Origin: a virus
Taxonomy: Duplodnaviria > Caudoviricetes
Reading direction: 5' to 3' (one strand)
IMG/VR virus record: IMGVR_UViG_3300020160_000355
Location: 1 to 54,111 of that record
Length of the DNA stretch: 54,111 nt
Each line of letters opens with the position of its first letter. The first letter of the stretch is position 1. Of the stretch, positions 1-54,111 are shown in pieces. The notes below the pieces were generated by a model that was not told the DNA's origin, made no database searches, and saw only the letters and a program-made list of their open reading frames with translations. Position numbers and translations under genes: made by a program.

Positions 1-32
1 ACCATCAAAACCCTTGCACATGAGGTAATGTG

Positions 33-263
33 ATGGAGCTCGTTGACCTGACTGACAAATGGCAGCACGGCAGGTTCTACAAGGTAGCAGCGTTCGACCA
101 GTGCGACGGCTGTGTGTTCTATCCTGATAAGCCGAAAGACAAAGTACCTTGTTGGGACGCCTTAGGCTGCGAAAGTAAGAGCATACGAGTAATCTATATC
201 AACATCGACGAAGCATCTGTCGTCGAATATGTAAAAGGGAGACTCAATGGGAAAACCAACTGA
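33..263 (+). CDS. hypothetical protein (Cys-containing)
   Basis: ORF track 30..263. ATG at 33 follows GAGGT and overlaps an upstream TGA (TGATG). Confidence 0.65.
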   Translation: MELVDLTDKWQHGRFYKVAAFDQCDGCVFYPDKPKDKVPCWDALGCESKSIRVIYINIDEASVVEYVKGRLNGKTN

Positions 264-351
264 CGACCTAACTGAATTCCAAATCATCTGGTGTGTCGCG
301 CTCGCCGTAGTCATCGGCGTAGCAGTGTGGGCTCACCTATCACAAACATAG
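247..351 (+). CDS. small single-pass membrane protein (34 aa)
   Basis: Read manually: MGKPTDDLTEFQIIWCVALAVVIGVAVWAHLSQT. AAGGGAG RBS upstream. Below the ORF-track cutoff. Confidence 0.6.
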   Translation: MGKPTDDLTEFQIIWCVALAVVIGVAVWAHLSQT

Positions 352-487
352 CGGGGGGTTCATGAAACTCGGTGCCTAGCCTAGTCGATGTGACTGGCAT
401 CGTGGTTGCTTGCTCCCCCCAACGGAAGAACTCGGCAAGCGACAGCCCAACCATGACGAGGGGCATGGACGAATCGACTAACCCCTC
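352..487 (+). ncRNA. candidate structured RNA / 5' leader of the AAA ATPase gene
   Basis: Several complementary segments: 382-389/473-480, 405-413/435-443, 451-455/464-468, 353-358/415-420, 458-463/482-487. Confidence 0.4.
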
Positions 488-517
488 ACTTCACTTAACT
501 CACTTAGAAAGTTCATC

Positions 518-1522
518 ATGAAATACAACGACATCAAACGCTCTGTTCTCGCTAACTTCGCCAAGGGCAACAACCTTGTGCCATTCATCGTAGGCAAACC
601 CGGCGGCGGTAAGTCATCGCTGGCTCGTGAGATTGTTGCCGAGCTTGGCATTGACCCCGAGCGCATCACAGAGTTCAACCCATCCTTGCGTGACCCAGTT
701 GACATCATGGGCTTGCCCGTTACTGGCGGCGAGTGTTCATCATGGTTGCCTCCCTCAGAGTTCTGGCGTGTTCGTGACGACGGTACTGACCGCCCATGTG
801 CGCTCATCATCGAGGAAATGTCCGATGCGGCTGTGCCTATGCAGAACCCACTGTGTCGTGTTGTCCTTGACCGCTTCGCTGGCGAGCTCAAGCTGCACCC
901 TAAGTTGCACATCATTGCAACGGGCAACCGTACCGAGGACAAGTCTGGTGCGACCCGCATGACTACCAAGCTGGGCAACCGTATGCAGACGCTGACGTTC
1001 GACGAGAACCTTGACGACTGGTGTGACTGGGCTCTTGACAATGGCATCGCTGTGGAGATGGTTCAGTTCCTGCGCTTCCGTCCCAACATGTTGTCTGACT
1101 TCGACCCCAACCGTGCTATCAACCCAACGCCTCGTTCATGGGCTATGGCTAACCAAGTTGACGGTGACTTGCCTGCTGACTTGTACTACGCCAACATCGC
1201 TGGCTTAGTTGGCGAGGGTGCTGCCGCTGAGTACACAGGCTTCAAGCGTATCTTCGAGGCACTGCCTGACATTGACGGCATCTTGATGAACCCTGCCAAG
1301 GCTAACGTACCTGACGACATGCCCGTGTTGTTTGCTCTGACTGGTGCGCTTGCGCATCGTGTTAGCAAGGACAACTTCGACCGTGTGTGCGAGTACATCA
1401 ACCGCATCCCTGCTGAGTTCCAAGTCATGTGTGTGCTCGACTCCAAGAAGCTCAAGCCTGAGATTGTCAACACCAAAGCCTTCGTGCAGTGGGCGGTCAA
1501 GAACGCCAATGTCCTCTCTTGA
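518..1522 (+). CDS. MoxR/CbbQ-like AAA+ ATPase
   Basis: Walker A GKPGGGKS, Walker B LIIEE, sensor ATGN, TPRSW motif. A vWA partner lies downstream. Confidence 0.9.
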   Translation: MKYNDIKRSVLANFAKGNNLVPFIVGKPGGGKSSLAREIVAELGIDPERITEFNPSLRDPVDIMGLPVTGGECSSWLPPSEFWRVRDDGTDRPCALIIEEMSDAAVPMQNPLCRVVLDRFAGELKLHPKLHIIATGNRTEDKSGATRMTTKLGNRMQTLTFDENLDDWCDWALDNGIAVEMVQFLRFRPNMLSDFDPNRAINPTPRSWAMANQVDGDLPADLYYANIAGLVGEGAAAEYTGFKRIFEALPDIDGILMNPAKANVPDDMPVLFALTGALAHRVSKDNFDRVCEYINRIPAEFQVMCVLDSKKLKPEIVNTKAFVQWAVKNANVLS

Positions 1523-1769
1523 GTGGAGTGAGTCATTCTTTACTCGGGCTGGTGGCAACCCCGCTGTGCCCGAGTTGTATTACGAGCTGTGGAGGGTAGG
1601 GCAAGACCGTACCGCTTGGTACAACATGCCCGTCGCGTATATCTACCGCAAAGGTAAACGGTTGTACGAGTTAGAAATAACAGACGACGAAGACAACGCT
1701 CGGCAGTTCACAACACTCAAAGCAGCTAAAGCAATGGGCATCGCCCTAGTAAGGATGAACGATGGCTGA
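1509..1769 (+). CDS. hypothetical protein (paralog family member 1)
   Basis: ATG at 1509 within ORF 1344..1769. C-terminal FTTLKAAKAM motif is shared with two nearby ORFs. Confidence 0.65.
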   Translation: MSSLEWSESFFTRAGGNPAVPELYYELWRVGQDRTAWYNMPVAYIYRKGKRLYELEITDDEDNARQFTTLKAAKAMGIALVRMNDG

Positions 1770-2046
1770 ATACAAATGGACAGAAGCTATGGGGTTAGCT
1801 GATTGGGTACTCAGGGAAGTCGTGAACGGCGAAGTTCCGCAAAACGGTAGCCCTATTACTGATTCATATAAACCACCCTTCGGCTTCATCATGCGCTCAG
1901 GGCCAACGTCATACACCGCATGGATACCAAACGATGCTGGCAATCGAATGGAGTTCTATTCAGTGGACGACGCCAAGGCATGGGTATTTACACAAGTGAG
2001 GTTAAACGATGGCACAGCGCTATTACGTACAGATAGCTTTCGCTGA
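1762..2046 (+). CDS. hypothetical protein (paralog family member 2)
   Basis: Overlaps the upstream stop. FYSVDDAKAW motif. Confidence 0.7.
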   Translation: MAEYKWTEAMGLADWVLREVVNGEVPQNGSPITDSYKPPFGFIMRSGPTSYTAWIPNDAGNRMEFYSVDDAKAWVFTQVRLNDGTALLRTDSFR

Positions 2047-2218
2047 CAACGGAGGCATCGCAATCAATGGGCCCGTCACACAAGGCGGGCGAACAGACAC
2101 AAGCAAGTTGTATATCACTGAGTCACTTGACCCTACTCATATAGGCGCGATGTTCTTAGCGTTCCACGCAGACCTCAAGCTGAGTAACAAGCTCGACTTA
2201 GACAACATTGAATTTTAG
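2009..2218 (+). CDS. hypothetical protein
   Basis: ORF fills the gap. GAGG RBS upstream. Confidence 0.6.
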   Translation: MAQRYYVQIAFADNGGIAINGPVTQGGRTDTSKLYITESLDPTHIGAMFLAFHADLKLSNKLDLDNIEF

Positions 2219-2226
2219 GAGGACAC

Positions 2227-3102
2227 ATGCAACCGACAACACTATCTAGCAAAGCAATGCTGGTCAAGCTGACAGTACGCCGAGCAAACTTAACACGCCG
2301 TGACATTACGGCTGAGCTCATTATTCAGAATCAGATGGATGACACATCATTGGTCGTCAACCGCAAACTGTTTCGTGACAAGCTCAACCCCATCAACCGC
2401 ATCATGCAGGTGGCATCGGAGGTTTACACCTATCACAAGGCGCACACGCTGGCATACATTGATAAAGGCCCACGGCTGTTACCCAACGCACAGTACATGG
2501 ACTACACATCAGAAATGCGCCAACGCATCCAAGCAGTAGACGACATGCTCGACAAGTACATGCCTGACTACGATAACTATGTGCAGCTTGACATCAAGGC
2601 TCGTGCATTGGGTAACACAGGCACGGCTCGCGTTGAGGACTATCCAACTGCTGATGAGTTCCGTAGCAAGATGGGCTTCGACTTGCGCTTCACTCCACTG
2701 CCTGATGCTAAGCACTTCTTGTTCGACATTAGTGATGCAGACATGGCTGAGTTCAACGCATCAATGGAGCAGGTTGCACAGGGCGCTCGTGCTGAGGTTA
2801 TCAAGGGCATGCTCGAACCATTGCAACACTTGGTTGAAAAGCTCAACAAACCCATCGGTACTGAGGGCGCTATCTTCCGTGACACTGCGGTAGAGAACGT
2901 AGTCGAGGGCTTACGTCGTGCTAAGGCACTCAACGTCAACAGCGATGCTGATGTGGATGCAATGGCTGACACACTGATGGAGGCTGTGAAGATGTATGAC
3001 TTCAACAAGGACATCTTGCGTGAGTCACCAGTAGTCCGTGAGCAAGCGGCTATCAAACTCGACGAGATTGCCAAGAAGATGGCTGCGTATGGATTGGGTT
3101 GA
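2227..3102 (+). CDS. DUF3150-like helical protein associated with AAA/vWA modules
   Basis: AGGAGG RBS. DYPTADEFRSKMGFDLRFTPLP and IFRDTAVEN resemble this family. Lies between the AAA and vWA genes. Confidence 0.65.
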   Translation: MQPTTLSSKAMLVKLTVRRANLTRRDITAELIIQNQMDDTSLVVNRKLFRDKLNPINRIMQVASEVYTYHKAHTLAYIDKGPRLLPNAQYMDYTSEMRQRIQAVDDMLDKYMPDYDNYVQLDIKARALGNTGTARVEDYPTADEFRSKMGFDLRFTPLPDAKHFLFDISDADMAEFNASMEQVAQGARAEVIKGMLEPLQHLVEKLNKPIGTEGAIFRDTAVENVVEGLRRAKALNVNSDADVDAMADTLMEAVKMYDFNKDILRESPVVREQAAIKLDEIAKKMAAYGLG

Positions 3103-3280
3103 TGGATGGGTACGTGACATGGTTTACATGGCGTCGGGATTGCTACTCGCTTTCCTGATTGCCATTACATACACCGTGTTCCAAATAGTTAGCGACTGGA
3201 TGCAACGTCGCTATGTGCAACAGGCCAAGCAACCACAGAAGGTGGAAGGCAAGGTCAAACAACCAATGGGGTTCTTATGA
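3089..3280 (+). CDS. small membrane protein
   Basis: Hydrophobic segment GLLLAFLIAITYTVF. ATG at 3089. Confidence 0.6.
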   Translation: MDWVDGWVRDMVYMASGLLLAFLIAITYTVFQIVSDWMQRRYVQQAKQPQKVEGKVKQPMGFL

Positions 3281-3495
3281 CAGACACCGACATCATGATG
3301 CTTAGCATCTTCTTCAACATCATCTTGTTGTTCAACAGTTGGCTCATGCACAAACGATACGAGGTGCTAGGCATGTTGTTCGGTAAGACTGTTGGGTTAG
3401 TAGCAGCAATCGCTGATGGTAAGGCGATGCCTGAGCGAGATAGTAAGGGCGAGATTCGTATCAAGGATTTACAGGAGAAAGCAAATGGCAACTAA
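3277..3495 (+). CDS. small membrane protein
   Basis: ATGA overlap with the upstream stop. N-terminal hydrophobic helix. Confidence 0.65.
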   Translation: MTDTDIMMLSIFFNIILLFNSWLMHKRYEVLGMLFGKTVGLVAAIADGKAMPERDSKGEIRIKDLQEKANGN

Positions 3496-4591
3496 GTTAG
3501 AAAAAGCAAAAGCACAAATCGTGCTTGACCATCCCTTCTTCGCGGCTATCCTGCTGCGTCGCAAGCTCATCTGTGACAACACCATCCCAACACTGGCAGT
3601 CGATGCTCGTGCCAACATCTATTACAACAATGACTTCCTTGAGTCGTTGACTGTGCCGCAGATTGTGTGGGGCTTGTGCCACGAGGTCGGCCATGTCATC
3701 GGCCAGCATGCTATCCGTAAGGGTGCTCGCAACCACAAGAAGTGGAACTACGCTGGTGACGCATGGATTAACGACACACTCGACGACAGCGGCGTCGGCC
3801 AACGCATCCCTAACACTGTGGACATGAAGGGTAGCAAAGACAAGACTACTGAGTCTATCTATGACGAGTTGCCTGACAACCACGGCGACAACGGCTTAGG
3901 TGATGACGTTATCTACGGCATCGGTGCTGACGGTAGCGGCAAGCCCCTGACACCTGACGAGATTAAGGAGATTGAGGGCCAAATCAAGATTGAGATTGCC
4001 GAGGCTGCCCAAGCTGCCAAGATGCGCGGTAAGTTGTCTGGTCGTCTTGAGAAGATGGTCGCTGACATGCTCGAGGTCAAGACACCTTGGTATGAGATTC
4101 TCGAGAAGCACATGACTGCGTGTGTCGCTCAGGGTCAATCATGGCGTCGTCCTAACCGTCGCTTCGTAGACCACTATCTGCCTAGCGTTGACAAGTTGCC
4201 ACAGATGGGTGAGCTTGTTGTTCAGGTTGACGTATCAGGTTCTATCTCACGCCAAGAGTTAGCGGCATACAACGGTCACCTATCACGCATCATCGAGCAG
4301 TGTCGCCCTGAGAAAGTTCATGTGTTGTACACCGACACCGAAGTTCAGAAGCACATGGAGTTCGACTGCGGCGAAGAGGTTAGCCTCGAGTTCTACTCAG
4401 GCGGTGGCACTGACATGCCCGCTGGCTTTGACTACTGTGCCAAGTTCGGTATCGAGCCACAAGTGTTCGTGTGTTTGACTGACGGCTACACAGGCTTCGG
4501 TGAAGACCCCGGCTACCCAGTTGTGTGGTGTATCAGTTCAGATGTCGAAGCACCGTGGGGTGAGAACATTCACTTCGAGTTGGAACAGTGA
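3485..4591 (+). CDS. HExxH metallopeptidase-like + vWA domain protein (DUF2201-like)
   Basis: HEVGH zincin motif. vWA MIDAS elements DVSGS, GGGT and LTDGY. AGGAG RBS before ATG 3485. Confidence 0.9.
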   Translation: MATKLEKAKAQIVLDHPFFAAILLRRKLICDNTIPTLAVDARANIYYNNDFLESLTVPQIVWGLCHEVGHVIGQHAIRKGARNHKKWNYAGDAWINDTLDDSGVGQRIPNTVDMKGSKDKTTESIYDELPDNHGDNGLGDDVIYGIGADGSGKPLTPDEIKEIEGQIKIEIAEAAQAAKMRGKLSGRLEKMVADMLEVKTPWYEILEKHMTACVAQGQSWRRPNRRFVDHYLPSVDKLPQMGELVVQVDVSGSISRQELAAYNGHLSRIIEQCRPEKVHVLYTDTEVQKHMEFDCGEEVSLEFYSGGGTDMPAGFDYCAKFGIEPQVFVCLTDGYTGFGEDPGYPVVWCISSDVEAPWGENIHFELEQ

Positions 4592-4842
4592 GTGAGTTCA
4601 AGTACGAGTGGAGCAGCTCTGAGTACTTGACCACAAGCTGGAGATACCACGTATCTAGGCAAGACCCTTTGCACTTCAGGATACTCGGGCTAATCAACCG
4701 TGAACTAACAACAGACGAGGACGCTGAGCGCATCCACCACTACCACGCGTTCGAGAACGCACAACACACCAGCATGTATTTCCCTACCTTAGATGAAGCT
4801 AAGGCATGGGTTGTTGCATGCACGATGGGCGCTAAACCATGA
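4588..4842 (+). CDS. hypothetical protein (paralog family member 3)
   Basis: GTGA overlap with the upstream stop. FPTLDEAKAW motif. Confidence 0.7.
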   Translation: MSEFKYEWSSSEYLTTSWRYHVSRQDPLHFRILGLINRELTTDEDAERIHHYHAFENAQHTSMYFPTLDEAKAWVVACTMGAKP

Positions 4843-4854
4843 AAGGGAAACACT

Positions 4855-5079
4855 ATGGCAAATCTAAGCGCACAGATACAAGAGCTCGAAGAAGAGTGCT
4901 ACTACAACCAACAACGAGTGACAGAACTTGAAGAAGAGAACGCTCGACTCAAGGATGAAGTCAGCGACCTTGAAGACCAAGTAGCTGAACTAGAGGAGCA
5001 GGTTGAATGGATGCACGAGATACACCCCGAACTAGAGGAGGCGTATGACGCAAAGCAACGACTCGACCAAGCAACTTAA
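4855..5079 (+). CDS. acidic coiled-coil protein
   Basis: Heptad-like L/V-E-E repeats. Confidence 0.75.
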   Translation: MANLSAQIQELEEECYYNQQRVTELEEENARLKDEVSDLEDQVAELEEQVEWMHEIHPELEEAYDAKQRLDQAT

Positions 5080-5302
5080 ATGGTTGTATGGAACACGAAT
5101 GTCCAAGTTGTTCGAGGTCAACATCCACTCGGTCTACAACAGACTGATTGCAAAAGTTGATTACGACGATGGGAAGTTCGTAATAACTACACAACACAAG
5201 ACTGACTTAGCATCCGACGAGCTCATCAAAGCGTATTGTGAGGCAACCATCCACTCAATGGAGCAATGGCTTGCTGAAGAAATAGCAAAGAAACTTACTT
5301 AA
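5045..5302 (+). CDS. hypothetical protein
   Basis: GAGGAGG RBS upstream of the ATG. Confidence 0.6.
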   Translation: MTQSNDSTKQLKWLYGTRMSKLFEVNIHSVYNRLIAKVDYDDGKFVITTQHKTDLASDELIKAYCEATIHSMEQWLAEEIAKKLT

Positions 5303-5311
5303 GGAAATCAA

Positions 5312-6223
5312 ATGGGACATCCACTTACATACAAATGGGCAGAAGCATTGTTCGACACACGTCGCAAGACAAAAGACTTCAAGGCATACAAGACCGACAC
5401 ACACATGACCAAAGAAGCAGACGGCACGTTCATGTTCACCTACCTCCAATACAACTGGGAGAAGGACGAGGTTAGCAAGCAGTACAAGCGGTCAGAAGTC
5501 CGTGCCGCAACACCATTGGTCAGCATCTCACCCGACAACGTGATGACATTGTTAGCACCTGAGACTAAGGGTTGGCCTAGTGTGCACCACATGACTATCC
5601 GCAACCGCTTGCAAGAAATCACTGGCTTCAGTATCTACTCTGACACTGCACACCACAAGAACAAAGAGACTCCGATTCGTATCTTCCACAGGTTCTATGG
5701 CGCTAATGGATGGGAGAAGCAGTCATGGTGTACTGGCAGCGATAGCTCCATCCCATACAAGGCGGGCACACAGTTCCAAGTCAGCACTACACAGGGCAGG
5801 GTCGAGTGCCTCAACCCACCGACGGACATTAAGAGCGTAGTGAAAAATTCAGCTGTGCAGCAAGTCAAGGGCGACACCGCTGTCATCCGTAAGCTGGCAA
5901 TGGTTATGTTGCGTGTTGGCTTTGAAGAGCACATCGAGAAGAAGCTGACTAGCTACTGGTACGCAACACCGCAGACCAAGCTGCTGTCGGATGTCAACTA
6001 CAAAGACCCAACAGGCGACGACGCTATGGCTGTGCTTGCCCAAGGTATGCGCATGGCTACTCGTGTGGACGAGTCGTACTGGGACGGCGGGGTGTTCAAG
6101 AAGCGCACTATGGATGAACGTGTCAGCCTGATGCGTGAGCGCATCCTTGAGAACGGCATGAAGGCACTACGCAAACACATCTATAAAACAACCGACGGTT
6201 ATGAGAAGGTGGAGGTCAAATAA
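5312..6223 (+). CDS. hypothetical protein (303 aa)
   Basis: Long ORF with AAGGA RBS. Confidence 0.85.
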   Translation: MGHPLTYKWAEALFDTRRKTKDFKAYKTDTHMTKEADGTFMFTYLQYNWEKDEVSKQYKRSEVRAATPLVSISPDNVMTLLAPETKGWPSVHHMTIRNRLQEITGFSIYSDTAHHKNKETPIRIFHRFYGANGWEKQSWCTGSDSSIPYKAGTQFQVSTTQGRVECLNPPTDIKSVVKNSAVQQVKGDTAVIRKLAMVMLRVGFEEHIEKKLTSYWYATPQTKLLSDVNYKDPTGDDAMAVLAQGMRMATRVDESYWDGGVFKKRTMDERVSLMRERILENGMKALRKHIYKTTDGYEKVEVK

Positions 6224-6288
6224 CAAATCAGTCTATAAACATACACACGTTTCCGTTATCATCAACACACTTACTGAAAGAAATCATC

Positions 6289-6942
6289 ATGGCATACGTC
6301 GCAATCTCCGCAGCGCTTATCAATTCAACTGCGAACAATATCATCCATATGCGGGACAAAGAGAAGCTCACTGTCCCTGCTGTCGCTGAGCGCATCTCTG
6401 TATCTAACAAGGATGCTAACCTTGAGCTCCTAGTCTGGGGCAACCACCTTCACTTGCGTGACCAAATGCCTAGCGACTGGAAGGCTACGACCAACCGCAT
6501 CTCAGCACGTATTCAGTTTGAGTGGGCAGAAGCAAAGAAAGCTTCATTCGACTTCACGTTCGAGTGTGCTGACCCCATCGAAGTACCACGGTGCGACAAC
6601 CATTCGTACTATGGGCACCAAATCAAAGTTGACGCGGTTAGTCACCTGCTCCCACAACAAGCCCGTGACGCTATCGAGTACAACAAGTTCCTGCGTGTCA
6701 CTGACGACAAGTGGAACGACATCAAGTCCAAGGTCACTCAGTTCCTTCAGTCTGCCAAGTCATTGAACGAAGCACTCAAGCTGTGGCCAGCTCTGTCTTT
6801 GTATATCTCTGACGACTACATCAACCGAGTAAATAACAACACCAAGCGCGAGAAGGTGGCATCGAAGGCCGAGGAAATCATGGCATCTATCTCAATCGAC
6901 GACCTGACAGCAGCCGCTGTCGCATCCAAACTAACTGTATGA
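6289..6942 (+). CDS. Nmad5-like (nucleotide modification associated domain 5) protein
   Basis: C-terminal FLQSAKSLNEALKLWPAL resembles the Nmad5 signature. Confidence 0.6.
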   Translation: MAYVAISAALINSTANNIIHMRDKEKLTVPAVAERISVSNKDANLELLVWGNHLHLRDQMPSDWKATTNRISARIQFEWAEAKKASFDFTFECADPIEVPRCDNHSYYGHQIKVDAVSHLLPQQARDAIEYNKFLRVTDDKWNDIKSKVTQFLQSAKSLNEALKLWPALSLYISDDYINRVNNNTKREKVASKAEEIMASISIDDLTAAAVASKLTV

Positions 6943-7214
6943 AAGACCCAGAATGCAACTACTCACACTCGAAGCTCGAGCACAAAAGCTCTTCGCCTCC
7001 TACAACGTCACACCTGAAGTCCGTGACCGCTATGAAAGGGACTGGCTCCGTAGTGTCCAAGCCCTCGGCGACAAGTGGCTCTTTGCCAAATACGCAGAAC
7101 GACTCACACCCGAGCAACAGCGAGCTCGCTGCGAGGATGGCACGTATCGAGTCACGGCTAGTTCAGCTGATGATTCATCAAGGGCTTAACCCATACGCAA
7201 AGGTATATGAGTAA
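6939..7214 (+). CDS. hypothetical protein (overlapping frame A)
   Basis: Coupled at both ends (ATGA, TAATG). Amphipathic C-terminus ARIESRLVQLMIHQGLNPY. Confidence 0.5.
   Translation: MKDPECNYSHSKLEHKSSSPPTTSHLKSVTAMKGTGSVVSKPSATSGSLPNTQNDSHPSNSELAARMARIESRLVQLMIHQGLNPYAKVYE
6953..7189 (+). CDS. hypothetical protein (overlapping frame B)
   Basis: Globular-looking sequence. WLRSVQALGDKWLFAK resembles small phage proteins. Confidence 0.55.
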   Translation: MQLLTLEARAQKLFASYNVTPEVRDRYERDWLRSVQALGDKWLFAKYAERLTPEQQRARCEDGTYRVTASSADDSSRA

Positions 7215-7594
7215 TGGCTGAATACTACAAACACATGAACAACTGCGATGCCAATGGCTGCAAGTACGACGAGCCCGATGTGTGCCCCGTTGTGCGAAAC
7301 ATTCGCTTGGCTACTGGCAACATTCCAACATTGACTGAGGAGGTCACACCTATCATGCAACCAAGTCTGCGACAAGTCGGCGGCGACCACTACAAGAAAC
7401 TCGCGGTGCAACCGTGGGACGTAGTGGATACATGGCCAATCGAACAACAAATTGGCTACTACCGTGGCGGTGCGTTGAAGTATGTAATGCGTATGGGGAA
7501 CAAAGATGAATCAATTCAAGAAGTTAGCAAAGGCCTTCACTACTTGGAAAAACTCATCGAGTGCCTCAAGCGACAAGCTGAAGAAACACGATGA
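7214..7594 (+). CDS. DUF3310/SaV-like protein (T7 gp1.7 nucleotide kinase-like)
   Basis: QVGGDHY...QPWD...GGALKYVMRMGNK...KGLHYL signature. Confidence 0.85.
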   Translation: MAEYYKHMNNCDANGCKYDEPDVCPVVRNIRLATGNIPTLTEEVTPIMQPSLRQVGGDHYKKLAVQPWDVVDTWPIEQQIGYYRGGALKYVMRMGNKDESIQEVSKGLHYLEKLIECLKRQAEETR

Positions 7595-7952
7595 TTACTC
7601 GGACGCGATGGCGTATCTTACGGAACGTCAGCGGGAGATGGAGTACAAAGAAGCGATAAGGAGGATTAACCCGATGGCAATCAATCACGCTGCTATGAAC
7701 GCAGCAGGGCAACAAGCGATGTGGAACTCCGCAATAACTACAGGAACCGGTATGGGAGCAATCAACCAAGCATGGCCGCAAGGCTTAGAGTCTGACCGCG
7801 TTCGCCAAGATTCAACACGGCAGTTCGCTGTCGAGAAGGTGGACAACGGATTCATCATCCGTAGCGGCAAGTATTCAAAAATCTGCAAAGACATGGAAGA
7901 GCTGAGCAATCAGTTCGTCGCAATCATGGTCGAGGCACAACTGGACAAGTAA
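7506..7952 (+). CDS. hypothetical protein
   Basis: ORF fills the gap. True start is uncertain and may be downstream. Confidence 0.65.
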   Translation: MNQFKKLAKAFTTWKNSSSASSDKLKKHDDYSDAMAYLTERQREMEYKEAIRRINPMAINHAAMNAAGQQAMWNSAITTGTGMGAINQAWPQGLESDRVRQDSTRQFAVEKVDNGFIIRSGKYSKICKDMEELSNQFVAIMVEAQLDK

Positions 7953-7954
7953 CT

Positions 7955-8566
7955 ATGTCTGACTTACGTACTGAACTCTTCACGAAAGTGATACCCAAAA
8001 TGAACACACTTACTAAACCAACAGAGCTTAACAACTTAAACTTCGATGACCCTGAACAGCCATTGGAAGTCGCACCTGAGATTCTTTCCAACAACGAGTT
8101 GATATTCAACTACGTCAAGGAGCATCCTGCTTGCTACGGCGCGGACGTGGCAAAGCACTTCACTGGGCGCATCTCTACATCGTCTGTGTTGTCGCAGATT
8201 CACACAATGACACGGCGCGAGTTGTTCCACAAAGTTAAGTGCAGCACCACTGGATACCTTATGTACTCCACCGCAGTCAATGCCTACCCACGAGCTAAGG
8301 GTACTGAGCGCACTGCACGGTTACTCAAAGCGATGGCAACGATGACCCCTGAAGAACGTGGCGCTCGAATCAAGGAAGGCCACCGCAAGGCTAAGCTGAA
8401 GCAAGCCGAACAGCAGCTCGCACCAACCAAAAAGATAGTGCTGATTAAGAAAGACACGCAAGAGCAAGTTGCACCACGACCAACTGCCGGCATCAACATC
8501 GACTTACTCCCATTGTCCGAAGCCCGTCGCTTGTACGACGAGTTGCGTAAAGTCTTTGGAGGTTGA
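7955..8566 (+). CDS. putative winged-helix DNA-binding protein
   Basis: IFNYVKEHPACYGADVAKHF...SSVLSQIHTM is wHTH-like. Basic C-terminal half. Confidence 0.6.
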   Translation: MSDLRTELFTKVIPKMNTLTKPTELNNLNFDDPEQPLEVAPEILSNNELIFNYVKEHPACYGADVAKHFTGRISTSSVLSQIHTMTRRELFHKVKCSTTGYLMYSTAVNAYPRAKGTERTARLLKAMATMTPEERGARIKEGHRKAKLKQAEQQLAPTKKIVLIKKDTQEQVAPRPTAGINIDLLPLSEARRLYDELRKVFGG

Positions 8567-8567
8567 T

Positions 8568-8894
8568 ATGGACAGCTACTACACCCAGCCAGCAGTCGTC
8601 GAAGCGTTCGTTGACCAGAGTGGCAACAGGCATGAAGTTGTCAAGGCTCGCCAGCTAGAGAATTTCAAAATCTCTATCGAAGCCCACGTCAGCACGTTAA
8701 CTGCGGAAGTGCAGACACTGAAGTACCACGCTAACTGGATTGAGCCTCGCCTCAACGATTACCACAAGTTCATGGAATGGATGCAACGCGTTCACCCTGA
8801 CGTCATCACTGCCTACACACAGGCTACCAAGGTTGAGAAGATACTTGACGATGCCAAAGGTGAAATGGCTTACCCACAGGCGGTGCAAGCATGA
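8568..8894 (+). CDS. hypothetical protein
   Basis: GGAGG RBS before ATG 8568. Confidence 0.75.
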   Translation: MDSYYTQPAVVEAFVDQSGNRHEVVKARQLENFKISIEAHVSTLTAEVQTLKYHANWIEPRLNDYHKFMEWMQRVHPDVITAYTQATKVEKILDDAKGEMAYPQAVQA

Positions 8895-9061
8895 AGCACC
8901 TCGGCCTATTCCTGAGCCTTGTTGTACGGTGGGCTACGCTTGGCATGTTTGTATTGAGCGTGTGGGCAATCACATACGCCACAGTTGGTTACGCCATGTA
9001 CTTTATTCTTGTGGCAATCTTCTTCCATCTTGAAGCACAGTACTATGAGAAAAAAGAGTAA
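8891..9061 (+). CDS. small membrane protein (56 aa)
   Basis: Read manually: MKHLGLFLSLVVRWATLGMFVLSVWAITYATVGYAMYFILVAIFFHLEAQYYEKKE. ATGA overlap. Not in the ORF track. Confidence 0.65.
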   Translation: MKHLGLFLSLVVRWATLGMFVLSVWAITYATVGYAMYFILVAIFFHLEAQYYEKKE

Positions 9062-9560
9062 GTACAAACCAAAGGGTGTTCGCTTAGACAATCTGACTTG
9101 GGTTGTCTCTGGCATGAAGCCCTTCACATCTGTGTCACTTGGCACAGACATTCGCATCAAGAACCACGTTGCCTTGGAGCAGCTCCGCAAGGGTGAGGCT
9201 AACAAGGAAGACATCGACATCATCATTGGCGCGTTCAATATGATGGAAGGCTTCGGGCGTATGGGTATTGGCTCTGACTGGCAAGAAGAGATTCGCGCTG
9301 GTCAGGATGCCCTACTGTCTATCGCTCGCCGTGGTGTTCGTAGAGATATGCGATTCGTGTCCACTGGCCCTGAGCTAGTGGCTATCAACTTAGCAATGGA
9401 GATTCATGATGCCCAGCTTGACGCATGCACAGTCAGACAGCTTGAGCAAGCCCTCGAGATTGTCAAAGAAGATGTCATCTACAAAAGAGCAAGAGCAATC
9501 AACGCCGAAGACCCGCCTAGCCCCGGGGGCACCTTGGCCGAAATTGGAGCAACCAGTTGA
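9045..9560 (+). CDS. hypothetical protein
   Basis: Starts MRKKSKYKPK at ATG 9045. Helical protein. Confidence 0.8.
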   Translation: MRKKSKYKPKGVRLDNLTWVVSGMKPFTSVSLGTDIRIKNHVALEQLRKGEANKEDIDIIIGAFNMMEGFGRMGIGSDWQEEIRAGQDALLSIARRGVRRDMRFVSTGPELVAINLAMEIHDAQLDACTVRQLEQALEIVKEDVIYKRARAINAEDPPSPGGTLAEIGATS

Positions 9561-9792
9561 ACCTAAAAAACCAAAACGTGTCGGCCCCCCGAAGCCTAAG
9601 TACGTCCGCAAAACCAAAGCGACGGGCGAGCACATCACCCCAGACTGGCAGCCAAGCAAAACCGTGGGGCGACCATTGGCCTTTTCCAGCAACATGCTTG
9701 ACATCTTTGCAAGAGCTCGTGACGAGATTGCCTCGGGAAAAGCGCGGGGCAAAATCAGAGATTCTGGCAAGAACGCTAAACGAAAGTCCTGA
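9472..9792 (+). CDS. basic, Pro/Lys-rich hypothetical protein
   Basis: Part of ORF 9406..9792. Fills the gap; start uncertain. Confidence 0.55.
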   Translation: MSSTKEQEQSTPKTRLAPGAPWPKLEQPVEPKKPKRVGPPKPKYVRKTKATGEHITPDWQPSKTVGRPLAFSSNMLDIFARARDEIASGKARGKIRDSGKNAKRKS

Positions 9793-9801
9793 GGCATTAC
9801 T

Positions 9802-9999
9802 ATGAGACAACCACACCGCACTACTAAAGAAATGTGGGCGATTGAAATTCGCGACAGCGCCTTCCATAAGGCTGCATGGAGCACAGTCGGCTATTCGCTG
9901 TACGAACACAAGAGCGAAGCACAAGCAGACATTGATAGCTTCAAGATTGACGGTAGGCCAATGAAGGTGCGCGTCACTATCCAAAGAGCAACACCGTGA
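9802..9999 (+). CDS. hypothetical protein
   Basis: GAGG RBS. Confidence 0.65.
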   Translation: MRQPHRTTKEMWAIEIRDSAFHKAAWSTVGYSLYEHKSEAQADIDSFKIDGRPMKVRVTIQRATP

Positions 10000-10136
10000 A
10001 CAGAAAACCCATTGGGCTATCAGTGCCCTACCGCAAGACTGAGAAGCAAGAGTCCGTAGAGGCTCAGTTGGCAGCGCTCCAAAAGAAAGTCACTGACCTT
10101 GAACAACGGGTCAAGCAACTTGAGAAAAACAAATGA
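9996..10136 (+). CDS. small coiled-coil protein (46 aa)
   Basis: Read manually: MNRKPIGLSVPYRKTEKQESVEAQLAALQKKVTDLEQRVKQLEKNK. Coupled at both ends (GTGA, ATGA). Confidence 0.65.
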   Translation: MNRKPIGLSVPYRKTEKQESVEAQLAALQKKVTDLEQRVKQLEKNK

Positions 10137-11998
10137 CACAACTCATCACCCTTGACTTTGAGACTTACTACTCGAAAGACTATGGCCTCAAAAAATACAC
10201 CACCGAACACTACATCCGTGACGAGCAATTCCAAGTCATCGGATTCGCCTACAAAGTTGACGACGGAGAAACCCATTGGGTCACGGGCACTGACAGGCAG
10301 ATTACCGAGGCGCTTCACGAACTCGGAATTCCTAACGCCTACCTCATTTGTCACAACATGGCGTTCGACGGAGCCATCCTTGCATGGCGCTACGGCATCA
10401 AGCCCAAGTACTATCTCGATACCCTATCAATGGCCCGTCCGGTCACGGGGCTCACGGTTGGTGGCTCACTAGCAGCACTCGCCAAGAAGTACCTGTTGGA
10501 TGAGAAGGGTACAGAAGTTGTCAATGCACTTGGCCTGCGCCGTGAAGACTTCAGCCCCGAGCAGATGGCTCGCTATGGTGAGTACTGTAAGCACGACGTT
10601 AACCTGACGTACGGGCTGTACCACATCTTCAAACAGTGGAACCCTCCAAAGGAGCTCTACATCCAAGACCTGATGCTGCGTATGTTCACTGACCCAGTAC
10701 TCAAGCTGGACAAGAACGTGCTGGTTGACCATCTGTTCAACGTGCAAGACAAGAAGGCCAAGCTGATGGAGCGCATCGACGAAACCATTGGTCGCGATGC
10801 TCTGATGTCAAACCCCAAGTTCGCTGCTGTGTTGGAGCGGCTCGGTGTCACACCGCCCATGAAGGTTAGCCTTCGTACAAACAAGGAGACGTATGCCTTT
10901 GGTAAAACTGACCAAGAATTCAAAGCTCTCGCCGACCATCATGACCCAAGGGTGCAGGCCATCGTTGCTGCGCGTCTCGGCGTCAAATCTACGCTTGAGG
11001 AAACCCGCACCGAATCGTTCATTGGTATTGCCGAGCGAGGGAGTCTACCGATTCTGCTCAACTACTGGGGAGCGCATACTGGTAGGGCTTCTGGTGGCGA
11101 CAAGATGAACCTTCAGAACCTGCCGCGAGGCGGGGCGCTGCGTAAGTCAATCACCGTACCCGAAGGGCACTCACTGGTAGCAGTTGACTCTGCACAGATT
11201 GAAGCTCGTGTCGTTGCATGGTGGGCTGGCCAAGAAGACTTGGTCGAAGACTTCCGCAACAACGTGGACATCTATTCGTCGTTTGCTTCCGTGGTGTACG
11301 GCAGACCTGTTGACCGTAAGAAGAACCCAAACGACAAGGTCGAGGGCTTCGTTGGTAAGACTTGTATCTTGGGACTAGGCTACGGCATGGGGCCTGACAA
11401 GTTCAAGGCGACACTCAAGATCGGTATGGGTGGTATCTCCGTGGACATGCCACTTGAGGACGCACAACGCACTGTGTCTGTGTACCGCGCCAAGTACGAC
11501 AAGATTGCTGCCATATGGAAGTCATGCCAGAAAGCACTGGAGCAGATGTGCAAAGGCTTCGAGACTGAGGTGGGCGTGGGCATTGCCTTGCGCTGTACAC
11601 CTGAGGGCGTCCACTTGCCTAACGGCACAATGATTCGCTACCCCAACCTCCGTAAAAACGCTGATGGATATGAGTACGACGGACGCTACGGCCCTGTTAA
11701 AATCTACGGCGGTAAGATGGTTGAGAACATCGTGCAAGCTCTGGCTCGTATCGTTGTGTTTGACCAAATGGCCAAGGTGGACATTGAGTTGCGTAAGAAC
11801 GACAACCCTGATGCCGACCGACGCTATAAAGTTGCACTGACCGTGCATGATGAGGTAGTATCTGTTGTACCGACACCGGCTGCGAAGTGGTGTTTGGAGT
11901 TCATGCTTGAGACAATGAAAGTTCCACCTAAGTGGTGTGCTGACCTGCCTGTCTCTTGTGAGGGCGACATCGGTAAGAACTACGCTGACGCTAAATAA
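10133..11998 (+). CDS. polA: family A DNA polymerase with 3'-5' exonuclease
   Basis: Exo motifs LDFETY and HNMAFD. Polymerase motif A DSAQIEARV, motif B KTCILGLGYG, motif C TVHDE. Confidence 0.95.
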   Translation: MTQLITLDFETYYSKDYGLKKYTTEHYIRDEQFQVIGFAYKVDDGETHWVTGTDRQITEALHELGIPNAYLICHNMAFDGAILAWRYGIKPKYYLDTLSMARPVTGLTVGGSLAALAKKYLLDEKGTEVVNALGLRREDFSPEQMARYGEYCKHDVNLTYGLYHIFKQWNPPKELYIQDLMLRMFTDPVLKLDKNVLVDHLFNVQDKKAKLMERIDETIGRDALMSNPKFAAVLERLGVTPPMKVSLRTNKETYAFGKTDQEFKALADHHDPRVQAIVAARLGVKSTLEETRTESFIGIAERGSLPILLNYWGAHTGRASGGDKMNLQNLPRGGALRKSITVPEGHSLVAVDSAQIEARVVAWWAGQEDLVEDFRNNVDIYSSFASVVYGRPVDRKKNPNDKVEGFVGKTCILGLGYGMGPDKFKATLKIGMGGISVDMPLEDAQRTVSVYRAKYDKIAAIWKSCQKALEQMCKGFETEVGVGIALRCTPEGVHLPNGTMIRYPNLRKNADGYEYDGRYGPVKIYGGKMVENIVQALARIVVFDQMAKVDIELRKNDNPDADRRYKVALTVHDEVVSVVPTPAAKWCLEFMLETMKVPPKWCADLPVSCEGDIGKNYADAK

Positions 11999-12030
11999 CT
12001 TAAAGACTTTGGTCTTTGAGAGGAACCCCT

Positions 12031-12684
12031 ATGGCTATACCCGCTTGGACATACTCCCAGCTTGACAAATTCGAGACGTGCCCACGTCAGTTCTACCACG
12101 TCCGTGTGTTGAAAGACATCAAGGAGCCACCAACTGAGGCGACTATGTGGGGTGAGAAAGTCCACACTGCTATGGAACATCGTGTCCGCGACGGCACACC
12201 GCTTCCTGAAGGTATGGAACAGTGGGAAGGCATCGCTGCCAAGTTCGCTGCACTGCCCGGCCAGAAACTCTGCGAGGAGCAGATGGCTGTGGACAAGAAC
12301 TTCCAACCCGCTGAGTGGGGCAATGCGTGGTCACGCGGTATCGCTGACTTACTCGTTATCCATGGTGACAAGGCTGGTGTGTTCGACTACAAAACAGGTA
12401 AGCGCAAAATCACTGAGCAGCTCGAACTCTATGTTGGTTACACGTTTGCAACATACCCTGAAGTGAACTACGTAACAACTGGCTTCGTGTGGCTGCGTGA
12501 CAAGAAGATTGACAAGGCCACCTATCATCGCGACCAAGTCGCAGGTATCTGGAATGGCTTCCTACCAAGGGTGCGCAAACTAGAGTCAGCGTATGAAAGA
12601 GAAGCATGGCCATGCCGACCATCTGGTCTGTGCCGTGGCTGGTGCCCAGTTAAGACATGTGATTTCTACAAGGAGAAGAAATGA
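12031..12684 (+). CDS. Cas4-like PD-(D/E)XK exonuclease
   Basis: N-terminal CPRQF, GIAD...DYKTG, and a C-terminal Cys cluster. Confidence 0.9.
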   Translation: MAIPAWTYSQLDKFETCPRQFYHVRVLKDIKEPPTEATMWGEKVHTAMEHRVRDGTPLPEGMEQWEGIAAKFAALPGQKLCEEQMAVDKNFQPAEWGNAWSRGIADLLVIHGDKAGVFDYKTGKRKITEQLELYVGYTFATYPEVNYVTTGFVWLRDKKIDKATYHRDQVAGIWNGFLPRVRKLESAYEREAWPCRPSGLCRGWCPVKTCDFYKEKK

Positions 12685-12902
12685 AACTACCTACCGTTGA
12701 TGCAAATTACTCTGAAGCAGTTGAATGCCCACAATGCGGCGGCAACAACCTACACCAAGCCTCTATTGCTGTAGAGCACGACCTGTCTGTCAGGTACAAA
12801 ATGTTCTGCGAGGGATGCGGCAGGCTACCTTCGTTGCTTGCCATACACCACCACAAAGGCTGCACTTTTATCGAATGGGTTGAAGATGGCTCAAACTCCT
12901 GA
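12681..12902 (+). CDS. zinc-ribbon protein
   Basis: CPQC and CEGC motifs. ATGA overlap. Confidence 0.7.
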   Translation: MKLPTVDANYSEAVECPQCGGNNLHQASIAVEHDLSVRYKMFCEGCGRLPSLLAIHHHKGCTFIEWVEDGSNS

Positions 12903-13194
12903 AGGCAAAGTCAAAGACGCAGTTAAGAAAGAGCTGCGCAAACGAGACATCTGGTATTTCATGCCCATGCAAAACGGCTTCGGCGTTGTGGGCATTCCCG
13001 ATTTCATCTGTTGCTGGGAAGGAAAGTTTCTGGCAATCGAGACAAAGGCCCCCGGCAAGAGGGGTGACACCACGGCTAATCAAGACCGTGTTATCGCTGA
13101 GATCAAAGACCACTGGGGTAAAGCCTTGGTAGTCGATGATATCGAACAACTACGTGATTATTTGGAGTATGCAAATGAACAAGGGCGGGGCTAA
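12886..13194 (+). CDS. VRR-NUC nuclease (Holliday junction resolvase-like)
   Basis: TPEGKVK, GIPDF, AIETK and TANQ motifs. Confidence 0.9.
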   Translation: MAQTPEGKVKDAVKKELRKRDIWYFMPMQNGFGVVGIPDFICCWEGKFLAIETKAPGKRGDTTANQDRVIAEIKDHWGKALVVDDIEQLRDYLEYANEQGRG

Positions 13195-13438
13195 AAAAGC
13201 TGCGTATGACAAGGCCTACAACGCAAGGCCAGAACAAGTTGACAACCGTGAGAAGCGCAATGCAGCCCGTGCTGCGCTGATGCGGGATGGCAAAGTAAAG
13301 AAAGGCGACGGTAAAGATGTTGACCATAAGCAAATGCTTGACGGCGGCGGCGGCAACGGTAAAGGCAACTTACGTGTTGTTGACCAAAAGACGAACCGAG
13401 GCTGGCGCAAAACCAATGGCGGTCAGTACGGCAAGTGA
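13175..13438 (+). CDS. small HNH-type protein
   Basis: DVDH...NLRVV...NR motif. GGAG RBS. Confidence 0.75.
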   Translation: MNKGGAKKAAYDKAYNARPEQVDNREKRNAARAALMRDGKVKKGDGKDVDHKQMLDGGGGNGKGNLRVVDQKTNRGWRKTNGGQYGK

Positions 13439-13706
13439 TTGGGAGGCGGGGGTGAACGTAATCGCCCCCTACAGGTACACAAAGATTGGCAGCGGGTCTG
13501 ACTCGATTGGTACTCTCTTTGGTGCGCCCATTCCCTCTAACGTAACTGCGGTCACGATACAACAAGACGCGGTGAACTACCAACACAAAATCCGGTGGCG
13601 AGTTCGCAGTGACATAAGCGATGAAATCCATGAGATGGAATTGCCTGATGCAGCAACGAGAGAGCACATTCAAGCTGTGTTAACCGCAATGAGACTCACA
13701 TGCTAA
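13416..13706 (+). CDS. hypothetical protein
   Basis: Part of ORF 13317..13706. Start uncertain. Confidence 0.6.
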   Translation: MAVSTASDWEAGVNVIAPYRYTKIGSGSDSIGTLFGAPIPSNVTAVTIQQDAVNYQHKIRWRVRSDISDEIHEMELPDAATREHIQAVLTAMRLTC

Positions 13707-15265
13707 TAAGAAAAGACAAAAAAGCCCTCATCTTTAAACTGCGCAACCCTTCACGAGTTACCACTGTCATCCCAACGGCACGTTTGGTTTCTCATGAGGG
13801 GGACACGCTAGTGGCTGTGCCGCACCGACCCGAGGAAGTTAAGGTGCTCCGCAATCTGGGGTTCAACCCACCAGACCCGATGGAGTACTACTACCAATGG
13901 CCCGGACGGTTCAAGCCATTTGCTGCACAGATTGAGACTGCCAACTTCCTAGCTATGCACGACCGTGCCTTCTGTCTGAACTCTATGGGTTTGGGTAAGA
14001 CGGTTACGTCGCTGTGGGCCTACGACTACATGCGTGAGTGCAAGCTAGTGAAGAAGGTTTTAATAGTATGTCCGTTGTCCACGATGGAGCGCACTTGGGC
14101 TGATGAAGTCTTCAAGACGTTCCCACATCTGGATGCGGCTGTGTTGTATGGCACTCGTGAGCGCCGCAAGAAACTGCTGGCACAAGAAGCGGATGTCTAC
14201 ATCATCAACACCGATGGCCTCAAGACCATCATGGAAGACTTGGCTATGCGTGATGACATCGACCTCATCATCGTGGACGAGCTGGCCATGTTCCGTAACG
14301 CTGGCACTGACCGCTGGAAGACACTGAACAACATCTGTAACAAGCAGACCCCACGACGCGTATGGGGTTTGACTGGTGCACCAACTCCACATGAGCCAAC
14401 CGACGCATGGGCGCAATGCCGTATCGTCGTGCCAACGAGCCCCGTAGTACCTAAATACTTCGGTAAGTTCCGCGACATGGTTATGAAGCAGTTGACTCAG
14501 TTCAAGTGGGTTGCCCGTAAGGACGCCGTGGATACTGTGAAAGCAATCATGCAACCGTCAGTGCGCTTCGCATTGGATGACTGTATTGACTTGCCCGAGC
14601 AGACGTTCGTGACTCGTGATGTAGAGATGACCACTGAGCAGAAGGCGGCATACAAGAACATGCTGGACAAGCTCAAGATGGAATACGAAGGTGGCCAAGT
14701 ACTCGCTGTGAACGAAGCTGTGAAGGCTAACAAGCTGGTGCAGATCGCTTGCGGTGTGGCGTACGGTGCTCAAGGTGAGTACATCCACATTCCGAACAAA
14801 CCACGCATCGACGTGCTGAAAGAGCTCATTGAAGAGTCCGAAGGCAAGGTGCTTGTGTTCGTGCCGTTGACTGGTGTGCTCGAGCATCTGATGGATGAAC
14901 TCAAGACCGAATGGGATTGTGCCGCCATCCACGGTGGTACGTCCAAGGCTGACCGCGATGACATCTTTGGCCGGTTTCAGAAGACCCCTCAGATTCGTGT
15001 GATCGTGGCCAACCCATCCACCATGTCTCACGGTCTAACACTGACTGCGGCAACGACCATCATCTGGTATGCACCCATCCATAGCAACGACGTGTACGAA
15101 CAGGCATGCGCCCGAGTACGCCGACCCGGCCAAACACGCACAACAGTCATCGCCCATATAGCGGGCAGTGATATTGAACGTCGTATTTATACGCGATTGC
15201 AAGGTAAGCAGAAGCTGCAAGGCTCGCTGCTAGAAATAATGAAAGGAATTGAGAGCGACCAGTAA
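13700..15265 (+). CDS. SNF2-family helicase
   Basis: Motif I MGLGKT, motif II IVDE, LTGAP, HGLTLTAA, ARVRRPGQ. Confidence 0.92.
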   Translation: MLIRKDKKALIFKLRNPSRVTTVIPTARLVSHEGDTLVAVPHRPEEVKVLRNLGFNPPDPMEYYYQWPGRFKPFAAQIETANFLAMHDRAFCLNSMGLGKTVTSLWAYDYMRECKLVKKVLIVCPLSTMERTWADEVFKTFPHLDAAVLYGTRERRKKLLAQEADVYIINTDGLKTIMEDLAMRDDIDLIIVDELAMFRNAGTDRWKTLNNICNKQTPRRVWGLTGAPTPHEPTDAWAQCRIVVPTSPVVPKYFGKFRDMVMKQLTQFKWVARKDAVDTVKAIMQPSVRFALDDCIDLPEQTFVTRDVEMTTEQKAAYKNMLDKLKMEYEGGQVLAVNEAVKANKLVQIACGVAYGAQGEYIHIPNKPRIDVLKELIEESEGKVLVFVPLTGVLEHLMDELKTEWDCAAIHGGTSKADRDDIFGRFQKTPQIRVIVANPSTMSHGLTLTAATTIIWYAPIHSNDVYEQACARVRRPGQTRTTVIAHIAGSDIERRIYTRLQGKQKLQGSLLEIMKGIESDQ

Positions 15266-15327
15266 AAACCACTATACACACTCACTCAAATGATGGTAAC
15301 CTCCGTCCCCCTCACTGGAACATAACA

Positions 15328-15708
15328 ATGAAAATTTCAGAACTGGTAGCCAAGTACATTGAGCTACGCGATAAAAAAGCTGAGTTCAAAGCTGAGTACG
15401 AGAACAAAGTAGAGAAATTGGATACAGTCCTTAACCAGATTGAGTCCGCCTTACTTAAGACGTTCGAGACTACAGGTATGGACTCGGTCAAGACAGAGTT
15501 CGGTACGGCCTATACTACTGAACGCAGCACTGCTTCTGTGGCTGACAAGGACGCTTTCATGTCTTTCGTCAAGTCTCGTGAAGATTGGCATCTGATGGAA
15601 GTTCGCGCTTCTAAGACAGCCATCCAACAATACAAAGATGAACACCAAGACCTCCCGCCCGGTATCAACTGGCGCTCGGAGCGTGTGGTCAACATCCGTC
15701 GTTCGTAA
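15328..15708 (+). CDS. conserved replication-region hypothetical protein
   Basis: Coiled-coil N-terminus, SVKTEFGT, LPPGI. Confidence 0.8.
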   Translation: MKISELVAKYIELRDKKAEFKAEYENKVEKLDTVLNQIESALLKTFETTGMDSVKTEFGTAYTTERSTASVADKDAFMSFVKSREDWHLMEVRASKTAIQQYKDEHQDLPPGINWRSERVVNIRRS

Positions 15709-15734
15709 CCCTCAACCCACTGGAGAAAACTAAG

Positions 15735-16661
15735 ATGTCAAACATCATCCCATTCAACACCGATGCAGGTAACTTGCCTGCGTATTTGAAATCAGCTAAC
15801 CGCGCAGTTGTCAACGACGACTTGACCGCTCACGCTGGCACGGGCTTCCCCGTCATGTCCATCAAGGGCAAGAACTTCACGGTTGTCCGTGACGGCGAGC
15901 GCACTGTGCTCACTAAAGATGTGGACGGCGAGAAGATCGCAGTGCCATCAATCGAAGTCGTGTTGGTCAAAGCCAACAAGGGCACTTCCAAAGTGTTCTA
16001 CATCAAGGGCTACCAAGAAGGCGCTGAGGCTGTGAAGCCTGATTGCTTCTCTAACACTGGTGATCGTCCTGATTCATCTGTGGCCGAACCTCAAGCTAAG
16101 TCATGCGCTCTGTGCCCACACAACCAATGGGGCTCTAAGATCGGTGACAACGGCGGCAAAGGCAAGGCTTGCCAAGACAGCGTCCGTATGGCTATCGCTA
16201 CTGCTGACCAAATCAACGACCCCTACTTGTTGCGTGTGCCACCAGCATCCATCAAGTCTTTGGGTGAGTACGGCAAGATGCTCGCTAAGCGCGGTGTTGG
16301 CTACAACATGGTTGTGACCCGTATCGGATTCGACATGGAATCCCCAACTCCTAAGCTGACCTTCAAGCCTACAGGTTTGTTGAGCGACGCTGGCTATGCT
16401 CAAGTGCAAGAAGTTGCAGGTTCTGACGTTGTGTTGTCCATCTTGGGCGCTGACGGTATCGCTGCTGCTGCGGCCGCTGAGGCTGCTCCTGAGGAAGCAT
16501 TGCCAACTGTGGAAGTCAAGGCTGCTGCACCTGCCCCTGCTCCAGTAGCAGAGAAGCCAAAGGCTACCCCTAAACCAAAGGCTGAACCAGCACCTGTTGC
16601 TGCGGAACCACAGGTTGACATGGGTAACCTTAACCTCGACGACTTGAACTTCGACGACTAA
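15735..16661 (+). CDS. putative single-stranded DNA-binding protein
   Basis: Cys cluster (DC...CALC...AC), Ala/Pro linker and acidic tail LDDLNFDD. Located in the replication module. Confidence 0.65.
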   Translation: MSNIIPFNTDAGNLPAYLKSANRAVVNDDLTAHAGTGFPVMSIKGKNFTVVRDGERTVLTKDVDGEKIAVPSIEVVLVKANKGTSKVFYIKGYQEGAEAVKPDCFSNTGDRPDSSVAEPQAKSCALCPHNQWGSKIGDNGGKGKACQDSVRMAIATADQINDPYLLRVPPASIKSLGEYGKMLAKRGVGYNMVVTRIGFDMESPTPKLTFKPTGLLSDAGYAQVQEVAGSDVVLSILGADGIAAAAAAEAAPEEALPTVEVKAAAPAPAPVAEKPKATPKPKAEPAPVAAEPQVDMGNLNLDDLNFDD

Positions 16662-16724
16662 TGGTTTTCGGGGGGCTACGGGCAATCCCGCCCAGCTACA
16701 GTAGTAGTCCCCCTCCTTCCTTTC

Positions 16725-16746
16725 AGCCCTTCGGGGCTTTCACTTT
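16725..16746 (+). terminator. intrinsic terminator
   Basis: AGCCC-TTCG-GGGCT followed by TTCACTTT. A further stem lies upstream (16671-16679/16704-16712). Confidence 0.65.
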
Positions 16747-16757
16747 CTGGAGAAATC

Positions 16758-17009
16758 ATGTCATATCAAATTGACCAGCGCAAAGTCGCCGGTGTCGTAG
16801 TCGAAGCCAACCTAGCCCTCAGCGGCAAAGATTTCAACCACGGAGAAATCATCATCGGCTTAGCAGAGCTACTGGCCCGCGTCATTGTTGAGGCATCGGA
16901 TACGAACATCCAAGCGGGCGAATTGGTGAAAGTGGCTATGGCCCACATCGACCGCACTATTACCGTTGGCGCTCACGCCACAGGGAAATCAATCATCGCA
17001 AAGGCATAA
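16758..17009 (+). CDS. hypothetical protein
   Basis: GGAG RBS. Confidence 0.75.
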   Translation: MSYQIDQRKVAGVVVEANLALSGKDFNHGEIIIGLAELLARVIVEASDTNIQAGELVKVAMAHIDRTITVGAHATGKSIIAKA

Positions 17010-17010
17010 C

Positions 17011-20004
17011 ATGGACGCGCTCACCTTCCTCAAAACAATCTTGCCGGAAGATGGGTATAAGTTCGTTGGCCTGAGTCGTGCCGGCAACCCCGGCATCGCC
17101 CACAAGGCGTATGAATCACTGGAGCTGATGGCTGAGGCCATCGCTTCCTATGACAAGCAAACTAACTTAACTGTCTATCACGCATGCGCTGCCTATAAGG
17201 AGCCAAGCTATGAAGCTATCGTCAACGGCGAAACAAAGAGAAAATATCGCGGCGAACCTAATTGGTTCAAAGCTAAATCGTTTTGGGCTGACATCGACTG
17301 TGGTGCAGACAAAGCTGCTGAAGGTAAAGGCTACCCCGATAAGAAGTCTGCTGCTGCTGCTATCTTGGGTTTCTGCCGCGCTAATGGCTTCCCTGACCCT
17401 ATGCTCGTTGATAGCGGTGGCGGTATCCATTGCTATTGGCCCCTCACCCGTAGTATTGGTCCAAATAGCTGGCGTACTATGGCCAGTAGCTTCAAAGCTG
17501 CTTTGGCTGGCGCTGGTCTTCTTGTCGACCCAACTCGCACTGCTGACTTATCCTCTGTTCTGCGCCCTGTGGGCAGCCACAACCGCAAGCCCGGTCGTGA
17601 TGTACGTGATGTCAAAGTTGTCCGAGCAGGTACAGCTATTGACCCAAAAGATTTTCATGCCGCAGTTCAAGCGGCTGTTGCTAAGTACGACGTTATTCCA
17701 CAACAACCAGTCAGTCGTGCTCCCGTTGCTGGCCTGAACGATGACCTGATCGGCCACCTCGGCCCCCAAATTGAATCATCTGCCCATGAGGTTGCTAACC
17801 ACTGCGCCCAAGTTGGCAAGATGCGTGACACCAAAGGAGACGTTGACTATGAATCATGGCGCGGCATCATCGGAATCATCAAACACTGTGTTGAAGGTGA
17901 ACCTCTGGCACATGAGTGGAGTGAACTTAGAGCGGCTACTGGCCACTCTAATGTGGATGTTGACACACGTTTTAATACTTGGGATAGCGGCCCTGCTACT
18001 TGTGAATATTTTCAACGCTGTAACCCGTCCGCCTGCGATGGCTGTGTTCACAAAGGAAACATCAAATCACCAATCGTGTTGGGACGACTTCTGCCTGAAC
18101 CAGCAGAATCAACGGTAGAGGTCATTGACGAGGCTAAGCCCGACGAAGTGTTGGAAGCCATTGTGCCTCCAATGCCCGAAGGCTACGAGTACCAAGCTGA
18201 CCACATGCTGCGATTCATCCGCGACAAAGACGGTGTGATGCAGCCATATACGTTCTGCCGTACTCTGTTCTATCCAATTCAACGCATCAAGAAAGCTGAC
18301 GGAGCTTATGCGTTCACTATTCGCATGCACTTGCCTGACCAACGTGTACGTGACTTCGAGGTGGACACATCTGCACTGGCTTCATCAACAGACTTACTCA
18401 AGGCACTGTCTAAGTACGAACTGATGCCCTCTAACAACAAGGACTCAACGATGCACATGACCGCGTACATCCGCGACTCAATCCACAAGCTCATGGCCGA
18501 GCAACGTGAGACAGATACATTGACTGCGTTTGGCTGGCGCGACAACATGAGTGGGGTGCTCCTTGGAGACAGGCTTTATCACCAAGACGGTTCAATTCGT
18601 AAAGTCTTTATTGGTGGTGCTGCTGCTGACCATCGGGCTGCTTACCCTGAGCCTCGTGGTACTCTGGCTGCTTATAGTGCAGCGGTCAACTACATTTATA
18701 ACCGCGAGAACAGCCAAGCTGCCCAGTATGTCTTCTGTAACGTCTACGGTTCGCTCATCACTCCATTCGGCGAAGACAGCTATAACGGAGCTCTGGTAGC
18801 CGTCAACTCTGGCGCGTCTGGTAAGGGCAAGACTTCTGTGTGGCGTTCTGCGCTGTACGGTTTGTGCGATGCCAACAAGATGATCTTCGCTGGTAAGGAA
18901 GGCGCAACTCGCAATGCCCGCTGGGCAATCGTCGGTGCCCACAAGAACATCCCCGTGGTGTTTGACGAGATGACTGACATGGATGCAGGTGAAGTGTCGG
19001 CTATGGCTTACACAACATCACAGGGCACTGACCGCGCTCGACTGACTTCCGCTGGTGGTAAGGTTGGTTTCGCTGAACAGCACACATGGAAGACTGTGGT
19101 TGGTTTGACTGCCAACGAAGACATGCACTCCAAGCTGTCTGGCCACAACGCTAACACGCAAGCGGAAGCAGTCCGTATGATCGGCATCAACTTCGCCACG
19201 TACAACGTACCTATCATTGACCCAGCCGTCGAAGTGTCCAACGCTATCGACACCATGCGCGAGAACATGGGCAATGCAGGGCATGAGTTCGTGAAGTACA
19301 TCGTGACGCACCAACAGGAAGTCGCTGACCTCTACGCCAAGATCGAGAACAAGATGAGCCGCTTGATGCCGCAGTCTGAGTATCGTTTCTTCCGTAGCCA
19401 TGCAACGTGTACTCTGGTGGCAGCCAAGATTCTGATTGACCACAACATCGTGGACTTCGACTTTCAAAAGCTGGAGGACTTCACAGTTACGCTGATGACT
19501 GACCTGACTGCTGCGGTGTCCAAGGGTAATGTGACTGACCCGGGTGAGGCTGTTAGCCGCATGATTCGTGAGATGTCTAGCCGCATCTTGGTGACCGTAG
19601 GCTATCGCGACACTCGTGCTGATGCTCGTGGCCCTGAGGAATCTTTGTCCCGCATCAATGGCGTGGCGGTTGGTCGCCGCATACTGGGTTCACCCAACAA
19701 GAACTCTGGCGAGACCGTCGACCCCAAGCTGGTTGGTAAGCTGTTCATCGCCAAGAAAGACTTCTACGACTGGTGTGCCAAGAATCGTATGGAGCCAAAG
19801 GAAGTGCTGAAGTTTGCACAGGAGAAGAAGTGGGTAGGTAAGAGCTCTGAGCGATTCAACATCGGTCGTGGCACTGCACACTCAACAGGCGCATGCGTCT
19901 GCTATTGCTTCAACTTCGATGCGATGGAAGGCGTTGTTGAGAAAACAAGTGGCCCGACTGTTGTCAGTTTAGAGACTGCTGCGGTATCATCCGCTGGCCA
20001 GTGA
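17011..20004 (+). CDS. AEP primase (with PriCT-like region) fused to DUF927/P-loop helicase
   Basis: WADID and SGGGIHCYW primase motifs, a Cys cluster, Walker A GASGKGKT and Walker B VVFDE. Confidence 0.85.
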   Translation: MDALTFLKTILPEDGYKFVGLSRAGNPGIAHKAYESLELMAEAIASYDKQTNLTVYHACAAYKEPSYEAIVNGETKRKYRGEPNWFKAKSFWADIDCGADKAAEGKGYPDKKSAAAAILGFCRANGFPDPMLVDSGGGIHCYWPLTRSIGPNSWRTMASSFKAALAGAGLLVDPTRTADLSSVLRPVGSHNRKPGRDVRDVKVVRAGTAIDPKDFHAAVQAAVAKYDVIPQQPVSRAPVAGLNDDLIGHLGPQIESSAHEVANHCAQVGKMRDTKGDVDYESWRGIIGIIKHCVEGEPLAHEWSELRAATGHSNVDVDTRFNTWDSGPATCEYFQRCNPSACDGCVHKGNIKSPIVLGRLLPEPAESTVEVIDEAKPDEVLEAIVPPMPEGYEYQADHMLRFIRDKDGVMQPYTFCRTLFYPIQRIKKADGAYAFTIRMHLPDQRVRDFEVDTSALASSTDLLKALSKYELMPSNNKDSTMHMTAYIRDSIHKLMAEQRETDTLTAFGWRDNMSGVLLGDRLYHQDGSIRKVFIGGAAADHRAAYPEPRGTLAAYSAAVNYIYNRENSQAAQYVFCNVYGSLITPFGEDSYNGALVAVNSGASGKGKTSVWRSALYGLCDANKMIFAGKEGATRNARWAIVGAHKNIPVVFDEMTDMDAGEVSAMAYTTSQGTDRARLTSAGGKVGFAEQHTWKTVVGLTANEDMHSKLSGHNANTQAEAVRMIGINFATYNVPIIDPAVEVSNAIDTMRENMGNAGHEFVKYIVTHQQEVADLYAKIENKMSRLMPQSEYRFFRSHATCTLVAAKILIDHNIVDFDFQKLEDFTVTLMTDLTAAVSKGNVTDPGEAVSRMIREMSSRILVTVGYRDTRADARGPEESLSRINGVAVGRRILGSPNKNSGETVDPKLVGKLFIAKKDFYDWCAKNRMEPKEVLKFAQEKKWVGKSSERFNIGRGTAHSTGACVCYCFNFDAMEGVVEKTSGPTVVSLETAAVSSAGQ

Positions 20005-20036
20005 GCAGTTGCTGGCTGTCTCTAGATGAGGGTTTT

Positions 20037-20066
20037 GCCCCCGGCGTCAAACCCGGGGGCCTTTTT
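20037..20066 (+). terminator. intrinsic terminator at the convergence of the two arms
   Basis: GCCCCCGG (20037-44) / CCGGGGGC (20053-60) stem followed by CTTTTT. Confidence 0.85.
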
Positions 20067-20311
20067 CATTTCCAGCTTGGTAAGCTATGTACGAGCTGGG
20101 TTAAGACTGCCCCGAGCGCACCGCCTGCGCCGCCGATCATCATGAGGACTTTCCACCCGCCCTTGGCTTCGGACAGAGTGGTGTTAATTTCAGCAAGAGA
20201 CTTCTGCATGGCGGCCATGCTCTCGACAAGTTTGTCCATGTCGTCTTGGAGGTGACGGATATCGGCAGCATGGGTGGCTAGCTCGCGGGCGGTTTCGATT
20301 GCGTCTGACAT
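20066..20311 (-). CDS. coiled-coil protein with C-terminal TM (holin/XhlA-like)
   Basis: MSDAIETARE start coupled to the upstream stop. C-terminal hydrophobic GG-rich helix. Confidence 0.6.
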   Translation of the reverse strand: MSDAIETARELATHAADIRHLQDDMDKLVESMAAMQKSLAEINTTLSEAKGGWKVLMMIGGAGGALGAVLTQLVHSLPSWK

Positions 20312-20565
20312 CAGCAGTTCCAAGCACGTAGAGATTTGTTGATGCGGCTGTTCGGGTCTTTGGCCGTCTTCTCGCTGGTCAGCTTTTTCTTCATGCCTTC
20401 CATACGAGCGCAAAACGAATCTTTGCGTGGACCACCCTCAGGCTGCGGGGCCTTCAGCCCGGGCTTGCCGGGGTTTGCTTTGTTGTAAGAGGCGCGGCCC
20501 TTAGCGTTGAGTCCGCCGGATTCCGCTTTGCCTTCCTTACGTTGCCATGCTGGTGACTTGGCCAT
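20311..20565 (-). CDS. conserved basic phage protein (DUF6321-like)
   Basis: MAKSPAWQRKEGK...SFCARM...NSRINKSLRAWNC is a motif I recall from aquatic phages. Confidence 0.8.
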   Translation of the reverse strand: MAKSPAWQRKEGKAESGGLNAKGRASYNKANPGKPGLKAPQPEGGPRKDSFCARMEGMKKKLTSEKTAKDPNSRINKSLRAWNC

Positions 20566-20567
20566 GA

Positions 20568-20852
20568 TTACTTCCCGTGGAAAGCTGTAATGTGATATCC
20601 AGTAGGCATGGTCACATGGCAGTCTGTACCGAACAAAATGCCGGGGCCGGGAATCTCAATGTTTATCACGTTGTTAGCGTTGCCGGGGACAGACACTTCG
20701 AGCAACAAAGCGCCAGAAGCGCCGCCGTTGCGAAACTCAAGGTGGCCTGCTGTTGATGTGCCTAAACAAGCAACGCTACGAAGGTATGAAGCCCCCGTAA
20801 AAACTGTGCCTGTGGTATCGAGGTGTGTTGCACTGATGTTTACTGCGTCCAT
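20568..20852 (-). CDS. putative virion structural protein
   Basis: Beta-rich small protein in the late operon. AAGGAG RBS. Confidence 0.7.
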   Translation of the reverse strand: MDAVNISATHLDTTGTVFTGASYLRSVACLGTSTAGHLEFRNGGASGALLLEVSVPGNANNVINIEIPGPGILFGTDCHVTMPTGYHITAFHGK

Positions 20853-20862
20853 TTGGAACTCC

Positions 20863-23800
20863 TTAGATAATGTTCTTTACAAATTCTTTGTTGGACTTGC
20901 TAGTCTCCACACCTTCAACCACCCCAGCTTCTCGCTTGCGGGCAGCCACAGTGGCTTTAAACAACTCCGACATTGGTTGAATTTTATACCCATTGCGCTT
21001 ACGAGAAGCCTGTAATTCTTCCCAGTCCTTGCGGGCTTCAGCCATACCTTCAGTGTCACCATCGCGGTTAGCGTTGACATACGCACCTTTGATGGAAGCA
21101 GCGCGCTCCGTGTAGAACTGGTCAAACTCCATTGTCACCTTCTGGGCATATTGGCGGCCAGTAATCGTAGTCGTTGGCAGGCCAACAGCTTGGAACGCGG
21201 CATCCACCATGCTAATTTCTTCAGGCTTCAAGACTACATCGCCGTTGCGCATAGTCACACCTTCGTTGGCGTAGCGGACGCCCTTCATCGCATTGCCGAT
21301 ACCGTTGGGCATCAACAATTCCAGACCCTTGTAGTATTCACCCTTGGTCATCATGCCCGCGCCGTCGATCATCTTGGGGGCTAAGCCACCGAAGAATGGG
21401 CCCATCAAACCGACCATCACCTTTTCGTAGCCAGAGCGAGTGGACAAGTCCACATCAGTGAATGGCAGGATAGAAGCGACGTTACCCATACCCAACTTGC
21501 CGCCAAGGTTCACACCAGCCGCAGCAGGCACACCATTCAGGAGCAGATTGGCCATGGTCTCATCGCCAATGGCTTGACGCAGTTTGTACTCGAGGTCTTT
21601 TGGTTCATCATCGTCACCGAACGCGGCCAGCATCAAGCTAGCAACCTGTTGCACAAATGGCACACCAAGTGCACCGCCAACCACGGCCATGTGACCTGTG
21701 ATGAAAGCTAGAGCACGTCGAGCCACAACACGTTCCTCAGGACCTGCACCCTTGAAGGCTGTGTTGATGAGCTTGCCCAGCATAGAGAGCTGGATGATTT
21801 GGAAGCGCTTGAACTGACCGACCAAGCGGCCAGCGTCAGAGTTCAGGATACGTGGCGTGTTGAAACCATCGTACGAGCCGTGAGTGTTGGACACCACTTC
21901 GGCGGCAAACTTGGTAGCAGCATCAGTATTGCCAGCGCCGTAGCGTTGGATGTATCCACGGTAGGCAGCAATTGCAGCCGTTGCACGGTTTACAGCTTCA
22001 ATGCGGTTGTTCACACCTTGGAGTTTGCGCATTACTGTGTTCAGCACATTGTGCTCACCGGCACGAGCCTTAGCGTCAGCGTCGATACCAATGTCAATCT
22101 TGCCCATACCGACCAAGGTCTGGAGCATGGCGCGGACGTCAGCTGGAGCCTTGGCAAAGTCGATGTGCTCGTTGATAGTCAAGCCTTTAACCATTGCGGC
22201 CACATCACCGTACGCAGCTTTGATAGCGCGGACAGAGCGGAAGTAACCGAGACGGCCAGACATGTACGGCAGAGACAGCACAGTGGTTTGCAGCAACTGT
22301 TGCAGGTAGAACGCAGGGCTAGTGGACAGGAACCACACAGAGGTGGCCTGAGTCAGCGCTTGGCTCAATGGGGATGGAGTCTTGTACTCAAGGCTGGCAG
22401 TTTGGCGCTTGTACAGCTCGTTGTACAGCGGCATAGCCTCACGGACGTTCCGCTTGGCTTCAGTGCGCATGCGCTCAAGAGAATCCACCACGTCATCGTT
22501 ATGCTTCATGGTGCTCAGGAAATGAGCATCGGCTCGGCCAGATGTGGCCAAGTTACGCATCATGTTGGCGTTTGCACCGGACACATACTTGCGCATGATT
22601 TCCGATTTGCGGGCGCTGTTCTCAGCAGCAGTCATCAGATACAAGTCTGACACCATGCGATCTAGTTCAGCGTTACCCTCACCACTTTCGCCTTCTTGGC
22701 GAGCAATCAAGTTGCGCAGGCGGGCCACAGCAAGGTGAACATCAGAGCCAATGAAGGAACCAATATCTTCTTTGGGGCCAGCCTCAGAGCCGTCCATGTC
22801 GAACTTGCCAGTGGCCATGAGGTCCGCAGCAATTTGGTCAGCCTCACCTTGGGTCTCGGCAAACTGCACGACGTAGTGGTCAGGGTTAGAAACGTTGTCG
22901 GCCAACCATGCGGCGGCTCGCTCCTTGTTCTCACCCTTCTCAGCAGCAACACCTTCCCAGTACTTGAACTCCGCAGACTTAGCAGCCACCACGTAGTCGC
23001 CGTAACGACCGAGGTAAGCGTAAGGTGTGGTGAAGTCCACGTTCTGGATTTTGCTCAACTGGGTGCGCATCAGCTTCTTAGCCTGTGCCACTTCGGCCAT
23101 CAGGTCAGCGTCGCCATCAGCAGCCTTGGCGCGTTCGGCGAACTCGCGTTCAACCGCAGCATCAATAGCTTCCTTCTTAGCTTTGAGGGCTTGGTAGCCA
23201 TGCTCAAACACATCACGGATAACCTGTGCAGCCGCTGGAGACTCTTGCTCAATCGCAAAGAAGCGACGGCTCAACTCAGGGTCGACTTCAAACAAGGTTG
23301 TGCCGATGCGGTGTTCACCGGGATAGAAGCCCCACTTCTTACTCATGGTGGAGTCCAAGATGAAGCGGTTCACGCTACCAGCACCCTCACCTTGGAGGTG
23401 CTTAGGCAACTTGTCGAACGCATCCAAGATGTGCTCAATGCGTTGTTCAAAATCAAGGCGCGTCTTCTGGCGAGCATACTGTGCAGTCAGGTAGTCCTGA
23501 GCAGAGCGCATGTACTTACCAGCCATGTTGACGATGTCTTCAGTGATGCCAGCAGCCAGCAAACCGTTCTTAGCCGCAGTGGCCAAGTTGGTGATTACAG
23601 ATTTAGCAGGCTTCACCACCGAAGCGGGAAGCGTGTTCTCTAGGCCTTCGTTCAAGCGGGTAGACATTGACTTGCCAAAACGCATGCGGTCTTTATCCGC
23701 AGCAACTTGACCCCCCACTCGGAAGATGTTCTTGTCGTTGAACACCACGAGGTTGCGAGTTGGGTTACTCAGCTTAAGAATGCGTTTCTTGTCCTGCTCA

Positions 23801-26800
23801 ATTTCTTGGCGGAGCATTTCCACCGCAAACTCAGATGACGTGCGGCGGGCAACAGCAGCCAACCATGATGTATTCGCCTCGTCTTTGTACTGAGCAGGTG
23901 CGGTAGCGCTTTTCTTTTCCCATTTATCGGCGTACTCAGTATCCTGCGCCAATGTCCGTTCTTTTTCTTTGAGCAGTTCTTGCTTGTTTTTGAGGTTTGC
24001 CTCAGCAAACGTGACATCCCCACGGCTGTTCTGGTCTAAGAACTTGAGCGCAGGGATACCAATCTTCTCGTCCAAGTATGTGGACACAATTTGTTTTGTA
24101 CCAGCGCCGCGAAGGCGGCTGTTGTAGTCTTCTACCTCAAACTGCTCGCTAATAAGTCCTGAGCGTTTTTCCAAGACTCCGAGGGCGCGATAGAGCTCTT
24201 CGCCTGTCAGCTCGTCAAGCGATGCGTTGAGTTCATCTTCCAGTTCGGTGCGGATGGACTCACTCATGTTATCAACCAACCGTCTGAGGACGGCTGGCTG
24301 TTTTGTAAGAAGGGTGTTCCAGTCAAGAATGTCTTGGTCTTCGACTCCAACGTCGACGCGCATGAGGCTACCCTCAGGACGAGCCGTTTCATAGAACCAG
24401 TATGGGCGGCCAATTTGCAGAATTCGAGCTTGGCGATCAATCTCGGCCATGCTTAAAGGCTCATCAGTCCCTAGCTTTTCTTTTGCCCATGCATTGGCTT
24501 TTTCTAGGGTTTCAGCATCAGTACGAAGTGCCTTTGTATTTGCTTTGCGATCTACATCGTCAGCCCAGTACCCTTTGGCAACGCCAGCAGCTTGCGCAAG
24601 GTAGGAACCCCAACCAAACGCCTGTCTGCCTTCACCAGTACTCATAAACTTATGGCTAAATTTACGGAACGCAGCAGCCGTACCATGGTATGTGCCAGCC
24701 ATTTCTAGACGAGCCGCGCCAAACGCCATGTCCACTACGTCACGAGCAGTCATAGCCTCAGGACTAAAGCCTAACTTACGAACAGCAGCCTTAAATGCGG
24801 CCCACAAAGTGCGGAACCATAGATGGAGTGGGCCAATCGTTTTTGGAGCAGCCGTTGGGTCAATACCCATTTGCACTGCTTCCTCGATGAAGTACGCCAA
24901 CATCTCAGAACGACGGTCTTCTTGGACGGTGCCAGCGTTCATCACGCGCTCCGCAGCACGGACAGCTAACACTGACTCAATCGAGTTCTCGCCCTGCTTA
25001 GCCCAATTTACAATTTGCTGGGTAAGCTTGTCATACATTGCTTTAGGCAATAGATTCTCTAAGCCGACGTGAGCGCCGACTTCGTGCATGAACTTAGCAC
25101 GTCCTTGCCCTTTTTCAATTCGATTGGCTACTAGGTAAGCTCGGCCATTGCTAGCAACGCCATAAGCGCCCTCAATAGCCATCACTGCCCCAAGTTTCTG
25201 CACAGTCGGGTCAGTTGAACGGACAAGGGCTTCAATAGACTCAACCACCACCAGCTTACGAGCTGGAATAGGAGTGCGGATGAAGTCTTCAATTTCCTTA
25301 GTTAGCTCGGCGGAGGTGTAAGGATTCTTAGCACGGGCGTCGATACCAAATAAGGTCTTTTCTTCCTTACCAACGATGTTGCGCTCAGTGGATGCTTGAG
25401 TAACACCTTGGCGATTACCTGTAGTAGTCGTGGTCACGGGTTGGACCGACTGGCGAACCAGCTTGTCTTCACCGGTCTTGTTCTGGGCTACTGCACCAGT
25501 AACGAAGTCCATCACACGTTCTTGGTTGTCTGGCACAACGAACAGCTTAGCGCCGTCCATTTGTTGGCCGTAGTTGTCAATCAAGTTCTTGTATGTAGCC
25601 TTGTCCACGTTGATACAACCAAACGAGTAGCGCGAATCAGCAGCGTTCTCGTTCTTCAAGGCAGCGGTGCGCTTGGCGGCGTCATTCTCGTGGAGCCACA
25701 CGGAGTGCATGATGGTCAGTACACCGGGGTTCTCATCCACGATGCCAAACACCTTACCGAAATCGTACTCGCCAGCAGTCTTAGCCGCAGCGCCACCCTT
25801 GGCCGCATCCACCATTACGAGGTTGTGCAGACCAGCGGGAGTAACGCGGTTGGTTGGCAGGTCGTTGTTGCCTTTATAGAAGTCGCCCTTGGCCAAACCA
25901 AACAGAGATTTCTTCTCCAAGACCAGCTTGCCATCAGGTGTGAACACGAAGATACGGCCACTTGGCTTGTCAGCCATAACCAACAGCTTGTTCTTGGCGG
26001 TCAGGTCGGCCTTCAATGCAGGCATCAAAGTAGCGTAGGCTTGCTTAGCCGCAGTAGACATCTTGGCCGCAGCCTCCGCTGGAGCCTCAGCCTTCACCTC
26101 TTGGGTTACGCTGTATTCTTGCGCTGGGCTGACAGTGAACGCCTCAACCTTGTTCATGTATGTTGGGTTGAACACCACAGCCACAGCCAGCACGGCTGTG
26201 TAAAGTGCTTTGACGATGTCACGGATAGCTGCGTGAACCGCAGCAGCACCCTTGGCGGCATAGAGAGCGATGTCTCCGTGCAGCTTGGTCAGGAACTCAG
26301 ATGTGCCACGCTTAGCGTCATAGTGCTTCTCAAGGCGGATTGTCTGGCCTTCTGTCAGCTCGCTGACTGGGCCTTCCACCAAAACAGTCTGCTCTGGGGT
26401 CAGCTCCGTGGCCATACCTACATTGGATTCAGTTACCGCTTCAGTAGTTCCAACAGTGCTTGGTGCTTCCACGGGCTGCTCTTTGACAGCAGTATTAAGA
26501 ATCTTGTCGGCAGCCGCGAGATTAGCCACGCCACGATTTGCGACATCATCCCAGCGAATCTTTGCATCTTTGCTCAGGCTTTCGTAAGAAGGCATTGCAG
26601 GGAACTGCGCAGCCAGCTCAGCCCACTGTTCAGCGGGCGTCTTGATTACTTCTTCTTGCTTGGGCTCGACTTTGGCTTCGCTTTCGGTGGCAGCTTGGCC
26701 CCCTTCGGTGTTTCCTTGGCCCACCGTTTCGCTACTTCCGGCTCGTTCTTGAACAGGTACTTGCGCTGGGCTTGGCTCTTGAACGGCATTGGTCGGCTCC

Positions 26801-29800
26801 GTAGTGGTTGTGCGGCTGGCCATCTCAGCGTCGAGCTTCTTGGCCAGTGCTACGTTTTTAAACTTGTTGGCTTCATCCAGCAGTAACTGGAGCTCGCCCA
26901 TGTCGAACTTGGTCAGGTCGCCCTTAGTCTCTTTGAACTTGGCTTTCACAGCCTTGACTTCATCAGAGGCTTCGTTCTTTGTAGCAGTCGCAGTAGCGGT
27001 CGACTCACCAGCTGAAGCAGCAGCAAACTCTGCACGAGCGGCATCCAACTGAGTAAACAGCTTGACCTTCAATGCAGCATCTTGGTCAGTCATCTCGCTA
27101 GGCTTAGGCAGGTTGGCCAGCGCAGCTTCCAATGTACGAACGTGGTACTTGGCGTACTCAATGTTGAGTTGCTTCTGGATAGCGGCACGGCCTTCTACGT
27201 CGTCGGCAGCCAGCTTACCCATCTGGGTTTGCAGCTTCTCAATCTTGCCAAGGTCGGCTTTACGTTGTGTTTCCACTGCACCTTGACTACCGCCAGCAGA
27301 GGCCACTGTGCCCATGCTCTTGCCTTCTTGTTCCTCGCCACCATACAACTCGTCAGACAAGTACTTCGTGTTGTCAAAGTCTTGGCTCTCACCTTCAAAC
27401 TCAGCACGTTGCTGGTCGGAGATGGAGTCTTTCAGTGTGATGACACGGCGCGGAGTAACCAGCTCGAGCAGGTCACGGCGAGGGATACCTTGCGGGAACT
27501 CAGGCGATGTGTACGCATCCGCAGCACGTTGGAACAGAACATCCAGACGTTCGTACTGCTTAATTTTTCCGTTGCGTTGTACTTCTGGTTTTGGAGTCAC
27601 GCACTCATACTGTTCACTAGCAGCATCGTATGTAGCCGCGAGCCTAGAGACTGAGCGAGCGCGGTCTTCTGGAGTCACATCAGCAGTGATGCTGTCGGAC
27701 AGATACTTAGCTTGAGCAGCTTGTTTCTGTTCTTTGGATGGACGGGCAACGCCTTCCACCGTAACGTCTTCAACTCCAGCCAGAGCCTCGGCGGAGATAC
27801 CGAGGCGTTCAGCAATGGCAGCTCGGGTATCAAGGTTAGCCTGAGAATACTGTGGGCGCATCACAACACCCAAACGGCGAAGCTGGGCATCCACAGTGGT
27901 TAAGGACAGGCCGGTCAGTGCAGCAATTTCTGCCTCACTGGCTTGCTCAATCAGAGCAAGGCGCACCATCTCAATACGCTGTTCAAGCGTAGCCCCGCCT
28001 CGTTTTTCCTGAGTGGGGGTTAGAACCTGACGGTACAGGTTAGAGAGGATGTCGCCATCATGCTCTATTTTTTCAACGCTGGCGGCGGGGACTGCTTCTG
28101 TAGTTCCACCAGTTGTTGATGGAACGCTGACATCGGCGACTTGACCTGTTTGACCGGATACTTGCCCGCCATCACCCAGCCCTGTGGTAGTTTGGGTTTG
28201 TCCATCTGTGGCCCCGCTTACTTGCGGCGTGGCTTCGCCACCGACAACATTGGGTACATCTCCGGCGCTTGGCCGTACTCCGCCTGTTGATGGCTGTCCA
28301 GCTTGGACGTCAGACGGTCCCGCTCCGACACTTGTTGCTCCGACGGGTTGAACTTGAGCGGGTCGTACATCCCCAGCTGCTCCAGAGACTGCTTCTGTTG
28401 TTCCGCCTTCGACTGGTACTGTTCCCAGCCCGGTAGTTGTTTGCAATTGCAATTTGTCATTCTTAGCTCCTTTTGGTTGGACTTGCTGAGCAGCAGCATA
28501 GGCAGGGGCTTCCTGTCCAGTCAGTGCTTCGTACATCTGCGCCATCTGAGTCAGCTTGGCGTCGTTTGTGCCTTTACCCGCAGCAACCAGTTCGGTCATT
28601 GCAGTGTTGATGCCCTCGGCTACAGCGGCGAGGTCAGACTTGTTTGTCCAGAATTTCAGCGCCCCACCTTGGACGGCAGCAAGTTTGCGCTTCTCTGCGG
28701 GGAGTGTCTGCATATATGCAGCTTCAACCTTACGGCGCAGTTCAGATTTCTGGTCTTCGTTAGCAGCCAGCTTGTCTAGCTCGGCGTTGTACTTGGCGGG
28801 GTCGGTGAATGCCTTACCCATAATCATGCCGCCCACATGCTGGCCGTTGTCCAAAGTGGGTTCTGCACCAAAGTACGCGGCTACAGTATCGCGGCGCTCT
28901 TGCAATGCTTGAGCTTGTTGAGCTTGTTGGTCGGCAACCTGTTGGGCCTGCTGGTCAGCTTGTGCTTGTTGTTGAGCGGCGGCAATGTCTGTCGTACCGC
29001 CTGAGACTGCGGGAGCAGCAGGGGGGACTTGTTGTCCAGAGCTAACAGCGTCTGTAGTTGTAGGTGTGATTTCCGCAGGAGCAACTGGAGCGGATACCGG
29101 TGGGACAAACTGAGTTGTTGTGATGTCCGGCTGAGTAGTAGCTTTTGCCCCCATAGCCTGAGACAGCTCATTGCCACCTTCCGAACGACGCCATCCACCG
29201 CCGAGGCCACCAGCCATGCCACCTAAGGCAGCACCACCAATGAAGGACTCTTTGAACCGCTCTTGTGCAGCAGCACTGAGGAAAGCTTCGTTGGCGTCAA
29301 CCGACATACGACCAACTTGGTTGAGCATCTCTTGGCCAGTTTCAGAAGCACCTTCTTTAAGGGCTACACCAGTTGCAGTTGCAGCAGTACGAGCCGCAGC
29401 GCCGGTCAGGCCAGTACCACGGTCAAGAATGTTTACTGTGTTCTTAAAGGCAGTGCCACGAGCCAATGCAGACTCAATACCAACAGCGTTCAGTGCAGCG
29501 TACGGTACAGCTAAGGCAGCAGCGACACCACCACGGGTCTCACCAGATTGCTCACGTTGGTTGCCAAGAACATCGCCAACAGCAGATGGATAGGAGGCAG
29601 CAACAGCACCAGCTTGGGAGCCGGCGTTGAGCGCCTTAGTGGCGGCAGCTACACCCTCGACGTCTTTAGCCGCAGTTGCGGCAGTTAGCGCAGCACGAGT
29701 ACCGGACATAGCGCCACGGGCAAGTGCACCTCCAGCGATAGCCTCAGCTGCATAAGGGAGTGACTGGATAGCCAAACCTTTTGCGTAGCTACCGAAGTCG

Positions 29801-30144
29801 CCGACACCATGAACGTCTTTCCACTGGTCAACAGCGCCTAAGTCGCGTGCTCGTTTGGAAGCCTTATCAGCAAGGAACTCATTCTCTTCGCGCTGGGTTT
29901 TTAGCCATTCAGCGGAATCTTTAGCGCCGACACCTTCAGCGACAGCTTCGCCAACGCCATAAAGGCCGGCTTGGTATCGGTCGATGGAAGAAGAAATCTG
30001 GCTAGAGGTAAGTCCAGCCTGTGGCTTTGGGTTGAAATGCTCTTGCTCTAAGTCATCCCAGATGTTGGAAGAAGCTGGCTTTTCGTCCTTCTTCTTTTTC
30101 TCGGAGAACAGGTCGCGTTCGTACTCATCCCAAATATTAGCCAT
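20863..30144 (-). CDS. giant polyvalent internal virion/ejection protein (3093 aa)
   Basis: Single ORF. HTH-like motifs, L,D-transpeptidase-like H...SFGC, zincin HEVGAH, ART-like YHGT...GEGRQAFGWG, and a helical C-terminal region. Confidence 0.9.
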   Translation of the reverse strand: MANIWDEYERDLFSEKKKKDEKPASSNIWDDLEQEHFNPKPQAGLTSSQISSSIDRYQAGLYGVGEAVAEGVGAKDSAEWLKTQREENEFLADKASKRARDLGAVDQWKDVHGVGDFGSYAKGLAIQSLPYAAEAIAGGALARGAMSGTRAALTAATAAKDVEGVAAATKALNAGSQAGAVAASYPSAVGDVLGNQREQSGETRGGVAAALAVPYAALNAVGIESALARGTAFKNTVNILDRGTGLTGAAARTAATATGVALKEGASETGQEMLNQVGRMSVDANEAFLSAAAQERFKESFIGGAALGGMAGGLGGGWRRSEGGNELSQAMGAKATTQPDITTTQFVPPVSAPVAPAEITPTTTDAVSSGQQVPPAAPAVSGGTTDIAAAQQQAQADQQAQQVADQQAQQAQALQERRDTVAAYFGAEPTLDNGQHVGGMIMGKAFTDPAKYNAELDKLAANEDQKSELRRKVEAAYMQTLPAEKRKLAAVQGGALKFWTNKSDLAAVAEGINTAMTELVAAGKGTNDAKLTQMAQMYEALTGQEAPAYAAAQQVQPKGAKNDKLQLQTTTGLGTVPVEGGTTEAVSGAAGDVRPAQVQPVGATSVGAGPSDVQAGQPSTGGVRPSAGDVPNVVGGEATPQVSGATDGQTQTTTGLGDGGQVSGQTGQVADVSVPSTTGGTTEAVPAASVEKIEHDGDILSNLYRQVLTPTQEKRGGATLEQRIEMVRLALIEQASEAEIAALTGLSLTTVDAQLRRLGVVMRPQYSQANLDTRAAIAERLGISAEALAGVEDVTVEGVARPSKEQKQAAQAKYLSDSITADVTPEDRARSVSRLAATYDAASEQYECVTPKPEVQRNGKIKQYERLDVLFQRAADAYTSPEFPQGIPRRDLLELVTPRRVITLKDSISDQQRAEFEGESQDFDNTKYLSDELYGGEEQEGKSMGTVASAGGSQGAVETQRKADLGKIEKLQTQMGKLAADDVEGRAAIQKQLNIEYAKYHVRTLEAALANLPKPSEMTDQDAALKVKLFTQLDAARAEFAAASAGESTATATATKNEASDEVKAVKAKFKETKGDLTKFDMGELQLLLDEANKFKNVALAKKLDAEMASRTTTTEPTNAVQEPSPAQVPVQERAGSSETVGQGNTEGGQAATESEAKVEPKQEEVIKTPAEQWAELAAQFPAMPSYESLSKDAKIRWDDVANRGVANLAAADKILNTAVKEQPVEAPSTVGTTEAVTESNVGMATELTPEQTVLVEGPVSELTEGQTIRLEKHYDAKRGTSEFLTKLHGDIALYAAKGAAAVHAAIRDIVKALYTAVLAVAVVFNPTYMNKVEAFTVSPAQEYSVTQEVKAEAPAEAAAKMSTAAKQAYATLMPALKADLTAKNKLLVMADKPSGRIFVFTPDGKLVLEKKSLFGLAKGDFYKGNNDLPTNRVTPAGLHNLVMVDAAKGGAAAKTAGEYDFGKVFGIVDENPGVLTIMHSVWLHENDAAKRTAALKNENAADSRYSFGCINVDKATYKNLIDNYGQQMDGAKLFVVPDNQERVMDFVTGAVAQNKTGEDKLVRQSVQPVTTTTTGNRQGVTQASTERNIVGKEEKTLFGIDARAKNPYTSAELTKEIEDFIRTPIPARKLVVVESIEALVRSTDPTVQKLGAVMAIEGAYGVASNGRAYLVANRIEKGQGRAKFMHEVGAHVGLENLLPKAMYDKLTQQIVNWAKQGENSIESVLAVRAAERVMNAGTVQEDRRSEMLAYFIEEAVQMGIDPTAAPKTIGPLHLWFRTLWAAFKAAVRKLGFSPEAMTARDVVDMAFGAARLEMAGTYHGTAAAFRKFSHKFMSTGEGRQAFGWGSYLAQAAGVAKGYWADDVDRKANTKALRTDAETLEKANAWAKEKLGTDEPLSMAEIDRQARILQIGRPYWFYETARPEGSLMRVDVGVEDQDILDWNTLLTKQPAVLRRLVDNMSESIRTELEDELNASLDELTGEELYRALGVLEKRSGLISEQFEVEDYNSRLRGAGTKQIVSTYLDEKIGIPALKFLDQNSRGDVTFAEANLKNKQELLKEKERTLAQDTEYADKWEKKSATAPAQYKDEANTSWLAAVARRTSSEFAVEMLRQEIEQDKKRILKLSNPTRNLVVFNDKNIFRVGGQVAADKDRMRFGKSMSTRLNEGLENTLPASVVKPAKSVITNLATAAKNGLLAAGITEDIVNMAGKYMRSAQDYLTAQYARQKTRLDFEQRIEHILDAFDKLPKHLQGEGAGSVNRFILDSTMSKKWGFYPGEHRIGTTLFEVDPELSRRFFAIEQESPAAAQVIRDVFEHGYQALKAKKEAIDAAVEREFAERAKAADGDADLMAEVAQAKKLMRTQLSKIQNVDFTTPYAYLGRYGDYVVAAKSAEFKYWEGVAAEKGENKERAAAWLADNVSNPDHYVVQFAETQGEADQIAADLMATGKFDMDGSEAGPKEDIGSFIGSDVHLAVARLRNLIARQEGESGEGNAELDRMVSDLYLMTAAENSARKSEIMRKYVSGANANMMRNLATSGRADAHFLSTMKHNDDVVDSLERMRTEAKRNVREAMPLYNELYKRQTASLEYKTPSPLSQALTQATSVWFLSTSPAFYLQQLLQTTVLSLPYMSGRLGYFRSVRAIKAAYGDVAAMVKGLTINEHIDFAKAPADVRAMLQTLVGMGKIDIGIDADAKARAGEHNVLNTVMRKLQGVNNRIEAVNRATAAIAAYRGYIQRYGAGNTDAATKFAAEVVSNTHGSYDGFNTPRILNSDAGRLVGQFKRFQIIQLSMLGKLINTAFKGAGPEERVVARRALAFITGHMAVVGGALGVPFVQQVASLMLAAFGDDDEPKDLEYKLRQAIGDETMANLLLNGVPAAAGVNLGGKLGMGNVASILPFTDVDLSTRSGYEKVMVGLMGPFFGGLAPKMIDGAGMMTKGEYYKGLELLMPNGIGNAMKGVRYANEGVTMRNGDVVLKPEEISMVDAAFQAVGLPTTTITGRQYAQKVTMEFDQFYTERAASIKGAYVNANRDGDTEGMAEARKDWEELQASRKRNGYKIQPMSELFKATVAARKREAGVVEGVETSKSNKEFVKNII

Positions 30145-30150
30145 GATTTC

Positions 30151-31770
30151 TTATCCCCCGCGATTCTGTAACGGAGCGTTAAGTATAGCTTTGTTCCGAG
30201 CCGCAGTCTCAGCTTCTTGCTCACGTTTCTTACGAGCTTCTTCAATATCGCGGGCTTCCCGCTCAGCCTTCATGCGAGCAGCTTCGGCTTTCTGCTTTTC
30301 TTGCCACGGTAACGCAGTCTTTGGCTTTGTCTCAGCCTTAGTTTCTGGCTTCGTCTCAGACTTATCCTTAGGAATAGCACTATCAGGCTTCTTAACCCAA
30401 GTGAGGTCAGCTTTGTCTACCTTGGATGCAGGATACTTCTTGTTGAAGTCAGCAATCAATTTGTCTGCGGCGGTTGGGTCAAAGGCTTTACCTGTCTGTG
30501 GGTTGATACCACTTGTGATAGCGTCAGCCAAAGCTTGGGGAGCCACGCCGTTCTCAGCAAAGAAAGCTTCTTTCTGCTTATTGAGCTCAGCTGCGGTAGC
30601 CCCGGGGTTAGCCTTGACGATTTCTAGTCGAGTTTTTGCCCAGTCCTGCTCAACGGATGAACGAGCGTCCTTGCTAGCCATGATGCGGTAAGCGGCAGCC
30701 AAATCTGTTGCAGCGCCGTCATCCACCATCTGTTGGGCAATAGCAGCCTTACCTGCCGCACTACCTCCAGCGCCACCAGCGCCACGGTTCGAGTACATGT
30801 TTGCAGCGCCGTAGTTCTTAGCGATTTCGGATGGAGCGACGGCCTCTTTGACCTTGACACCGCGTTCAGCAATATCAATTTCTTGGCGTTTCTGCTGGAA
30901 GGAGATGACGTCACTAGCGTTCTTGAACATGCCCTTCTTCACCAAAGAATCGGCGAAGCCATGGGTGTAGTGTTGTGCAAGGGCAGCGTCAATCTTGGCA
31001 GGCATCTCGCGGACATCAAACTTGTCGACAGTCTTACCGCCATGCTGTAGAACCACTTGGCCGCCAACAACTTTGACATCTTGGCCTGTCAGCTCTTTCA
31101 GCTTAGAGCCATACTCAGACACAACGCCAGACGCACCTTTCTCTGCCAATGTACGCTCGAGGTTGCCTTTGAGGTCTGTGATTTCTCGGTTCCACTTGTC
31201 TTTTGCGACATCGAAATCTTCGTTGAACTTTTGATCGCGACGACCTGCTTGCACAGTCATCTGTTTGGATTCAACGTCCAATGCCCGCTCAGGATTGATA
31301 CCGCGCACTTTAGCTAGGTAGTCTGTGTCGGCCTGCTCACGGGTATAAGCAGTGGGCTTCATACCAGCAGCGTCAGCTTGGGCTTTCTGCCAAGTAGCTG
31401 CATCGTCCGTTGGGATTCCAGCGCGAGCGCCTTCAACACGAGCTTTGTTCTCAAGGGCAACAGCTGCGGCAGACTGATTTACTGCGCGATCAAAATCGTC
31501 ACCACCTGCACCAGTGTTGACTGAGCCGATACCGCGACCAGCTAAACGCTCCATCTCTGGGCCGTAGTCTTGTCCGCCAACTTTGCCATATGTGTCCGTA
31601 GCAGCAGATTTGAGCGCAGCGCGTTCTTCGCCAGCAGCCTTCATCTCTTGAGCCTGAAGAGCAATCAGCTCATCCCGCTTCTTCTGCGACTCGATGGCTT
31701 CCATCATTTGGTATGTCTCCATACCGCCCTTGGCTAAACCGCCAGCAAACGCACCAAAATTAAATCCCAT
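30151..31770 (-). CDS. internal virion / DNA ejection protein
   Basis: MGFNFGAFAGGLAKG start with GAGG RBS. Ala/Gln/Lys-rich helical protein upstream of the giant gene. Confidence 0.75.
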   Translation of the reverse strand: MGFNFGAFAGGLAKGGMETYQMMEAIESQKKRDELIALQAQEMKAAGEERAALKSAATDTYGKVGGQDYGPEMERLAGRGIGSVNTGAGGDDFDRAVNQSAAAVALENKARVEGARAGIPTDDAATWQKAQADAAGMKPTAYTREQADTDYLAKVRGINPERALDVESKQMTVQAGRRDQKFNEDFDVAKDKWNREITDLKGNLERTLAEKGASGVVSEYGSKLKELTGQDVKVVGGQVVLQHGGKTVDKFDVREMPAKIDAALAQHYTHGFADSLVKKGMFKNASDVISFQQKRQEIDIAERGVKVKEAVAPSEIAKNYGAANMYSNRGAGGAGGSAAGKAAIAQQMVDDGAATDLAAAYRIMASKDARSSVEQDWAKTRLEIVKANPGATAAELNKQKEAFFAENGVAPQALADAITSGINPQTGKAFDPTAADKLIADFNKKYPASKVDKADLTWVKKPDSAIPKDKSETKPETKAETKPKTALPWQEKQKAEAARMKAEREARDIEEARKKREQEAETAARNKAILNAPLQNRGG

Positions 31771-32506
31771 GATTTTCCTCCGCGAGCAAGGCGCGTACGC
31801 CACTCATTTGTTCAGTTACCGCATTATCAATCTGTTTGAGCAGCGCCACAACTTGGACGTGCTTCTCTGGATGGTTCGCCTTGATATAGTTCATCCGGTC
31901 TTTGCTGTGGTTGCAGTATGCAGTGCAGTTCCAACAGTCCAATGATGAATGAGCCATGCTTAGACGGCCCTCTACTTCTACACCTTCAGTTTGTAGGAAG
32001 GCCAGCACTTCTTGGTGGGTCCATGCTTCCAATGGGAATACATGCTCGACACCATCTTCAACAAAGCCGGACGCTACAGGAGCGCCGTGTGACTCGTCAG
32101 CACGTTGGCCGCGAATAACAGCGGTCACTCCGAGTTCCTTAATTGCATTGCGGGCAGGCACCCAGATGTTCTCAGAGCAGCACTCCATATAGTTGCGCAG
32201 CATGAGAGGCTTGGCTGTATTGGAATACTCTTGCCCGTGCTTGGTGTAGTCCACTGGAACGACGTCCACTGGGTAGCCGCTAGCTGCAATAGAAGCAGGC
32301 TGGTCGGACACCACACGAATCAGGTTCGGCAGGCGAAGCGCCAGCATGGCTTCTTCAATCTCAGGGAAGTTGGCTTGGGTATCCACCCAGACGACGTAAG
32401 CCTTATCCAGATACTCCTTGGCCAAGTAAAGGCAGGCAAGGGAATCCTTGCCACCTGAGTACATCAGCGCAACTTTCTCGTGGCGGGCGAATACGTCAGC
32501 CAGCAT
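31760..32506 (-). CDS. PAPS reductase-family (PP-loop) protein
   Basis: SGGKDS PP-loop, GQRADES, FPLEAWT, SLDCWNCT. Confidence 0.9.
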   Translation of the reverse strand: MLADVFARHEKVALMYSGGKDSLACLYLAKEYLDKAYVVWVDTQANFPEIEEAMLALRLPNLIRVVSDQPASIAASGYPVDVVPVDYTKHGQEYSNTAKPLMLRNYMECCSENIWVPARNAIKELGVTAVIRGQRADESHGAPVASGFVEDGVEHVFPLEAWTHQEVLAFLQTEGVEVEGRLSMAHSSLDCWNCTAYCNHSKDRMNYIKANHPEKHVQVVALLKQIDNAVTEQMSGVRALLAEENHGI

Positions 32507-32507
32507 C

Positions 32508-33335
32508 TTAGGACATGTAGAGGGCTGCGCCGGTACCGATGGCTGAGCCGAGACCAGAGGCGCTTGCGTTTGCAGCAGACGCTTGGTTGGCCGCAGCTTG
32601 GTTAGCAGCGTTCGTAGCGCCAACACCAAGGTTACCTACGTTGTTCCACATACCGCCAGCAGTGCTTGCGCCTGCATTGAGGGCAGAACCTGTCTGGCCG
32701 AAGTTGGCAATAGAAGCGTTACCGCCTGCGAAGCCTTGACCTGTAGCACCCAGTGCAATACCTGTAGAAGCGTTGCCTTGAGCGGGGAGGCCAGCATACA
32801 TGTTGTACACGTTGGCTTGTTTCTGTAGGCCGACGTCTTTAGCAGCCTGACGTGTTTGGTTCATGGCTTGGGCTTCAAGCAGTGCTTGGCCTGCGCTTAC
32901 ACCAGCAGAGGCCATCTGAGCAGTACCGGATGTCGGGTCGATACCGTAGGCACGTTGGCGCATAGTCTGTTGCTGGCGCTGGTTGTCCATCGCTGAAGTC
33001 AAGTCGGACTTGGCACTTTGAGCTAGTTGCTCGCGGTAACCCTCTTCGTTGTACTGGTCAGCGTCAGCTTTAAGCTTCTCCATTGCCGGAATCGCGCCTT
33101 GCTCATACCGCTCGTAGGCTTTCTTGGCCTGCCCAAGTTGCGTGTTTGTGACATCCTTAGTCATGGCCCACTGCTCATCAGCACGCGCTTCTTGCTGCTG
33201 AGACTGTTTGAGCATCTCAGGATAGATGTCAGTGGTGAACTTGCTCCACTGCTCCTTGGCGAGCGCAGACAGCTCGCGTTGCGCGATGCCGATATTTGGG
33301 TCTGCTGCTGGTGCGCTGACTGACGATTTACCCAT
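32508..33335 (-). CDS. pilot/DNA transfer internal virion protein
   Basis: MGKSS N-terminus, Gln/Ala-rich, GIDPTSG motif, Gly/Ala-rich C-terminus. Confidence 0.7.
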   Translation of the reverse strand: MGKSSVSAPAADPNIGIAQRELSALAKEQWSKFTTDIYPEMLKQSQQQEARADEQWAMTKDVTNTQLGQAKKAYERYEQGAIPAMEKLKADADQYNEEGYREQLAQSAKSDLTSAMDNQRQQQTMRQRAYGIDPTSGTAQMASAGVSAGQALLEAQAMNQTRQAAKDVGLQKQANVYNMYAGLPAQGNASTGIALGATGQGFAGGNASIANFGQTGSALNAGASTAGGMWNNVGNLGVGATNAANQAAANQASAANASASGLGSAIGTGAALYMS

Positions 33336-33337
33336 GA

Positions 33338-33754
33338 TTAACTCCTAATCCACTTGCATTCAGATTTGAGCATGCCGTACAGGATAGCGTCTTCCCCATC
33401 CTCGAACGCTTCGCGGAGTACACCCTCTTGGATGAACCCTACATGCTCGTCAAATTTTCTAGCTACGCTGTTGCTTGCCCGAACTAGCCCAGTGACACGA
33501 CGGCACTTGAGCTGCACGAACGGATAAGCAAAGAACGCATACATAAACTCTTTGGAGGTCCAGCGTTTGCCGGGTGTCGCCGCTACGTTCATACAGACAG
33601 CTGCTCCGGTGTACATGTTGTATGCCACACCAGCAATCAGCTCTCCGTCTTCCTCAATCCCAATGGCCACGTTGGCATCGTCTAGGTTCTCGCCAATACG
33701 CTCAGCAACCCAGTTACGAACACGCTCGTCTTGGCCATATACCAGAATTTTCAT
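33338..33754 (-). CDS. GNAT-family acetyltransferase
   Basis: ASNSVARKFDEHVGFIQEGVLRE...ILYGML is a RimJ/RimL-like pattern. Confidence 0.85.
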   Translation of the reverse strand: MKILVYGQDERVRNWVAERIGENLDDANVAIGIEEDGELIAGVAYNMYTGAAVCMNVAATPGKRWTSKEFMYAFFAYPFVQLKCRRVTGLVRASNSVARKFDEHVGFIQEGVLREAFEDGEDAILYGMLKSECKWIRS

Positions 33755-33763
33755 GGCCGTAGT

Positions 33764-33967
33764 TTAACCCGAGTGCTCGATACGCGAAAGAATTAAATTC
33801 AGTTGTGTGATGCAGTCAGCCAAAGTAGCGTCTGCCGGCAATGGGTTGATAGACACCGCACCGGGGCGAGCCCCACTAATCAGCTCAATGTTCTGCTTCA
33901 TTGGCTCAACCACTCGAGCGATATCGAGTGGCAGCATGCTGGTTGGGGGGATAGAGGGCTTCCTCAT
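33764..33967 (-). CDS. hypothetical virion-module protein
   Basis: ATGA overlap with the upstream gene. Confidence 0.7.
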   Translation of the reverse strand: MRKPSIPPTSMLPLDIARVVEPMKQNIELISGARPGAVSINPLPADATLADCITQLNLILSRIEHSG

Positions 33968-35793
33968 AGCTGACGCAGCTCACCAATAGAAGTGGCCATA
34001 GCGAACTTGCGTAGCGGCGCATTACCGGTTAGCCGTACTTCGTAGATGTACTCTTTGCCCGCAGCGGCCATACGCTGTGGCTCTTGGTCTGTAAAACCGT
34101 GCGTTGATATAAGCTGGTCATTTGCATAGATGAACGCCTGCACAAAGCGCGTGTCAGCAAGCGGGGGAATGTTGGCCAAAATACTGCCATTAACCTGCAT
34201 GCCGTTGAGGGTCACGCTGTTGAGGGTACTCTGTAGCAGCGGGCCAGCAGCCCACAGTGCTTGGTTACTTGCAGTAATCTCGGCAACTAGCTCGTTGTAC
34301 GCGCCAACGTTATCCATGTAGTCCCAGTTCGCTTGCACTTTGGCGATGGCGAAGTTTGCAGGTTCTGGCAGTATGAAGGTCTTAGAGACCCACTCGTAGT
34401 ACGTGTTGTTGACTGGGTCTGAGTCCAACTGATAGATGGCGTTATCCACGGGGGACACGTAGAACACCTCGGCAGTCGAACGAGCAACGAACACAGCCTG
34501 TGCCGCTACATCTAGCGTAATTAGCGGTGGTGTATCCCCGCGCATCAAGATCAGCGCAGACTTCTCTTGACCTCGCTGGTAGAACGCAATGTACATGTTT
34601 TGGTAAATAGCACCAACCATGCTGGTGGGCACGTACTCTTGCCATTCGTCGCGAGTGAACAGCTGACGGGTGATGACGTCTTGTGTGCCGGGGGCAATAG
34701 ACACCAAGCCGTTAGGACTAGCGTAGAGCACACCGAACTGGTCGGAAGTGATGGATTTCTTCGCTACGCATGGCTCAGGTAGCGGAATCTTCTCTTGTGA
34801 CATCGCCCCGGGCTGTGAGCCCGTGATGAGGTATGGGGTCTGTGTTGTACAAACAACAAGCGACTGGCCAAACACGCCGAGACCAACAATAGGAGCACCC
34901 ACTGTCATCATATATGCTACGGGCCATGCGTGCGGAAGATACGGCTCGCAGAACCACACTTCATTCCCCACGAAGCCAGCCAAGATGCCGTTCGGCATGG
35001 CTATCAAGCCCTTTAACCCAGCAGGAGGTGGGGTGTACGTAAATGAAGGCAGCGCAACACCAAGTGCCGCAGCAAGGATGTTGTCGGTGAACGAGCCGGA
35101 GGCTGCGCCTGTAGCTGGGTTCACTGATACTTGCCCGACATACAGGTACGATGCAGTAGATGCACTGGACACCGAGCGGTAGATACGGATAGCCGTGATG
35201 TTATACCCAGCGGCAGTAGTTGGCGCTGTCGAAAACGCGCTGACCGTGACTGTAGTAGTCGTAGCAGCTAGACTGATTGATGCTGCTGGACTTGGGGCGG
35301 ACTCTTCAAGCACTGCGCCAAAAGCACTGACGTATGTGTAAACGTAGGCGCGGGTTTCCGCAGTACCTGTGGAGGCAGCAAGTGTAGGAGCGGCTACAGG
35401 GGCAGGAACGCCCATGTTGTATGAAGTGATCGGGAAAGGCTTAGAACCGATTCCAGTGCCTGTGGCTAAATTCCAGTTTGTCTTTTTTGGGGCTACACCG
35501 TCTGTGTAGTACACCCGAAATTCTGTGCTGTCCGCAACGGGGCCGGGGACAACGTTGGTATCAACACCGAACTCAAGCCATGCAGAATCCCCCGATGTAG
35601 AGTTTTCGAGGCGATAGATCGAAAGTGTGTCCGACAAGCCGGACTGGTATTCAAGGGTCGACTTACGCCATGGGCGCAGCTCTCCCGATTGAAGCTTTAC
35701 GTTCTTAGCTACCTGCGCCTGATTGGGCGCAAGCAAGGCCGGGCCTGTACGGGGCGAGATACCCGAGAAATTTTCTAATTTCAGAAATGGCAT
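33964..35793 (-). CDS. tail tubular protein B / head-closure stabilisation protein
   Basis: Size and position before the ejection genes. Beta-propeller-like sequence (FCEPYLPHAWP, VLYASPNGLV). Confidence 0.75.
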   Translation of the reverse strand: MPFLKLENFSGISPRTGPALLAPNQAQVAKNVKLQSGELRPWRKSTLEYQSGLSDTLSIYRLENSTSGDSAWLEFGVDTNVVPGPVADSTEFRVYYTDGVAPKKTNWNLATGTGIGSKPFPITSYNMGVPAPVAAPTLAASTGTAETRAYVYTYVSAFGAVLEESAPSPAASISLAATTTTVTVSAFSTAPTTAAGYNITAIRIYRSVSSASTASYLYVGQVSVNPATGAASGSFTDNILAAALGVALPSFTYTPPPAGLKGLIAMPNGILAGFVGNEVWFCEPYLPHAWPVAYMMTVGAPIVGLGVFGQSLVVCTTQTPYLITGSQPGAMSQEKIPLPEPCVAKKSITSDQFGVLYASPNGLVSIAPGTQDVITRQLFTRDEWQEYVPTSMVGAIYQNMYIAFYQRGQEKSALILMRGDTPPLITLDVAAQAVFVARSTAEVFYVSPVDNAIYQLDSDPVNNTYYEWVSKTFILPEPANFAIAKVQANWDYMDNVGAYNELVAEITASNQALWAAGPLLQSTLNSVTLNGMQVNGSILANIPPLADTRFVQAFIYANDQLISTHGFTDQEPQRMAAAGKEYIYEVRLTGNAPLRKFAMATSIGELRQL

Positions 35794-35807
35794 ATCGCCC
35801 CCTTACA

Positions 35808-36038
35808 TTACTCAGCGGCTGGTGTGTCAGCAGTTTTTGCGTCAGCCTTCTTGGTCTTAGCTGCCTTAGGGGCTTCCAATTCCTCAGCCAGTGCTTTACC
35901 GTCGTCGTTCAAGTTGAACACGCCGTCGTCGCCCAAAGTGCCGACTTTTTTACGGTCGCCCATGATACCAATGATGATGTTGCCAGCAACTAAGTCGGCA
36001 CCGGACAGGTCCATAAATTTCTCAAAGCTTAAAGCCAT
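35808..36038 (-). CDS. hypothetical protein
   Basis: GGAG RBS. Lys/Ala-rich tail. Confidence 0.75.
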   Translation of the reverse strand: MALSFEKFMDLSGADLVAGNIIIGIMGDRKKVGTLGDDGVFNLNDDGKALAEELEAPKAAKTKKADAKTADTPAAE

Positions 36039-36071
36039 TTTTCTTCTCCAGAGGGGTTAAACACAAGGATG

Positions 36072-36099
36072 ATTGTATCCCCGTGCTGGGCTTAGGCAA
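36072..36099 (-). promoter_or_regulatory. putative sigma70 promoter
   Basis: TTGCCT-N16-TACAAT on the - strand upstream of 36038. Confidence 0.5.
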
Positions 36100-36706
36100 G
36101 TGTCGTACCGTGGTCAATTAGCCCGAGAGCCAACTGTGTGTGCTTCACGCGATCATCTAAGCCAATCGTGCCGCCGTTAATTCTTTTTGTCAGGGCAACC
36201 CAGTCGCCTGCTTCAGCCAAAGCATTGCAGTTGTGGGTGCTCCAGAACCAGCCGGCAGTCATAGCTGCGTACCGTGGGGTCGAAACCAAATCAGGATTGG
36301 CCACGAAGTCAACACCCAGCGCCTTGCTGGCGTGGAAGTAGTTTGCATGCCCAGTCAACTGGATGCACCCACGCCCGCGAAAACGCCAGCCGTCACCGGA
36401 GGCTTCATCTCGGTTTCCCATACGTGAGCTGTACACGTTGTTGGCGATCTTGCGCGGGTTACCGGCGTACTGACTTGCAACCTCTAGCGTAGGGAAACGC
36501 TTAGCCCACAGCTTCATCAGCGTAGCGGCTTTGTAGTTCAGGTTCTCTTCAAGGATACGGAACTGAGCGCACTCATGGCCACACTGGCCAATGAACGCTG
36601 CCTGTTTTTTAGGCGTGTCGATTCCAAACTTCTCGAAGGTCTCGTTGAGCGCATCAACCCAGACAGGGTCAATGTGCATAGCTTTCAGTTGTTCAGCGGT
36701 TACCAC
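36092..36706 (-). CDS. endolysin, glycoside hydrolase family 19
   Basis: HEC, EENLNY, FRGRGCIQLTG, TKRINGG. Confidence 0.92.
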   Translation of the reverse strand: MVTAEQLKAMHIDPVWVDALNETFEKFGIDTPKKQAAFIGQCGHECAQFRILEENLNYKAATLMKLWAKRFPTLEVASQYAGNPRKIANNVYSSRMGNRDEASGDGWRFRGRGCIQLTGHANYFHASKALGVDFVANPDLVSTPRYAAMTAGWFWSTHNCNALAEAGDWVALTKRINGGTIGLDDRVKHTQLALGLIDHGTTLA

Positions 36707-37112
36707 TTAGGGTCTCCTTCACTTGGTTGTAGCGGTCGATGCAGGAGTTGAGCTCGATGATGGCCCTGTCTCCTTCGGCGACGAGCCGGATAAGGTCTTC
36801 AACAGTCTGTCCGTCAAGTTCGGCTCTCTCTTTACCATCGTTGCCGGTAGAGGCGGAACATCCACCCTTGGAGGTGACGGGGACGTACAGCCTTGGACGG
36901 CTAGCAATAATCCCAGACAGCTTAGTTTCAAACTCTTGCTTTGTTTCAGCATCTTTTGCATCTTGCACGTCCTTCTGTTTGTTCATCTCGCCATTGAGGC
37001 GAGCAATCTCCAGCGCATCTTCCGTCTCCTTCTGGGCATAGCCTTCATGGTGCCCATAGAAATAGGAAGCGACCGCTAGGACAATAGCCCCAACGATTAG
37101 GTGCGGGTTCAT
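36693..37112 (-). CDS. Rz: i-spanin (Rz-like)
   Basis: N-terminal TM plus coiled coil, RLYVPV, C-terminal Cys. Adjacent to the endolysin. Confidence 0.8.
   Translation of the reverse strand: MNPHLIVGAIVLAVASYFYGHHEGYAQKETEDALEIARLNGEMNKQKDVQDAKDAETKQEFETKLSGIIASRPRLYVPVTSKGGCSASTGNDGKERAELDGQTVEDLIRLVAEGDRAIIELNSCIDRYNQVKETLSGNR
36719..36952 (-). CDS. Rz1: o-spanin (Rz1-like lipoprotein) embedded in Rz
   Basis: Alternate frame inside Rz. Lipobox LLLAVQG-C then Pro-rich TSPSPPRVDVPPLP. Confidence 0.8.
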   Translation of the reverse strand: MLKQSKSLKLSCLGLLLAVQGCTSPSPPRVDVPPLPATMVKREPNLTDRLLKTLSGSSPKETGPSSSSTPASTATTK

Positions 37113-37621
37113 GCTGCCTCCTGCTTAGCGGCTGCACGCTCGTGAGCGATGTCTTCTGCGGCAGGGTCGATATAGTCAGGCGGTGTTGTGGGTGGGGGCG
37201 GTGCACGCCATTCTTCATCCAACTCAGGATTCTTAAACCCATTGAAATTGAAATCAAACATGCCCGGTTGAGCCGTAGGCGCGGGGCTAGTGCTAGGCGC
37301 TACGGCTTGGAGCTGTGGGGGCGGGGCTACCGGTGTAGGGTTAGCTAGCTTCTGTGCTGCGGCTTGTACGCCCTTGCGGCTCATGACGCCACCGATACCG
37401 CCTACGACAAGCAGAACGATGTCATTGAGCATCTTCGCAAAAGCTTGGTCCATGGGAGCCATAGACTTCAGTGGTTGGACAACGAACGCCAAGCTATAGA
37501 GCATGAACGCGACGATGCCCGCCAAGATGAGTGTGACTACGATGACAACAAAACCCCAAATGCGGGTCTCATACTCATCAGCGGTCAGCCGAGGCAGCGG
37601 GTGTTGGTGCTTGTTGAACAA
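37109..37621 (-). CDS. two-TM membrane protein (holin-like) with Pro-rich tail
   Basis: Two hydrophobic segments. TTG start with GGAG RBS. Within the lysis cassette. Confidence 0.65.
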   Translation of the reverse strand: MFNKHQHPLPRLTADEYETRIWGFVVIVVTLILAGIVAFMLYSLAFVVQPLKSMAPMDQAFAKMLNDIVLLVVGGIGGVMSRKGVQAAAQKLANPTPVAPPPQLQAVAPSTSPAPTAQPGMFDFNFNGFKNPELDEEWRAPPPPTTPPDYIDPAAEDIAHERAAAKQEAA

Positions 37622-37799
37622 TTTGTTTCTCCAAAACAGGGGCTACGAGGTAATCTGGACAGTCTTGTGTGAACAGACAGTCAGGGCGTTGGCAGCGTTT
37701 CTGCGACCAGTTCGCTGGGTCTTGGCAATGATACCGGTATCGGTCTTCACAGCCCGCCATCAGCATCAACAGGCTTAGGCTCAATACGAGGTTTCTCAC
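37578..37799 (-). CDS. small Cys-rich lipoprotein
   Basis: GTG start with GGAG RBS. Lipobox LMAG-C and four further Cys. Confidence 0.7.
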   Translation of the reverse strand: MRNLVLSLSLLMLMAGCEDRYRYHCQDPANWSQKRCQRPDCLFTQDCPDYLVAPVLEKQIVQQAPTPAASADR

Positions 37800-38046
37800 G
37801 TTTCTTCTCCTTCTCTTCCAATCGTTGGACAATGGCTTCGGCCTTGTTCAGTTGTTTCTGTACATGCACGATGGCAAACGATAGCCCCATGATGCAAAAG
37901 ATCAAAAGCGTGACGATGACTACCCATGACCAAAATTCCTTCATAGAGTTAAATACAACCCCATCGTCTCTAAGAACCCGAACAGAATCGCCACTGCGTA
38001 CACCAGCTTGTATATTAGGATTTCTTGGCGGTGTTCGTGTTGCCAT
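37747..38046 (-). CDS. single-TM membrane protein with coiled coil
   Basis: FWSWVVIVTLLIFCIMGLSFAIV followed by a charged helix. Confidence 0.65.
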   Translation of the reverse strand: MATRTPPRNPNIQAGVRSGDSVRVLRDDGVVFNSMKEFWSWVVIVTLLIFCIMGLSFAIVHVQKQLNKAEAIVQRLEEKEKKREKPRIEPKPVDADGGL

Positions 38047-38678
38047 TTTAGGGCTCGTTCTTTCCTAGCTTTGACCTCACGAGCAGCTTCCTGCTCTTCC
38101 AAAATCTCGTCGTACTTGGTAAGAAACTCTTGGTACATTGCGCCAAGCCCTAGTTCTTCCGGAGTCCCCCAAATCATCGCCTGTTTTAGCTGCGCTGACA
38201 ACTGGTTCATCTGCCACTGGATTTCAATCCGGTCGATAGCACTGTCGGCAACTTTGTCCGTGGTCAGTGCCTCTTCCTCGAGTTCTCGGCAATGCTCTTT
38301 GAGTTGCCTCATGGCCTCAAAGTAGACCTTCAAATTCTCACATATCTCATGCACTGCACGAGCTTGAAACTCCTCGTAACTCAGCTCTGGTTCTGGGCCT
38401 CGCTTGGATTTTTTCTCGGGTGATTTGGCTGGCTCGGCGGCGGCAACAACTTGCTTTTCAGGTACAGATTTAGCCTGTCCTGCGCCTCGAAAAAGGCCAG
38501 TAATCCATTCCCAGATTCCTGTGACTTCTTTATAGATGGCTTTGGCGTCGGCGATTCCACCTTCAACCTGCTTCTTAAACTTGCCAATTTCAGCCTTCCC
38601 TTCTGACAGCATTTGACAGCCAGCACGGATAGCACCGACTGCACTTTGCGCCATGAGGAGAAGACTGATTGGGTCCAC
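37941..38678 (-). CDS. helical protein with C-terminal TM
   Basis: MDPISLL start, coiled coil, hydrophobic C-terminus. Confidence 0.75.
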   Translation of the reverse strand: MDPISLLLMAQSAVGAIRAGCQMLSEGKAEIGKFKKQVEGGIADAKAIYKEVTGIWEWITGLFRGAGQAKSVPEKQVVAAAEPAKSPEKKSKRGPEPELSYEEFQARAVHEICENLKVYFEAMRQLKEHCRELEEEALTTDKVADSAIDRIEIQWQMNQLSAQLKQAMIWGTPEELGLGAMYQEFLTKYDEILEEQEAAREVKARKERALKWQHEHRQEILIYKLVYAVAILFGFLETMGLYLTL

Positions 38679-38679
38679 A

Positions 38680-39039
38680 TCACAAGGGTTTTACTACGCC
38701 TACTTGCAAAGGGTTATCAACGCCCGCAGGAATCATGGATGGGTCGAGCACATCCTCTTCGCGTTCACCAGTGCGCAGAGCGTGTAGGCAGGAAGCGATA
38801 GTGTCATCTTCCAGCGCGGTCAAAAAATGGCGCTTGCCTTTGGCAATGTAGATCATGTGGGGGGCTTTGAACACAGTCTTGCTGCCTTCAACATCGACCT
38901 CTACACTGCCTTTGGACAGCAAGGTAATGTGGTCAAAGTTATGTACGTGGCCTTCGTTACGGTCCCCAGCTTTGACGAAGTGCATCATGCGAACCCAGAG
39001 GTTCGACACACAACTCATTGTTGTTTCTGGGTAGTTCAT
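38680..39039 (-). CDS. cupin-fold protein
   Basis: GHVHNFDH...GSVEV...IYIAKGKRH cupin metal motifs. Confidence 0.8.
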   Translation of the reverse strand: MNYPETTMSCVSNLWVRMMHFVKAGDRNEGHVHNFDHITLLSKGSVEVDVEGSKTVFKAPHMIYIAKGKRHFLTALEDDTIASCLHALRTGEREEDVLDPSMIPAGVDNPLQVGVVKPL

Positions 39040-39422
39040 AGCTGTGTAGTACCAATCTCAGTTGGGTCCGACGCCAACAAACCAAACTTGACGAGGGCTT
39101 TCGCTGCCCTCTTTTCAAATTCAACTTGCGCCCACATGGCAGCGTTTGCTTGCTGCTCTGTGGTCGGCGCTTCAATAGGCAGTTCTTGCACGAGGGCGAC
39201 GATTTGATCGAATCCAGTAGCCAAAGCTACCTCTTGTTCGCGTTGCGTTGCCCATGTTGGAGCGCGGTGCATGATTTCTTCATGGAGTGCAGTGCCAGTC
39301 AAGAACGCGCCATCAACTACGGGCACGTCAATAGCGTAAGCACCGAGAAGTTTTTCGCCTTCTTTGTAAAGCACTTCAATTTGGCCAATTTCTGGCGTTG
39401 CGCGAATAATCTGATAGTCCAT
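39036..39422 (-). CDS. tail fibre-associated hypothetical protein
   Basis: Coupled to the adhesin gene (TAATG). Confidence 0.65.
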   Translation of the reverse strand: MDYQIIRATPEIGQIEVLYKEGEKLLGAYAIDVPVVDGAFLTGTALHEEIMHRAPTWATQREQEVALATGFDQIVALVQELPIEAPTTEQQANAAMWAQVEFEKRAAKALVKFGLLASDPTEIGTTQL

Positions 39423-40333
39423 TAAGAGATACCTCCGTTACGTGTTCCTGTTGCAATCCATGAAATGTTGCCGTTGCCTGAGACTGCGCCACCACCAGCA
39501 CCACCACCGGCACCGGCGCTGTTGCCTGTCGTGCCGGTAGCGCCGGTAGCACCAAAAGAACCCCCGGCCCCCCCAGCGAGGTTGTATTGCCCGCTGTTTA
39601 CCGAGTCAACCTTCGCCGCCCCGCCAGCCCCGGCGCTTGTAAGTGTTCCTGCCTGCCCTGCATTAGAGGTGAAAGCATAAAGAGGCCCGACTGCCGTTCC
39701 GCCAGCGCCGCCGCCAAGACCTCCGCCGCCACTACTACCACTCAGATCAGTGCCCTGAAGTTTGCCGTAGTAGCGAGTGACATACCCAGCGCCACCGCCG
39801 CCACCGCCGCCGCCAGCAATCCGACCAGCGTTGTTGATACTCACGCCAACAGAGACGCTCAAAGCAAGTCCCCCGCCACTACCGGCAGTTGCTTGGACAA
39901 CGCCACTGGGACGGGAAGCGCCACGTCCGCCTGCGCCGCCCATGCCTTGAATAGTGCCGTTGTTCACGAGCGTTACGCCGCCGGGGAAGCTACCGTTGAT
40001 CGTAAGCGCTGGCGTACCTGTACTCGTTGAGTAGATGTAAACACCAGAGTTGATGGTTGCGACCACTGCGCTAGACTGATTCCAACCAGCATTAACGGCT
40101 AGGGTGCGTAAGTTCGCGTTTGTTTGGCTAGATGAAATCGTGAATGAGAACGTAGGTGAAGTAGGTCTCTTGCCATAGAACTGATTGAAACCAAGGTTTG
40201 CGCTGGTAAACGTACCTGACGCACCTGCGTCGGTATACCAAACAGTTCCTCGGTATGCGTTCAAATTATTGCCACGACCAAACTCGGCGTTGATAGCCGA
40301 CATTGAAAGAGCGCCAGAAGCAGGGAGAGTCAT
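39422..40333 (-). CDS. glycine-rich receptor-binding adhesin (T-even gp38-like)
   Basis: LVNNGTIQGMGGAGG, INNAGRIAGGGGGGGG and multiple poly-Gly runs. Confidence 0.75.
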   Translation of the reverse strand: MTLPASGALSMSAINAEFGRGNNLNAYRGTVWYTDAGASGTFTSANLGFNQFYGKRPTSPTFSFTISSSQTNANLRTLAVNAGWNQSSAVVATINSGVYIYSTSTGTPALTINGSFPGGVTLVNNGTIQGMGGAGGRGASRPSGVVQATAGSGGGLALSVSVGVSINNAGRIAGGGGGGGGAGYVTRYYGKLQGTDLSGSSGGGGLGGGAGGTAVGPLYAFTSNAGQAGTLTSAGAGGAAKVDSVNSGQYNLAGGAGGSFGATGATGTTGNSAGAGGGAGGGAVSGNGNISWIATGTRNGGIS

Positions 40334-40342
40334 TTGTGCTCC

Positions 40343-40933
40343 TTATGGTGCGCCGTATGCTGTGATATCCGCAGCGGAAGTAATGTTGCCCGATGAGTCC
40401 ATCGAGGCAATGACAGTGGAACCATACTTGAACTGTAGCTTACCGCTTGCCTGCTCCACAGAGAAGTTTGTTGTGAGTAGCTTTGGTGTTGTTGTAGCTG
40501 TTGTAGCTGTTGTAGCTGTTGCGGCGTTACCCGTACAAGAGCCGGAAGAACCTGTGACGTTGCCCGTGACGTTTGCAACAATACCGTCAGAGAATGTTTT
40601 CACTCCGGACACAGTCTGAGCACCATCTAACTGGACAAAGTTGCCTAGTCCGGCTGCGGTGATGCGCAGCTCAAGCTTGTCTGCTGCCGCATAGCTACGC
40701 GCTGTAGTGCCCTCCTGCGCCCGGACGACAGTCATTGAATCTGCGGTTCGGCTCGTGACTTTAACAATTTCAAGGTTGTTGCTTGAGTCTACTAAGGTGG
40801 CGTAGAAATACGAGCCTGCTGGAGTAGTAGGGAACAACGCGCCCAAATTGGTCGACACCGTAATCGTAGTCGAGGACGAGGTGATGGAGGAGGCGAGAGT
40901 GGCCGAAGCCGTGTTTGAAAAAAGAACAGGCAT
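40343..40933 (-). CDS. short tail fibre protein
   Basis: LEIVKVT...VRAQEGT, VTGNVTG repeats, ends DITAYGAP. Confidence 0.7.
   Translation of the reverse strand: MPVLFSNTASATLASSITSSSTTITVSTNLGALFPTTPAGSYFYATLVDSSNNLEIVKVTSRTADSMTVVRAQEGTTARSYAAADKLELRITAAGLGNFVQLDGAQTVSGVKTFSDGIVANVTGNVTGSSGSCTGNAATATTATTATTTPKLLTTNFSVEQASGKLQFKYGSTVIASMDSSGNITSAADITAYGAP
40491..40517. repeat. 9-bp tandem repeat x3 (GTTGTAGCT) in a fibre gene
   Basis: Encodes ATT-ATT-ATT on the - strand. Confidence 0.8.
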
Positions 40934-40942
40934 GTGTTTTCC

Positions 40943-42442
40943 TTAGTCGACTAATTTTGCCACAGTGGCTTCTAGTTGCGCAATCCGCTCTTGTAATTGG
41001 TCGATCAACTCGTCATGCTCGTTACCTGTCTGGACAAGCAATGGAACCAACTTCTCGTACTGCACAGTCAAGTAGTTCTTACCAGACTTGCTTTCACCTG
41101 CTAACGGGTCTTTATCGAATGGTGCTTGGTGGACCGCTTCAGGTACGATCTTCTGCACGCGCTGGGCAAGCAAGCCAATGTCTTTTGCTGGTGGGTAGAA
41201 GTCCCACTTGTTACATTCTTCCAAGTCCCAATCAAAGTACACACCGTCAATCTGGCGGAGCATCTTACGAGCGTTGGCAATTGGTGTTACATTGTTTTTC
41301 AACCGCTCATCAGATGCGTACGCGGTAACGTTACCCGTGTTGATCTGGTTACCTGAACCATCCCAGTACGCACGCCATGTGCTGTTACTGTAGTAAAAAC
41401 CGGTTGCCCCAGAGTTGAACATCAACGTGCCGGACACATCTGAGAACGAGATACCCGCATATGTGTTGGTAGTACCTGTTACTCCAATTGAACCGTATGA
41501 ACCATAGTTGATGGTGTTGCCTTGGATACGCTGCCACACAGTCGATGCGGAATCGAGAATCGCGTTGCCCAAAATAGTAGGGCGCGCGCGGACAAAGTTC
41601 GTGACACCGTTGTGGTCAATGCTGATCGCTGTCTGCGCACCGGTAGCGTAGCTGCTCGTTGTGGCGAGGTACATTTTTGTACCATAAGCGCCGGAGCCCT
41701 GAACATAGATACCTGCTTGCGCACCAGTCGTGCCTGTACCGCCGTTCCACGTAATGCCGGAGGCGTAGTCAGCCGTTGTCTGGCCGTTAAAGTGGATGCC
41801 GTAGTTACCAAGCCCGGGGGTTGTGGCGTTGATTGCCGCTTGGTATGCGGATTGAAGAGCTAAAGCTGTAGTGCCTGCAATAGTAGTAGGTGTCCCGCCG
41901 GAGCCATTAGCCGCAGCAGTCAAGCGCCCTTGGGCGTCTACCGTAATGTTTGCGTTGGTGTAGGAGCCCGCTGTCACTGTGGTATTCGCCAAGCTCCAAG
42001 TTACGGCAGCAGAGCCGTTAAATGTTGAGCCGCTCAAACCTGTACCCGCAGTGTGCGCGTTAGCCACAGACCCCGCAGAGCCAGTTGTGCTCTGATTAAA
42101 CGTTGGCCATGTTTGTCCTGCGGCAAACGTGATTGCCCCAGTCATGGTCCCACCTGCCTTTGCCAGATATGACGTCAGGTCGACCGCACCCCAAGATAGA
42201 TTTGTGCCGTCCGTAGTCAGAAACTTGCCGGAGTTGCTAGTCTGAGTAGGGATAACCCCGTCTACATACCCTTTACTAGCCGCATGAAGGCTAGCCGTAG
42301 GGGCAGCATGTAAAGTAAGAAACCCCGTCAACGTACCACCGGAAAGCTCTAACTTGCCGGTGTTCAGGTTCAGAAAGTTCGCATCGACTTCCGCATTGGT
42401 CAGCGGAGAGCCTTTGCCAGCGCGGGTGACGATGGTTGACAT
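40943..42442 (-). CDS. tail fibre with C-terminal intramolecular chaperone (peptidase S74)
   Basis: Gly/Thr-rich shaft, AYA-SDERLKNN cleavage motif, IGLLAQ, YEKLVPLL, and a terminal coiled coil. Confidence 0.88.
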   Translation of the reverse strand: MSTIVTRAGKGSPLTNAEVDANFLNLNTGKLELSGGTLTGFLTLHAAPTASLHAASKGYVDGVIPTQTSNSGKFLTTDGTNLSWGAVDLTSYLAKAGGTMTGAITFAAGQTWPTFNQSTTGSAGSVANAHTAGTGLSGSTFNGSAAVTWSLANTTVTAGSYTNANITVDAQGRLTAAANGSGGTPTTIAGTTALALQSAYQAAINATTPGLGNYGIHFNGQTTADYASGITWNGGTGTTGAQAGIYVQGSGAYGTKMYLATTSSYATGAQTAISIDHNGVTNFVRARPTILGNAILDSASTVWQRIQGNTINYGSYGSIGVTGTTNTYAGISFSDVSGTLMFNSGATGFYYSNSTWRAYWDGSGNQINTGNVTAYASDERLKNNVTPIANARKMLRQIDGVYFDWDLEECNKWDFYPPAKDIGLLAQRVQKIVPEAVHQAPFDKDPLAGESKSGKNYLTVQYEKLVPLLVQTGNEHDELIDQLQERIAQLEATVAKLVD

Positions 42443-42452
42443 CAGCTACCCC

Positions 42453-42902
42453 TTAGCTGACGGTAATGGTCCAAGTGATGCTCATTGCATCTGAAGCGCC
42501 TTTGTTCACCACAGAGAACACTGTGCGGCACAGCAGGGTGCCACCAGAGCTAGCGTTAAGAACGCCGGCTTCAGTAACCGCGCCAGTACCTGTACCGGCT
42601 GGGAAGGTTGCTGTATATGTCACGACGTTAGCGGCAGAGGACGAAGACGCAAGCGTCACGCGGCCCAGTTCAGAAACGAGTGCGGTATCACCAGCTGCTG
42701 CTGCGGTAGTGCCCGCGCCAACAGCCATATCTGTCATAGCAATCGGAGTGTTAACCGTAGTTTTGAGCATACTTGCAGCAATGAAAGTCTTGCCTGCGGT
42801 CACGACCAAGTTTTGGATTTTGCGCTCGTCTTTAACGCCGCCATTGGCGTCAAACAATTTAATACTGACAGCGCCAGTAATTTTTAGGTGGTCTTGCAAC
42901 AT
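42453..42902 (-). CDS. virion structural protein
   Basis: NLVVTAG...ATFPAGTGTGAVTEAG pattern typical of tail/fibre-base proteins. Confidence 0.75.
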   Translation of the reverse strand: MLQDHLKITGAVSIKLFDANGGVKDERKIQNLVVTAGKTFIAASMLKTTVNTPIAMTDMAVGAGTTAAAAGDTALVSELGRVTLASSSSAANVVTYTATFPAGTGTGAVTEAGVLNASSGGTLLCRTVFSVVNKGASDAMSITWTITVS

Positions 42903-42912
42903 GGTTTACTCC

Positions 42913-43872
42913 TTAGAAAGTGAAGGCGGTTCCGACATAGTCTTCTGCAAAATAGGCTAGGTCGCAATAATCTTGCTGGACAATAAGGCCGCCGTCGGCA
43001 AGCGAAACTGAGTCACTTACATCTTTAGCTATTGTCTGCGAAAAATCGTCGATTGCAAAGGCAATATTTGCAATCGAAGTGCTAAATGAAAAATCAAGAC
43101 CATCGCTAGCCTCGAATCCATCATTCATAGTTACGCCATCAGTGATTAGCTTCTGGGCATCGAACGTCTGAGCGTCTACAAACGAAATAGGGTCGTCCAG
43201 TGCTTTTTGGGCTTGGAAGACTGCGGCGTCGGCTAATGAAGCAGCATCACTAAAGACTTTCTCTGTAGAAAGTATAACTACGTCAGTAGCCGTATAAGAC
43301 TCAACTAAGTCTTTAGCGACTGTTAGAGCAGCTAAATCAAGTAACCCGGCGGTGTCGGCAACCGCTTTATCAGCGGAAAGAGTTAGGGCATCTGAGGTAG
43401 ATACGGCGTCAACAATAGCTTTAGTAAAGGCAACAAGGGCGGCGTCGGACACGCTATACGTGTCAGCAAAGTCGCGCAAGAACGTTAAAACAGTTTGCAC
43501 TGTGTCTGTCACTGCCGCAGTGTCGGACAACGTTTTGGCTGCTTGGAGTGCTACCAAATCGGTTAGTACGAACGAGTCTACGAGGCTTTTTCCGAGGGTA
43601 TAGCTAACCCCATCCGATACGACCGCAACATCAGCCTTATATTGGTACTGCCCGGAGTCGTCCATGTACACAACGGGCACGATTTCAATGTACGACAGCG
43701 CAGACGCAGCAAGTACATACGTTGTTAGTACCTCTGGGGCTGTGTATCCAACAGAAGCGCTCGCGCTTTCATATGAAGCTGTGGCTTCTGGGGCTACATG
43801 CGTAACGGAAGGCGTAGCGTCAACGACTACGATGCTGACCGAAATCTGTGGCCCGCCGACCGTAGCGTCCAT
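42913..43872 (-). CDS. repeat-rich acidic structural protein
   Basis: Periodic K-x-L-x-D...D repeats of about 19 aa. Confidence 0.7.
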   Translation of the reverse strand: MDATVGGPQISVSIVVVDATPSVTHVAPEATASYESASASVGYTAPEVLTTYVLAASALSYIEIVPVVYMDDSGQYQYKADVAVVSDGVSYTLGKSLVDSFVLTDLVALQAAKTLSDTAAVTDTVQTVLTFLRDFADTYSVSDAALVAFTKAIVDAVSTSDALTLSADKAVADTAGLLDLAALTVAKDLVESYTATDVVILSTEKVFSDAASLADAAVFQAQKALDDPISFVDAQTFDAQKLITDGVTMNDGFEASDGLDFSFSTSIANIAFAIDDFSQTIAKDVSDSVSLADGGLIVQQDYCDLAYFAEDYVGTAFTF

Positions 43873-44204
43873 TAGAAGTCCCCGCGAACCTTGAACTTCA
43901 GTGTGTCGTACACAGTCTGAATCTGACCATCAGCAAACGTGATTTGAATCTCCCCTTCATAGTCGCCGGGAGTACCTGTCAGCATCTCAGGAGCGGACGC
44001 AGGGTAGAACACGCAGCCCCCATTGAGGGCGTCGGTCACCGCGCCGGGGACTGTAGCCTGCAACGTAGTAGCCCCAGCAGCTCGAAATTTAAGAACTAGA
44101 TTCGCCCCGGTCAGAACAATAGGCGAGCCAGTAGTGGTGTCTGTGAGCGTACACACCAGCGCTGGGCGAGTGTCGTTTTGAACCAGTTTGATTTTGTCAC
44201 TCAT
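43872..44204 (-). CDS. BppU N-terminal-like fibre attachment protein
   Basis: LVQNDTRP...GDYEGEIQITFADG. Confidence 0.65.
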   Translation of the reverse strand: MSDKIKLVQNDTRPALVCTLTDTTTGSPIVLTGANLVLKFRAAGATTLQATVPGAVTDALNGGCVFYPASAPEMLTGTPGDYEGEIQITFADGQIQTVYDTLKFKVRGDF

Positions 44205-44851
44205 GCGAACCTCTGAAATTCAATACGTGCAGAAGCACGGGTCAAGCCCTTGTACACGCGGGTGCGGACTTCGGCCATGATGTCGTTGAACCGCTTTGTG
44301 TAGACGCCGGCAGCACTGGGGTCATAGTATGGCTGGTCAGGAGTGTTGTACAAGCGTGCGCGTGCGCCCATAGCAATCTGCTCAAGGAAACGCTCATACA
44401 GCTCGTCAGTGACCGTTGTAGACGAACGCTTAGGCGCAAGGGCTGCCTTCACCTTCAACTTGTTCTGTGCCGTCGTCTCGGGCTTCGTAACCAACTGCAT
44501 CACGTTCGAGCGTGTGCGGAAGTAGTAGTACGGGTTGCCCTTTAGGTCTTCCCAGTTCGACGTGCGGTAGATTTGATTCAGCTCTTCTTGAGACTTAGGA
44601 ATCAAAAGCTGGTCACCGTAGTACGCCTGCATGATCTCCACTACTTTGTAGTTGGGGTCGTTGGCATCCAAGTCGTATTCACCCACATTCTCTTGCCCAG
44701 CGATGGGGTCGAGGTTCTCTTGGATGTAGTGCGTCTCTTCACAGAACTCGATGACCGCGTTGCGGATGGCCTGCACGGCCACGATTTCAGGCACGTCACG
44801 GACGAACGGCATGACCTCGGGCAAGAAGACTTCGTAGGAAACTTCGCTCAT
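44201..44851 (-). CDS. head-tail adaptor / tail tubular protein A-like
   Basis: Position after the capsid gene. AIRNAVIEFCEET motif. Confidence 0.7.
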   Translation of the reverse strand: MSEVSYEVFLPEVMPFVRDVPEIVAVQAIRNAVIEFCEETHYIQENLDPIAGQENVGEYDLDANDPNYKVVEIMQAYYGDQLLIPKSQEELNQIYRTSNWEDLKGNPYYYFRTRSNVMQLVTKPETTAQNKLKVKAALAPKRSSTTVTDELYERFLEQIAMGARARLYNTPDQPYYDPSAAGVYTKRFNDIMAEVRTRVYKGLTRASARIEFQRFA

Positions 44852-45534
44852 GATTGTGACCCGGGTACAGAGGTGTTACGTGGGTTGAGGGCCTGAACGG
44901 GGTCGTTCGATACCTCAGTCTGCGCCTTACCGCTAACAGCAGCAACGAATGTAGCCAAATAGCCTTGGGCCAACTGAAGGCCGGGAGCGTACTCAGCATC
45001 TTTACTACAAGCGCGGTAAAGGATGTAATCCACCAGAGAGGACTGGTAGATGTCAAAAATTGGGATGACTTCTGATTCAGAGGTCAAGTTTGTAGGCTGG
45101 GCCGAATAGTTCAGCTCAACGTACTGAGTGCCCGTATTGGGCGGATACACATAGAACGCTGTCTGGTCCTGTGTGTCATAGATGTAGTTACGCACCTCGG
45201 CGGCTGCCGTGGCGGTGTGCCAGTTGGGGTTGAAGTTGTCTAACAACTCACGAGACACAATACGAATGGCGCGACCCGGCGTAGTGCCTGAGGTGCCCAT
45301 GTTGCGATACATCTGAAGCAACAACCAACCGCCCGTAGGCAGAGACTGGCGAGTGCCAGCATCTAGCTTTTTTGAGACGGTGGTCGAGGAAGCGCTCGGC
45401 TGGATGAGCACAATTTGGCGCATACCGTCGTTGAGCCAAGCCAACAGTTCCGAACGAGTCCAACGGATGTTGGCCAAGTCGATCAGCTGGACTGACGCTT
45501 TATCAATGATGGTTTGTGCTGTTACCGTGCCCAT
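44848..45534 (-). CDS. head-tail adaptor (DUF6682-like)
   Basis: RWTRSELLAWLNDG, FYVYPP, LVDYILYRACSKD. Confidence 0.75.
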   Translation of the reverse strand: MGTVTAQTIIDKASVQLIDLANIRWTRSELLAWLNDGMRQIVLIQPSASSTTVSKKLDAGTRQSLPTGGWLLLQMYRNMGTSGTTPGRAIRIVSRELLDNFNPNWHTATAAAEVRNYIYDTQDQTAFYVYPPNTGTQYVELNYSAQPTNLTSESEVIPIFDIYQSSLVDYILYRACSKDAEYAPGLQLAQGYLATFVAAVSGKAQTEVSNDPVQALNPRNTSVPGSQS

Positions 45535-45541
45535 TTTTGCC

Positions 45542-45784
45542 TTACGCTGTTACTGCCAATGCGGCTTCAATCGCTGGAACTTGAGTGCCTACCCACAAGC
45601 CTTGAACCGTGAGGTTATCAGCTGTTGCAGTGCCTGCATCAAGACCAGTGATGCCCAGAGCTTGAGTGTAAGTGAAACCTGCGGAAACCAAGCCATCAAT
45701 GTTGGCGGTGGTGTCTTCAGCTACTACAGCTTGCGCTTGAGGGAGAGATAAACCGCTGGCGATTAAGTCGTCTAGTACTGCCAT
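45542..45784 (-). CDS. small acidic virion protein with internal repeats
   Basis: AGGAG RBS. Three L-x-x-x-G-[LF]...Q repeats. Confidence 0.7.
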   Translation of the reverse strand: MAVLDDLIASGLSLPQAQAVVAEDTTANIDGLVSAGFTYTQALGITGLDAGTATADNLTVQGLWVGTQVPAIEAALAVTA

Positions 45785-45806
45785 GTCGTTCTCCTAAGGT
45801 TAATTT

Positions 45807-45830
45807 AAAAGCAGGGGCCGAAGCCCCCGC
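45807..45830 (-). terminator. intrinsic terminator after the major capsid gene
   Basis: On the - strand: GCGGGGGC-TTCG-GCCCCTGC-TTTT. Confidence 0.85.
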
Positions 45831-45847
45831 CCGTCTCCACGGGGAGA

Positions 45848-46870
45848 TTAACCTGCGGCGACCAACAGTGCCAAGCCTTTTGGCTGAGCAACTTGTGAGC
45901 CATACACGTTCAAGCCGCGCACCAATGTACCGAAGTCGTTGGGGTTTTGCAGGCTTTCCACTTTCGCGATTTGCGAAGCGAATGTGATGGCAGACTTGTG
46001 ACCAGCCATGATAGCGTGGCGCTTAGCTGTACCAGAAGCGTTGGCATCAGTGCCAGTGTTGGGGTTCATCCAAGTCTTGCCTGATGCACCGCGTGGAACC
46101 AAGTTCGACACGTACACAGTGAAACGGTCGATCATGCCGATCTTGCCGTTGCGCAAAACGCTAGATGCGTCGCCCATGAACTGAGCTTGAGCCAAGTTAG
46201 ATTGCATCAAGATTTGACGCTCTGTTGGGGTCAAGATCAACCAGCGGTCAGTCTCAGGCACGTTGGCTTCGTCCAACACGCTTGACAGAGCAGTGATGCT
46301 CGACAAGATGTTAGAAGCAGTCAAGGTCACAGGAGCTGCGTCTGTACCGAGGTTGTAACCACCAGAGATAGCACCAGCGGTGGCACCTTGGTTAGCTGCG
46401 TCGCCAGCGGCAAAGTTTGTGTACAACACGTCTTTGTCGATGTTGATCTTCATTTGCATTGCGGCGTCGTTGGTGAACATGTCCATCAACTTTGGCTTGG
46501 CTTGCAATTCCAACACGTTGTTCACGTTCACGCCGAAGTACTTACCCTTGTTGATGACCAAGCTGATGGTCGAAGGAGCTGGCACTTCGTAAGCCAAGTT
46601 TTGGCCAACGCTGTAGCTGTTGATCGTGATGGATGGGATGGTGTTGATGATGACAGTGTCACCCATGCCAGTGATGTCGCCTTGCCAGTCGGTGTTAGCG
46701 ATTTCGCCGAACACGGTGGCTGCGTAGAACTTCTGGGCCAACTTGCCAGACCAGAGGGCTGGAATGAACGAACCAGAGTAGGCTGTACCTGAGTACGCTA
46801 CTTGGCCGCCGGGGGTGTTGAAACCGCCGGAGTTGATGGGATAGGCTGCTGCTGCGGTGATTGTAGACAT
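45848..46870 (-). CDS. major capsid protein
   Basis: FIPALWS, GDTVII, IGMIDRFTVYVSN, RGLNVYG. Follows the scaffold gene and precedes a terminator. Confidence 0.9.
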   Translation of the reverse strand: MSTITAAAAYPINSGGFNTPGGQVAYSGTAYSGSFIPALWSGKLAQKFYAATVFGEIANTDWQGDITGMGDTVIINTIPSITINSYSVGQNLAYEVPAPSTISLVINKGKYFGVNVNNVLELQAKPKLMDMFTNDAAMQMKINIDKDVLYTNFAAGDAANQGATAGAISGGYNLGTDAAPVTLTASNILSSITALSSVLDEANVPETDRWLILTPTERQILMQSNLAQAQFMGDASSVLRNGKIGMIDRFTVYVSNLVPRGASGKTWMNPNTGTDANASGTAKRHAIMAGHKSAITFASQIAKVESLQNPNDFGTLVRGLNVYGSQVAQPKGLALLVAAG

Positions 46871-46931
46871 GGTGGTCTTCCTTCTGTTAAAAAACGGTTT
46901 GGTTCAACCGCCATGTCCTTTGGTGCATTGC

Positions 46932-47891
46932 TTAGTAGCGGATGCGGCCCTCAGTAGTGGCGGCGTGGATATCTTTTTCGATCTGCACCGCTTCTGCCTC
47001 GTCAATCATGCCACGTCTCCACTCAGCGTAAAAAGCGTCAATATCCTGTTGAGAATAAACACGCTTGTCCACATTGGGATTCGTAGGCGCTGGCGACGTA
47101 CGCGAGCGGGTCGGTGCTACTTGACTATTAAGATTCGGACGGCTGTTCGACGGTGCTGCCGGGGCCAGTGACTTCTTGTACTGGTTAAAAATAGTGGCGG
47201 TACGGTGTGCATCTAGTGCTTCATACGCGTTTGTGAGCGCGTACTGGCGAGGCATGCCGTAGACGGGGTCCACTTCTGCTAACCAATTCAAGAAACCTTG
47301 GTCTACGTTCAGGGCTTGCCAATCTGGTACTGCGGTCGCCAAAGCGCTTTCGTAGCGGTCCTTGTCAGACACTACTTGGCGTTCAGTCACATTACCTAGC
47401 TTGCCCTTTAGTTCGGCGATCTCTGCGGTTAACTGGGCTTCTAACTGGCGGCTGCCGGCTAGCTTTGCTTCAGTTGCACGCTCAATCAAGTCGATCAAGT
47501 CGGAGCCAAATGCTTCTTTGTCTTGTTCAGTGATTAGAGACGGAGTCGATGCCGGAACAGGTTGAGCTTGAACTGCTTTGGCTGTTGCGAGGTCTGTGGT
47601 CAGTTGGCCGATTTGGCTGTTCATCTCACGGACTTGCGCGTACAGACGTGGCACTTCAGCGTCAAACTTACCCTTCAGAGTGTGGTACTTCTGTTCCCAC
47701 GTTTCTTCGGATACCGCTGGCTTCGCTTCTGGCTCTGGCGAGACATTTTGCGGTTGTGGTTCAGGGGTGGGTTGAGGGTCTGTGGCTAAGGGTTCACCAG
47801 TGTCCGGGTTAACAGGCTGGGTTCCATTTAGCTGCGCTACAAGCGCGTCAGCATCTTCAACTTGCTGTTGAACAGCACGAGGCAATGACAT
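46932..47891 (-). CDS. capsid scaffolding protein
   Basis: Pro/Glu-rich N-terminus, coiled coils, C-terminal EGRI helix. Directly upstream of the capsid gene. Confidence 0.8.
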   Translation of the reverse strand: MSLPRAVQQQVEDADALVAQLNGTQPVNPDTGEPLATDPQPTPEPQPQNVSPEPEAKPAVSEETWEQKYHTLKGKFDAEVPRLYAQVREMNSQIGQLTTDLATAKAVQAQPVPASTPSLITEQDKEAFGSDLIDLIERATEAKLAGSRQLEAQLTAEIAELKGKLGNVTERQVVSDKDRYESALATAVPDWQALNVDQGFLNWLAEVDPVYGMPRQYALTNAYEALDAHRTATIFNQYKKSLAPAAPSNSRPNLNSQVAPTRSRTSPAPTNPNVDKRVYSQQDIDAFYAEWRRGMIDEAEAVQIEKDIHAATTEGRIRY

Positions 47892-48006
47892 CTCTATCTC
47901 CTTCGCTCCGACTACGCTGGAGGGCTCCAGTTACGGTATGCCCACTCACGCTTACGGTCAGCTACTACGGTTAAATTTTTGACTCCGAGCGCCCTTGCGG
48001 GTAAGC

Positions 48007-48243
48007 TCATTGTCTGCGGGTTTTAGCCAACAAAGTGCTACCTTCATCGACAAGGTCAAGGATTTCCTTAACCTGCAACGCCCGGCCTTGCAGCCGGAGC
48101 ATTTCATCTTTTTCTCTCGACGTACACAGGCGCGTTAGCGTGTCTGCGTGTGTCAGTTGCAAGAATTCTACCAGTGGTTGGAACTCTTGCGATTTGAGTA
48201 GTGTAAGGCAACGAGCTACGCGCTCGTCAACTCGCACTGACAT
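48007..48243 (-). CDS. conserved small protein between portal and scaffold
   Basis: LRLQGRA motif. TAATG coupling. Confidence 0.75.
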   Translation of the reverse strand: MSVRVDERVARCLTLLKSQEFQPLVEFLQLTHADTLTRLCTSREKDEMLRLQGRALQVKEILDLVDEGSTLLAKTRRQ

Positions 48244-48434
48244 TATTTGCAGAGACCGTCGGTCTTAGCGGATTCTTGAGCGACTTCTTTGCCGCCGCGC
48301 TTCAATGTACCGAAGATGCCGCCGTCTGAACCGCCGTTGCCTTGAGAGGCTGGGCCTTTAGACATGCCGTCGGTTTTGGCTGATTCTTGCTTGTACTCAG
48401 CGCTGCGCTTTTCCATTGGATTGATTGCTTGCAT
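48243..48434 (-). CDS. small protein with duplicated QESAKTDG motif
   Basis: GGAG RBS. Internal repeat. Confidence 0.7.
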   Translation of the reverse strand: MQAINPMEKRSAEYKQESAKTDGMSKGPASQGNGGSDGGIFGTLKRGGKEVAQESAKTDGLCK

Positions 48435-48459
48435 GGGATTACTCCGTTAGGTTGATGCG

Positions 48460-48487
48460 ATTATGTACAACATTCTACTGTTGTCAA
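48460..48487 (-). promoter_or_regulatory. putative sigma70 promoter for head genes
   Basis: TTGACA-N16-CATAAT on the - strand. The -35 overlaps the portal stop codon. Confidence 0.6.
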
Positions 48488-50622
48488 GAGCCAACTCCGC
48501 TCAAAGGAGCAAAATTGTTGGTGACCGGGGCTCCAGTTGCTAGTGTCGCGCCGGGTTGTGCGTTTGGTGGGGTACCACCTGCCTGTGCTTGGCCGTTCTG
48601 CTGTTCAAGCATCATCTGCTGTTGCTGGGCCGCCTGCTGTTGCTGCTGTTGGGCCATACGTGCCTTGATGATCTCCACTGGTGGCACGATGTTGTCTGGG
48701 TTCAGGTCCAGAGTCTTAGCGGCTTGGCGCAACAGTTCTGCGATGCCTTCGACACCGACGATCTGCTGAGTGAGCGGGTTTGACAACGCGATCTGCAAGA
48801 ACTGGTTCTGACGCATCTGAGCCTGCTCTTTTACCAGCAAAGAGGTCGCGCCTCGTGCAACGATGTTCACGTCACCCTTCAAGTCTGGGTCATCACCGTA
48901 ACGCATGTTGTAAAAATACAACCGTTCGATGGCCAGACGAATGACGTTTTCGTCGATGTTTGCAATCACTTGCTTAATAGCCTTACCAGCGTTAGACATC
49001 ATCATGCTCATGCCGGAGGCTGTACGGCCAGCGCCGCCTGCTGCGCTCTCGCCGGTCATGTACTTGGGGATGCCTGTGTATTCGTCAGCCAGTGTTGAGA
49101 ACTTCTCGTACACGCTCATCAGTTCAGATGACAAGCTGGATGGCTGGAAGAATTGCATTGGGGCTTGGCCACCAGCCATTGGGTCAGACGTGACTTGCCA
49201 CACCTTCCATGGGTACATCTGTGTGATGTTCTCGCCTTGGGGCAAGCGGTCGATGTTGTAGACCACCTGCGGGCCGGAGGCGATGGACATGTTGTTCACC
49301 AGCGCACGAGCAGCGGCGTTACAGATGTCTTGAGCATCACGGCACAAGTCAGCAACAGAGTTGCCCCAGTACGCACCGGGAACTTCTTCGTAGCTCGCCT
49401 TGTAGTAAGGTTTGCGACCCAGCGGGTCTGGGTTGATGACGGCCTTGATGACCCATGTACCAATGACCCAAGCCTCGATGGGGTAGTCCATCAAAGGGTC
49501 TGGAACTTCTTCTTCGGTCATGCCCCAGTCGCGTAGCAACTGGCCCTGCACGTTGCCCCAGTACTGGAGCGCGTCAATCAACTGCGATGGGTTCTGTTGC
49601 ACGCCCATAGTTGACTTGCCCTCAGCCGCAGCCTTGTTCATGTCAACGTAAATCCAGTCGCGCAAGCCGCCCTTGCCGTACTCTTCGAGCACCATGCGGA
49701 TAGCGCCGTCGCTGTAACCTTCCACACCAATCAGTGCTTGCAGGTCAGCGCGTGCGAGTTTGTGTCGTTCGATGAGCGCACCGTCGTCAACAGTAGATGC
49801 GTCAGCTGCTGGGTAAATGTTGAATGGGTCAACACGTTCCCACTCTAAGCACAGCTCATCTTTCACAGCCAGCTCGTACTGGCCATCCGCAGTTGGAGTC
49901 CACTGCATCTTAGGGCGCTTGCGGACCACTGGGCCTTTTATGAACGCGGAAGGGAATGTTGTGATGTCATCGAGAAAGTCGCTGAACGCTTGGGCCCAGT
50001 TACCTTCTTGTAGCTGGTCAGTCATCTTGACTTCCATACGCTCAGCCGTGCGGCCGGCCATATCTTTCAAGTGTGACATTGCCATATCCTTCATTTCAAG
50101 CAAGCGCTCGCGCACTTGTTGGTCTGTAGGTGGCGTGCCAGCTGCGTACAGCTGCATCACTTCTTGCTGGGCCTGCTGCATGATGGATTCGACCTGACTT
50201 GGGGGTAGGTCAGGAATCGCACCGGGCTTGATGGTCCAAGGCTTCTCATCAGAAGCAGTTATTAACGTGTCGCGCAACCAGCTCGATGCAGCACGGCATT
50301 TGTTCGATGTCAACATCATGTAGATGGTGGAACTGCCTTGCTCCCGAAGCTGAGCGAGCTTATCGGGGTCGTATTCGCCGCGACGAGCGCGGACGGATTT
50401 GAGCATTTTGATTTCTGAAGTCTGCTGCTTCGCCATCATGGAGCTCATCCATGTCTTGCGAATAAAGCCGGCTAGAGCCTGAACCACAGGTTGTGCGTTC
50501 TGCTGTTGCGCTTTTGTGCGCTGCTCTTCTTGTAGCGCCTTCAGAGATTTAATCGTGACCATACCACCCGTGGTAACAGTACCCGGGGCGTTCGTATTGG
50601 TAATGTTCAAGCCAAGTTGCAT
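48484..50622 (-). CDS. portal protein
   Basis: 712 aa following TerL. ERVDPFNIYP, GRTASGMSM, Gln-rich C-terminal barrel. Confidence 0.92.
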   Translation of the reverse strand: MQLGLNITNTNAPGTVTTGGMVTIKSLKALQEEQRTKAQQQNAQPVVQALAGFIRKTWMSSMMAKQQTSEIKMLKSVRARRGEYDPDKLAQLREQGSSTIYMMLTSNKCRAASSWLRDTLITASDEKPWTIKPGAIPDLPPSQVESIMQQAQQEVMQLYAAGTPPTDQQVRERLLEMKDMAMSHLKDMAGRTAERMEVKMTDQLQEGNWAQAFSDFLDDITTFPSAFIKGPVVRKRPKMQWTPTADGQYELAVKDELCLEWERVDPFNIYPAADASTVDDGALIERHKLARADLQALIGVEGYSDGAIRMVLEEYGKGGLRDWIYVDMNKAAAEGKSTMGVQQNPSQLIDALQYWGNVQGQLLRDWGMTEEEVPDPLMDYPIEAWVIGTWVIKAVINPDPLGRKPYYKASYEEVPGAYWGNSVADLCRDAQDICNAAARALVNNMSIASGPQVVYNIDRLPQGENITQMYPWKVWQVTSDPMAGGQAPMQFFQPSSLSSELMSVYEKFSTLADEYTGIPKYMTGESAAGGAGRTASGMSMMMSNAGKAIKQVIANIDENVIRLAIERLYFYNMRYGDDPDLKGDVNIVARGATSLLVKEQAQMRQNQFLQIALSNPLTQQIVGVEGIAELLRQAAKTLDLNPDNIVPPVEIIKARMAQQQQQQAAQQQQMMLEQQNGQAQAGGTPPNAQPGATLATGAPVTNNFAPLSGVGS

Positions 50623-50670
50623 ATGTGCGTCACTTTGTGCGGTGGGATGTACTATGGCACGATCTCAGCA

Positions 50671-52071
50671 TCAGGTCCACACGTAGTTGGATTTCTGTAC
50701 TGTGACTGCCTTGCGGCCCCAAGCATCGCCTGTGACGTTTCCATCAGCGTGCAGACACGCGTACTGATGGGCATCTGCAATGTGGGAGTGTGAGTTTTTC
50801 TCGGGCTTATCGTCCGTCTCACCATTCTGACGGATTTTATACCTATATCCGCCTCGGAGTGCAGCAATTAATTTTGTACAGCTTGGGTCGATCAAATGAC
50901 CGGGCTTACCGTCTACTGTTCGAGTGAGCATCGAATCGACTGCGTTAACTCGCGCCACCACGCTGTTCGTACGCGCTGGGATGACTCGAAACCCCTCTTG
51001 TTTGAGGATATCGAACACCGACCGCTCGTCAGTCTGCGCCCGCTGTTGGCCGGCAGGGTCACCAATAATAAGCACGTTCATGCCCGGAAAACGGTTAGCC
51101 AGCAACGGTTTGAGCTTCTCGCGGCAGAACCGCAGCGTGCCCATACCCTCTGAGGTCAGGTCAGCAAAAGTCAGCAATCGACCCTGCGCGTCAACTTGGT
51201 TGATCGTGCATGCAGGTGTAAGCCCGAAGTCCATCCCAATGATGAGCGGGTGGGTCTGGAGCTTGATATGGTTCAGAGTCTTCTCTGCCACATGTGTCTC
51301 TTTGTCAAACGCTCGGAACACCGGCTGGCCTGAGAGCGAACGTCCGAACTTACCGTGTACGTAGACGTCAATCCAGTCTTCGGACTTGCCTTCGCACAAG
51401 TTCTCGTAGTAGCCGTCAGGCAGGAACTGTACCCAGTCCGCTTCCTGCGCCAAGCCACTAGGCTGCATCGTGACGTGCATGTTGTCAGGCGGGTCGTTCA
51501 GTAAGGTTTCCCAGAACGTATCAGCGTCCGGCGGGTTGGTAGCGCCCCACACCTTGTGAATCTGCTTGCCGTTGTCATCGCAAGCACCCACACCGTTCAT
51601 CGTCTTATCGGGATAGCGACCAAGACGACCAGTAAGAGCGTTGTAAATGTCAGGGTTGATCTCTCGAAACTCGTCCATGACGCCAAAGGTGAGCTGGAGG
51701 GACAAAAGACGTCGAGCATCATTAGCATCGTCCAGACCACGAAATAGGACTTCGCACTCCACATCATCAAACTTAAGCAGAAACTTAGAGTTCGTTTTCT
51801 CCAATATGCCAGCTTCTCCATCTGGATACCATTTCAAAAAGTCCGGGATGGTGGTGTCCCACAGCATCTGACGGGTGTTACGAATAACAGCACAGCGCGA
51901 ACGACGGATGCCGTCCGGCCCTGCCTTGATACGTGCAGCCTCGTAGCCGATCTTAATCAACGACGCGGTTGTCTTGGTAGAACCCACCGGGCCCACGATG
52001 AAGTTCGCGAACTTGTCCGATGTCAGGAATGGGACCACCGACAGGGGTGGTGTGTAGACAAGGTTAGCCAT
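50671..52071 (-). CDS. terL: terminase large subunit
   Basis: Walker A GPVGSTKT, Walker B GVMDE, nuclease motifs GMDFG, GDPAG, HIADAHQY. Confidence 0.95.
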   Translation of the reverse strand: MANLVYTPPLSVVPFLTSDKFANFIVGPVGSTKTTASLIKIGYEAARIKAGPDGIRRSRCAVIRNTRQMLWDTTIPDFLKWYPDGEAGILEKTNSKFLLKFDDVECEVLFRGLDDANDARRLLSLQLTFGVMDEFREINPDIYNALTGRLGRYPDKTMNGVGACDDNGKQIHKVWGATNPPDADTFWETLLNDPPDNMHVTMQPSGLAQEADWVQFLPDGYYENLCEGKSEDWIDVYVHGKFGRSLSGQPVFRAFDKETHVAEKTLNHIKLQTHPLIIGMDFGLTPACTINQVDAQGRLLTFADLTSEGMGTLRFCREKLKPLLANRFPGMNVLIIGDPAGQQRAQTDERSVFDILKQEGFRVIPARTNSVVARVNAVDSMLTRTVDGKPGHLIDPSCTKLIAALRGGYRYKIRQNGETDDKPEKNSHSHIADAHQYACLHADGNVTGDAWGRKAVTVQKSNYVWT

Positions 52072-52555
52072 CTATGGTGATCGGAGTTGGGCCGGGGGCC
52101 TGTGGGATGTTGATGGTGATAGAAAACTTTGGCGCAGAAGCTATAGACGTGTCGACTGCCTTTTTGTCAGGCTTCAAGCCGGCTACATCCACGAGTGAGT
52201 TGAACACACTCAGCTTCTGCATGATTGACGTGTCGTTGGCGATGGCCTGTTTGAACATCTGGCTCATCATCTCTTCAGCCATCAGACCAGCCTTGAGCCG
52301 GAACGTCATGCCATTACGCTCAAACTCAGCGCGCTGGTTCTGAACTGCATGGATGAACGGTGGCCACTGCTGTAAGCGCTCCCACTTCTCGCCACTGAAA
52401 CCAAAGCGAGCTGCTACGTCGGTCGGATTCTCCAGCCCCGCAGCGCACTCCCACACCAACTGGGGCGGGATGTCTAGGGTGACATGAGGTTCACTGGCTT
52501 GAGGTGAGAGCGCGAACTCTTGGTGGTCTGCGAAGTGGTCGAGGTCGTTACTCAT
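52064..52555 (-). CDS. terS: terminase small subunit
   Basis: Directly upstream of and overlapping terL. HTH-like N-terminus, FSITINI C-terminal strand. Confidence 0.7.
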   Translation of the reverse strand: MSNDLDHFADHQEFALSPQASEPHVTLDIPPQLVWECAAGLENPTDVAARFGFSGEKWERLQQWPPFIHAVQNQRAEFERNGMTFRLKAGLMAEEMMSQMFKQAIANDTSIMQKLSVFNSLVDVAGLKPDKKAVDTSIASAPKFSITINIPQAPGPTPITIDG

Positions 52556-52679
52556 ACTTCTTCAACCCGTCGGTCAGGATGCGTCGAATCAGTTCAGACA
52601 TGGTCAGCCCAGTGCGCTCCGCTTCTTTGCGCAGTGCATCCACGACCTGTTCGGGTAGGAAGAAGTTGTAGCGTTTCAT
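52548..52679 (-). CDS. ribbon-helix-helix (CopG/Arc-like) DNA-binding protein, 43 aa
   Basis: Read manually: MKRYNFFLPEQVVDALRKEAERTGLTMSELIRRILTDGLKKYE. TGATG coupling. Not in the ORF track. Confidence 0.85.
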   Translation of the reverse strand: MKRYNFFLPEQVVDALRKEAERTGLTMSELIRRILTDGLKKYE

Positions 52680-52951
52680 CAGTCGAGCTTCAAATCACTA
52701 AGGTCTGGGAGGCCGGCGTCCACTGGGGCGGCTTTAGGTTCGCGTGGTTTACGCACCTTCGGAGCTGGGGGCGGGGTTTCTTGCTTGAGGGTCAAAGCTT
52801 CCAGCTGGGGTTTGCCCTGCTCTTGGATTTTGCGCATCAGCGTGTTGACTTCATCGTATGTGTACGTCGCCTGACGAGCAGACTGGAACAGCACAAATGC
52901 CATGTCGATTTCTTGGATGGTGAGCTCTAGCTTGAGGGTAGGGGTATTCAT
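52679..52951 (-). CDS. hypothetical protein
   Basis: ORF in the late operon. Confidence 0.75.
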   Translation of the reverse strand: MNTPTLKLELTIQEIDMAFVLFQSARQATYTYDEVNTLMRKIQEQGKPQLEALTLKQETPPPAPKVRKPREPKAAPVDAGLPDLSDLKLD

Positions 52952-52952
52952 A

Positions 52953-53174
52953 TTATTTTTTGCCTTTTGCGTACGCAGCTGTTGAGAGCTTGCCAGATTT
53001 CAGGGCCTTGCCAGTTTTCATAGCACCTTTGCCCTCGCCTTCCATCTTCTCACCCTTTGCATACTGCGCGGGGGTGATCTTGCCGGACTTGACGGCTTTA
53101 GCTTCTTTGCGTTCTTCGGCTGGAGTGTCCTTGCCTTTGAACAGATTCTTCAGTGCTGGTTTGGGAATTGCCAT
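52953..53174 (-). CDS. small Lys-rich basic protein
   Basis: AAGGAG RBS before MAIPKP. Duplicated KA[VL]KSGK[IL]...YAKG motif. Confidence 0.75.
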   Translation of the reverse strand: MAIPKPALKNLFKGKDTPAEERKEAKAVKSGKITPAQYAKGEKMEGEGKGAMKTGKALKSGKLSTAAYAKGKK

Positions 53175-53201
53175 TTGGTGCTCCTTGTGAATGACGTGTG
53201 T

Positions 53202-53231
53202 ATGGTACACGGGAATAAGTATTCAATGCAA
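53202..53231 (-). promoter_or_regulatory. putative late-operon promoter
   Basis: TTGCAT-N18-TACCAT on the - strand. Confidence 0.45.
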
Positions 53232-53449
53232 CTTTTTAGGTTTACAACGTGTGGCGAATGTGTGTATGTACTAAAAAACGACCTTTGTTGCGTGTGCGAT
53301 ACGTAAAACAGGCGGGGGGTCCCTCGTGTCCGTGTCCCTCCCCCCACCCCTACCCCGTTGTATTGTTGAAACCTCTAGTGGGTAGTAAGCAAGACAACGA
53401 AAAGGTTGTATCGCTGAAACCCCTTGTGAGGGTATCGCCCCTCGCTGAA

Positions 53450-53464
53450 TGTTCCTTAAAAACT
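53450..53464 (+). promoter_or_regulatory. boxA-like antitermination motif 1
   Basis: TGTTCCTTAAAAACT resembles rrn boxA TGCTCTTTAACA. Confidence 0.5.
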
Positions 53465-53548
53465 GATTGTCTGAATGTTTGCTTACGGCTTCGTGTCGTG
53501 GCGGGCGGTTTCGAGCCGCAATAACGGGTAGGTCAATCGGTGGAGCAA

Positions 53549-53563
53549 TGTCTTTAAAAATTT
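53549..53563 (+). promoter_or_regulatory. boxA-like antitermination motif 2
   Basis: TGTCTTTAAAAATTT, just upstream of the candidate ncRNA. Confidence 0.5.
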
Positions 53564-53576
53564 GAATTTGAATCCT

Positions 53577-53950
53577 TGGGGCTTACAACCCGAGACGGGT
53601 ACGAAGTAGACGAAGATACCCTGACAGCATTGATTGTGTCCGTGCGCCTAGTGGAATAGGTGCTTAGGGCTAGGCTCTGTTGTGCGAATGAGCAGTATGA
53701 ATCCCATGCCATTGTGCGAGTAGATTGGCGACAGTAGTGTCGTATTGAAACCACAAATTAGCGTATGGCGGCAACTCGGAAGGCGCGCACCACAACCTAG
53801 ACCACCGACAATCTTACGCAACACGCTTCAGCGGTGCGAGACCGTGGAGTGGAGTCGAATCTAATGGAAAGACATTAGTCAGTAGCGCCGACTGTAAAAC
53901 GGGCGATGAGGTGGCAACCCTAGTACCGAGAACAGAAAACCTAGGCTCCA
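53577..53950 (+). ncRNA. candidate large structured ncRNA (~370 nt)
   Basis: Closing helix 53577-85/53942-50 plus many nested helices with G-U pairs on the + strand. No credible ORF. Confidence 0.6.
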
Positions 53951-53985
53951 GCCCGCTAGGTTATGAGACTAGCGGGCTTTATTGT
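53950..53985 (+). terminator. terminator-like hairpin after the candidate ncRNA
   Basis: Perfect 10-bp stem AGCCCGCTAG/CTAGCGGGCT followed by TTATTGT. Confidence 0.6.
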
Positions 53986-54037
53986 GTGTATTCAATCCCG
54001 AGTGCATACAACGAAGCTAACTAACTGGAGAATTTTC

Positions 54038-54111
54038 ATGAACGCAATCGACACAATCACTTTCGCCCCTGCAATCATCAATGTTGAGGGCAAAACCGCG
54101 ACTGAGCGCAA
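54038..54111 (+). CDS. first early gene, truncated by the window end
   Basis: GGAG RBS, then ATG and MNAIDTITFAPAIINVEGKTATER, open to the end. Confidence 0.7.
   Translation, partial: MNAIDTITFAPAIINVEGKTATER

Follow-up and report, generated by a model that had tools for sequence, protein, structure and literature searches.

What kind of element separates the divergent late operon of an uncultured phage from its early operon, and does it work as a free RNA or as part of the early transcript? The question is raised by the IMG/VR record IMGVR_UViG_3300020160_000355 (Caudoviricetes), whose 54,111 nucleotides, referred to as the window in the following, form a linear contig with an estimated completeness of 93%. 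The early operon runs off the contig end, and the + strand genes at positions 1–20000 probably continue it. Within the 828-nt gap between the two operons, a preliminary description had placed a large noncoding RNA at 53577–53985, which was thought to possess its own closing stem and terminator and was compared to the ornate phage RNAs GOLLD and ROOL. The + strand from about 53549 to 54010 is indeed a real, conserved, folded and protein-free RNA of an uncultured freshwater phage, and its predicted location, where the early transcription unit begins and ahead of the early genes, was confirmed. Instead of forming a closed ornate fold, the RNA consists of successive local hairpins and one long irregular arm. 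It represents a new RNA family.

For the comparative analysis 29 distinct full-length homologs from uncultured phage contigs were aligned, and divergent members were found in addition. In the 5' pattern scan 13 of 36 matches were unrelated and were dropped; twelve of these represented one coding motif, which we take to be terminase-like. Over the whole structure 82.4% of 1718 cells were paired, compared with 35.6–40.5% after sliding of the partners, and compensatory changes occurred in 46 of 80 pairs. The covariation score was 0.260 versus 0.131 for shuffled alignments, and none of 500 shuffles reached the observed value. The 3' module was 92.1% paired and showed compensatory changes in 16 of its 17 pairs. 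It had been argued from imperfect positions that selection acts on a + strand RNA; the alignment fits this, G-U combinations in helix cells being commoner than A-C (210 vs 80), and the leader has the same orientation as the downstream gene. The earlier statement that no credible ORF is present proved correct as well: the longest + strand ORF of the window leader comprises 39 aa, and the longest ORFs across the 29 homologs (16–83 aa) begin at inconsistent points.

We also searched for relationships to described RNAs. With the window, cmscan against Rfam 15 gave no match at the gathering threshold, in accordance with the initial failure to assign the RNA to a known family, and the leaders of five relatives were likewise without an Rfam 15 match. 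When E values up to 10 were admitted for 53150–54111, two sub-threshold matches were obtained, one to a snoRNA (13 bits) and one to Trp_leader, the latter covering the T1 hairpin alone, which was aligned with the terminator of the Trp leader (16 bits vs a threshold of 41, E 3.3). A tRNA and tmRNA search found none, GenBank phages contained no DNA match to 53200–54111 at blastn sensitivity, and copies of the region elsewhere in the window were limited to short matches with E 0.14 or worse. Neither this RNA nor boxA-led structured phage leaders are described in the open-licence papers and bioRxiv preprints searched.

Table 1. Features of the leader region in 5' to 3' order (positions of the window; pairing and compensatory changes refer to the homolog alignment)
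Feature	Position	Strand	Characteristics
Upstream hairpin (GUGAGGG-UAUCGC-CCCUCGC)	53426–53445	+	window fold; about 6 nt 5' of first boxA-like box
First boxA-like box GTTCCTTAAAA	53451–53461	+	10/11 positions of GYTCTTTAANA; pattern match 53453–53462
Second boxA-like box TGTCTTTAAAAATT	53549–53562	+	positions 3–11 of GYTCTTTAANA all match; 9/11 over 53549–59
P1 hairpin (CUUGGG/CCCGAG)	53575–53594	+	88.6% paired; compensatory 5/6 pairs
P2 hairpin (GGGUA/UACCC plus C:G)	53597–53625	+	99.4% paired; compensatory 4/6 pairs
Long irregular arm P3–P7	53632–53813	+	covariation and window centroid fold
P3	53632–37/53808–13	+	outer 3 pairs 90.7% paired, inner 3 65.7%
Clade-specific insert hairpin	53644–63	+	in 4/29 homologs; 100% paired
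P4	53667–74/53796–803	+	7 different stems for the CTAGG/CCTAG part
P5	53680–84/53791–95	+	at least 5 different stems among relatives
Inner arm helices	53707–16/53752–70	+	positional analogue in relatives
P7 capping hairpin, GWAG loop	53728–43	+	compensatory 5/6 pairs
P8 12-pair hairpin with bulged G	53823–53852	+	strongest support of all helices, with 12 additional pair types over 8 pairs; compensatory 7/12
P9 hairpin	53861–53878	+	97.8% paired; compensatory 5/6; near-invariant GGAAAGAC over closing G:C pair and loop
P10 hairpin CGCC(G)/(C)-G-GGCG with bulged G	53886–53905	+	97.9% paired; compensatory 5/5
P11 hairpin, conserved 14-nt loop motif RCCRAGAMCAGMAA	53919–53945	+	stem varies freely; compensatory 6/6 pairs
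T1, G+C-rich 10-bp hairpin, then CUUUAUUG	53950–53985	+	terminator-like; hairpin itself 53950–53978, perfect
T2 12-bp hairpin	53985–54010	+	segment z = −7.6; pair 475:488 CG/GC/UG; by-eye alignment
SD (GGAG) and ATG (54038–54040) of first early gene	54027–54040	+	aligned, fixed spacing after T2, 29/29 homologs

Of the eleven helices proposed by eye, eight are supported by covariation in the homologs, a ninth is ambiguous and the remaining two are unsupported. The first group consists of GATTGT/ACAATC (P3), GCGCCTA/TAGGTGC (the clade-specific insert hairpin), CTAGG/CCTAG (P4), TTGTG/CACAA (P5), GCGACA/TGTCGT (P7), GCGGT/ACCGT, which turned out to be a part of the longer P8, CTAATG/CATTAG (97–98% paired) and the perfect 10-bp hairpin of T1, which is supported by covariation; P3, P4, P6, P7 and the insert hairpin also appear in the centroid fold of the window. 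The ambiguous helix, TGCCAT/ATGGCG, pairs in the window and has a positional analogue in relatives, but is 55% paired on the current alignment. The postulated closing stem 53577–85/53942–50 received no support, being 45% paired, no better than shuffles, and clashing with two covarying local hairpins, and AGTCG/CGACT is displaced by the covarying hairpin CGCC/GGCG (P10).

Comparison of the individual hairpins in the relatives showed which parts vary and which are kept. The upstream hairpin site has differing stems (GAGAG/CUCUC, GGTAG/CTACC, AGATG/CATCT and others) with a (C)AUCG(Y) loop, as read by eye and uncounted. P1 occurs in three stem classes with loops of 8 or 6 nt, and P2 has the near-invariant loop GAARUAGNCGARG and is then followed by an invariant UGAC with C or U before it. 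The P8 loop is GCGAG in the window and GCAAG or GAAAG in relatives, some of which carry a CGG-UAAGAAU-CCG variant; the fifth pair of P10 is GC in 13, CG in 11 and AU in five homologs. The P11 loop motif is present in 24 of the 29 homologs on about 13 different stems, 22 of the 24 with at least 4 bp. T1 was skipped by the terminator scan owing to its loop of 9 nt versus a tool maximum of 8, and its U tract comprises 5 U in 8 nt in the window and 2–6 U in the first 8 nt of relatives, many of which have a weaker tract (CUUCAGUG, CAUCAUAG), so that there may be little to antiterminate. T2, whose G/U-rich 5' arm adjoins T1 directly, is conserved with different stems in relatives. Loop-loop and loop-SD pairings were sought by eye, and none of them covaries.

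The folding energy, which had been suggested as a check, gave a different picture. For 53577–53985 it was no better than for shuffled sequences on either strand (z = −1.0 on the + strand, −1.2 on the − strand), and the values for P1–P2 (z = −1.4) and P8–P11 (z = −0.6) were insignificant as well, while the central arm had no excess stability (z = +0.6). The segment 53946–54040 at the 3' end alone stood out (z = −7.6). Thermodynamics on its own would have discarded a real RNA.

The second characteristic element is the box in front of the first hairpin. The 12-mer TCNTTAAMAATT is invariant in 29/29 homologs and lies 12–13 nt 5' of this hairpin. We found the box heading the early operon in 31 of 47 TerL loci that included 2.5 kb or more of upstream sequence, and in reversed orientation in none (0/47); it is also present in loci with a different, shorter leader class. 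A further, upstream box was likewise read in relatives, and the 10-mer TCNTTAAMAA occurs twice in the 54-kb window, both times inside the leader. The box resembles boxA, the NusB/NusE site, whose consensus is GYTCTTTAANA according to excerpts of PMC5725501. Over 50 distinct contexts, scored with eight positions forced by the search pattern, 37 phage boxes match this consensus at 9/11 positions, 12 at 10 and one at 8. The unforced G1 is present in 38/50 contexts, position 2 is a pyrimidine in only 15/50 and position 5 is T in only 8/50. Positions 4 and 6, double mutation of which abolished SuhB recruitment (excerpts of PMC5725501), are invariant among phage boxes. In the Aquifex complex, as described in a part of PMC3177189, a boxA pyrimidine contacts NusB via O2; the commonest phage box has a purine there (A 34/50, G 7/50), which speaks against boxA.

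Two relatives (L103 and L032) carry exactly the related 12-mer TCTTTAACAATT, which occurs four times in a betaproteobacterial (Undibacterium) genome and not once as its reversed control. The sites are located in the rrn leader, in the 16S-23S spacer, 5' of a tRNA cluster and, for the fourth, on C4; the same genome holds a relative with 62% TerL identity. The relaxed 12-mer was found at chance level in two bacterial genomes (11 matches vs 13 for the control), located in A/T-rich spacers away from any rRNA or tRNA, and the identification of the box as boxA is therefore an argument from likeness and position.

The genomic surroundings were analyzed for further indications of function. The leader is retained although the first early gene changes from locus to locus. 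Among the window ORFs scanned we detected no phage RNA polymerase, and the unscanned ORFs are too small for a T7-type enzyme. A sigma-70 promoter scan of 53150–54111 returned no sites and none could be placed by eye, so that transcription of the box can only be presumed. Terminator-like sites in the early region (1–20000) were no commoner than in shuffles (15 vs a mean of 18.3). Leader and box are absent from the TerL relatives in the bacterial genome records L148–L152. Among the sequencing runs, six had a sampled-word share of 0.09–0.23, and the four that were compared gave short contigs only. One contig of a freshwater metatranscriptome (X2; 500 nt, about 88% identical) spans 53508–54007 and neither flank. 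It hints at expression weakly at best, because it is a single contig at a depth of 4.8 and contigs break at strain variation; uncovered parts are uninformative. TerL relatives were detected in a 5-kb contig assigned to a Fluviibacter MAG (97%) and inside an Undibacterium contig (62%); the titles of these two records suggest freshwater betaproteobacteria as hosts.

From box, fold and position we consider the chances about even that the RNA is a cis-acting leader of the early operon which recruits host Nus factors for antitermination. The stretch would then be the core of an untranslated, structured 5' leader of about 490–590 nt on the + strand, transcribed by the host RNA polymerase, in which two boxA-like boxes, P1, P2, the arm P3–P7, P8–P11, T1, T2 and the ribosome binding site of the first gene would follow one another. 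NusB/E is recruited by boxA (excerpt of PMC12360218), and the boxA-like RNA may recruit host NusB and NusE (S10), which together with NusA and NusG would convert the polymerase into a processive form resisting Rho and terminators, as in rrn operons and at lambda nut. In this way the long untranslated leader would be shielded from Rho and the polymerase would pass T1 into the early operon, and the conserved hairpin loops are candidates for places where polymerase, Nus factors or a phage protein could dock. Excerpts of PMC5725501 and PMC12360218 also describe contexts in which boxA promotes Rho termination or represses translation.

The putative leader was compared with known systems. With the rrn antitermination signals (boxB-boxA-boxC; NusA/B/E/G, S4, SuhB) it shares a boxA-like box 5' of a long untranslated structured transcript, for which host polymerase is proposed here, and the presence of two tandem boxes, the rrn boxes being situated before 16S and before 23S (PMC10250234, in excerpt; Undibacterium rrn). 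In addition, the G/U-rich UUGUGUGU after T1 forms a helix strand, as does boxC UCUGUGUGGG in the same excerpt. According to this source, boxA is necessary and sufficient for formation of the rrn antitermination complex, which leaves about 430 nt of conserved structure unexplained. The phage leader differs from rrn in that protein genes and no rRNA or tRNA lie downstream, that most members deviate from the box consensus at positions 2 and 5, that a leader-trailer helix is missing, and that the folded part resembles rrn leaders neither in sequence nor by model (no Rfam match). The lambda nut sites (boxA, boxB, boxC, N) resemble it as part of a phage early operon, in the succession of box, 12–13 nt spacer and hairpin, and in a putative terminator downstream to be read through. 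In contrast to nut, the P1 loop is unlike what we take to be the boxB-type pentaloop, no N-like protein was found, the variable first gene being without a PHROG family, and about 400 nt of further conserved structure have no nut counterpart.

Like HK022 putL and putR, the leader is a folded RNA of a phage early region with two adjacent stem-loops (P1 and P2, 1–2 nt apart), and it could act in cis without a phage protein. Put is a two-stem RNA immediately 3' of an early phage promoter that binds the beta' zinc-binding domain of the polymerase, acts without Nus factors and suppresses intrinsic as well as Rho-dependent terminators, as far as described in excerpts of PMC9378689. Compared by description only, put measures about 70 nt and has no boxA, whereas the leader of about 430 nt is about six times larger. 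With GOLLD and ROOL it has in common the large, conserved, protein-free phage RNA with many covarying helices; it differs by the lack of a cmscan match at E up to 10, by the lack of multi-way junctions closed by long-range stems, and by its fixed place in the 5' UTR of an operon. A more far-reaching version of the Nus-recruiting leader appears doubtful to us, namely a class of large cis-acting antiterminators in which the box would load Nus factors and the array of about 430 nt would stay on the host polymerase, a mimicry of rRNA operons without a phage protein that would yield fast and Rho-proof early transcription. According to an excerpt of PMC10250234, modification by N doubles the elongation rate of the polymerase.

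It is possible, though on the whole somewhat unlikely, that the RNA is a discrete, stable and trans-acting ncRNA of about 420–500 nt, made in bulk from an early promoter and ending at T1 or cut at T1/T2, whose conserved loops would bind a factor of the host or the phage, or titrate it, while any boxA would only protect the long untranslated RNA from Rho or aid its folding. At least six hairpins with conserved loops on freely varying stems are typical of ligand- or protein-binding RNAs, and the size and conservation surpass the known needs of boxA antitermination (PMC10250234, in excerpt). In the window the unit ends with a G+C-rich hairpin, after which 5 of 8 nt are U, but the tract is poor in many members, and the metatranscriptome contig, which gives a weak hint by covering exactly 53508–54007, extends 22 nt beyond the T1 tail. 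In the loci examined the unit invariably heads the early operon, and in sister phages this site is occupied by a much shorter leader, with 135–230 nt from box to ATG, so the large RNA is dispensable for the function of the site. Because of the weak U tract in many relatives, the presence of T2 and of SD and ATG at fixed spacing in 29/29 homologs, and the boxA-like site 5', the evidence favours a cis-acting leader over a free ncRNA.

We regard it as unlikely that the box is a DNA element, either a -10-like promoter core (AAMAAT) or the site of a DNA-binding protein of phage or host, in which case the RNA would start at about 53568 just 5' of P1 and the tandem boxes would be tandem promoters. 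AAAAAT and AACAAT, which the box contains, do have the A at position 2 and the T at position 6 needed by -10 hexamers, 12–13 nt before the first helix is a natural distance to a start site, the two copies stand in tandem about 100 nt apart, and the commonest variant deviates from boxA at the contacted position. Nevertheless, a conserved -35 is missing, as are sites in the promoter scan, and the 12 invariant positions including TC-TT exceed the needs of a -10 and coincide with boxA 3–11. The exact host rrn-type 12-mer in two lineages and, weakly, the start of the RNA-library contig 43 nt 5' of the box also speak against a DNA element.

A sensing attenuator, in which the leader would bind a metabolite, a tRNA or a protein and set termination at T1 or exposure of the SD according to the host state, is very unlikely. 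Riboswitches and protein-binding leaders usually show the arrangement seen here, a structured domain with a terminator-like hairpin and SD directly behind it, and CUCCAG at 53946–51 can pair with the SD in the window clade (by eye also in L003 and L105); this pairing is, however, limited to one clade, no conserved antiterminator pairing with T1 was seen, Rfam gave no riboswitch match, and the variable first gene makes autoregulation by its product improbable. Finally, a DNA-level element (replication origin, packaging site or genome end) with inverted repeats that mimic RNA helices is extremely unlikely, since, although phage origins and genome ends often sit in such gaps between divergent operons and the contig is linear and nearly complete, G-U is tolerated on the + strand only, conserved single-stranded loops on freely varying stems are a signature of RNA, and direct repeats or iterons were not found in the self-comparison.

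Even should the boxA interpretation fail, the covariation implies a functional RNA at the very start of infection, and the new RNA family, which numbers more than 29 distinct members and has several conserved loops, is well supported. If the interpretation as a Nus-recruiting leader is right, lytic-type phages of freshwater betaproteobacteria seize the host rRNA antitermination machinery, and this takeover would proceed via a short RNA signal and a large dedicated fold rather than via a protein of the lambda N type. The biology of boxA and Nus factors would then no longer be confined to rRNA, lambdoid phages and a small number of cellular genes, and if the array indeed stays on the polymerase, a podovirus reliant on the host polymerase might also enter the cell with its genome more rapidly.

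The gene-free gap between the two divergent gene units of this phage encodes a real RNA on the + strand, composed of a row of hairpins and one long arm, which lies ahead of the first early gene. With roughly even confidence we read it as a cis-acting, structured leader of the early operon, whose boxA-like sites would load host Nus factors.

For the collection of homologs, 281 relatives of TerL were retrieved from IMG/VR and 80 loci were kept. By blastn the whole gap was matched by only one locus (L003, 87% identity) and the centre appeared variable elsewhere; nhmmer revealed full-length homology in several further loci, and a first alignment of nine sequences already displayed compensatory changes in local hairpins. 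Searching IMG/VR with the 5' motif yielded 36 hits, comprising 23 real and 13 unrelated ones (12 of these 13 represent one coding motif), while 15 hits came from a metagenome scan and 30 from a scan with the 3' motif. De-duplication left 29 distinct full-length homologs with 339-497 nt between the boxA-like 12-mer (box) and the ATG; about ten further loci have kept the 3' half and diverge in the 5' half.

The structure scored on these 29 sequences combines those helices of a preliminary description that held with newly derived ones (P1 to P11 in 5' to 3' order). Standard pairs occupied 82.4% of 1718 cells; after sliding the 3' partners by 1-3 columns the share was 35.6-40.5%, and column shuffles gave 70.9%, none of 500 being as high as the real value. 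Changes on both sides were found in 46 of 80 pairs, and the covariation score was 0.260 (0.05-0.07 slid, 0.131 shuffled). MAFFT misaligned P5 and P11. In anchored tables, P4 showed seven different stems and P5 at least five, and in 24 of 29 sequences a conserved loop motif of 14 nt is enclosed by P11 stems of around 13 different kinds. With a covariance model of P9-P10-P11, 30 distinct matches at E up to 0.01 were recovered from 100 sources; in their alignment, which is model-fitted and thereby favours the structure, 92.1% of cells were paired, 16 of 17 pairs were compensatory and the covariation score was 0.72 (0.19 shuffled, 0.015-0.11 slid). Since G-U cells exceed A-C cells in the helices (210 vs 80), the + strand is the functional one.

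The conserved structured + strand RNA of the preliminary description is thus borne out by covariation and the G-U excess, its listed pairings exist exactly as written, and the leader indeed lacks a credible ORF (+ strand maximum 39 aa; across homologs 16-83 aa at unrelated positions). Its closed, ornate fold gave way to the hairpin row and a single long irregular arm formed by the central 180 nt (P3-P4-P5 to P6-P7). The proposed closing stem 53577-85/53942-50 clashes with P1 and P11, and the AGTCG/CGACT helix with P10; of TGCCAT/ATGGCG only a positional analogue persists in relatives. Scored jointly, these three were paired in 48.4% of cells vs 48.5% in shuffles. The expected advantage in folding energy was not found for 53577-53985 against dinucleotide shuffles (z = -1.0 on the + and -1.2 on the - strand); for 53946-54040 the energy lies far below that of shuffles (z = -7.6).

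Positions of genes, sequence elements and helices in the window, with pairing statistics for the helices
Feature	Position	Strand	Details
ATPase and DUF2201/VWA-like protein	518-1522 and 3416-4591	+	ATPase PHROG 1297; DUF2201 metallopeptidase-like
DarB-like protein	20863-30144	-	3093 aa; C-terminal 750 residues match antirestriction PHROG 10089, E 6e-55
TerL	50671-52071	-	
TerS	52064-52555	-	
Three small ORFs between terS and gap	52548-53174	-	43 aa, 90 aa, lysine-rich 73 aa
Conserved block	53247-53357		ends in G run, then very C-rich, G-poor tract
C-rich tract	53325-53357		CCCTCCCCCCACCCCTACCCC
First box	53451-61	+	10-mer at 53453
Second box	53549-62	+	10-mer at 53551
P1			88.6% paired; 5/6 pairs compensatory
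P2			99.4%; 4/6
Insert hairpin	53644-63	+	100%; 3/7; in only 4 sequences
P4			86.4%; 5/7
P7			81.5%; 5/6
P8			83.9%; 7/12
P9			97.0%; 4/6
P10			94.9%; 2/4
T1	53950-53978	+	G+C-rich hairpin, covaries
T2	53985-54010	+	second conserved hairpin
ATG of first early gene	54038-54040	+	gene continues past contig end

The linear IMG/VR record (54,111 nt, estimated completeness 93%) carries structural genes leftward on the - strand (the DarB-like protein, an internal virion protein, portal, TerL, TerS and three small ORFs) and replication-type genes rightward on the + strand at 1-20000 (ATPase, DUF2201 protein, family A DNA polymerase, SNF2 helicase, DUF927 protein); the gap between both units measures 828 nt by the ORF-list bounds. 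The DarB-like protein is a giant, probably injected protein of a 54-kb podovirus-like genome, and the ATPase with the neighbouring DUF2201/VWA-like protein may form a paired ATPase/VWA module. No PHROG family was found for the three small ORFs, the lysine-rich one of which is kept by many relatives at 50-70% identity, nor for the first early gene, which varies by locus (the window's version occurs in only 6 of 80 TerL loci). No RNA polymerase was detected among the ORFs scanned, and every unscanned ORF is too small for a T7-type enzyme; the phage is presumably transcribed by the host polymerase. Sole host hints are a 5-kb contig with 97% TerL identity binned in a betaproteobacterial MAG (L148, Fluviibacter sp.) and a 62% TerL relative within a large chromosomal 627-kb contig of Undibacterium sp. 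(L149), a setting that suggests prophages among the relatives. The conserved block at 53247-53357 is kept in many TerL loci without the long RNA (13 loci, blastn) and could contain the late-operon promoter, or a + strand Rho-loading tract before the boxA-like boxes.

At the 3' end, the tail of the terminator-like hairpin T1 (CUUUAUUG in the window, CUUCAGUG or CAUCAUAG in many relatives) doubles as the 5' arm of T2, and beyond T2 all 29 sequences have a Shine-Dalgarno (SD) sequence and an ATG at a fixed distance. From a freshwater metatranscriptome run one 500-nt contig was obtained (about 88% identical), which covers 53508-54007 and neither flank, includes the second box and extends past T1. 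It is an expression hint at most, because strain variation interrupts contigs and DNA is present in RNA libraries. That the leader is a discrete RNA acting in trans, to which such a bounded contig would be congenial, we regard as possible but unlikely; the fixed spacing to the first gene is common to all homologs.

The 12-mer TCNTTAAMAATT is invariant in every homolog, 12-13 nt 5' of P1, and the 10-mer TCNTTAAMAA occurs in the window only in the two boxes of the gap. Of the 47 TerL loci that extend 2.5 kb or more upstream, 31 contained the strict 12-mer within 4 kb in early-operon orientation and none in the opposite one. Many box-bearing loci lack a homolog of the long RNA and possess a shorter leader class instead, which makes the box the best-conserved element at the head of this phage group's early operon. 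Its sequence is similar to that of boxA, the binding site of NusB/NusE: the window's boxes agree with the gamma-proteobacterial consensus GYTCTTTAANA (PMC5725501) at 10 and 9 of 11 positions, and G1 was present in 38 of 50 distinct contexts although the search pattern left it free. Positions 4 and 6, whose double mutation is described to abolish SuhB recruitment (PMC5725501), are invariant in the phage boxes. Exact TCTTTAACAATT was found in two lineages (L103 and L032) and four times in the Undibacterium genome that also holds the 62% TerL relative (reversed control: zero). Of these four copies, one precedes the 16S gene by about 195 nt, a second falls between the spacer tRNAs and the 23S gene, a third precedes a tRNA cluster and the fourth is on contig C4. 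Against boxA, most contexts (34 of 50) have A at position 5, only 15 of 50 satisfy Y2, the position that varies in the phage boxes is occupied in the Aquifex complex by a pyrimidine that contacts NusB (PMC3177189), and a relaxed box pattern occurred in bacterial genomes at chance level only. A box serving as a promoter element, for which its distance of 12-13 nt from P1 might speak, appears rather improbable.

The shorter leaders (135-230 nt from box to ATG) share one plan of box, hairpins, terminator-like helix, final hairpin and SD. Their carriers (L012, L013, L014, L020, L022, L023, L030, L031, L040, L041, L055, L067, L071 and L072) have the same box, then a hairpin whose loop reads UUUGGGUGAAGUAA, a long-range helix with UUUU at its end, the final hairpin and SD. 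This class probably represents another new RNA family whose role matches that of the long leader.

In the Rfam check that the preliminary description had proposed, no family of Rfam 15 matched the leader at gathering thresholds, and with E values up to 10 the only returns were a 16-bit alignment of T1 to the Trp-leader terminator and a 13-bit snoRNA hit. Neither tRNA genes, nor a match of the leader region in GenBank phages, nor a second copy within the window were found. The leader RNA has no Rfam family, and no description of it turned up in the main text of openly available papers; it is rated as a new RNA family and as a variant of an established type of system, namely early-operon leaders of the boxA, nut and put type. 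Locus L022 contains, directly upstream of terS, an above-threshold match to the Rhizobiales sRNA Atu_At1 (RF02496; L022:5083-5188, + strand; 69.3 bits vs gathering 60), a hit without counterpart in the window.

In the window's clade CUCCAG (53946-51) can pair with CUGGAG (54025-54030), which contains the first gene's SD; versions of 7-8 bp exist in L003 and L105 and none in other clades. A sensing attenuator, in which such pairing could take part, is very improbable, and a DNA element, beside compensatory changes and G-U pairs, is hardly credible.

Precedents for a cis-acting early-operon leader are the rrn operons and the lambda nut sites. NusB/E is reported to be recruited by boxA (PMC12360218). 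Assembly of the rrn antitermination complex is described as requiring boxA, which also suffices for it, and the N complex as elongating at twice the normal rate (PMC10250234); in HK022 put, folded RNA alone brings about antitermination (PMC9378689). A role for a fold of about 430 nt does not follow from these precedents. In a leader of this kind, host Nus factors would be loaded at the candidate boxA-like sites, and early transcription would become resistant to Rho and terminators and possibly faster.
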